DNA of 52,765 bases, the filler included, from Sphacelaria rigidula (lineage: Eukaryota), in the NCBI GenBank assembly GCA_964200075.2. It is 4 parts of 4 records of this genome, joined end to end, with 100 filler letters (N's around TTAATTAATTAA, not from the genome) between each part and the next. Parts side by side here need not be neighbours in the genome. Positions count along the whole stretch, not along the records: positions 26,435 to 39,550 come from CAXNAA020003142.1; 3 more parts are not named here. One strand, 5' to 3'. Below the pieces are notes generated by a model. The model saw only the letters and a program-made list of their open reading frames with translations, had not been told where the DNA came from and searched no databases. Position numbers and translations under genes: made by a program. Positions 1-52,765 of the stretch are shown here, in pieces. How positions within the stretch are numbered: position 1 is the first letter of the stretch; each line of letters opens with the position of its first letter.

Positions 1-2469
1 GGGTCCCCTTTCCTCCCCCCGCCCGCCCCCCCCCCCCCTGAAACCCTACCTTTCTTTTTTGCCCCCCCCCCCCCCCCCCCCCTACCCCGCCCCCTATTAT
101 GTAATATACATTGATTGTACCCTGTAGTGTGGATAGTAGATGTCTTTGTAACCCCCGATTGAAGGAAGAGTTGGGGAATTCAATCGAAAATAGCGGTGGT
201 TTCTCGATAATTGCGGGAGTAACGCCGCGCTCGCGGTCCGTTCTGCGCTTTCTCAATGTGCATGAAGGGAAGAACCATGTGTGTTTCCTGGTTGTTGACC
301 CATTTCGTTGGTGATGGGAAGGGTGTCACTCCTGGATGATGACGAACGCACACCCTGGATAATGCAAAAGATGGCGTCGTCAAAAAGTGTACTGTGTTCA
401 ATATCAACGTTTGCGTCTAATGCAATAGACGATATATTCCATACTGTACGCAATTCACTTTTTGACAATGTAATATTGTGTCCAGGGTGTAGAAAAACGA
501 GGGATTTTGGAACTCGATTCTATCGAAAACAACGAACGCCACGCTGCTTGTATGGCCATATTCCGAAAGTTGCCTCGTTGCGAAAAAATGGCGTTGAGAG
601 TGGTGGTAAGTTGGGATTCTCCAGGGTGGGTGAAGGGTGTTTGTTTTTCTGGGGGAAAGCGAGCTTGGACGCTGGCGGGTAAGCACTTCGATTTTGAGTC
701 ATTGGATAACTGTTTGGTGACGACCGGGCCTATCTTGTTTGGATTTGGATGCTTGGTTTCTGAAATGCAAGACAGTACGGCATGTGTGGGAAGGAGGGAA
801 GGAAGCCGCAACATCGGTTTTTTGTTTCAGGGTGAGCGTTTGATGTGGAGTTTTAATCTTGTGCATCGTTGAAGGCGCTCCGGAGTATGACCTTATATAA
901 TATCTGCAGCCTAATACACGGCAACTGATGCTGCTGTGGTGAGCAATATAGCGAGCACAGTACGGTTGCACCGTCCGTACCCGGCTTAGCTTCGGCGTGT
1001 ACTACTATGTACAGTATCTTGCATCAGACCACCACTCATTGATGTTGCTTTTCGTGATTTGTTCAGCGGCACACATGTATGTTCACGGCTAACTGAAAGT
1101 GCGATTTCGATGTCAGCTATGTTGCTCCACCGCCCCGTGTACGGTGCGCCCGGTGTGTATGCACGCGCGGCATCGATCTACCCAATGATGTTTTGACCGG
1201 TTCGTTCCACTAAACGAAGGTGAATGCGCACATGGCCTGGAACATGCCACGGCCAACCGCGCTGTAGTAGTAAGTAGCTAGAATAGAGTTTGGCGTAATA
1301 AGCTGTGCAGATCAGATGTACGTGCCGCCGTTGAAATTTTGCATAGTATTTTGTGGGCCCCCTTGGATGCTCCCACGCATTGTCTGTGTGAAGGTATGTT
1401 TTTTTGTGTTTTTTTTTGTTTTCATCATGATGGCAGAGGTTTATAATGGTAAAAATATGTAGTGAGGGGTTTCCCCGTTTAATAACTAAGTTGATTTTGA
1501 GTTTATTACCCGGTGCACCTGTTTGTATACGACGTACTTGGAGTACACACGAGTAGACCGCAGTTTGTTTCGTGCTCATCGCGATATTTTTTCTTGTTTT
1601 CCCCGTTTCGTCCGTGGATGAAGAGACCCTTGTGTTTGTGCGATGAAAGCACTGCGCTGTGAAACATGTCTCGTCGGTTGGTTATATCTGGGAAACATTG
1701 CCCAATGCTGTTGGCAGCGCGTGTTTGGTTTTAAGTTAGCGTAGGTTGGGGTTTGCGTCATCTTAGTTTAGGGTGTATGATCATGTTGGTGCCTACTCTC
1801 TCACTAGGGAAAGACAGGAAAGAGGCTAAAAGGGGCCGACTCCGAGTAGACATCTCTCGCGAAGCATGCATCCAAACCGAAGTCACAGTAGGTGACACTA
1901 ACGCCCAAGACCTCAGCAAGCGTCAAGTCGGGGGCTTCGACAAGTGTCTTCATGGCATTCGTGCATCTGTGCGCTCAGCTTGATGACTTAGCCAATGACA
2001 CACGCGGGACCTCCTTGCTGTAAGGAGGGTCGTTATTAACGGGACATTTTTTCGGACCTTTTTTTTTTTTTTATTTTTTTGGCTTTTTCGGGAAAATTTT
2101 CCGAATTATTAGCGGGAAAAATATGCTGGGAAGAAAACTCAAGGCCAGATTTTCTGAGTAGTATGTAGTCGTTCTGTTGGATTATTCTGTTCCTTGATCT
2201 GGTTGAGATATTTGGTGTCACCTTTTTGGGGACATTTTTTTTTCCCTTCCCGAAACAACGCCATAAATCCTCATGAGATCGAAGTGAAATAACCGGGGAG
2301 TGATGGGGGGTCATTGCGAATCTGCGCCGTTTCACTTGAAGACGACAGAAAATAATGCCGATTTCTGCGTGCAGATCAAGTCCTCGCCGCTGGTTCGTGG
2401 CGGTCCGGTCACGGAAGGGTTAGTGAAAAACGACCCGAAGTACATACTTCCTTGAAGTACGTGGGAGGG

Positions 2470-2721
2470 ATGCTACGGTCGGGGTATACAAATATTTTCT
2501 GAGGTTAGAATTGTTGAGAGCCATTATCTATGATCCAAAACACGACTTATGGAATTTGTGACAGTAAGTCAGGATTACTAGTTTCATGTGGTACTGTAGG
2601 GATATCCAGAATGAATTTGCAAACAGAGATGCCCTGACCCATATTCTTGTGCATCTAGAATCGTTGGGAACCCTTGAACCAGAGAAGATTCTGCGCAAAA
2701 AGTGCGCCCCTACCGTAGCAT
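2470..2721. mobile_element. MITE family A copy (TIR ATGCTACGGTAGGGG)
   Basis: Terminal inverted repeats atgctacggtcgggg / cccctaccgtagcat; interior clearly homologous to 10654-10897. Confidence 0.85.
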
Positions 2722-3747
2722 TGCTGATGGCAGCTTCGGGAGCTAAAGCAACCGCGAGGTGCTTATCGCTGATGTATTGTTCCATGTGCTCTTACTGCCG
2801 TGAACATGGAGCGACGCAAGTGCGTTACGCAACATGAGTGTATCCCGTAAAATGCGGTGTCAAGATCTATACGATTTTGCCCCCCTGTGTATCTCCCCCG
2901 CGTGATGAATTTTCGGCATCATGTTATCACAGCACCTACAGTACGGACAGGGTACATTGTACATCGCTCCCAGATATCCCACCCGGGTGATGAATCTTGG
3001 GGTCCAAAAAAAGCTATATAGAGCTAGTAGTTGTGTGGGTCATAACTTTTGAGTCCAGCGCACTCATCACCCGGAGGGTCGTACACAGTCTATTTCCACG
3101 GTGCATTAAACCGTACACGCACATGGAACATATTTCGCACACACTGGTACACTGGTACTACATGGTTCAAGCTTCTGAAAAAGTCGCACCGTTCAGAATA
3201 CATAATGCTGTTGTATGTGTAATACGCAGTACTTACCGGCATATTACCGACCAACTCTGTCACTGGACACTGGACCGTGGTTTCAACCAGTAACTGAATG
3301 GTGCACTTGTTTTCATGTCTCGAGTGTAGGCGCACACTGGAAATGGAAAACGCGACATAAATGATCAGTATCTTGAGCAATGATGGTTCCTGTCTGGGAA
3401 GAAAGGAATGGGTCGCGCTTGCTTCTCTTTTGATGCAGCCGGCAGACAAACCCGCGTGGCAATCTCTCGACATGCGCAAGTGGTTATGATATGATGCAGA
3501 ATAATCCCCGGGTTCCCGCAGTTGCATGGTTGGCGTTTTTTATACGCTGTTTTGGAAATATTTCAACTGTGCTCGAGCCATGAAGGATCTACAGTATCTA
3601 GCGTACTTCTTTGTACTGCAGGAACATTACAGCAGCGGTGCAACGAGGAATACCTATCCATGCTCACATACGCATCACGGCTACTAGTTCTGCGTCTGTG
3701 AAGAGTGTCCACGGAGGAAGACTGACATACAGTATCGTGATATCACA

Positions 3748-3825
3748 ATGTCGGCGGCCGCTACTACCATGCCGGAGATATCTGAAGCAGAGTTCAGAAA
3801 AGTGATCTCCAAGCCGCTTATAAAG
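3748..3825 (+). CDS. DNAL4: Axonemal dynein light chain 4 (DNAL4/LC10), exon 1 of 4
   Basis: ATG at 3748; MSAAATTMPEISEAEFRKVISKPLIK followed by a GT donor (AAG|gtgaac); resembles the DNAL4 N-terminus (EADYKRLQTFPLVR). Confidence 0.8.
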
Positions 3826-4760
3826 GTGAACTGAAGGATCGTCATGACAGAATTTTGAATTGCATCCCATTTTACTGGAGAAAATATGTGGAGGCGATGA
3901 TGTAGCGTCCATGACCTGGGGTCCGTGTTGTTGAAAAGCGAGTGAGTGCACACAACTACCTTGAAGCTCATGCCACCATGGAATGTATCGAGATCATCTG
4001 CAAATGTCTTCGATACGGATAGTATCTGCGCAGAGCCGCATCCGTCAACGACTTCGATTCACGATTCTCCGGCGTGGGGACGCAGCGATGTAGCAGCTGC
4101 GAAGCAATCAATAACCTGCTCTCAGAAGACTGGACGAGGATTACAGCAGTATTTTAACCACTCATCACTCCTACTCCTTGTATGTTGTGATGCATACCAC
4201 AAATGTCAGCTGGGGAATATATTTGGCTTTCTTTCTAAGCTGGCCTCCTCTATCTACAATGATCATTTCAGTCGAGCCGGCTATTATTGTGCAACCTGTT
4301 CACATACCATGTGAATTTACACGGGAGAGGAATCAACGAGAAGCTTTGCCGGGTCTGAGCCATGTATGTCCAGCTTTGAGGCTCTTCATGACAACGGTAC
4401 ACGCATGTTTGCCAAAATCGTTGAGTCATACCGTAGAAGGCGTTACACGCTTGAACCTGGATGTTTCTCGGTACTGAGGGCACCCTGAAGGTAGGAACTA
4501 GACAAGAATAGGCTTCCCGTTTGGAAATTCATTCGAGATATCCCCAGCCCATTCATTGCAAAATTGATCTTTGCAATCTCTCCCGTCTTTCAGAAGTCGT
4601 TTTTTGGAAGATATGAAGGGTTCCTGACAACTCAAACCTACTACTGTGCGAAATATGATGCCCACTCCTACCGTGACATGGCCCTTTTTTCTGTTGATCC
4701 CGCTCTCGGCGCAACTCTGGCTACTGGGCGTGCCGGCGAAACTACGATACTCGGTACCAG

Positions 4761-4850
4761 AGCTCAGACATGCCCCAGGAGATGGTACAGGAGGCCGTGG
4801 AAATCGTCACTATGTCCGTAGATAAGTTCATCAACGTCAAGAACTACGAG
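4761..4850 (+). CDS. DNAL4: DNAL4 exon 2
   Basis: cag|SSDMPQEMVQEAVEIVTMSVDKFINVKNYE|gtacgc; phase 0/0; dynein light chain SDM motif. Confidence 0.92.
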
Positions 4851-5445
4851 GTACGCAGCGCAGGAAAACAGAGATAGAGCCGCTGAACGATAAGGGCGGG
4901 TATCATTGTTACGTGTGCTTCCCGCCTGCAATGACGAAACCCTGTGTTTTCTCCCTCCCAGAAACACCGGAACATGATATGTTGCTCTCTTTCCTGAACC
5001 ACATTGTCGCACCACCCTCTAGCAAGCGCCACAGTCTCGGCAATCGAAGATATCCCGGGGATACTAGAGAATAAATTATCCTCGGATAAGCAAGTCCGTT
5101 CGATTGAAGTACGCAGTATAAATTGACACCTTCTCGCCGAACGAGCCAGTACAGTACCGGAGGCGCCGAAAGATATTTATATCGGTCCTTTCTTGCTGAA
5201 CCCGTGTCATTGGCATTCTGGCCGATATTTTTGCTTACTAGCCGCTAATCCACCACCTAGTCGCCATGAGTTTTTGCTCGATACTCGTGCCTGCACATTT
5301 AACCCGCCGCTGACTTTGTGAGAAAATGTACATTATTAGCTCGTGATCAAGAATCCAAACCGAGTGGCGCGTTCCGAGGTCTTTTGATGCGAACGTTACT
5401 CAGCCGAGGATGGGATGGTTGAGCATTTCTCGGTCGTGCAGCTAC

Positions 5446-5740
5446 AAACAACGTTTTCGTGAGATTGAGAGTAGAACGCTGATTGAGAGTGGCTTTGATC
5501 ATTCGCTTGCTCTCAGCCATTTTTTCATTCCGTGTGTGCTTTTCTTCACCTCCATCACTGGCGTGTGCTTATAGCTACATGTCGATATCTTACTCAGGGA
5601 CATCAAGGACCTCAGTGGCAAGCTGCTGCAGAAAGCATATTAGGCCTCGTGGAGGGGCATTTCGAAACAGAAACGATTCATTCACTAATTGACCGCTTTT
5701 ATCGTATCCTCTACTCTCAATCTCACGAAAACATTGTTTA
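5446..5740. mobile_element. MITE family B copy in DNAL4 intron 2 (TIR AACAGTGTTTTCGTGAGATTGAGAGT)
   Basis: ~30-bp TIRs aacaacgttttcgtgagattgagagtaga / tctactctcaatctcacgaaaacattgtt; homologues at 12303, 35915 and 52694. Confidence 0.85.
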
Positions 5741-5999
5741 CTTTGTTTAGTGTCATTACGATGTCGCAGGCTTCTTCCTAGAACGTAATCTGCTCCAAGG
5801 TATGCTTTGCTTTCGAAATGTCGATCATATTGTGCCCTCCCTCCCCCCCTCCCCCCCCTCGTGCCCACCTCCTCTTCACATCGGAAAATCACTCGGTGTT
5901 CTGAACACGAGATGACGTCTGAGCCGCTGCCGTGTAATCGGTATTTCCCTTCATCGGAAAATATCTCTTTTTGCCGCTGCATCGCATTTTTACAACCAG

Positions 6000-6151
6000 G
6001 CTGCAGCCCAGGTGATCAAAAACTCGATGGATAAAAAGTTCGGGGCATCTTGGCATTGCGCAATAGGAGAAGGATTCGGCTTTGAGATCACATACCAGCA
6101 GCGAAACATGGTGTATGTCTTCTACGGTCAGATCGGGGTGTTGACGTTCAA
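6000..6151 (+). CDS. DNAL4: DNAL4 exon 3
   Basis: cag|AAAQVIKNSMDKKFGASWHCAIGEGFGFEITYQQRNMVYVFYGQIGVLTF(K)|gtgagt; DNAL4 signature MDKKFG.SWH..IGEGFGFEIT. Confidence 0.95.
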
Positions 6152-6710
6152 GTGAGTGTGAGAAAGAAATAGAGAAGCAAGCAGTAGCGCGCCACCCATG
6201 GTACTTGCGAGATGAGCGACGATTCGGCCAAGTGCTCGTATAGTTGTTAATATACAAAATTGAACTTGAAGCTGAGATCAAATTCCCGTGTCGTCCTACA
6301 CAATCCGATCGAGGATATAATATAGCGATCGTCCAGCCACGGGATGAGGGAAATTAGGGCCTAAGAGGATATACCGAACGTCTGAGTACGTATCCCATCC
6401 GTTTCCTCGGACACCACGGAGCCGTAGCTTCCTGATGGAGGGCAAGGCAATGCATGACTCGAACGTCTATATCCGCTCTCGCTCCCGCAAAGCTACGTTT
6501 GGCGATCGGGCATTTGATTGGTAGAAGAGATATGTAGTATGCCGAAGCGAAGGGTAAGGACATGGAGCCGTTCCGTTTGAGTGTTGATCACGAAAATGCT
6601 AGGCACGCTAAATAGTATGCTGTCAAAATCTCAGTCACCAATCGCATCTGAGAATGAACTTCCCCATCTCCGCGGTTCTGTTCCGTTCAATTGTCTTTCG
6701 TCATTTGCAG

Positions 6711-6717
6711 ATGTTGA
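6711..6717 (+). CDS. DNAL4: DNAL4 terminal exon, 7 coding nt (completes K-C-stop)
   Basis: Pyrimidine tract + tttgcag|A TGT TGA; joins AA| of exon 3 to give ...FKC*, like the DNAL4 C-terminal KC(S). Spliced CDS is 327 nt = 108 aa. Confidence 0.7.
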
Positions 6718-8152
6718 TTTGACACGCCTAGGAGTGATTTTTCGTTGAAAAACACGACTTGCAGCACTCCACCCACAAACACCCTGGGATAGCTCGCCCA
6801 GTTACGATATTGGATCGGCTTCTTCTTCCTCTTCGGCTGAGAGATACAGTACTGGGCTGAGCGGCGGATCACGTAGCCATGGGGGTGGGAGTGAGAGGGG
6901 TAGGTGTACAGATATCATATCTGTATAGAATGTCGGGGAAAGAGACGCACTCGTCCATCTTGTGCGGATGCCGGCGTTACCTGTCGAGGTATCATTGCTT
7001 CCGGTCGCCAAAATGTCATTGAAAATCCAACAAGCTAACAATGAACTCAGGGGACGGGTACCAGGAACGGGGAGAAGACTTCCTGGGCACGTTCATATGT
7101 TGTATGGCAAAGGTTCGCCCTGTGAGAGTGCGGTAGTCACTGGAGTCGAGACTAGACAAGTCATTTTAAACGTCCATCTACAGTTTACGCAATTGATTAC
7201 GCTATCGAGGTGGGATTACTAGGAGGAGTCATAGATTCCGCTGTATTGGCCGGTTCAAACTAACGTGAGGAACGCAGACACGACAAGTTCAGCCTTCGGA
7301 TCATGAGACCTGCGTTGAGGAAGAGCTATGACGACAGCTCAATTCGACTGCAAAAACATCACCATTGCGCAAAGACAGCCTCGCGTGGGATGTTGAATAA
7401 AATATCAAGCCAGCTGCGACCGCGCACCCAGCAATGCTTGGGGCTGGTATAGGAGGTGATGTACGGGGGTAGGAATGACAATCACCCCGATTAAAGTTCA
7501 TGCCTCTTCGGAGCATTAAATCCGGTTTGATTCTACCAGAGTTCGAAATTACCTGAGGAATAGCGGATTCAAACAATTCTCAACTGCCCCCCAGCGGTGG
7601 TAGTCGGAATTCTTGTCGATGAGGACGTTGCCATCTGTTCGGAAAGCAATCTCCCCGGTTGTGTTAAGAAGAGATTTTCAGGTCGTGCGAGGAGTCATAG
7701 CAGGGTAAATACAAGAAATGAATTCATCAAACTAACCTCTGTATCTCTCTTTGAGAGCCCCGACTAAATATCCTGTCGTACATCAGGGGCTGCGTAGCTA
7801 CCCTCCTACTGTACGCTCGAACATTTAGGCGTGTTAAAAATACTCCTAGACGCCTGCTCGGTTTGCAAAGTGCCGAACGGAAAATATACAGCTGAAGCCA
7901 CGTGCCTACTGACGGGGAGCGTTAATAAGCAACACGCAAAAGCCTTCACTTCCCGTATATCTACTGAACACCCGTACTTTCCAATGAAGATTGACTGTTG
8001 CCGCCAGCTCTCGTTCGCCTAAACAGATACACGCCGAGTTCGCTAAAGACGAAAATATCGAAAAAAACGTGAAGACCCCCCCCTCATCCACATGGGTCAT
8101 CCTCATTTTCCTCGTATTCCGCCAAATTTCAACTGCACTGCTTCGTATTTCC

Positions 8153-9733
8153 TCACGTCTTGAATATTGGTGAAGTGGGACGAATTTCATGCTTCACCCC
8201 TCCGAAAGCAAAGAAGTCGCTCATGGGAAAGATGTCGGCGGCCGCCGCGGCGGGGGCGGCGGCGCAAGGGGGCAAGGGGAACCCTTGTCTTTCCAAGTGT
8301 GGATCCTTGCCGAATGCAGCACTTCCAGCGGTGAAGCCGCCGTAACCACCGCTTTGCGGCAAGGTCATGCGCTGCAAAGCCGAGTACACGTCTCGGTCTG
8401 TCGTCGAGAACTCACGTTCGCGCCCAAATACGTGAACCTCCACCCCTCTGCTATGGGCTGTGGTTGTTCCGGTACCCCGAGAGTGGCGATGCAGGGTGAC
8501 TTTGTGCAGGGTCTCGTTCTGCACGCTTGGAGAAGGCGGGGGGAGGCCGTGCGACGGATTACCAGTACCCCCTATTCCACTGCCAGATGACTCACGGTAA
8601 ATAGGGTAGGTGGTTCCAATTTCGCTCGCGCTGTTGAAGGGTGTAGTCGATTCACCAACGTAGTCGATGCTGCCGCCGCCACTCGCCGAGTCGCCCTTGT
8701 GCATAGCTGTCCTGGCACAAAACGAGTAATTCTTGTCGAGGTTTTGCTGATACGATGTGTACGGTGTATAGATGTTGTTTCTATCGACAGGCATACCAGG
8801 CTGGAGCTCCTCCTCTTCCAACTCGCGCCCAGTGAAATACCCATCCACGGCATAGGGGATCGTTCTCTTGCGCTTCACGCCCTCCTGCGTCCGAGCGCGC
8901 TCGACACTGCGACTCTGCAAACGGGGCGGCGTGGGTCTCCTTGCGCTGTGGACCGCTGTTCGTTGTTTCTCCGGCAGTAGGCACGACTCATCTCCTGGAG
9001 TTTTGTCAACAGCCACACATCTCAGCCACGGGCGCTTTTGAGGTGTTTTGTCGCTTGATTCAGGGTCGACAGAAACAGAGCAGTCACCACTCGATGCAGG
9101 CTTTCGATTGCTCGGCTCACGGGAGGCATAGGAATGAGCTCCATCCTCTCCCACACTAACATCCGACTTCGTCTGTTTAATGGCGTTCGCGCAAGTCTCA
9201 TGCCCTGACTTATGCCCCGACGCGCGTCGAGTCTTGTTTTGCCCATTCCCCTTGAGAACAGCTGGGCGAGATACGCATTCTGTACGCATGGTCGATGAAG
9301 GGACCACATAAGTCCTGGCAGATATAGAAGACGCCCTTCTACTCATCGCGCCTTCCTCCTTGAGTCCCTTGTAGTGGCCACCCGCAGAACTCCTGGTGCC
9401 GCCGGTGTATCCGGGACGTAGAGGCTGACCCGAACACCTCGCAGAACGAACGCTTGATGCCAGAGAGACGTTAGCCGCGTTATCCCGAGCATCAGTCTTC
9501 TTCGCATAGCGATCAGACTGTGCTACATCAGCAGGCATTGTCGCCGCCTTACCACCACAGGATTGAGATTCACTCGTTCTGTTGTGGCCATTAGTGCCGT
9601 CAATTTTAGACTTTGTCTTTACTGGAGACTTGCGACGCTCGTGACTCAGCCGCGAATCAAGGGCGGCACGAAGCGGTAAGTTGGTGTTCTTGGTAAGAGC
9701 TTCCCTATGAGCTATCAGTTCGGAGATTTTTCT
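8153..9733 (-). CDS. RWP-RK transcription factor, long C-terminal exon (low complexity, likely disordered)
   Basis: Acceptor tgacag|AGA at 9733 opens a 527-codon frame (RKISELIAHREAL... into the listed 461-aa ORF); phase 0 matches exon 1 and continues the predicted coiled coil. Confidence 0.75.
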   Translation of the reverse strand, partial: RKISELIAHREALTKNTNLPLRAALDSRLSHERRKSPVKTKSKIDGTNGHNRTSESQSCGGKAATMPADVAQSDRYAKKTDARDNAANVSLASSVRSARCSGQPLRPGYTGGTRSSAGGHYKGLKEEGAMSRRASSISARTYVVPSSTMRTECVSRPAVLKGNGQNKTRRASGHKSGHETCANAIKQTKSDVSVGEDGAHSYASREPSNRKPASSGDCSVSVDPESSDKTPQKRPWLRCVAVDKTPGDESCLLPEKQRTAVHSARRPTPPRLQSRSVERARTQEGVKRKRTIPYAVDGYFTGRELEEEELQPGMPVDRNNIYTPYTSYQQNLDKNYSFCARTAMHKGDSASGGGSIDYVGESTTPFNSASEIGTTYPIYRESSGSGIGGTGNPSHGLPPPSPSVQNETLHKVTLHRHSRGTGTTTAHSRGVEVHVFGREREFSTTDRDVYSALQRMTLPQSGGYGGFTAGSAAFGKDPHLERQGFPLPPCAAAPAAAAADIFPMSDFFAFGGVKHEIRPTSPIFKT

Positions 9734-10278
9734 CTGTCAGTAAACAGCAGCAAGCAAGTTCCGGAAGTTGAAACACGACTACAGAGTCCAGAGGGCATGG
9801 AGGAGTAGGCCGTGTCCAGGCTGTGCGTCAATAATATGCACAACACTCAGAATACAACATCAACTACTACGCAGTAGCGGAGGATAGACGCTCGATCGTG
9901 GCTCGAAAATAAACAAAAACGTCCGAGGAGTAAGCTGAATTTGTGCTGTACCTTCACCTCAAGTCAGCATGCATGTTTTGGCATCCTCTTGGCCACACCT
10001 TGGAGCAACGGTCGAAGCTCCTATTACGTGCCGATTAACTTTTCAATTGGGAAACATCTGGAGACGAATACGTCTGTCAATTCACGAGGGCGGGCAATAA
10101 GACGCTGGGTCTGGCACCGATCACTAGTGCATCGAAAATGAAATTCGGGGGAGCCAGAGATGTTGTCGCTTCTGGCAAGTGATATATCGCATCTCACCCA
10201 CGGAATCGTCAGCTGCTGCAGTGGTTTATCCCTTCGACCGCCAGGGTGGGTTAGCCGAATATTGGAATCGAGTGGTTC

Positions 10279-10408
10279 TACGGTAGGGGTGCACATATGT
10301 TTCTGAGGCTCTGCACTTTAAGAGCTTCTTGATGAGAAACATCTGGGCCCTGTTGTGCAGCCTCAGAAAATTTACGTCATAAAAAGTAAAAAGTGCACCC
10401 CTACCGTA
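10279..10408. mobile_element. Short MITE family A derivative in the RWP-RK intron
   Basis: tacggtaggggtgcac ... gtgcacccctaccgta perfect 16-bp IR; 130 bp. Confidence 0.75.
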
Positions 10409-10653
10409 ATATCCTTCAGTCATTTTCAATGAAAACGACGTCGATTCAACGGATAAATTACCCTGGCGGTCAAAGGGTTGATAGACCACACTCGCGCGCA
10501 AGCAATGCACAAAATGACCGTGTACTGCGTACAGTGGTCATGACATCGTGATGAGGAAAAGATGCGCACCCCGTTGTCATACAGTGCGGTGTAGCGAAGT
10601 ACACTCCACTCCACTTCACTACCACTACATCCGCCAAGACTTCGAGAGGAGGG

Positions 10654-10897
10654 ATGCTACGGTAGGGGTGCAAAATATTTTCTGAGGTTTGAGTTATCAG
10701 AAGCCCTTTATCTCATCCAAAACACGACTTATGAACACATGAGAATGCGCCAGGACTACTATTCCAATGTGCTAGGGATGTCCCGAATGAATTTGCAAAC
10801 GGGGTTACCCTGACCCATATTCTTGTGCATCTGGAATCTTTTGGAGCCCCTGAACCAGACAAGATTTCGCGCAAAAAGTGCAACCCTACCGTAGCAT
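10654..10897. mobile_element. MITE family A copy in the RWP-RK intron
   Basis: TIRs atgctacggtaggggtgca / tgcaaccctaccgtagcat; homologous to 2470-2721. Confidence 0.85.
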
Positions 10898-10936
10898 TGC
10901 TCAGAGACGCTACCGATACTGCGCGTCAACCATCAC

Positions 10937-11227
10937 CTCAATGGCTTCCAACTTCTTCGTTTCGGATTCTGCATTCGTTTCAACCGGAAGTGAAAGCACT
11001 TGCTCCCGCAGCATAACGATCGTCTTGTTTATAGCGTTCATCTGTCGATAAGGCCACCGGGTGATCCCATACTTCCGGCACAGGCGTTTGACGATGGTGG
11101 TGGACACGCCAAGCGCCTCGCTAGCGTCCGTGATGGGCCGGTCGAAATACTCCTCCAGCATTTCCCTTGTAGCCGCCTTCGAGAACCCGCGAATCCTACT
11201 GTTGATTACCACCACTGGCGCCGCCAT
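10937..11227 (-). CDS. RWP-RK domain transcription factor, exon 1 (DNA-binding domain)
   Basis: TREMLEEYFDRPITDASEALGVSTTIVKRLCRKYGITRWPYRQ is a clear RWP-RK domain; phase-0 donor after ...LEAIE (GAG|gtgatg); start ATG 11227 (an upstream exon is possible via the acceptor at 11232). Confidence 0.9.
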
Positions 11228-12302
11228 GATCCTGCGATACAACGTCGGGAGTCGTGGTGTATACTATACAGTGTATCACAGTGATCGCGACCGCGACTGC
11301 AAGCCTTGGGAGACCTCTGATAATTGCCTACTGCAATATCTTCAAGTCCACACAGCAGCTCGTACCTTTCGGCCTCTAAGGATCGGATACTACTCCACGA
11401 ATTCGAGGATATTGACAGGATGGGAGACAGCTGTACACGACATTTCACCTTCTCAGTAGTCGATCCTCTCTTTGTAAGGCAGTGTAGTCGGCGCACTATC
11501 CAGCGAGATCTTCGGCTTCACTGGGGCTGGAGGGAAAGATTTCTCCTGCACACGATCCTCCTTGCTGGCTGAGAGATTCCAGAGCTATGCCCCGCAGAAC
11601 TGCGAAGTGACGTAGAGACACTACACGCGTATCTTCTAGCGGTCTTTGTCAAGAAAAGCGAAGCTAAACCATGGAGGGAGCAACGAGCGAGGGGTAAGTA
11701 CAACCCGCCAGTTTTGCGCCGGCCATGCTACTATAGTGTTTCACATGTGAGTCGAAACGCCTCTGCAGCTTTTGTATTCTGTTTTGGATGATGACCAACG
11801 TATCTGAGTGTAGGTACATGTGTGACCCCTTTGATCAGGGCGTACAGCAGCATCACGTGGGCAAAACCGATTGTGATGTATCCCATTCATCACGCGCGTG
11901 CACCAACACGCGAGATACTGCCGCCCACGTACATCATGTGTGTGTTTGCCATCCCATCTATTCTGGACGCCAGCCTATACCTTTTCGGTATATTTGCGGA
12001 CGGATCAGTCGGGCACACTGCAGGAGGTCAAAACAGCCGTTTTGATACATTTACTTCGTTTGTTTCTGGGTCTCCCCTTTTTTTCGCGGTGCATTTCCCT
12101 CGTCGGTCGTGAAGTGCAGTTTATGTAGTCACCAAGATTCGGACCCACGTCCCGAGCGTCAGAAGGCTTCCACTGATGCCGCGATAAGTGACCCAAAAGA
12201 GTGTCGGATTCGAGGCAGCAGGATCTACATGTGAACCAAAATAACGACGTCGAGAGTACACGGAGCAGTCGGGAACTCGCATGCTTGCGGATCGTTGTTG
12301 CC

Positions 12303-12455
12303 AATAACGTTTCCTTGAGATCGAGAGCAGAGGGCTGATTGAGAGGGGCTCTGATCATTTCCTTCACCTCAGCCAATTTTTTGTTTTGTGTGCTTTCCGT
12401 TGCATCCATCACTGGCGTGAGGTTACAGCTACACGTCGAGATCCTACTCAGGGAT
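12303..12455. mobile_element. MITE family B degenerate partial copy
   Basis: Aligns by eye to the left half of 5446-5740 (gattgagag...tgatcatt...ccatcactggcgtg...agctaca.gtcga.atc.tactcaggga). Confidence 0.7.
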
Positions 12456-13117
12456 CGTTGGTCCTTTTCCAGTGACAGTTCCGGAACTGGTTTTGAGGGG
12501 GGACCACCACGACATGGCTCTCTCGAGGATACTGATGGTGGAGCCACGGAGCAGCTGCATATACATTGCACAATGCATTGCCACTGCAACACCAGAAAAT
12601 TATCGTTTGCTCACTACTCCCTGTTGACCAGCTCTCTAGTTATTACACCGTGGTATTTCACTTTGGCGGGGGTTTACAGAAACCTCGGCGCCTTTGTCAT
12701 CCTTTGACCGCGAGGGCAGAGGTTACCTGATGAATCGGCATCAACATCACCCGTGGCCACATCAATCATATCGGCTGAACTTCCATATTTTTCAAGATAG
12801 GGGAGTGAGGTGTATCCTCGAAAAAGTCCGCTGAAACGTTCGCCACGCATCAAGAAGGACTTGTACTGTAAATGCCGATTACTTCTTGCCGTTTGGGCTG
12901 CGGGAAAGGGTACTGATCGTACGGAGCCAGACGAAGATTACAGAATTCGTTGTGGAAGGTGGAATTTGTTGCCGGGTGTTGCGTAATTTCCATACGTCGG
13001 ACGAGCACGAGTGTCACTCATGGCACTCGTGCTCGTAGGCCGAAAAATTGATGGGGCGAGCACTCGAGTCATTGCTCGTTGTGAAACAAATAAAAGGGCG
13101 AGCACTCGAGTCATCGC

Positions 13118-13217
13118 NNNNNNNNNNNNNNNNNNNNNNNNNNNNNNNNNNNNNNNNNNNNTTAATTAATTAANNNNNNNNNNNNNNNNNNNNNNNNNNN
13201 NNNNNNNNNNNNNNNNN
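13118..13217. other. Assembly gap with TTAATTAATTAA six-frame-stop linker
   Basis: 100-nt N run with central ttaattaattaa; identical at 26335 and 39551. Confidence 0.97.
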
Positions 13218-13276
13218 ATAAGGGGCTCCTAACAATTCTAATCTCAGAAATTATTTCTCTACCCCTACCGTAGCAT
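13218..13276. mobile_element. MITE family A end fragment (truncated by gap)
   Basis: ...ctcagaaattatttctctacccctaccgtagcat is the reverse complement of the family left end. Confidence 0.7.
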
Positions 13277-15830
13277 CACTCAGCAAACACATGATCTTCG
13301 GCTCGGCTTCGATATCGTTGGTCCAACAAACCCCAAGCGCGTACGATGTTCGACATCACCTTCTCGAAACTCTCCGGCGATCGCGACACGATGTCTGCGT
13401 CGTAGGCATACACCATGCCCCACAGCGGCTCCGCGGTCTCCACCATCGTGACCTTCACCATTTCCCTTGGTGCTCTCTTGATCTTCGCCAAGTACGCCGT
13501 CACCTCGCTGTCTTTGGCGAACTCTTCTGCTGATACTATGAGCAATGCGACGAAGAACAGATTGAACAGCAGAGGCGCAAGTTTGCGCTCCTGTCGAAGC
13601 CCCTGGCCCATATGTCGGACGAGTCGGAGCACGTCCCGTCGTCAATTCGCACACGCGCCATCATGCCGTCGTGGAACTGGAGGATGATCGCCAGCATCTT
13701 GGGGGGCACGCCGAACCGCTTGCGCACGGTACACAACTCGTTCGACGGAGTCATATGCCTTGATTAGATCAATGAAGCGCGCGTAGGTGCTGGGTGCTCT
13801 TCTTCCGCGCCAGCTCGTGAAGTCGCCGGATCACAACATCATGTCGTAGGTCAAGCGGGCTGGACAAAAACCGCTTCTCTCCTCCGGGAGGATGCCCTCG
13901 CGCTCGTAGTAATTGCTCAAACGTGTGACAATGAGTTCAGGTATCACTTTGCCAGCGTGTGTCACCAGAGAGATACACCGGCAGTTGCCACACTCCGTCG
14001 AGTCCCCCTTCTTGAACAGCACCTTCATGGCGGTGTCCTTCCACTGCTGTGGCACCCCTTCTGCCACATGGTGACGATGATATCGTGGAATGATAGAGGG
14101 TGCCTTGGTCTTCATCGAGCAATACTTTGATGAGCGCTGCCGGGAGCTCGTCCGACCCCGCTGCGTTCCTGTTGGTCATTCCCCGTATCGCTTCTTCGAC
14201 CTCGAACCTGGACGGCATATCGTCGAGCGGCACGCACTTGAGCCACGGCTTTGAACTGCTCAGATATTCGCGGGTTGGCAGTTGGCGACTAGATGTTGAG
14301 GACTTTGTGCAACCACCTGGCCCATCGCGCGAGGATGAGCACGGGTCTCGCAGGAGCTTGTCGTTCTCATCCTTAAAGTTTGGCGAGGCGACGGACTGCT
14401 GACTGATGCCATGATAGCCCTCCCCCCGGAAAGTGGCTGGTTTCAGGAGGCAAAAATCACACGTTCATCAGGAAAACAAAAGCCGAGCACAACGAGCAGC
14501 TGAGAATCCCCGCGTTTGGGGTCGCTTTCGCCAATGTCGTCCATATAAGGCGCTTCATGTAGTCTTAAACCGGCTATCATGCGCTGGATGGCTATTTCCT
14601 TCGCGGCGGGTTTGGGCCTGGTTTGGGGAGGGGCTATCGTGACATCGCTCTGTTATAGTTCGACGTCTATTTTCTCTTTCACAGCTTCTCTTACCGAGCT
14701 GCGTCGCATACTCGTGAAGAACTTACACACGACCCTGTTTGGTATTTGGTTGAACTCTTCCGCGGCTGTCTTCAGTTTCCTTCGCAGAGGCGTGTTCGTT
14801 GGGCCACCGCGGTGTCGTCATCGGATTGCCTCCTTCTTTCACGCCTCGTGAATCTCGCATTTCGGTCCTCGTTTGCACTTAGTCCGGGGGGCGATCTTCG
14901 CGACTGCAGAAAACATGTATTCGTCAACTCCGGGACCGTCTTGCCCCCCGTTGATCCTGGCATGGTTGGGTGGGGAAGCAAAATATCTGGGCTGGAGTGC
15001 ACTCCGGAGGATGTCCTTCGACTTTATTCATTTGAGATTGATGGTGGCACGTCCGCTGGGCCGTTGCTGTCTCTTTTGCGTCGGTAGGGCGCAATACGGT
15101 GGAGACGTCGAACGACAACGTACACGAGGGTGTTGTTTGAGCCTTTGAAGTGAACGCGGTGTACTGAGGCATTCCGCACGAGTCTCAGGTTCGCATGTCG
15201 AACGGCTATATAGTTGAGGCGATGTTGTTCCTTCTCGCTGTTGGTTGTTGTGACGTGTGTGAGGCTCCGCCCTTAGGTGCGCTGAAGAATGTGTTGGTGA
15301 TGGAGAGTGCGTTGTCCACGGTGAAACCCAACAGTCGTCGTCCTTTGCTATTCAGCGTATATTACCCGGTTGCACCAAGCACCTTCGTATCACTACATTC
15401 GTCTAGCTTCCCACCCATCCGAGCATTGGCGTCCATCACGACCACGAGCCGGTCACCGCGAGGCACCTCTCGGATCGCGGCGTCTGCTGATCCCCAGACC
15501 TGGTCTCTAGCAGTAGTATCACTGTTCTCTGTGGGTACTTATTCAGGAACTAGAGATACCCAGTCCGATTTTCCCGGCTGCAGGGTTACTTTCATCAATC
15601 TTGGGCTGATGCTGTCCGCCCCCCAGTCTCCCTCCTCCGGTCCGTCCCAGACAGGCTGTCGGATAGCGAACCCCATCCCATGCACTCACCCGCGCGAACT
15701 CCTTGCGTTAGAATATTGTGACGGGCACGATGATGTCCCTTCTGATCCTTTGTCCTCGTACGCACTCTGCTCCTCATCAAGACGTACCCCATAGGCATGA
15801 TTGAGATTTTTCCCTCATTTGGAGTCCGAT
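13277..15830 (-). mobile_element. Degenerate non-LTR retrotransposon (RTE-like LINE): AP endonuclease + reverse transcriptase
   Basis: Frameshifted motifs VVMDANARMG (endonuclease), [80 protein letters not shown] (YADD); the 5' boundary is approximate. Confidence 0.9.
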
Positions 15831-16039
15831 GACGTCAGAGACGGTCTCGGACATTCCAGACGGCGGTTGGTGTGTTGTGGCTCACGAGGTACTTGCCCCT
15901 GTAAGCGATTGTGCGGACGATGAAGGTACCCACAGTCAGCTCGCCCGACCGTGCCGTTGCCCTAATACTTACTCGTCTCTTTCGGTCCGCTAAGCGTAGT
16001 GTTCGATTTCTATTACATTTTGTTTTAGCTCAGCGAAAG

Positions 16040-18040
16040 TGCATCGGTACATCCTCCCCCGAAATATGAAGAGTATGAGGAAGCTTTTCAGAGTCGAAAC
16101 AAGAAGCGTGCGCGAGGGCTGTCTTGTTGACTGTAACTGAGTTAGTGCCAAAGCACGTTCGCGCACGCCAGTCCCAGAAAATCTATGACGGCATGATTCT
16201 GGACGATGATCAAGTCGAGGAGGAGGTCGATTGGTGGAAAATGCAAACTATTGGAAAGATACAGCAATTGAACCTTCGGTCACTGCAGCTGGCGTGAAAA
16301 GGGCGCTGGCCGCGCGAACGGAGTCGATGGTTATTGGTAGCATCGAACGGCGGTGATGTGACCTCGAGAAGTGCTTTGCCGAGAACGCGAGTGCTGAGCG
16401 TGCGTTTCGTGTCGAGGATCGCACGTTCAAAGAAGGACCCACACAGATTACCACGCGCGATATGCTCGCCGATACAAGCCCTCTGGATTTCGAAACGAAA
16501 GGTGAGAACGTACTAAAAATGAAGAGGGGGTGGAAAGAGGACCCTGGGTTGGTCCGCGATACCGCTCGTGGAGCAGCAGAAGCGTCGAAGACGATGGAAT
16601 CGTTGATAAGCAGCTGCAGCAGAAGAGCGATCGGGGGAATTCTGCGCCAAAGAGACAACTGCCGGTGCTAAGGTGGCAACCCCCGGGAATGGGACTCCCA
16701 GCTCTGGCATATCTCGGAACCGGGGCCGAGCTCTGCGGGTTGTTTCGAATGTGGTCGTAAGGGCCACTTCCGGAGGGATTGTAAGAAGCTAGGTGGAGCT
16801 GCTACCCCAGGGGATACTACAGGCGGGCAGGCGAAGACGTACGGTATGCGACAGCAACAGCAGCAGCATTCCTTGGACGCAGCACAGGCACATCGCGGAG
16901 GAGGCAAGGACCCCGCGCCCATAAGGGCTGTGTTTTCAGACAATGGAGGCGGTGCTCTAGTGGTGGAGCGATAATGCCGCCTAAACCGGCCGTTTCTACC
17001 GGTGGCTTACAGCACACCGTGTGGGTGGAAACAGCCCCGGACAAAAAGTCTTCGACTGTGCCGACGTGGAGATCGCTAAGAGCTGGTGAGGTGTCAAGGT
17101 TTCGGTCTGAGGGTCTAGTCGTGGAAAACAAGGAATGGTGGTGTTTCACGGACCTGTCGGTACCGAGTGTAGGGAAAAGGGTGCTTGTCGGGTCACGGCC
17201 ATTCTGAACTCGGGATCTGGAATTAAAACCATGTCAGAGGGTCTATAGGCAAAATCGCATGCTGTGGTTCCAAATGTTCGAGTGGTCACACCGATGGTTG
17301 GTGAGCAGTTTATTGGTGAAGTTGGCTAATGGCAATGTTGGGTGCGTCAGGCAGAAATTTGTCTTATCCGAACCACTTTACACACCAGCTGGGGACCGGT
17401 CGTGTGGAGCCCATCTTCATATGCGGTCATGCCGGGTGTGGACCATGGTGTGATCATGGGGATCCCTATGCTGGAAGCGCTGGTTACTAGTGCGTGCAGT
17501 AGCTTGGATCCTTGTGCGCGCGCGAGGAACATTTCGGTCCGTGGTGTAGGTATGCCTAACTTCAACGACTTTCAGCGTATGAATATCGCGGTTGGGCCTT
17601 TGCAGCAGCCGGGTGATCGGGAGGAGTCCGTGGATCCCTCGGTCGAGCGGTTGATGTCACGAGGCCTGGTGATAAGCATGATCCCGGAACAAGAGCTTGC
17701 TGGAGGTGAGTTGCAAATGTTTTCGGCGAGCGCTACGTGGTGATCTGCCTGATCGTATCAAACTCTTGAAGGTGTAGGTCAAACCTGGTGCCTTGATGGT
17801 CCAGGTCTAGCCCGCGTGCGTACTCTCGGGTTAAGACGGCGTGGTTGGCACGCTGCATGGTGACCGGGGTAGTGCCGGCGATCGTGGTGATTGCGACGCC
17901 CGAAAGGGCGGTTTCCGACTGGTGAGTGATTACCGTGCCGTAAACGAGCGAAGTGAAAGTATGCCGAGTGTGATGAGTGGGATGCCAAACCACCAGGCGG
18001 AGATGGTCGGTGCTGGGGATCGCTTGCTTCGGCAATGTAC
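16040..18040 (+). mobile_element. Truncated, degenerate Ty3/Gypsy internal region (gag-protease-RT start)
   Basis: Zinc knuckle CFECGRKGHFRRDC at 16741, protease-like AILNSGSG at ~17200, RT start KGGFRLVSDYRAVNE; similar to the element at 19356-25198; boundaries approximate. Confidence 0.8.
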
Positions 18041-18436
18041 ACTACCTGCTGCTCCGTGCATGCCAAGTGTGTTCTCAGTAACATGCTGATCCGACGAAAA
18101 CGAGAAACCGGGACCTTCGGTTCTCATCGCTTTCTCATTGGCCCATGTAGGCTCCGCTCTCTCAACAGCAGCGGCAGCAACGGTAGGATCAACCATACGC
18201 GCGGCAGTTTCCATCTTCTGCTCGCCTCGCCCGTCAACGGCATTAGTAGAATCTATACTGTATCCAGCGCTCTCATGCTTATCCTCTTCGACAAAAGTAT
18301 GCCGCGTGACCTTCTCGCCCTCTAAAACAGCAATACCGGCAGAAGCCAAACCACCTTCTCGGACCGTACTCTTATGGGGCATGCTGTCGTGCCTGTTCCC
18401 TCGGACAGACATATGCTGCGTCACCTTCTCGGAGCC

Positions 18437-18687
18437 ATGCTACGATAGGCGCACGCGCGCGCGCGGGGGGGTGATTCCAAGACAAAAAGGACACATAGGT
18501 GTGTCAGACGACCCAACACACTTGCGGCGCTCTTGAACTTGGGTGAGAACGGTGTCAAGCAGTATGAATGAGCGTCGTCTATCGGTGTCAAGCGCTTTCA
18601 AACAGCCGTTTCTGCTTTCAACGACAACTTGAAGTAGAATTTCGTGGAAGGAATAGCACAAATACCCACCCCGCCCTATCGTAGCAT
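18437..18687. mobile_element. MITE related to family A (different interior)
   Basis: TIRs atgctacgatagg / cctatcgtagcat; 251 bp, almost the same size as 2470-2721. Confidence 0.65.
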
Positions 18688-18908
18688 GGATCCTGGCTCT
18701 TCGCAGTACAGGTAGCTGCCCTGCGTCGTTGCTACATACGCGCGCGCTCCTACTACTGTATTCTCAGCGGGAACGTTATTGTGTCTGTCTTCTCGGACAG
18801 CCACCTGCTACGTGACTTTTTCGGCCTTCGAAGTGCAGGCAGCAGCTACCTCGCGGCCATTGCTTCAGACACGGGCGTGCTACTACTACTGTACTCTCGT
18901 CATGCGCG

Positions 18909-19351
18909 CTATGCCTGTCCCTTCAGACAGACACCCGCTCGTGACGTCCTCGTCCTCCACAGTGCAAGCAGCTGCCCTTCGTCGTTGCTACAGACGCGAG
19001 TGCGGCGTGCGCATCCTGGGATAACCATCATCCCACCCCCTACCATCTTTAGTCCTAGCGCCGTGCACCACACCCGAAGATAGCTCCTGTCTTGACGCCC
19101 TGTGGGCACCATCGCTCGAGTAAGACGCATGCTTGCGCGACGCGAAAGCGAGTGCTCTTGTCCAGTATCAAGGGTATAATTCGAGGTCGTTGCACACAGA
19201 TATATTCTAATATGCATACGGATGAGATCTGAGACCGCTGGCACCTCAAACACTTTCAAGCCTGTCCCACGCGCGTGCACTTCGTGGTTTTCACGGATGT
19301 AGTGCTCATATTGCCGTAAAACCTCGGTAAATTTCTCACTAAAGAACATGG
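18909..19351 (-). pseudogene. Remnant ORF (possibly gag-like) interrupted by the Gypsy insertion; 5' part at 25199-25355
   Basis: Removing the element and one AGTC joins ...DMTHYD-S-MFFSEKFTEVLRQYEHYIRENHEV in frame. Confidence 0.5.
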
Positions 19352-19355
19352 AGTC

Positions 19356-19596
19356 TGTGACGAAAATACGCTGTTACGTTGAGTTGGTAGTGATGATATG
19401 GATAATGACTGGGGGCATGGAGATTCCGGAGGGTTCTGGATAATGACGGGGGACACGGAGATGGTATCTGCAGGTCTAGAAAGCTGATGCCCTGGAAGGT
19501 CACTCCGAGAATCTGACAACTGAAACCGAGGCCGGAATGACTGGGGAGCCCCTCAACAGCAGTGATCCAGCAGTTCTTTCTCTGGCTGGCGTCCCA
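19356..19596 (+). repeat. 5' LTR (241 bp)
   Basis: tgtgacg...gtccca; matches 24941-25198. Confidence 0.93.
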
Positions 19597-19929
19597 ATAT
19601 CGGTATTAGTGCTAGCGTTAGTGCAAGAAAGGATTTCGGTAGGAGTCTGGTAGCTGTAAAAAGCCTGATAACCCACGGACGTGTGGAGAGGGTTCCAGCT
19701 GAGGCGGCTGCAGAAAGGCGGCTGGCCTGTGATTGATCCAGACTGGAGACTTACTGAAGCTGCGTGCTGTGGGACTTCGGAGGCTCGTACGACTGTGTGG
19801 TGCGGTGACGAAGCAAGGAAAGGGCAATTCGCGAAGGTCCGCTGACCTGCAAAGGTCCGCAGGTAGCCGCTTACAGCTACAGCTATGGCTACCGGCTCAC
19901 GAGGTACGTCCACCGTGACACCCATGGTC

Positions 19930-22900
19930 ATGCGGGAAGAGTAGCGACCTCCCCAATACGGGGACAGTTACGCAGAGAGTGCATCTCGCACTTTGTATAC
20001 AAAATACTTGGAGTACAAGAAGCGTGTGGACCACGCTAACGCAGGGGATGCCGTGCGGCATCAGGTGGTGACAATGGCTCAACAAGGGCCAACTCATGTA
20101 CGGAGAGTGTTCGCTCGTTTGAAACATAATGAGTACTATCACCCCGCCGCAATGGGTTGCGGCGATCAAAAAGCACACTGGGCGTGCGGTGGGCTTCGAG
20201 GTAGATCTGACCCAAACGTCCGCGGTCGTGGCGAAAGCTGTCGCCACGGATTCTGGGGGGAAAACGATGTTGGAGCGAGTGGAGCCCATCCTAGCCAATC
20301 TGGAGGAGTACTTCACGGAAAATCCAATGTGAGACTAGTATATTGTTCCCCCGATGGTAAGTTTATTCCCGGCCCGGCTGCAGTAGTCATCAAGGTTTTG
20401 GTGGAGGGGTTGGCACCTGAAAAATTCAAGCAAGCCGTGCTTATCAAGCTGCAGCACCAAACAGACTGTAAGGCCGACCCATACCTGATGGTGAGCACCG
20501 TCGTGGCCGAAGTCAAGGAGTGGCGGAAAACAGAGGTGTTCGACCAGTCGTCCGCCTCTTCGCCGAAATCTTTGCGCAACCATGGCTCGAAATCGGCCGG
20601 TCGTGCCGCGAGTATTACTTGTCACCGCTGTGGCCAGGTCGGCTATTACGCGCGCGATTGCCCAACGTCTTCCCGTGGAGAGTCTGGGCAGTCTAGTGCC
20701 GCACGCCATCAGCATCGTCAGCAAAAGGGCAAAATACGATGTAATCGTGGTGGCGGCGGGGGATCCTCTGGCGATGGAGGGTCGCAGACGAGCCCTCAGC
20801 AGCAGCCGTAGCAGCAGCAGAGTCAGCAGCAGCAAGGGCAGCGGCGTCAGCATGGGCCTGCCTCTGGGTCCCGTGCCGCCGTAGGTGCTGCTGCTCCGCA
20901 ACAGGCGGTGCAGGTGGGCCCTACTTCTACAGAGTCGAACACTACGCCGGCGTCGGTGGTGGCGCCGACGGCGACACTGGCAGCAGCGCCAGGCGCGACG
21001 CCTGCTGAGGCGCTGGTCGGAGGTCCGCCAAGTGCTTGGTTTGCTGAACCTGCCAGGGCGTCTTTGCCTGCGCAGCTTGCGCAGCCGTGGCGTCAAGTGG
21101 GATTAGCGGCGCATAGGTCGGCGGAAGAAGTTCCCGTGGAGCTTGCCGACAGATACATTCCTGCGGAGTTATGTCTTTCGAATCAACGGCAGGGTGGAGC
21201 CATTATGCTTCAGCCTGTGTTGGATTCTGGCGCTCATTTCACTAGTCTGCCGGTGCAGATGGTTGAGATGGTGGAGCGTCAACTCCCGGGTGTGCCGCTG
21301 CGCATCCCATTTTCGCTCGGGGCGCGGCAGGTAGTCACCGCGTCGGGTCAGCATGTTGCCGTCACGGAGAGTACTGTTCCGTTGCAGTTAGCTTTCAAGA
21401 CTGCTCGGGGGCTGGTGCCGTTGCCTCCGATCTCGTTTGCGATTACGTCAGGGTTGAACGGCGTTGTTCTTCTAGGGCTGCCGACGCTACAGAATCTACG
21501 AGGCGACCCATATGAGTGGTTGAAGGACTCTATCAAGACGCGGATGTCTCCACCTGGTCTGCACGTGGAGACGCCCGCCTTTTTGGGCAGTCGCCGCGTG
21601 AGCTTGTCGGTGGGTGTTTTTCAGGAGGCTGGGGGCAGGTGACCGAGGAGTGGGATGCGGTGGTGGAACGCTTAGTAGAACGCGGCCCGGACATGTTCAT
21701 GGGCCCGGCGGAAGGAGTCCGCTCGGAGGGTTGCGCTGGAGGAGAGCGTGACGAATGCTGTGGGGAAAGGCCTCAGCGTCCCCAAAGCGGAACGCCTGCG
21801 CGGCATCTTGCATCGTCGCGTCAACGCGTTTCGTCGTGCACCGCGGGGTGATCCCCCTGCCCGCGTGGAGCCCATGCGCCTTCAGCTGAAACCTGGGGCA
21901 TCCGCGGTGAAGACCAAGCCGCGGCGGTACGATCCGGTGAAGTCGAGCTGGTTGGCGTCGTGCATGGCGGCTCTTTTGGCGCTTGAGTTGGTAGTCCGGA
22001 ACCTGCAAGTGGTATGGTCCAGTCCGGCGATGACGGTCCTCAAGAAAGACTTGTTCGCCTGGTAAGCGACTACAAGGCCGTAAATGATCAGGTTGAGACG
22101 TCGCCGGGTGTGATGCCTAATCAAGAGTCGGACATGCGTGATCTCTTGAGTGCTCGTCTTTTTGGCAATTTGGATCTCCTTCAAGGTTATTGGCAGATGC
22201 CATCGGCGGAGTAGGTGCAGGAGATTTTCACAATCACGACCCTGTTAGGCTTGTTTACCCCGAAGCGAGTGCCGCAAGGCGTATTGAATGACACGGCATA
22301 TTTTCAAGGTATCATGACAGAACTGCTTGTCGGCTTGAAATACCAGATATAGGTGGACGATGTGTTTTTTTTCGCGGACACGGAAGATGAACGTTTAGAC
22401 ACGCTTGATGCTATCTTGACCCGTTTAGAGAGTATTGGTTTGTTTGCGGCGGGGCACAAATGCACTTTCTTCGCTAGTGAACTCGTATGGTGTGGGAAAG
22501 TGAACTCACACGGAAGCGTATCTCATGACTCTTTTAGATTGCAGGGCTTGTCTGACATGCGGCGCTCGAAGACGGTCGCAGAACTCATACAATTCCTACA
22601 GGCCGCGAATTGGCTGTGTACCTCGTTGCCGCGTATGGCAGAAACCGTAGCTCCCTTGCACTGCTTCTTCGAAGAACTCACGGCGGGTGTTGCGAGGCGG
22701 ACGAAGCGTGTTGCAAAAAACCGCGCTACTCCGCCTGCATCGTGGACGGAGGGCAGGTTGCAGGCGTGGGCGGCAACGAAGGATCTGGCAACTCACGCCG
22801 TGACGCTGTTTCATCCTCGTCCTGATCGTCAGGTGCTAATGTTTCCGGATGCATATGAGTGTCATTGGGGTAGTTTCGTTACGCAGGTGCCTATAGCGAA

Positions 22901-24866
22901 AATGCAAGGACGCCTGCCGGTTGAGGACATGACGCATGAACCGCTGGCTTTCCTCAGTGGTAGTTTTAAGGGTTCGCAGTTGCGTTGGGCCACAATTGAT
23001 AAGGAAGATTTTGCTGTCGTCAGCACTTTTCGTCTTTTGGAGCATCTTTTGTGGGATAGCCTGCACATATTTACGGATCACCGAAATCTCGTGTATATTT
23101 CGACCCGGAAGCGTGCGTTATGTTTGTGTCGAACGCATTGGCACAACGTTTGCAGGGTCAAAAAGCTGTTCTTGGCCAGTAGCGTTACTTAATTTGCCAT
23201 ATTTCGGGTGGCTGTAACGCGTGGAGTGACTTGCTTTCGCGTTGGGTGAATATTCCGGCTTTGTCTGTGCGTGCTGTGGCTGTGCATGGTCCGTGTGAAC
23301 CTGATGACTCGATGCCGTCCAAATCTGTTGTCCGCCAAGCGCAACGAAAATACCTCGGGGCCAAAGATGCGGATGTGCAATCTTTCGAGTTGGACGTTGG
23401 TGCTGCTATCTTGGACAATGAAGGTCTGTTTTGTGTGCATGTGCGTGGCCGAATTTTTGTGGATTCCGAGTGCTGAAGAGCAGTTGCAGGTACGTCTGAT
23501 GACTTGCGCGCACATGCGCGACGCCGAGCATCATGGTGTGGCTGCGACGCTCGTACGCTTGCAAGAGTTTTGTGTCTGGCAGGGTACAGAAACTAATGTG
23601 CGCGAATTTGTTCGCCAGTGTCTTCACTGTGCTGACTCGAGGGCGGGCGACGTTGTTCCCTACCCGCTGGGCGAAACGGTCCATGCGGCCACGCCGAGTG
23701 AAGTCGTTTATTTCGACTTCTTGTACGTGGGCAAGAGTGGCCCGCTAGCTTCCCAAGGTTTGTCGGAGGATGCTGGGTTTCGACACATTTTGGTAATCAT
23801 GGATGAATTGAGCAACTTTGTGGCTCTAGAACCAGTAGCAGTGTGTACTGCTGAATCGACCGCTGCATCTTTGGTGAATTGGTGCAAATCTTTGGGGGTG
23901 CCGCGTGTGTAGGTGAGTGATACCGCCACGCATTTCAAGAATGCGATCTTGGCCCGATTGCGATAGGCGTTGCCCGTTGATCACCAGTTTGCGGTAGCGT
24001 ATTCTCCGTGGTCTAACGGAACGTGCGAACGCATGGTCAAGAAAGTAGTTCGTGCTTTTCGCTCTTTTTTTCTCGAGCAGCGTAGAGCGGTTTCCGAGCG
24101 GGTGGACGTATTGCCGGCGGTGCAATGGGCGCTTAATACAGCGTATCGTCGTCGTTACGATAGTACGCCGTACCACGTGCTGTTTGGTCGTGTCCCTCGG
24201 ACGTCTTTCTCGGTGCTGGCGTCTTCGTCGGTGGGGGAATGGAAGTGTGATGTTCTGGACAATGTTCAAATCAAGAGTGCACTGCAAGGAGTCTTGGACG
24301 CGCAAGAACGTTTCCACGTTCAATTTCAGGAATATGCTGCCGCTGAACGTGCGCGTAGACGTGAGGGGTCCTCGTTGGGACTGGAATTGCCGAATTTTGA
24401 GGTAGGCGGCTATGTATTGTATGCACGCGTGCGTCGTCCGGGTGTTACGCCCAAGTTGATGGCGACGTGGACTTGTCCATAGAGAGTGGTTGGTACTCAC
24501 CACCCGCGCGTGTTTGAGATTCAAAACATTGTTTCGGGTCGTGTTCAGATCGCCCATGCCGCTCGTTTGCGTTTTTATGCAGTCTCGCAGCTAAATGTTC
24601 CGGCTGACGTCAAGGACGTATTCCAGCATGCTTTCAATCAGGGGCAATTTCAGGTGGCTGGTATTGTCCGAGTGGCAGAAGCAGACGATCGTTCGTTGAT
24701 CGTGTTGGTCGACTGTGTTGGTTTTGAAGTTGAGGAGCGTACGTGGGAGCCTTTCAAGGATATTTTTGAGGCCGCTCCAGAATTTCTCACGAAGGATTTG
24801 CGTAAACTGCACGTGGCTCGTGCCGTTGCTGCTCGTATTACAAGTGAGTTTGGTATTCAATTGTGA
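19930..24866 (+). pseudogene. gag-pol of the Gypsy element (many stops and frameshifts)
   Basis: ORF fragments at 19993, 20908, 21748, 22353, 23271, 23970 and 24486 carry consecutive gag, PR, RT, RH, IN and chromo motifs. Confidence 0.9.
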
Positions 24867-24940
24867 CTTACTCATCCTTTTGGCGTTTTCTATGTTTGAA
24901 GCTTGTTGATCGATTTTTGTCCTACGCACTTTGGGGGTGC

Positions 24941-25198
24941 TGTGACGAAAAAACGCCGTTTCGTTGAGTTGGTAGTGATGATGTGGGTAATGACTGGGGG
25001 CACGGAAATTCCGGAGGGTTCTGGATAATGACCGGGGACACGGAGATGGTATCTGCAGGTCAAGAAAGCTGGTGCCCCTGAAGGTCGCTCCGCGAATATG
25101 AGATGTTGTAAAGGCTGACAACTGAAACCGAGGCCAGTATGACTGGGGGGCCCCTCAACAGCAGTGATCCAGCAGTTCTTCCACTGGCTGGCGTAACA
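24941..25198 (+). repeat. 3' LTR (258 bp)
   Basis: tgtgacg...gtaaca; has 17 extra nt relative to the 5' LTR; preceded by ttgggggtgc. Confidence 0.93.
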
Positions 25199-25362
25199 AG
25201 TCGTAGTGCGTCATATCTGTCACGCGCACGCGGTCAACACGACTATCGATGAAGACAAAACACTGCACATCGTCCCCTTCAGCAGTCGACGAAGCTTCGC
25301 CGCCGCCACCACACTTTTCACAAAGCGCCGGGTCATCACGACATGCGTACATCATGAATATA

Positions 25363-25428
25363 CCTAACCATAGGGATGTTCAAATTCCGATGCGGTCCTC
25401 TCAGCACGCGGTCCTCTCACGCATTACA
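25363..25428. mobile_element. MITE family C end fragment
   Basis: ...gatgcggtcctctcagcacgcggtcctctcacgcattaca. Confidence 0.75.
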
Positions 25429-26334
25429 CAACCTCTTTGACTCTGCTTCTGGCAGACCCTCTCGACGTAGATACGCCTTGAGCTGGTCTTATTTCTTGCA
25501 AGCTGATCAGGCCTGCAGAATCACCCTGGCTTGATGTCTCAGCCTTTGTTCAATGGACCCAGTAAACCTTTGTTGTAGACTTCTGTTCATTAACGCTAGT
25601 CAGCGGCGCGGACTCCTCCTATGACGGGCACGTAGACTTCCGCATCTGCAGTTAGTTGCTCATGTATCAATCCTAGCTGTTCATTGTTCCAGAGAGCATC
25701 GTCCCTGCTGCTTCTCTCACAGAGGGAATGACTGCTAGCAATCGAGATAAAAACACGCACGGAGTCCACCGGTCATATTCGCAGACCCGCAACCCATCAA
25801 CCAGCGGTGAACATGTCTGCTACACATTGTCCGGACTGCCCACTGGTACCTAACATAGGAAGTAATCATGGACGGAGTCTACAGGACGCAGTAAAGCATA
25901 CCGCCGAACACTACCGAGTGCCGGCACTCTGTCCAGTGTCGTAGCACTGTGCAGTGTTGGAACACCATCACGCGGGACACCATTACGCGGGACCAAAAGG
26001 TGATCGAAGAGGGTGCCTGTGTGTTTGTCCTACTCGGCGTTGTGAAAGAGCAGACTTGTACGTGAAGACGTAGTGGCTGTTAAGCGGTCGTTCAAGTGTA
26101 CCATGTGGATGAAGAGGTGCCAAGGTTGTTGGGAAGTCGAGCTGCGAGCTGGCTAGGTGATCCTTTTTTACTGCTTTTTGACTTCTGTACGCGGAGCAAG
26201 AGGACAAAGTTGCGTGCATTGTCTGGATGACCTTGATTGTGGACTGTTGCAGCGGTGAAGGCATATTTCAGCATATAGCCTCTGCCAGACGATCTGGACA
26301 AGATGGCTATTCAGTGAGGGACTTGTCCAGAATC

Positions 26335-26434
26335 NNNNNNNNNNNNNNNNNNNNNNNNNNNNNNNNNNNNNNNNNNNNTTAATTAATTAANNNNNNNNNN
26401 NNNNNNNNNNNNNNNNNNNNNNNNNNNNNNNNNN
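26335..26434. other. Assembly gap with linker
   Basis: 100-nt N run with ttaattaattaa. Confidence 0.97.
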
Positions 26435-26880
26435 CTAGGAAAATATATGCCAGTCGTCGAAAGGAGGAGGAAGTAGATGGACAGAACTGCCTCTGTGGCG
26501 AAGGGATAGAGGGCAGAAGTCATATAGTGGCAGAATGTGAACTATACTAGGAGGAACAGGACGTGCTAGAGGGGGAAATGCGGGACGTGAACAAATGTGG
26601 CATGAAATCGTTCGATGCATTATTATCCAGTAGGGAGAAAACGATCATAATACTAGGAGATAGATGGTGGCCAGAGACGGCGAAACAGGACGGGGATAAG
26701 ATATGTGAAAATGTTTTGGTGAAATGTATGGAAGAAACGTCATGAGCTGCGGAAGAAACGTAACGTGCGCCGGAATGATGGAGGTGTCTCTATTGGGAGT
26801 AGGAACGGTGCTCCGTCTCAAAAGGGATGCGTGGTCAATGGTCAAATGACTGAGACAAGCAGCAAATGAGTACCCCCCCC
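26435..26880 (+). mobile_element. 3' end of a LINE ORF2 (C-terminal zinc-binding region)
   Basis: Degenerate frame CLCGEGIEGRSHIVAECE...ILGDRWWP...KGCVVNGQ; the C.C...H...C pattern is typical of LINE C-termini. Confidence 0.65.
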
Positions 26881-26957
26881 GCCCCCTCCCTTTGCCGCAC
26901 GTGCGCCGGCTTGACGTCCAACACCGGTTGATTCTCCAGAAAGATAGAAGAGTGCCG

Positions 26958-27194
26958 CTCACCCCGGAAACGGGCTGCCTGAACAACGCCCGAACATGAC
27001 TTTCTTGCAAAGCACCGCGACTGCGGTTCACCAAGTCTTGTAGAGTCCCTCCGGCTTGGTAGTTCAACAGCGTTGTTCATCGTCATGAACTGCCAAGCCA
27101 GAGGGGTTCTACAAGACTTGGTTAATCGCAGTCGCGGTGGTATGCAAGAAAGTGATGTGCGGGCCTTGTACAAGCAGCTCGTTCCCGGGGTGAG
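26958..27194. repeat. Inverted duplication of a kinase exon: hairpin with 109-bp arms and 19-nt loop
   Basis: 26958-27066 is the reverse complement of 27086-27194, ~15 mismatches, no indels. Confidence 0.92.
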
Positions 27195-27226
27195 TACGAG
27201 CATTGCTTGGATGTTTCGAGCATTTC

Positions 27227-27444
27227 TGTAATGCCTGAGAGGATCGCGTGCTTAGGGGACCGCGTCGGAATTTGAACATCCCTATGCTTAGGGTTGGGGT
27301 TCGGGTTAGTGTTGGGGTTAGGGTCCGGGCCGTGGTCCCTGCAGGGACTGGCCCGATTGGTGTTGGAGTGTCGATGCCCGCGATGCCCGAGGTGTTTCTA
27401 ACTACGATGCGGTCCCCCAGCACGCGGTTCTCTCACGCATTACA
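27227..27444. mobile_element. MITE family C (TIR TGTAATGCGTGAGAGGACCGCGTG; internal TTAGGG-like tract)
   Basis: ~40-bp TIRs; other copies at 27746, 29002, 29530, 32660, 34310 and partial 25363. Confidence 0.88.
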
Positions 27445-27745
27445 ATGTCCGCCAACCATTTTTGATCTGTCAGCATATCATGAAAAAGGACAGAACATGG
27501 AGGGTGTTACTGTACTGCAGAAGACGGTAGAGGTACATGTTGGTGTTTCTGTTGCTGCAAGGGGAAATAAGACGCGCAAGGGTGCATGATGCCTACTCCA
27601 TGATATCGTTTTGTGATTCTCAGTTTTAGCACTACGTGGGACTCTTATGGATAGAAACATCTGCTGCGCGTCCAGAAAATATTTTTCACCCTATCGCCGC
27701 CGTGAGTGACAATAATATGAAGCATGACATTACGTTGCCTTCCAT

Positions 27746-27955
27746 TGTAATGCGTGAGCGAATCGCGTGCGTTTTGCATCGCATCGGAGTTCAAACATCC
27801 CATCGTAAGGTTTAGGGTTAGGGTTAGGGCTGGGGTTAGGGTTAGGGGTGTGGTCCCTCCAGAGACTGGCCCGATTGTTTTTGAAACACGTCGATCCTGG
27901 GTTGTTTCGAACTACAATGCGGTCCCCTGAGCACGCGGTCCTCTCACGCATTACA
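27746..27955. mobile_element. MITE family C copy
   Basis: tgtaatgcgtgag...ctcacgcattaca with internal (ttaggg)n. Confidence 0.88.
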
Positions 27956-29001
27956 TCGTCTATCTTGGCGACAAATGTCCTCCACTTTCCATTCCTGATA
28001 TCAGAATACAATTAGCAACACATTCCCCGAAGGCACGGCGATCGCATAACATGCATAAAGAACAGTACAGCGCAAGACTTACTTATATATATATATGTGT
28101 GTGTGTACATATAACGCCTCTCGACGTGATCTCTCCTTTGCATTGACATGACTCTACTACCGGCGGTAGTCGACAAGGGCCTGGACTAATGAGGTGAAGA
28201 TCATGGAGACCCTGAGCCATCCTAGTGTCATCGACCTTGTGGACTCCTTCGAGGTGTGTGCGTGTGCGATGCATACGAGCACCACAGTAGTGCAGGACGT
28301 TGTGAACGTAGCTCTAACCCGCGGTTGGTGAATCCGCAGTCACGCTTGTACGACGAATATAGCGTTGCCGTCAAAGGTGGTCAGCGGAGAGCTCCCGCCG
28401 ATATGTTGGCTGTATTCTCACATGGCTTTTGGATGCATTTTCCAGTATTCTTACGGCCGATATCGCTTCGTGCACTGGGCTTAGACTGGCTCGGTCTCTC
28501 CATAGGAGACACGGTCATGCGTGTTCCCTGTGCCTCTTGGGAGGTTTTGCCTCCACTGCAATCCCTTGTACCTTGGTTGAACGCGCGCCGAGACCGAGGC
28601 TTTCACTCTCTTTCTGACAGCGCACAGGTATTTTGGTCTGTCGACACCCCACTAGAGCACACCACTCTGCCCAACGATGGTAGGCTCGCGTCACAGGAGG
28701 AGTTGATCGGAATAGATATACCATTAGTCGGACTGGATTGCTGATGCACTAGCTCAGCGAGTATCCTGTCCCCTCTCTTTGCCGCACGTGCGCCTGCTTC
28801 ACGTCCAACCCGGGATGATTATTCAGAAACATGGGAAAGAGCCACGACTGTACATTGTGATGAACCACGAAACAGGAGGGAGTGTAGAGGACTTGGTAAA
28901 TCGAAGACGCGGTGGCATCGAAGAGGCTCATGCTCGGGCCTTGTACAGGCAGCTCGTGTCCGGGGTGAGTACGAGCATTGCTTGGATGTTTTGAGCATAT
29001 C

Positions 29002-29217
29002 TGTAATGCGTGAGAGGACTGTGTGCTTAGGGGACGCATAGGAATTTGAACATCTATATGCTTGGGTTTAGGGTGAGGGTTAGGGTTAGTGTTGGGGTTA
29101 GGGTCCGGGGCGTGGTCCCTGCAGGGACTGGCCCGATTGGTGTTGGAAGACGTCGATGCCCGAGGTGTTTCGAACTACGATGCGGTCCCCCAACACGCGG
29201 TCCTCTCCCGCATCACA
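29002..29217. mobile_element. MITE family C copy
   Basis: Duplicate of 27227-27444. Confidence 0.88.
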
Positions 29218-29529
29218 ATGTCCGCCAGCCGTTTTTGATCTGTCATCTTACCATGAAAACGACGAGACATGGAGGGTGTTACTGTACTGCAGAGGACGGT
29301 AGAGTACATGTTGGTGTTTCTGTTGCTGCAAGGGGAAATGAGACGCACAGGGGTGCATGATACCTAATCCACGATATCGTTTTGTGATTCTCATTTTGAG
29401 CACCACGTGGGACTCTTATGGATAGAAGCATCTGCTGCGCATCCAGAAAATAGTTTACGGATTGTTCCCGCCGTAAGTGATAATAATATAGAGTGAGATT
29501 CAACCTTCAGGCGGTACGTCGCCTTCCAT

Positions 29530-29727
29530 TGTAATGCGTGAGCGGACCGCGTGCGTTTTTCACCGCATCGGAGTTCAAACATCCCATGGCAAGGATTAGG
29601 GTTAGGGTTAGGGTTAGGGCCGCAGCTTCTGCAGGGGCCGGTTCTAGTGGTCTTGAAACACGTCGTTCCCAGGGTGTTTTGATCTCCGATGCGGCCCGAA
29701 CAGCACGCGGTCCGCACACACGTTGCA
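29530..29727. mobile_element. MITE family C copy
   Basis: Left TIR intact, (ttaggg)4 inside, degenerate right TIR. Confidence 0.82.
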
Positions 29728-29766
29728 CCATAACTAACTGCAGAAGTCGTCCCAATCCGATTTTAG

Positions 29767-29911
29767 GTGCGCTACTTGCACCAAAGGAGAATCATCCACC
29801 GGGACATTAAACTCTCGAATATGGTGCTCGACTCCAATCACGAGAACTTGAAGATTATCGATTTCGGCCTGAGTGCTGAAATGACTACAGGGCGTCTTCA
29901 GACGCCATGCG
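29767..29911 (+). CDS. Kinase catalytic-loop exon (subdomains VIb-VII)
   Basis: ag|VRYLHQRRIIHRDIKLSNMVLDSNHENLKIIDFGLSAEMTTGRLQTPC|gtgagt. Confidence 0.9.
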
Positions 29912-30479
29912 GTGAGTACGCAGTCCTGTTTCGACGGCGATGAGCGCGACGCAAACATATCATGTGCAGTATACCGCCCCACATACCGTTAAACGTGCCG
30001 CGTGGCCGTCTTCGGTGCTGAGGTTTTGGTGATGTCAACCTCTCGTTTTGCAATATGGTAAGTTCTATTAGAAGTGCAGATGAAGGAGGAAATTCAAGGC
30101 GTGATATTCATTTTTTTAGTACTGGAGGTTGAACTTGTAGCTCAAAGTTTTGAATCACGGTAGTACTTGCAGCGTGCTGTCAAGTGTATTCCCACCTTGC
30201 AAATGTTGCACCGGTCCTACTGTAGCGCCTTGGAGTGCCTTTTTCTCACCATATGAAGCGCTGGGCATCGAACTGTAAAACTTCGTGTAGTGGCTTCGTA
30301 CGGATTTTTCGATGCAGCCATAAGGTCTGAGTTTGCTATACTTTCAGTCCCGCTGCAAATGGCCCTTGAGGTCAGCACAGCGGCGCACGATGCATTCGAG
30401 ACTCAAAACACACATACATATCCACCGCTATTGTGGAGCACGAATATTATCTCGGCATATAAATAGAAACGTCAACGAC

Positions 30480-30908
30480 GATTGATTCATTGATTTGAGG
30501 GATTGATCGATTGATGGTTGTACATTAACAGACCCCACAGGGGTCCAGCCATGGTCACAAGATAGACGTACCCAAGAAAAGCAAAACTGAAACATTAAAG
30601 CGTCGAAGAGCACGCCATAGGAGACTAAGACGTGAAAAAAAAAAAGTAATAATGATTTAATAAGAAAACAGTCGATGGAAGCGAAGCACAGAGATAAATG
30701 GCCGACCTGAACCAAAACAAAAAAAAGAAGAGAGGAGAGAAGAGAGCAAAAAAGGGATAAAAAAATATGGAAAGGAAAACGCTCGAGGGATTCAGGGCAG
30801 CAGCGTAGATACAGACACACACCAGTCGGCATCGCAGAACCACCGACGAAGGGCATAATCAACCGATATGAGCAAACGATATAGATTAAAATTGGCGGCC
30901 TTGACATC
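30480..30908 (-). repeat. Probable 3' UTR fragment of a non-LTR element with an (ATCA)n-like tail
   Basis: T-rich minus strand ending ...caaccatcaatcgatcaatc...aatcaatgaatcaatc; short tandem tails are typical of RTE-type 3' ends. Confidence 0.45.
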
Positions 30909-32659
30909 CCGCCGGGAAGTGAGTGTGCGAGCCTCGCCGCTCAACCCCTCTAGCGCCGCAGGTGTCCAGTTGTGGAATCGCGTGCGTCGAATGTTGAGTA
31001 TTGGCGTATGCCTAGATATTTCTTTATGGTACTACATGCGAGAGGTTTCGGTGAACACCCCTGAGGTAGTTGATGTATTGTGATGTCGTGCCCCGCGAAT
31101 TGTTCTGTTGGCTCATGCTTTTGAACCACCTTTGTCGTACGATAGTCTACACCGAGCACGTTTTTCATCCATTAAGAGTGGATGAAGAAGGAAGTGTGCG
31201 TAGCCTCCCCCCCGAAGCTTGCTCCGCCTTTTTGTTCGATGCCGCCTTGTTTTTCTCTCGGGCTGCGAGTAGCTCCCACGGTCCTGGATCAATGGGCACC
31301 GGTTGTCCAGGAACTAGATGCAGGAAAATTGACTTGTTCATCATCGATGACAAACAGCCTGTTCATGTATGAGTTCAAGCAACCCTTAGCATCCCGCTCG
31401 CACGTGCGTTCTGAACCAACTCTTGCCCACCCTTCCGCCAAAACCTGCAGGAACACCCAACTACAAGGCACCAGAGATGGTGTCACCACTCGTCGGCAGA
31501 GTCGGGTACTGGTTGCCGGTCGATGTCTGGAGTATGGGCATTTGCCTGTACAGGATGATGAGTGGGTGAGTAGGAAAATAAAGTGGTAGAGGGACACGGG
31601 CGTTCGGGTCGGGCATAAAAACAGAGCGAGGCAGGGTGAGCAGGGGTGGGCAACATCGTTTGTGCACAGCGTCGTGGAACGAAAACGTGGATGGGTTTTT
31701 GCCGTTTGTCGTGCTTTTTCAGCCTGAAGTACTGGGCAAAGGTTCCACCACTTGACGTATTGAAGTCAAAGGTTGATTCCTAACATTGTGCTCTGTAATA
31801 TTTGCCTCGCTGCAGGTACGACAGACGGCGTGCGACAACGGTAGAGTGCCCGCGTCCCCGGGGGCGGGCTTGCTATTTTCCGTAGCTTCACACTCACTTA
31901 CCGTTGCACTACTTTGTGTTTGTCTTGTTTTCCAATGGCATGGCGACGCACTAATTCAACGCAGGGCGACTCTCATCACTACTGACAGAATCAACTGAAC
32001 AGTAGTACGCACGGATCTCCCACCAAATGCTCTCCTGCCGCGTATTTTGAACTCCCTATACAACAATGAACACGAGCCTTCTGCGCCGGAGGGTATGGCA
32101 TGGAGTACCCACATAACTTCCATTTGCCTCCGCCGTAAACGAGCGTTGCAGCAGATAAACGTTGGCACCACTGAAACCCTCTCAACGGGTACATAGTATT
32201 CGATGAGACTTGCACATCCTTCATACATGAGCACTCAGAGTTCGCACCGCTTATACCCGTATCCTCCTTCCTTCTGGTCCTGCATCAGCGAGCTACCCTT
32301 CACTGGTTCAAACCGGACATCGTTGAACAGGAGCATTCTCAATGATGAAGCCAAGCCCATAGCGACCCAAAGCTTGGAATTAAACGACCTTATCAAAAGA
32401 GTACTGGAGAAAGACCCCTACGAGAGACCGACTGCTCAGCAGGTGCGATGACAACACAAACACCGCTACCGCGTTGCTAGGCCTGCAGTCAGCATTATGG
32501 TTTACGCCACGCGATACCCGACAATACGTTGAAAAACACCGTCAATACATTGAATGCCGCTTGTTGAACGTGGGACTGCGGTGACACAATTGCCACGTAG
32601 CATACAAGTGCTGTTGATTGGTTTGACGGAGGGCTTCAGCTCGTCTATCATGTACACGT

Positions 32660-32862
32660 TGTAATGCGTGGGAGGACCACGTGCGTTTTGGACCGCATCG
32701 GAGTTTTAGCATCTCTATGGTTCGGGTCAGGGTTAGTGTCAGGGTTAGGATCAGGGGAGCGGTTCAGTAGGGACTGGCTAGAGCGGTCTTGAAAAACGAC
32801 GATCCTGAGGTGTTGAAATTCCGATGCGGTCTGAAACGCACGCGGTCCTCCCCCGCATTACA
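32660..32862. mobile_element. MITE family C copy
   Basis: tgtaatgcgtgggaggacc...ggtcctcccccgcattaca. Confidence 0.85.
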
Positions 32863-33573
32863 AGCTTGTTCTTCTGTATCTTGAATCTCATGTATCATCA
32901 TATGTGTACATCGTGCTGGAATCCAGAAATTGTGGGGTAGACTGTGATATCCCGAAGTCCCCATGCAAACCTTCAGCAGGCCACAGAAGTAATGAGGACC
33001 TTGGCAAATTTCAAGTAAATCTATCACAACTGCAAGGCACGAGACAGGGCATCTCGTGACTGGTGGGAAATATTGGCTGTCGACGGCTGTACCGTTCTTC
33101 GATGATACGTTGCCTTGGCAAACCTCTACGTGGCAGATGCCGCGCGACGTCTTGCGATTATTCCCGTTCTCGTGTTGGTCTACGTTGCTTCAAGGCGAAT
33201 GTACGGGAAGGTAGCGCGAGAAAGCGTTGGTGAAGTGTTCCAAGCCTCGAAGACCATTTAGGATGACGCTCGACAGAAGATGCTCGTGGTACAAGGACTA
33301 AGCTGTTTCTCCGTGTATCACGTTTCGACGACCGGCATTATACTCTTTTCCCGTTTTCTTGGGATGCGTTGTGCCTCTTTCATGGAAATAATCCCCTCTC
33401 TGCCGTACGTAGACGTCATAAAAAAGTATGGTGGGAGATAGATCTGCCTGGGGATTAAGAGGCTCCGAAACAACTACTAATACTCAAACATGGTCTTCAT
33501 TTTAGTGGGAAAGCGAACTTGCAGGGCGCAATCATGCATTCAAACGGACTGGATACGCACCCATTCGTAAACC

Positions 33574-34865
33574 CCTAAAGCATGTTGGGACCGCGTGCTT
33601 TTTGGACCGCATCAGAAATTGAATGCCCCAGTACCGACGTGTCGGGAGGACCGCACGGACCTCATAAACACAGGGACAGGTCTCCCACCGATCCTGGGCC
33701 ACGGATTTATCGAGGCAAGGGTAGCGAAGCCAGGCGAGGTGGCTGGAGCGACACAGCGACGACGTAGTGTTCCTTGAACGAGAGGAGAGTGAGGATATCA
33801 AACCTGTTTAAGCCAGACATCCGTAAGTCACGTCGAAGTCACTTTCGCATGTAAAGTGTAACGGGAAAGAGTTGGCACCAGGGCATTCTGGGGAGGTGTC
33901 GGTGCCTACCACGTTATTATGACCGCATCGACGAGCTGATGCTCGTTGATTAGAGGTACCAGGTGGCGAGACGACCCATCTACTCGGTAGTAACGAGTAC
34001 CAGATGTCGAGACGACCCATCTGCTCCGTACTTGCACGTACTGAAATGTAGTTTGCATGCAGTCTACTTCGTCATTCAAGGCAGCTTCAAGGTAAGCACA
34101 CAAGTCGAGGCCACGGACCTTGCTTTTCCCCTCCGCGGAGATGGCATCGCATCGACTCGGTCTCCACTTGTCTGTTTACCTTGAAGCTGGCTTGAATGGC
34201 AAAGTGGAGCTCATGCAAACCACACGTCAGTGCCCTGAAATGAGTAGCGAGCAGATGGGTCATCTCGGCATGAGGGACCGAGCAATCGGTTCGTCGATGC
34301 GGTCATCATCGTAATGCATGAGGGGACCGCGTGCGTTGGAGACCGCATCAGAATTTAAACACCGCTATGGTTAGATTTAGGGTTAGGGTTGGTGTTGGGG
34401 CTTGGGTCAGGGGCGTGGTCTCTGCAGGGACTGGCCCGATTGGTTTTGAAAAACGTCGATCCTGAGGTGTGTCGAACTACGGTCCGGTCACCTAAGTACG
34501 CGGTCCTCTCACGCGTTACAATGATGATACGGTAGGCGCGGTCACCTCCCTAAATACACTGGTGTCTCCTCTTTTCTTTCACGCCCACATGCGAGAGTGG
34601 CTCCCACGCGAGTTACAGTTCTCTGAATTCCATAGTTTTGAACTCCTCGCTCTCCTCCCGTTCAGAGCACACTGCGTGCGTCGTCGTGTCGCTCCAGTCA
34701 CCTTGCCTGGCTTCGCTACCCCTGGCTTGATAAGCACGTGGACCAGATTTCTCGGGGCGCGGTCCCTGCATGCATGAGATCCGTGCGATCCTCCCGACAC
34801 GTCGGTCCTATGGCGTTCAAATCCCGATGCGGTCTAAAACGCACTCGGTCCTAACACGACTTATA
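33574..34865. mobile_element. Foldback element with ~530-bp inverted arms and family-C-type termini
   Basis: 33574-34112 is the diverged reverse complement of 34162-34865 once the nested MITE is removed (e.g. accgacgtgtcgggagga / tcctcccgacacgtcggt; ttcaaggtaa / ttaccttgaa). Confidence 0.85.
34310..34520. mobile_element. MITE family C copy nested in the foldback element
   Basis: TIRs and ttaggg tract; interrupts the right arm of 33574-34865. Confidence 0.85.
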
Positions 34866-35914
34866 TTCCCACATTGCAAAATGGAGAAAAACTGGGTACG
34901 CTCTGCTTCATGCCCTACGGAGACCACACACACACCCCTGCACATGCCCCGGGCCTAGGTTTTGGACCACCCGTGGTTTCCTGTCAGCTTTGGTGCAATA
35001 GGATAGCGTCAACATCGTCCGCTACTGAAAGAGGTAATGTCATGGATGAGGATACCGGCGGTCAGCGGGGGACGGCGCGGCACGCCTAGGGGAGGAAAAT
35101 GGGGAGAAGAGGAGGAGCCAGGGGGCACTAAGAAACGCGGACGCTGGGATGTCAGGAGTAGAAGAGCCACCACTGTTTTTGTGCCTTGTGTGAACGTGTT
35201 TGGCTGGTATGCCGAAACTCTGCATTCCTTGTTACTCCTGGTGGGCTGGGGCGCGGGAGTGTCGTGGTGAGCGCAAAGGTGTTGTCATTTTGTGTAGCAG
35301 AGCGCTTCCTGTCTAGCTGGAAGGTGTCGGCAGGTGATTGGAGTACATCATCGTTCTCAGGGGACCACTATTAGCGCCCTGCATCGTTCACATGGCAAAT
35401 TATTCACCTGCTCCAAGTATCGGTACCAAGTCCTGGATGTATTAATACGCACAGGGTCTTTCTCCACGCCATACATTTGATCCGTGTAACGTGTGTTCGG
35501 CGATATGACTCGTTGCGAGGTAGCTACGGCCCACGGTGCGTCTCCAGATGATGAGGATTAATTTATTCACGCACACAATAATTACTCATGGTGTATAATG
35601 TTACAAGTATCTGGTTATATGAGGGTCCACTGATGGCCACTGGGGTGCCTGGAAGGTGGGATTACGGACGTTCGGCCGGAAATTTGACGTTGCCAGCGTA
35701 TAGGTTGCAACCAATTGAAGGTTGTAGGGACGTTGAAGGCAGGTGTACCAGTTACGGGCCCGACTGTTTTACGAATCGCAAAAAGGGGGCGGGGGGGGGA
35801 GGAGGGTCTACTAATGATCTTGCATGCCATGCTGGGAGGTGGGGTGGGGGGTGGGGTGGCACATGGCGGTATTTGGGTACTATTTTCTTGATGTTTGTGT
35901 GGCTGTGTGTCACA

Positions 35915-36215
35915 TACAATAGTGTTTTCGTGAGATTGAGAGTGAAGGATACGATTGAGAGTGAAAAGCGCTCACAGAGTGAATGAATCATTCAAGTTCC
36001 GAAATGCCCTGCTACGAGGCTTGAAATGCTTTCTGTAGTAGCGTGCCACTGAGACCCATGATCGAGTAGGATATCGACGTGTAGCTGTAAGTACATGCCA
36101 GTGATGGGGGTAGAGAAAAGCACACACGGATTGAAATAATGGCTAAGTTGAAGCGAATGAACAGGGCCACTCTCAATCCGCGCTCCACTCTCAATCTCAC
36201 GAAAACATCGTTATA
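35915..36215. mobile_element. MITE family B copy (opposite orientation)
   Basis: TIRs gtgttttcgtgagattgagagt / actctcaatctcacgaaaaca with TA at both ends; interior is the reverse complement of 5446-5740. Confidence 0.85.
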
Positions 36216-39200
36216 CGTGAGCTTAGATGGGGTGTATTAATTTCTTGCTCTCAGTGTGTGACTTCTCAGCCTCTTTGGGTTTGGTTTAGGGTCAAGTATA
36301 AAGAGGTAAGGACTCGATTTTTGTGCGCGGGCGATAGAGCAAGCGACTAGTCAACGACGAGTGGCGATCCCTTCAAATATTATGCCCTCTTTCCGGCTGT
36401 ATCAGGCAGCAAGGTGCATGTGGTGCGTGATGGTACTGTGAAACAGTGTAAGTAATAACTCGTGTAACCACTCTTCAACATGTTGGAGGTGGACGATCGA
36501 TTCGGGGAAGGGAGTCTGCATTGGGGTAGACTTCGATAGTATATATAGGGCTGTGTACGAGGTAAAACCGCCTGGAAATGGGTTAACGATCTCGCAGCCA
36601 TGTTTCATGGACACAGACGACTTGGACCAAAATCCGCATATGATATATATCGTGTAAACAAGCCAAAGGGGCCCATCCGCTCAAAACGCTCGGCCAATTT
36701 TTTGTCGATGGTTGAACTTCATGTCTACTAGTTGACTAATTCCTGTCGTGCGGAGATATCGCCATACGACAGTCAAAATATAGCTCCGAACGATATATAT
36801 ATAAATATATATATCGGTGATGATACGATTTTTGGCGTGGACATTCCCGGGGGCACGGGATGTGTATGGATACCCTCCCCGTTACGAAATCCTGCATCTA
36901 TCTGGAGATATGGGGCACATGAGATTCTTTACTGAAATCAATACACCAACAGCAGAGGCACGAAATGCACAAATCTGGGTTTCATATCTCAGTCTCTCAG
37001 GCGAACTTTGAAATTTCATGTGGAGAATCGCTTGTGCACAACGAAATAATCCTTATGATTACGGTTACGGTTACGATTATGATGCTTATGATTATGATTT
37101 TGATGATCATTTTATCAAATCAAATGTATTATTGGCCTAAATGTCTCGCCACTTATTACTGGAATCAAGCAAGTCGTGTGGTTTTGGGGTCCATGAACCG
37201 AATCATCGATCCTTCTCGGAACAGTAATTTGCACTTCCCCAACCACAAGCACGCCCAAGTATGGCCAGAGCGTAACTGTTCTTCCACGGAACAGCATCAC
37301 ATATGCCGATACCCGATTTGTTTTGATAACAAAATGTTTTGAAAATTTGAACAAGAACGGGCGCATGTCACTGCTACCGCCCGTGACATTTACTGTTCGC
37401 GGGCAGAGCCCGACTATCACACCCACAGGTTCTGTCTTCACGTTTCCTTTTGCATGCACGAAAACGCACAGACAATAGCACTGTATTTCCACGGCGCAGC
37501 TCACGTTTCCTGGATTAAGTGTCATTCTTTGCAAGCGCTGGGATCGAACAGAGCGATGTCGCACCATCAATCATTCATGGAACAATAATCCGTGCATAAA
37601 GAATATCTCTTCCGACAGCGAGAGTACACACACACATATCTGTGCAGTATAAAATCAAGATAAGAGCGCAGCGACTGTACACCGACATAAAGGGTCAACA
37701 ACGACACATTTTCTCCAACAGAAAGGAGAGTGTTTTGAGAATCATTTATGGAACAATAACCGATGCATAACAGGAAGCCGGGTTGCCTGCCTGCTGATTT
37801 TGTACTACCAGCTATAGGCTGTTGGTGATGATTCGGCCACCTGTGTAATTTATCTGTCTGTGTCGTTCGTTTCGCTGCCCGTGTGCATGCCATGTTGTGT
37901 GCTGCGCGCGCGATATGATGCGCCGTCTATGTTGTGCAGGGTGCAGTGAAAACTGTATTGGTTGCCGGCGACAGTACCACTCAGACTGCGTACACTCATG
38001 TTACACTGACTAAACAGGCCGCCAATCCAGTACGAAAGTACTTGTAGCCGATTTTTGCCGTGTGTGTACACGTTGACCGGCGCCCGCCCTTCCTGCGCCT
38101 GCTCTTCCTGCGCCCACATTATCTTCCATTACCTTCTTCATGTGTCACCACTTATCGAAACTACACACTTGGCTTGTGGCGTGGTGTGGCTATCCCTCTA
38201 CCGTAGGCAATTGTGTACTGCATGTTCCATCATGTTTCATCATCGCTTGGGTTATGAACACGCCACTGTTAATTTCTCTCCCGTTTCCAACGGAAAGCGA
38301 TCTTCAATACTGGAAAATGTGGTGTCTGCAGCGTGTATGGATTTCGAAACCTTGAACAAACGGGATCCGGAAACGCATTGTACGGACCCCAAATCGGCCC
38401 AAATCGTGGAAGCTCAGATTCGTTTGTCACGATTTGAGAACGGTTTAACACGAATTTGAGCGCAGATCGGTGGAAAATCGAGGTTCCCCGGATCTGTAGC
38501 AACTGATGCTCGTATGTTGACGTTCAGTGATACCCGGGCAACAGGCGTTTGATATTTTTGCAACAACAGCACCAGACAGTCTCGTGACAACACAGACGGT
38601 GCCTGCGAGCGCCGGCTGCTAGAGCAGCTCCGCACGGGGTTTGACAAGAGGATAAGAAGTGTTGACGCGTACCCTGCGGTGATGGTAAGATTATATGCTG
38701 CACTGTGCTGCTGTATGTATCATCATAGCGAACGGTACTGTAACTATCCATCTATCATAGGCACTCTGCTCTCGCGGTTGTTGCAGGGTGATGAGTGACA
38801 CTGCACTCGTGAACTCGTCTTGCCGCACACTGTGCACTATCCATGCAATACCGACTGTACCATCATATATTACCACACGGCATTATCGTGTACTGTGATT
38901 GTGCAGTGTACTGCATCGCATCATACCTTAGGGTACCACGGTACGACGCTGCTCTTAAAGGATGATTCCCTGCCCGCCTGTCCTTCGGCTTCATTGTGAT
39001 ACCACACCCGTCGAGAAAATGACCGTTCGTGTACAGGACAAGTTCAACAAATCTATGAAGCCATGAAGCCATACAGGGGTACACACAAATCTGAGTTTCA
39101 CGAATCTGGGTCCCCCCGATTTGGCACAGATTCGGGTCCCGCCAGATTCGGGATTGGCTGCGATTATAAATTGGTCTCATTCCTCGGAATTGTGTTGGGT

Positions 39201-39550
39201 TGTGTGGTAAGCCTTTGCACGTGCCCCTGTCTACCAGAAATGTATATTCCCCTTCAATGTGTCCGAAAATCCTTTTTCAAAACAGGACTTAAGGAAGTGC
39301 AGAAGAAGCACTTCCTTAAGTCTTCTCTAAAAAAAGAATTTCTGGGCGAATTTCGGGGATATTTCTGGGAGGGCGGGTGGTATCGCAGCGACCACTCAGC
39401 GATCGTGTAGGCACGTCGGCAAAACCCTGCACAGTTCCAATTTTTGTATTTTTGAAAATTCCATTTTGTTATTTAATTCCAAATAACAGCCGATCCTAAT
39501 TTTTGGGGTTGAAACAAAATATGAGGTTGAAGTCCCATCCCTTCATTGCA

Positions 39551-39650
39551 NNNNNNNNNNNNNNNNNNNNNNNNNNNNNNNNNNNNNNNNNNNNTTAATT
39601 AATTAANNNNNNNNNNNNNNNNNNNNNNNNNNNNNNNNNNNNNNNNNNNN
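39551..39650. other. Assembly gap with linker
   Basis: 100-nt N run with ttaattaattaa. Confidence 0.97.
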
Positions 39651-42600
39651 GCGTGTAACAGTCCTAAATCAGCAATAACATACAAATGACTCGCGTCGCG
39701 CAGCACGAAACCAGCTCTAACGGCATTTATGATCATCGCCTCCATGCACTTTTTTGGCCGGTTCGGGGGGGGGGCTATCGCGGCAGCAGTCAGAAACGAG
39801 TTCCAGAAACTGCACGCATACTTTCTTTATTTGCTTCACTGATACGTAGGCAGTATGAAGCTGAAGAAGATTGACGACTATACCACTACATCCAGAGAGT
39901 GAAAGGTTGAACTTTGATCAAACGTTTTGCATAAGCGGGTTGAAATGTCAGCGGTCCCTGACAGTGTGGGTGCTGGACGTCTACAAGCGATTGTGATGGG
40001 GGGTAGTTTCACCATCTACGAGTTGTACGCAACAATCGAAAAAAAACGTGCTTGAGAACGTCCAACCCGAACACGAGGGAGCATCAAAGATTCTGGGGTA
40101 CGCTGTACGATAAATGAACGGAGGTTTCAATTCGATGTCAAGATACCTGAGACAAACTGTCTCGTCTGTTTTGACGTGGTAACATGGAAATCGCGCTGAA
40201 TTCATGTGTTGATGGCACTCAGTTACGAGTTGTCGGGTGCATGCATTTATTTGTACGAGTGTAGAAAACACAGGCACGCACGGGTTCGGGACATGCCGTC
40301 GTCGGGATCGTGTTTACTCCGTTGGAACAAATTGTGCTGGAGGTATTATTGGTACATCATGGTGGATGTATTCGGAGTTGGGAATTGGACTTCTATTAGT
40401 GGTCGATACGCTGAAGCCACGAGTCTTGGGGGGCGGCTGTTAGTGTAGGCCTTCTCAGTACAGGATACTGCAGGGCATAATGTTTGGGGCTACTGAACGC
40501 GGTGGGTACTGACTGGGGAATATATTGTCAGGTGGAAATAGGCTTCAGTTATTCTGTACTATCAGGCATCTCTCGTATTACAAGCATATTCTTGCATAGC
40601 GAGGTGAGCATACCACGTTAACCGTATAAGGGACTACCATGTTCCAATGTATCCGATTCCGTGTGTCGGAGTGCATCGTCTGGGTTATTGTGCTCCTGTT
40701 TGGGACGTTGCAGATGCAGTATGTCTTGCTCACATCAAGGTGGCGTGCGCGCAGTGTGACACACCGATAGTTTATGGACACACGGTTGCTACCCAGACAT
40801 TTGGTCGCCCTCCATTGACCTGTTGACATGTCTACGTGAGTTGAGGCTACAGACCACCAGACAGGTGTGAACAATTCATAGAAACCACCGTATCAATAAA
40901 TTCTAGAAATGGTGCTCATTACAACTACCCGATGCTGAACTCGATTGTCATGGTCTGCTACCGAAAACCATCGAGTAGTCCCTCTTTTGATGAGTCTAGC
41001 CACGTCCGGTGTGGCGCAAATAGGCTCGAGATTAACCAAAGTGCATGAAGGCATCTTCAAATGTTACTTCGGATTTGAGCTTGTGGTGGTTTCGACCTCT
41101 GGATCATTCATTCGGTGAAAAATCGCAGTGTGGTTACGACAAGACCATGTCAAGTCGATACGATCTGGGATGGCACTACCGCGTCGTGTCGCCGTTTGAG
41201 CACGTTGAATGTTTCACCCAAATTCCAACCAATTTCAAGTTCCTTCGCAGTGTCTTTCCGCCCAATGGTAATCTCATTCATCATGCGAACTGCGACGAAC
41301 CGTCACTCGATCAAGATGTGAAGCTCCATTTTCCCCTTACATATCTTGTGTTTTCGATATCAGCATGTTGACGCGGTGACCAGCATTGCACGCGATCCAA
41401 CTGTTGCCCAGAGGTCCAACCCACCCCGATGTTTCGATTCGAGCTACTTGCGACGTAACAGGTTCTGTGCATTTGTTGCAGCTACTTGTTGTCGACGAGG
41501 CTACTCATTATCCGCCTGCACTTTTTAAAAGCACCGGTGCGTGTGGGAAAATGGGTTATTGAATCATTTCTTCGATATATGTCACATACAAAATCGTTTC
41601 CCACCCGCTGTCAGGTGTTAGGCTACACCGAGTCACTGAGTCAGGTGTACCGCACCTGAACGTTGTCGCCAGTGTCAACTGTAAAACGTCACGGGACGTT
41701 GCCGTATGTTGCCGTTGCACATGATCTGGCAAGTGTTGCTTAATATCTGGTCAGCTTGAAATGACAGCACCAAAAACGACATCTTGATGGTGTATAGAGC
41801 CACCTTGTCAAACCGTTTCGACTCATGTCTGGTATTTGTAGTCGTATCAGTCTTTGTTGCGATTCAGATTCGGTGTTCATCAAAAACGATGGTTGTTGGC
41901 GTTTACGTGTGCGTACTTACGAAACGAATAATATATATGATGTAGCAACGAAGGATCGTATACCAATTTCCTAAGAAACACGTCACCACGACGGAATGCC
42001 GCGGGTCGATCATCATATGCATGTTTGATTTCATTGATTAATTTGACTGATCGTCGCATATCATCTGATTCCCAAAGAACCAACTGTGGTGACACTATAG
42101 ACGTATCCAAGGTGCACGAAACGGACTCATCGAAGCATAGTAAAGAACAGAACAGGAAAAAATCTGAAAATGATCGACCTCCGCAGCATGTCTTCAGGTG
42201 GAATAGGACTTGCGCACAAGCACATGCATTCATACTCAAACGAAAAAAAAACAGACGTGGATCGATTGAGGCTCATCAAGCCGGGCCGCACTACTTTGGG
42301 TAGGGGCCCTCACCCATGAACCCTATGGGAGCGAGGCACCAACCTGCGACTTGTATATACTGGGAGGAAAGAAACGCGTTGAACAAGTTTGGCTGTAGAA
42401 GCAGGGGATGCCGTAAGACCGACAGAGGACCAAATGTTGATGCTCTGGATGCCCAGAGTGAACCCCCTCGTCCATGTGCCTTAATCCGCGATACCCCAAT
42501 GTAAGCTATGTAACGCGGGAAAGATGGATCTATACGAGCTGGGCCAGCCTGAAAACGGATTTAACCTCTAAAAGCAATATCTCATCGACAGACAAGTTGG

Positions 42601-43225
42601 GCCGTGATCCGCATCCAATTAAATCCAATCCAAAGTATTATTAGGCTAAATGATCCCCCGCTGGATACTGGAATCAAGTAACTCGTGTGATCCTTCTCGG
42701 AACAGTAAATTACATCAAAACCACATTGTTTACTTTCAAAAGACCAAGAGACCACACATAGCGAGAGCCAAAAAAAATAGTAACAGAATAGACGTTTCGA
42801 AACATTGTTCACTTTCAAGAGACCAAGAGACCACAAACAGCGAGCGCCCAAAAACAATAGAACAGAATAGACACCCACATAAAGCACTTGTTTACTTCTT
42901 GGTAGTAAAGGCTGCCCGCGGTGACAAAGTATAGAGGATCATCACAATAGTCGATTGAACAATTCATGCAAGCTATAAAATGCTCGCCGCTTTTTCACAA
43001 CAAACAAAACCCCAATCACTGCTCCGTCTACACACCGCCTACTGTAGAGTCATGTTACAACTGAATCTTCTCACCGCTTTATTGCTTGCACAGACACAAT
43101 GCCCGCAGACTCCTGCCAGCTTCGCCCCCACTGTTCCAACATCGAACGGCATTTTCTTCACTAGCGCTGGTGGTGTTGATGAAACACCGATTTGTTTTTC
43201 TTATTATTCTGCGGACTTCGTGGTT

Positions 43226-43950
43226 TTATGGTGAATCTCCAATGGCTATGTTGAATCGAGGGGACGGCCGCGGGGGAGGGGATGAATGGGTGGGCGGGAA
43301 AGGGGATGACTGTGTGCGCTGCGAGGGTGAGGCCTGGTGCAACCCCCACCCCCACCCTCGCCAACCGGCACCGGCAGCACCATGCGCCGTCGATGGCGGC
43401 GATGGCGGAAACCCCAGCTCTTCTCCAGCCTTGTCTTCCACCATTTGCGCGTTCATTTGTTTACACATCCCCGATAACAGCTCTGCTTCGCGGGGAATAA
43501 ATTTCATCTCTTTATACATCTGGGTGTTGCCTGCACCCTCTCCTCCTTGCTGAGGCCTTTCCACCCAACGTCCATCATCGCCAGGTGAATAGGCGCTAGG
43601 GTCCGCGCCACCGCTGCGGCGCAGGCCCTCCGCTTCGCGGCGAGTCCGCTCACCGCTACGCCCTCCGCCTCTATAATTTCCCGCTTTCGAACCGCAATAA
43701 CTCGATTCCGTTCCATTTTTGCTTTCATCTGGGCGTCTGCGGACGGACCCTCGGCAGATGGACCCTCGACACTGGAGACGGCCTCATTCGCGCTGGAGAC
43801 GCGCTCTTCCGCACTGGAGACTGACCCCTCGGCGCTCGCCACCGACCCCTCGCTCCCCTCACTGCTCCCGCGGCTTTGTGCCTCGAGGTGGGCCCCCTCA
43901 CTATCAACCCCGCCATCGCACGTCCTTCCCGCGACCACGTTATTGCTCAT
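43226..43950 (-). CDS. Unknown ORF (one frameshift near 43560), divergent from the Helitron RepHel
   Basis: GC-rich coding-like frames 43504-43950 and 43226-43564; 21-nt tandem units (SSAEGSV-like); motif KMERNRVIAVRKR. Confidence 0.45.
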
Positions 43951-44982
43951 AGTTCCCGCTTTCTACCCATGGCCACTGTACGCCTCGCTTCTGCTGTGCT
44001 GCATGTGTGGTTGTGGGGGGGACTCTTATGGGCTCCACATCCGAGACCGGTCGTCGTGAGTACGCCACTGTTTTTATTTTCACAGTTTCGGCAAGAGGCC
44101 ACAACATAAGGCGGAACAGTATTTGAAAATATCACAGAGCCGTACTTTGTTCCTGCTCCGCGCCCACCGAACATGGGGATCCACGGAGGGGCCTTGTCGT
44201 GAATTGGCATCATTTGAGGAATTTCTCAGTTGCAATTATGCCGATTGTCGAAATGGCAAAATTTACCGTTCAACACCCCCGATTCGTGAATCGGAATCAG
44301 TTTCACTCTTCTTGAAGGAAAAAAAGTGTCGATGCTCAAAATGACCGTCAGTCACCCTGATGAATATTATTTTCCCGCATAAGTTGAAACCCCTATCGTA
44401 GCGTCACCAAATATTTGTTTTTCTGTCCTCTCCATAGTAGCGGACCGTCACGTTCGACGCAACACGTCATGTCCTCTGCGGCTGAAGATGCGCGGCGGGC
44501 TCCGAGGAACGTCAACGAGCGAGGGAACAATCTCGAGCCCAAAGCCAGACCCGCATGGATGCAAAACAGAGAATGATCGACTACGGCGAAACTCAGCTTT
44601 ACAGCTCAGGCAAGCGCGGCGAAACGCCAAACAGGCAGACGACGGTCGGCTGGGTCGCCGCCGATCGCCGGTCGGTGCCTCCACTGTACACCGTAACAAT
44701 ACGCCGTGCTGCACTCGAAGATACGCTGGACAATCTGTGGCCGCAGCACACGCTCGGCTAGCGCGACGAGTGTGACACTTGTCATGGGCTGCTATGGATA
44801 GGTGAGGACCGAGGTCACATCCTTCAATTAAGAGTGTTTCAATCACGACGTGACACATAGCCGTTTTCCTTTTCCCCTGCACATGTTCGTCCGCACACGA
44901 ATGTGGGAAAATACGATTTACTGGAGGTACGTCAAACTCGATTGCTGGGTTTTGCATTAACTTTTGACTTTTGAAGTGGAAG

Positions 44983-45275
44983 TGATGGCAATTCATAGGT
45001 CAAAGGGTCTCATCATCCGATGATTCGCCGCAACTTCCGCTTGAACAAATGTAACACAAGTGTTTGAAGGAAACCGGGAATCGATTTGAGATATCTAAGA
45101 CACTACCTGATAACCTCGCCTACGGAAAAATGGGAAGAATAAATAAATACTGTAGTCAGACTGATGGCAATTCATAGGTGGATCTGACCCGGCAGTCAAA
45201 GGGTCTCATCATCCGATGATTCGCCACAACTTCCGCTTGGAAAAATAGAACATAAGTATTTGAAGGAAACCGGGT
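44983..45275 (+). repeat. ~90-110-bp direct repeat pair in Helitron intron 1
   Basis: tgatggcaattcataggt..caaagggtctcatcatccgatgattcgcc..tttgaaggaaaccggg at ~44983 and ~45162. Confidence 0.85.
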
Positions 45276-47848
45276 TGGCCCAGTATGTTGCAAACACTAC
45301 TTTGGGAATTTCGTGTATCAATTCCTGTCGGCTCCCCTACTTCACAGCATATATGGCGAATCGCCTGCGAGAAAGAGTCTACGACATCAACGCAGTTTTC
45401 ACATGGCCGGAGTTGCCCCACCGATTAACATACCGCCGGTCGATATATGTAGTGCACGATACGAAAAGCACCGTGCGCCGCAATTCACGCTATTGTGCGA
45501 CATCACCCCATCCAACGGTGTCTATTCTTTTTCGTAGGAGGAGGCGAAACGTCTTCCCTTTGTTGCGGCAGAGGAAAGGTCAGACTCTGGCCACTACCGG
45601 GCAGCCCACCACCGGAACTGGCTGAGCTCGTGTCTCCGGCGAACCCTCTCTCGCGATTTTTCCTCACCAACATTAGAAGAATGAACACCGCCTTCGCCTT
45701 TTCATCCTGCGGAGGTGCGAGCGACTCCCTTCAATTACGCCAGTTCCAAACCAACGGTCCATACAATTTTGTTATACAAGGGCAGTTTCATCACTACCTC
45801 AGCAGCGTCCAGTCGCTGCGCCGAGACTCCACCCCCCGCTACAGTCAGATCTACTTCTACTCCGGCGAAGATTAGCAACTGGGGTATCGCCTCAACAATG
45901 TTTGGGAGCTTCGAGCGGGCGACCTTCAACGCGCGGCGCAAAGGGTGCAGAGAGAATCTCTCGTGAACACAGATATGCCAGAATGTACCTGTCTGCGTCG
46001 GACAGACTACAGCGGGCTGGTGGTGCCGTGAGACCAGGGGGGCGTCTCTTTTTGCGCGCCGAACAAACACCGGATCCCCGGCGCTACAACGCGACGGCCG
46101 CTCCACGTGAGGTTGCCGCCGTGATCCCCGACGCTCACGACCGACATTACTACATTCGCGATATCGTCATCCAAGACTTGCAAGGTAATTTGAGGAGGAT
46201 TTGCGAGAATCATCCCTCTGTAGATGCCCTGTCGTACCCCCATCCTCGACCCTATGGGTGAGTGCGGGTACCACAATGAGATCCCCCAGCACAGCGACGA
46301 TCCTCTGCGTCTGCTGCAAGTTAATGCGCTGGGGGAAAGACATCCGCGAGGCGGCGCCGCCGCCGGCGGGGCGTGGCGTATGGTCTCCAAGCGAGAATTT
46401 ACTGCATACCGCCTCACGTTCAGAACACAACAGCGGGCGGCCGCAGTCGGCGCACCTCCCCTACCGCTCTCCAGCATGCTTCACGTCGGCGGCAGGCTAT
46501 TCCAGCAGTGGGTAGTTGACTATGGATGTCAGATTGAGCACGAAAGATTGCAGTATCAACGAAACAACCAGGAAGCCCCTCGCTGTCACGAGCGCCGAGG
46601 GCTCAGCGAGGCCCTGCAGCAAGGCAATCACCCCAGCGATGTTGGCCGGGCTGTCACCGTCCTCTCCCCCAGTTTAACCGGTGGCCCCCGGGACATGACC
46701 CAGCGTTATCTTGACGCCATCGCCATCGTCCGTCACTTAGGGAAGCCGGACCTCTTTGCAACCTTTTCGTGCAACTCAAGTGGGTTAGGGGTAAGTACTC
46801 TTGGATTCAGCACTTGGTTTTTTTATGTCGTCGACGGGTGGGCTTATGGGTTGTTGACTGTTTACTACATTGTTTTTGCTAATCATTTCATTAAACCGAG
46901 CGAGTGCCTGATTGGCCAGTGGACTCTTCGAAGTATTTTCAACACGATGTTGGCTACGATACAAAATCCAAGATTACATCACCGTTCGTTCATTTCTGTC
47001 TGCCGCGACTCCTTGCAGGCTGGCCAGAGATCACAGAGGCATTGCTCGAAGGACGGTACCCCAGCGATCGCCCCAGCATCGTCTCTCGCGTTTTTCGTCT
47101 GAAGCTGAGAGCTTCAGGAGATGATATCCTGAAAAAAGGGTACTTGGGCAGAGCCGTCGCCTGGGTTAGAGTGATCGAGGTGCATCTCCCGAGACTTTTC
47201 GAAGGAAATAGTTGGCGTCAGCTCCTATATTCCCCGCCTCTCCCCCTCCTGCACGCAGAAAATCCGTGTGCTGTGTGATCACCGTTGACTGTGCACCCAG
47301 CGACGCCGTCGTTGATGACTTTTGCCCACGTGCACTCTCTGCCACGTTATTTGTCGCACCTGTCACGTCTGCCCAGTCCCAGAAACACGGTCTACCCCAT
47401 GCCCACATGTTGATCATGTTCGCACCGGAGGACAAGCCAACTCCGGATGAATACGACAAGTACATTTCCGCCGAGTTACCCGACATCCGCCAGCAACCGC
47501 CAATTTTCCACATCATGGCCTCTTCCTACATCCATGGTCCTTGCCGCCCTTCGTGCATGAAAGACGGCCAGTGTTCAAAGCGATTCCCCCGACAACTCCC
47601 GAAGCAGACTACCGCGGCGGAAGACGCGTACGTCGAGTATCGCCGCCGCCAGCCCCCTTATGACTCCATACTGGATGTCTCTGTCCATGTAGGTGAAAAC
47701 CGGCCCAAAACGTACCGGGTGGAACCTCAGGGTGTGTTCCTCAAAGGCCGGTGGGTGGACGACACGTGGGTGGTTCCATACAACCCTGCTCTAACACTGA
47801 AGTATAACGCTCACATCAACGTTGAGCTCTGCGCTTCGGTGAAGAGTT

Positions 47849-47920
47849 AAGTACAGCTACAAGTACGTCTACAAGTACAGCTACAAGTACGTCTACAAGT
47901 ACAGCTACAAGTACGTCTAC
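47849..47920 (+). repeat. Perfect 3x24-bp tandem repeat (KYSYKYVY) in the Helitron Rep
   Basis: aagtacagctacaagtacgtctac x3. Confidence 0.95.
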
Positions 47921-50689
47921 AAGGGGGGTGACCGCACTATCGCCGGGGTCACCGAGGAGGGAGATGATGACGAGATCACGACGTATGTCGACGCTCGATA
48001 TCTGGGGTCATGCGAGGCGGCCTGGCGTATCTTCGACCTTGGCATGAGCGACCGTCACCCGTCAGTTATGCATCTTGCTGTACATGGACCAGACGGTCAG
48101 TACGTTATGTTCACACCGGGTATCGCGCAGCAAGTGCCGGCGAACGGCGGGGCCACTACTCTCACGGTGCACTTCGCAAAGAACGCGGAGGTGGGGCTGG
48201 ATAACTCCACACGACAAATACTGTACCACAACTTCCCCGCGCACTTCACCTGGCACACCAATACCAAGACATGGAAGGATCGCCGGCGGCAGACGGGTCA
48301 GATCGGGCGTGTTTACACCGCCCATCCATCATCGGGCGAGAGGTTCTACATCCGTCTCCTGCTCTACCATGTTGCTGGGGCCACGTCTTTCCAAGCGCTG
48401 CGCACGTTGGATGATGGAGAAGTATGCGAGACATTCCACGAGGCTTGCCGCGGCCGTTTCCTGCTGCAGAATGATGACGAGTGGAACCGCTGCCTACACG
48501 ACACCATCCTCTCGCAGACATCCATTCCCGCCCTCCGTCAGCTTTTTGTTACCCTCTCGCGGTGCTGTCAGGTCCAGAAGCCCCTGCTACTGTGGAATCG
48601 TCACTGCGATGAGCTCGCCGCCGATTCCCTCCACCAGACCCGCCAGTTAGACAGCGAAAGGCAACTGGAAGACGACATCCGCAACCTGGCGCTGTTAGAC
48701 ATTGACCGCAGCCTTCGCTCCGTGGGCTCCAGCGCCGTCAAGCACGGGCTGCCTGAGCCTCAAGAACCCGCCGTGTCCAACTACCGCAGCACGATACCTC
48801 CGGAGATCAGAGGCGAGTTCCGCGGCGTCGACCGACGGCAACTCCAACAACATGCCGCTGCCAATGTCGCCCTCCTCAACGCCGACCAGCGCGCCGCTTA
48901 CGACGCCATCATGAACGCTCACGCACGTCTCCGCACTAACGACGGTGCTGGCTTTCCACGTCGGAGTAGAGAAGATGTCGGCCCCAATGATAATGATCAA
49001 GGGCACGTCGGCCATTGGACGACGCGGTGGCTACCGGCTTCACCGGCAGGTTGGGACGGCATATTCTTTGTCGACGGCCACGGCGGCACGGGAAGGGCAT
49101 TCCTCTACGGCATTCTCATCTCCGCCATTCGCGGTATGGGTGCGACTGTTGTCGCCGCCGCAAGCAGCGGCGTTGCCTCCACCCTATTACCAGTTGATCG
49201 CATGGCTCACTCCGCCTTCGGCATTCCGACCAACATCAAGGAGGATCAGTCGTGCTGTATTGTGAAAGAGAACGGTCGGGCTCAACTGTTGAGGATGGCA
49301 GATGTAATCTTCTGGGATGAGGCGCCTATGTCTCACCGCTACTGTCACGAAGCGCTGGAGCGGACGCTGCGGGATATATGTGACACAGACCTCCCGTGGG
49401 GGGGTGAAATCGTCATGGGTGGAGACTTCAGGCAGGTGAGACTGTGCTCAAGTGTTGCTATCCGCCCTGTCGCCGTGGTGCGGCATGTACCTTCCTCCCC
49501 CCCCCTTCCTCTTCCTACTCTCCCGTCCCTCCCCCCCCGCCCCCCCCCCCCGCGCCCCCCCCCCCCCCCCCCCGCTTCGCCCCACAGTCACATTCGCCGC
49601 CCCTCTCCCTCCCCCACGCCGCTGCACCCGACACACAATCGCTGTACCCGCTGCTGGTAGGTGCTACCCGTCGTGCGCAGGGGAGCACCGGCTCAGGTCG
49701 CAGATGCTTGCGTGAAGAGTTCAGCATTGTGGGACAACGTGCGCACCCTCACCCTCACCGTCAACATGCGTGCCCTGCGCGCGGGGGCAGACAGAGACCG
49801 CCTCCGCGATTATTGTGCATGGCAGATGCGCATCGGGGACGGGACAGGGGAGGAAGTGCCCGTCATGGACGACAGCAGGCATTTGATGAAGATTCCATCC
49901 GCGCATTGCGTCCCATCTGGCTAAATTAGGGACCTGATCTCCAGGATCCACACATTGCCTCACTTTCAGACATGGGCAACGCCGCCATCCTGGCTCCCAG
50001 GAACGACACCGTTCGACAAGTGAACGCCACCCTCATGGAGCACGTCCAGGTCGCCGTTTTCTCCAGCTTCAGTGTTGACGAGACGGAAGATACCACTGAC
50101 GCCATGGTATACACGCCGGAGTTTTCCCACTCACCCACGCCCGCCGATATGGCCGCACACGAGGTGGTGCTCAAGGTCACAGCTCCATACATTCTACTGC
50201 GAACCATCAACTGCACCCTGGGCCTCTTCAATGAGACGAGGTTCGAACTACTGCATGCCACACCGCGGGTTCTCCGCGTTCGCATTTCTGCGGGACCTCA
50301 CAGGGACAATATCGCCTTCGCCCCGCGTATAGTAGTGAACAACAACGACGACGAACTCCCGTTCGCCTTCAAACGTCGCCAGTTCATCATTGCCCCTGCT
50401 TTCGCAATGACGATCAACAAGGCTCAGGGACAAAGCTTCGACCGCGTTGGCGTGTACCTGCCGACCCCGGTTTTCTCTCATGGTCAGCTATACGTCGCCA
50501 TTTCGCGCGCGACTTCGTCAGACAATCTCTACATCGCAACCGGCGACGGCCAAACGCCTTTGCTCGACGGTACCACGGCTACTTGCACTGAGAATATCGT
50601 TCACGGGGAGGTTGCTGGACGGCCCCGCGACCGCGCGCCTTACTATCCAGAGGATTCCACAGCATCTCCTGCCCGATCGGCAAGGAGAG

Positions 50690-51196
50690 ATGCCCTCACC
50701 GCGTGGAGGTAGGGGAGGGCAGCGCGGGGCAGGAGGGCGGCGTGGGGCACCACGTGCCGCGGGAATGGGAGCAAGAGCAGGGAGGGGATCCACACCGGGG
50801 AGAGGAGCAATGGCGGGAAGGGGGCAGACACAAGGGCAACAACGAAGGCCTGGACGTCTTCGCGTTTGGTTTTGTCAAGACATGAACCCCGCGAGTCGGA
50901 CGTTGGAGGCATGGTTGTCCATGTGCCAGCCGGGGGAAACATACGCCTGGTTGTACATGCCCATCATAACTGCTACGCTGAACTGCAAAGGAGGGGTCTG
51001 CCAGGGTCATGACGATTACGAAAGGCCAGCGGGGTTCGAAAACATCGTAAACAGCTACCGTCAGGCGTTTTCCCTCAACGATAACCTCCGCTCTCGAGTT
51101 GACGCATACGACCAGCGTTTTGCCCATGCCATACTGGCCGCCGACGCCTCACTACTGCCGACGAGGATTGATGAGCTAGGATTGGATGGTCTTTGA
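50690..51196 (+). CDS. Unknown 168-aa ORF with RGG-rich N-terminus inside the Helitron
   Basis: ATG 50690 MPSPRGGRGGQRGAGGRRG... then a globular-looking region RLRVWFCQD...ELGLDGL*; overlaps the helicase stop. Confidence 0.5.
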   Translation: MPSPRGGRGGQRGAGGRRGAPRAAGMGARAGRGSTPGRGAMAGRGQTQGQQRRPGRLRVWFCQDMNPASRTLEAWLSMCQPGETYAWLYMPIITATLNCKGGVCQGHDDYERPAGFENIVNSYRQAFSLNDNLRSRVDAYDQRFAHAILAADASLLPTRIDELGLDGL

Positions 51197-51282
51197 CTTT
51201 GTTGCTGTGCATCCGGTACGGGGTTCGACGATTGACGGGGATCGATTCTCCTCGGTTTGATACTTGCTTTTTTTGGATGGAT

Positions 51283-51648
51283 TACTTTCTTCTGCAGGGC
51301 GGTTGTACGCCAGCACGGTTTGGTCTCTCCATCCGCGGTGGTCACAGTTTGCTGTTCGGTTAGAGATCTTCATGTGCTTACCCAGCGTCTACTAACAAAT
51401 AATGGTTGACGTCAGGGCCATTTCCGTTCGCGCCATATTGCTCAAAACCTCCACGCGCCCGAGACAGTCGGTACTTTCTTCTGTTGGGCGGTTTTACGTC
51501 AGCACGATTTTGTTTCTCTTCATCCACGGTGGTCACAATTTGCTGTTCGGTTAGAGATCTTCATGTGCTTACCCAGCGTGTACTAATGAAAAATGGTTGA
51601 CGTCAGGGCCATTTCCGTTTGCGCCATATTGCTCAAAACCTCCACGCG
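51283..51648 (+). repeat. Two ~175-bp direct repeats in the Helitron 3' region
   Basis: 51283-51457 and 51472-51648 are highly similar. Confidence 0.92.
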
Positions 51649-52693
51649 GCCGGTCTCGGGCGCGTGGATAGCTGCAGCACTTCTGCCACGCGCGTCAGCC
51701 GTGGCTTAACACTAGTCCAATGTATCAATGACGTAATGTCACCCCGCTCCTACACTACAATCAAGTCGCCTGGTGTCCGGACTTCCCATACTCTATCCAA
51801 GTAAAAAGTGATCCATATCGGAAGACTATTTTATACACACTTTCACTATCGAACTGGACTGTGCCTCGACCATCCACCACGGAATTATTTTCGTCGCTTG
51901 CGGCAGCATACCGTGGGAAGATATCAACATCGAACGGTATTACAGGTCGTTGGAATCAACTATTCCAACGTTCTATTGTGGTCTGCGGCAGCATCGCCTC
52001 TCGCGAACCCCTATCCTGCCTGCCTCTCTCAAGAAATTGAAAAATAGCACCTGCGATATAGTGCTAACCACGACACAGATTACGAAACAGCACCACCCAG
52101 GAGCACCACCCAGGCCGAACCCATCATCAAGCGCGTTGTGTTCGCTGATTCGGACATATTATGAAGATTATATTATTTCCTAATTCATCATGTTGTATCC
52201 TCAAAATAGCAAGCTGGCCTTGTGACAAAATTATCTAGAGACAAGGTTGGCGCTTCAGTACCCAGGCACACAGGAGCCAGAGCGCATGGCGTGTCCAAGA
52301 ACAGATATCATTACGGCGACTGTAACTTGCGCTTCTGTTTGTTGCAATTGTTATGTGGGTATTTGCCTGTTTGCTCGGGTGAGCTCTTGACGGAATAGCG
52401 TTTATTACATTGCTATCTCCACGTCCCTCTCCGACTGAGGAGTGATCAACTGTGGGAGAAATTCAAAAGTCACTTCTGTGTCGGTACTATTCTGTACTGG
52501 CTGTACTGTTGTACTGATGACCGCTGCGGGGCATGTTACTACATCATGTTTCATCATCGCTTCCTATTTTGAGACCCGTGGTTATGATTTCATCATCGCT
52601 CCCGAAGAAAAGCGATATTCGATACAAAAAAAATGTGGTGATTGCAGCGTTGTGGTTTTCGAAGCCTTGAACAGACAAACTTTACCGTCTGCA

Positions 52694-52765
52694 TATAACA
52701 GTGTTTTCGTGAGATTGAGAGTAGATGATACGATTGAGAGTGGCTTTGATCATTCGCTTTAAGTG
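52694..52765. mobile_element. MITE family B left end (runs off the window)
   Basis: tataacagtgttttcgtgagattgagagtaga...gagtggctttgatcattcgctt. Confidence 0.8.

Follow-up and report, generated by a model that had tools for sequence, protein, structure and literature searches.

In or upstream of a Ser/Thr kinase gene of the brown alga Sphacelaria rigidula, a redundant copy of one kinase exon contains an inverted copy of its own 3' part, forming a 237-nt foldback (26958-27194). We consider it likely, with a probability of roughly 60%, that this foldback is a structural relic without a selected function, namely a neutral hairpin produced by a template switch in a duplicated pseudo-exon. The window, meaning the whole stretch of DNA that was analyzed (52,765 bases), consists of four pieces of about 13,117 bases, which need not adjoin one another in the genome and are kept apart by three spacers of the same sequence (44 N, TTAATTAATTAA, 44 N) at 13118-13217, 26335-26434, and 39551-39650. 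The foldback lies about 520 bases into piece 3 (26435-39550).

Structure of the Foldback

The foldback and the pseudo-exon that contains it are made up of the following features.

26958..27066, + strand: left arm, exon V's 3' part plus GTGAG in reverse complement, antisense to the kinase on the + strand
27067..27085, + strand: loop of 19 nt, the 3' 12 nt of which are original exon sequence and align with block B at 28849-28860
27086..27194, + strand: right arm, 3' part of the original exon in sense orientation (to 27189), followed by the first five intron bases, GTGAG
26940..27189, + strand: pseudo-exon A, 250 nt compared with 138 nt in block B, with the CAG acceptor and GTGAGT donor kept

Counted base by base, the two arms form Watson-Crick pairs at 94 of 109 positions (86%), with 15 mismatches, no indels, and a longest perfect run of 15. 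Five of the mismatches are G:U-compatible on the + strand and three on the - strand. No longer inverted repeat within 600 nt occurs anywhere in the 52,765-base window, and no other copy of this one was found there. When 26940-27210 is folded as RNA, the + strand reaches -189.1 kcal/mol (z -19.7) as a single unbranched stem and the - strand -178.4 kcal/mol (z -21.3), with none of 200 shuffles equaling the value in either case. An earlier note on this DNA had described 109-bp arms, a 19-nt loop, about 15 mismatches of which about five were G:U, and no indels; the recount returned the same coordinates and counts, and the fold that it had proposed as a check does give a very stable stem.

The arms are copies of a kinase exon. 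Including its GTGAG, the right arm is collinear with the exon at 28827-28964 at an offset of 1775, and 83 of its 109 bases are identical to block B at 28861-28969. The left arm, once reverse-complemented, is identical to the block B exon at 84 of 109 positions and to the right arm at 94 of 109. A tblastn search with P0001, a partial protein of the same species, matches both arms, the left one at 27070-26960 on the - strand (65% over 37 aa). The right-arm ORF has a weak Pkinase match (E 0.085, profile positions 69-112), and a search of the public protein collection with the right-arm peptide gave no match. Because the right arm is collinear in register with exon V and with the flanks of that exon, it represents the exon proper rather than an element that was inserted. 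Between the common flanks, block A has 117 nt (26957-27073) and block B has 5 nt (28844-28848), and removal of 26958-27066 yields an in-frame exon (KDRRVPTALFIVMN...) that is collinear with B. Since block B is without the insert, the insert in A is taken to be derived, with the parental state read from this paralogous block. In the exon frame, pseudo-exon A contains four stops, the first after 19 codons. Both the collinearity and the reverse-complement match thus agree with the claim that an antisense copy of the exon, GTGAG donor included, sits within the 5' part of the duplicated exon.

The Host Kinase Gene and Its Duplicated Block

The exons around the foldback, delimited by stop-to-stop ORFs, Pfam, and tblastn, read as one gene for a Ser/Thr kinase, which lies on the + strand in piece 3.

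28170..28253, + strand: exon IV, subdomains III-IV, between blocks A and B; matches P0001 residues 1-28 at 68%
28827..28964, + strand: functional exon V (KHGKEPRLYIVMNHETGGSVEDLVNRRRGGIEEAHARALYRQLVSG), 138 nt, subdomain V, phase 0 at both ends
29767..29911, + strand: exon VI with HRDIKLSN and DFG, subdomains VIb-VII; Pkinase 1.9e-15; 95% to P0001 by BLASTP
31451..31565, + strand: exon with GTPNYKAPE, subdomains VIII-IX; Pkinase 6.9e-8
end near 32445, + strand: subdomain-XI kinase exon; Pkinase 5.7e-4

The matches of the exons at 29767-29911 and 31451-31565 to Pkinase (PF00069) are above the cut-off, and the remaining exons are weak when scanned singly. Throughout the visible exons IV-XI, the frames are open, the splice sites have the consensus, and the HRD, DFG, and APE motifs are kept. 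The exons carrying the Gly-loop and VAIK were not found by tblastn in the window; tblastn with the first 400 residues of each of six kinase homologues found no subdomain I-II exon in 26435-28170, a distance of about 1.7 kb to the end of the piece. The earlier suggestion that the hairpin might be a cause of this kinase's decay is not supported, as exons IV-XI are intact with their catalytic motifs and only the redundant copy is broken. The exon at 28827-28964 had been described as the uninterrupted paralogous exon; its position holds, but it is the functional exon of the same gene and not part of a second one.

P0001 has 132 aa, is annotated as "unnamed protein product, partial [Sphacelaria rigidula]," and is the one close relative that the exon VI ORF retrieved from the public protein collection. 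Against the window, tblastn puts it at 93% identity for exon VI, 68% for exon IV, and 54% for exon V, and on account of these values it is regarded as a paralogue. When compared with longer proteins, P0001 retrieves only generic kinases at 43% identity or less, and the host kinase family is apparently fast-evolving and lineage-restricted.

The foldback belongs to a duplicated segment, the two copies of which, together with the neighboring repeats, are arranged as follows.

26435..26872, + strand: 3' end of a retroelement-like repeat; ORF with a C-terminal Cys/His knuckle (zf-RVT E 0.16, below the cut-off)
26883..27955, + strand: block A, with pseudo-exon V, about 770 nt of the intron that comes after it, and two MITEs of about 215 nt (27227-27444 and 27746-27955)
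28770..29727, + strand: block B, inside the working gene, with exon V, the intron downstream of it, and two MITEs (29002-29217 and 29515-29727)
32659-32863, 34307-34523, and 25363-25431 (partial): further MITE copies

Block A lies upstream of exon IV, so its copy of exon V is both out of order and redundant. Block A may be situated in an intron or upstream of the gene. Its right end coincides with the end of a MITE, while its left end abuts the 3' end of the repeat at 26435-26872. The summed contig depth over that repeat is in the millions in run X1, compared with about 55-115 over non-repeat parts, and the repeat is also heavily covered in a run guessed to be RNA. The MITE family has a length of about 215 nt and 50-nt terminal inverted repeats (TGTAATGCGTGAG...), and at least three copies contain telomere-like TTAGGG runs (27812-27847, 29596-29619, and 34377-34388). 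The presence of a MITE copy in piece 2 indicates that pieces 2 and 3 are of one genome.

Between blocks A and B, exon V is 75% identical, with a dS of 0.44-0.58 (over 34-39 codons), and is more diverged than the flanking non-coding DNA. A similar mosaic is seen between the window gene and P0001, with exon VI nearly identical and exons IV and V far apart. It suggests either that the exons of the N-lobe and hinge evolve fast or that there has been patchy conversion among paralogues. The excess divergence of exon V between A and B is left unexplained by the template-switch model.

Probable Origin by Template Switching and Neutral Decay

The following course of events would account for the layout. 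A kinase-gene piece of about 1 kb, comprising exon V and the downstream intron with two MITEs, would have been duplicated, with the new copy placed upstream of exon IV. Together with this duplication or shortly afterwards, a template switch would have taken place during replication: at the exon donor, the growing strand would have moved over to the other strand, used it as template for 109 nt in the reverse direction, and then switched back to a point 19 nt upstream of the segment that it had copied. In this way, the 3' part of the exon would have been inserted in antisense into the 5' part, and none of the flanking sequence would have been lost. The redundant exon would have been broken by a frame shift and stops, and the arms would then have drifted apart at the neutral rate. 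We infer the mechanism, its timing, and the lack of function from this arrangement and from the divergence of the copies. Template switches are described in PMC10710096, as far as the available text goes, as creating inverted repeats in one step, with thresholds of at least 15 nt and at least 80% identity to the nearby opposite strand; the foldback has 109 nt at 86%, 19 nt from its source. No clear junction microhomology is left after this much divergence, so the switch is deduced from the layout only. Fold-back priming at a double-strand break was also considered and was set aside by reasoning only, as it predicts an open-ended, hairpin-capped copy, whereas the 109-nt insert is bounded and leads back to the original strand.

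The arms differ at 15 of 109 sites (13.8%, K2P 0.153), and non-exon DNA differs between blocks A and B at 115 of 806 aligned sites (14.3%), with identity ranging from 79% to 95% by segment. The near equality suggests, within the limits of only 109 sites, that the arms and the block duplication are of similar age and that the arms have stayed no more similar to each other than neutral DNA would have. As the inversion is in block A, it cannot be older than that block, which places it at the block duplication or soon after. The equal divergence of arms and blocks also means that a single complex event of replication may have produced both the block copy and the inversion. Among 32 variable sites in the arms, 17 are common to both arms against B, a pattern that would fit a later inversion, conversion from arm to arm, or fast change in B.

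At a paired site, every transition produces a wobble in the RNA of one strand but an A:C mismatch in that of the other. The eight transition mismatches are split 5:3 between the + and - strands, near the even division to be expected if there were no selection, which indicates that the RNA of neither strand has been favored. The dN/dS between the arms is 0.83, which, together with the stops in pseudo-exon A, speaks against coding constraint.

Logan contigs from four public runs, aligned on 26435-33000, add evidence from present-day variation. The right arm is polymorphic in these contigs (27118-27214), in which three or more haplotypes can be told apart at 27159, 27173, and 27183; the only contig of X1 and X3 there differs from the window at all three positions. 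Two of the variants, T at 27159 and G at 27173, are the same letter as in the left arm and the block B exon; they therefore represent the ancestral paired state, and it is the window that has the pair-breaking changes. The third variant, A at 27183, breaks a pair. Read in this way, the sequences indicate that new mutations are still eroding the stem, and all of the sequence tests that were run fit neutral decay, with no sign of selection for pairing. Run X6, guessed to be RNA, has contigs on several kinase exons and none at 27159, 27173, or 27183; being assembled contigs, they are uninformative on expression of the hairpin.

The hairpin is a clean natural case of a local inverted duplication, probably by template switching, that would have built a stem of 109 bp within a gene in a single step. 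The stem has persisted through about 14% divergence without evident selection, and it can serve as a null case for judging candidate proto-miRNAs when only their sequence is at hand.

Potential for Small RNA Production

An alternative possibility is that the foldback is a young hpRNA or proto-miRNA locus. Its + strand transcript, either the kinase pre-mRNA or read-through from the upstream repeat, would be processed by Dicer into small RNAs of about 21 nt, and those of the left arm, being antisense to exon V, would dampen the host kinase or its paralogues. We regard this reading as possible but doubtful. It draws on the long, near-perfect stem, which has 99 of 109 pairs on the + strand when G:U is included, and on the orientation of the foldback, which is that of the host gene. 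Targets would also be at hand: among 89 windows of 21 nt along the left arm, four have two mismatches or fewer to exon V and 19 have three or fewer (minimum two), and there is at least one paralogue, P0001. Precedent is found in the available text of PMC10710096, in which template-switch miRNAs are enriched in sense-strand introns and sense-intron hairpins of primates have turned into miRNAs.

The setting in brown algae gives this reading both support and difficulty. According to the main texts of PMC4513859 and PMC5381526, brown-algal miRNA foldbacks have means of 170 and 183 nt, and 75% of the loci are in genes, mostly in sense-strand introns, which bears out the statement of the earlier note that brown-algal miRNAs are often long intronic foldbacks. 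The same main texts (Tarver 2015; Cock 2017) found no evidence of an origin from protein-coding genes and trace these miRNAs mainly to genomic hairpins. As no brown-algal miRNA derived from a protein-coding gene is reported there, inverted duplication of a target gene would be atypical for the lineage. Moreover, the neutral divergence of the arms, the 5:3 split of the G:U-compatible sites, and the pair-breaking variants argue against selection for pairing, and with no exon visible further upstream, both an intronic position and co-transcription with the kinase are only putative. At gathering score, Rfam has no match to the foldback or to anything else in 26435-39550. A literature search returned no small-RNA study of Sphacelaria, the words "small RNA" being mentioned together with it only in a lncRNA method.

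A 109-bp stem also favors heterogeneous siRNAs over a precise miRNA. If the foldback is transcribed with the host gene from the + strand, the 237-nt stem may be cut by Dicer into mixed siRNAs instead of one miRNA, and its stability would make it a good Dicer substrate whether or not it has been selected. On these grounds, small-RNA output of any kind from the foldback is somewhat improbable, and a canonical miRNA is very unlikely. A more specific version, in which a gene-derived hpRNA locus has been caught young, having been made by a template switch inside the transcription unit of the host kinase and yielding antisense siRNAs against exon V, appears improbable as well. If this were true, it would be the first brown-algal case in which inverted duplication of a target gene led to small RNAs, and each round of transcription would produce antisense siRNAs against exon V in a self-limiting feedback. 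More generally, if small RNAs are made, brown algae, in which miRNAs evolved independently, would also build hairpin loci from their own genes, and the foldback would be a dated example of the first step of hairpin-locus formation.

Mobile Elements, Assembly, and the Rest of the Window

It is much less plausible that the foldback is a transposon or MITE that resembles the exon by chance, or part of a gene that a mobile element has captured. Mobile DNA is certainly close by, with four MITE copies in blocks A and B, the repeated retroelement end at 26435-26872, a MITE end as the right end of the duplicated block, and a second foldback in the same piece, described below, that looks like a dispersed repeat. 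In contrast, the right arm is collinear in register with exon V and with the sequence on either side of it, the window has no further copy, and the contig depth is far from that of a repeat: 108 over the right arm in X1 and 21.6 in X3, where non-repeat parts have about 55-115 and 7-15, respectively. At about one to two times the non-repeat level, the right arm should be present in one or two copies. Mobile DNA may account for the duplication of the block, but not for the local inversion.

Fold-back chimeras occur in long-read data, and the three positions at which the right arm departs from the X1 and X3 contig could be taken to favor an inversion made by such a read or by a mis-join, yet this explanation, which the earlier note had raised as a threat to its reading, is extremely unlikely, as a technical fold-back would be a perfect palindrome and the junctions are bridged by contigs from two studies, one from X1 that matches 26856-27058 exactly across the left junction and one from X4, a different study, that spans the loop (27030-27201) with four differences. 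Since X1 may be the sample behind the assembly, X4 is the independent support. Taken together, the bridging contigs, the depth, and arms that are only 86% alike rule out both a technical fold-back and a repeat family.

A second long foldback is found at 33985-34290, with arms of about 125 nt, a folding energy of -164 kcal/mol, and a z of -14.8. An ORF across arm and loop has two short relatives in a library of 1.8 billion proteins, P0035 (51% over nearly the whole length) and P0036, and has no Pfam match. As the relatives cover arm and loop and there is no Pfam match, the possibility that this is a second exon fold-back was rejected. It is probably a dispersed foldback repeat, and it therefore gives no support to a recurring process of exon inversion. 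In piece 2, ORFs at 22353-23912 match RT RNase H-like (2e-12) and integrase zinc-binding (4e-8) domains and represent the remnant of an LTR-retrotransposon pol. In piece 4, ORFs at 46224-50712 that match Helitron_like_N (9e-22), PIF1 helicase (3e-42), and helicase C-terminal domains make up a Helitron transposase gene, which is distributed over several frames. Pattern scans of metagenomes for related DNA gave a single match, a contig of 68% GC (L001) that has only 26 nt in common with the window and was judged a chance match.

Comparison With Known Systems

Like duplicated pseudo-exons or "poison" exons, pseudo-exon A is a redundant copy with intact splice signals and premature stops. It differs from them in being a subdomain-V copy that is placed upstream of exon IV and has an inverted insert.

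In plants, proto-miRNA and hpRNA loci are said to arise by inverted duplication of target genes, as Allen et al. reportedly described in 2004. The foldback resembles such loci in that the homology of its arms to a coding exon extends over their whole length, beyond a 21-nt duplex, and in that one arm is antisense to a gene family. Unlike those loci, it lies inside or beside its own source gene and not at a separate locus, and it is known here from its sequence alone. It also occurs in a brown alga, a group for which the main texts of PMC4513859 and PMC5381526 report no such route.

The miRNA loci of Ectocarpus and Saccharina share with it a long foldback that is sense to the host gene and probably intronic. 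At 237 nt, the foldback is longer than either of the means given for brown-algal loci in those main texts, and whereas the loci described there are without similarity to protein-coding genes or transposons, its arms are a kinase exon.

In comparison with template-switch mutations (PMC10710096; PMC8794818), the source is an exon and not anonymous intron DNA, and the change is only presumed to have taken a single step. As in the available text of those studies, an inverted copy lies a few nucleotides from its source and forms a ready stem-loop, (probably) on the sense strand of a gene, and at 109 nt the copied fragment is well above the 15-nt minimum used there. The unmutated paralogous block B would stand here for the state before the mutation.
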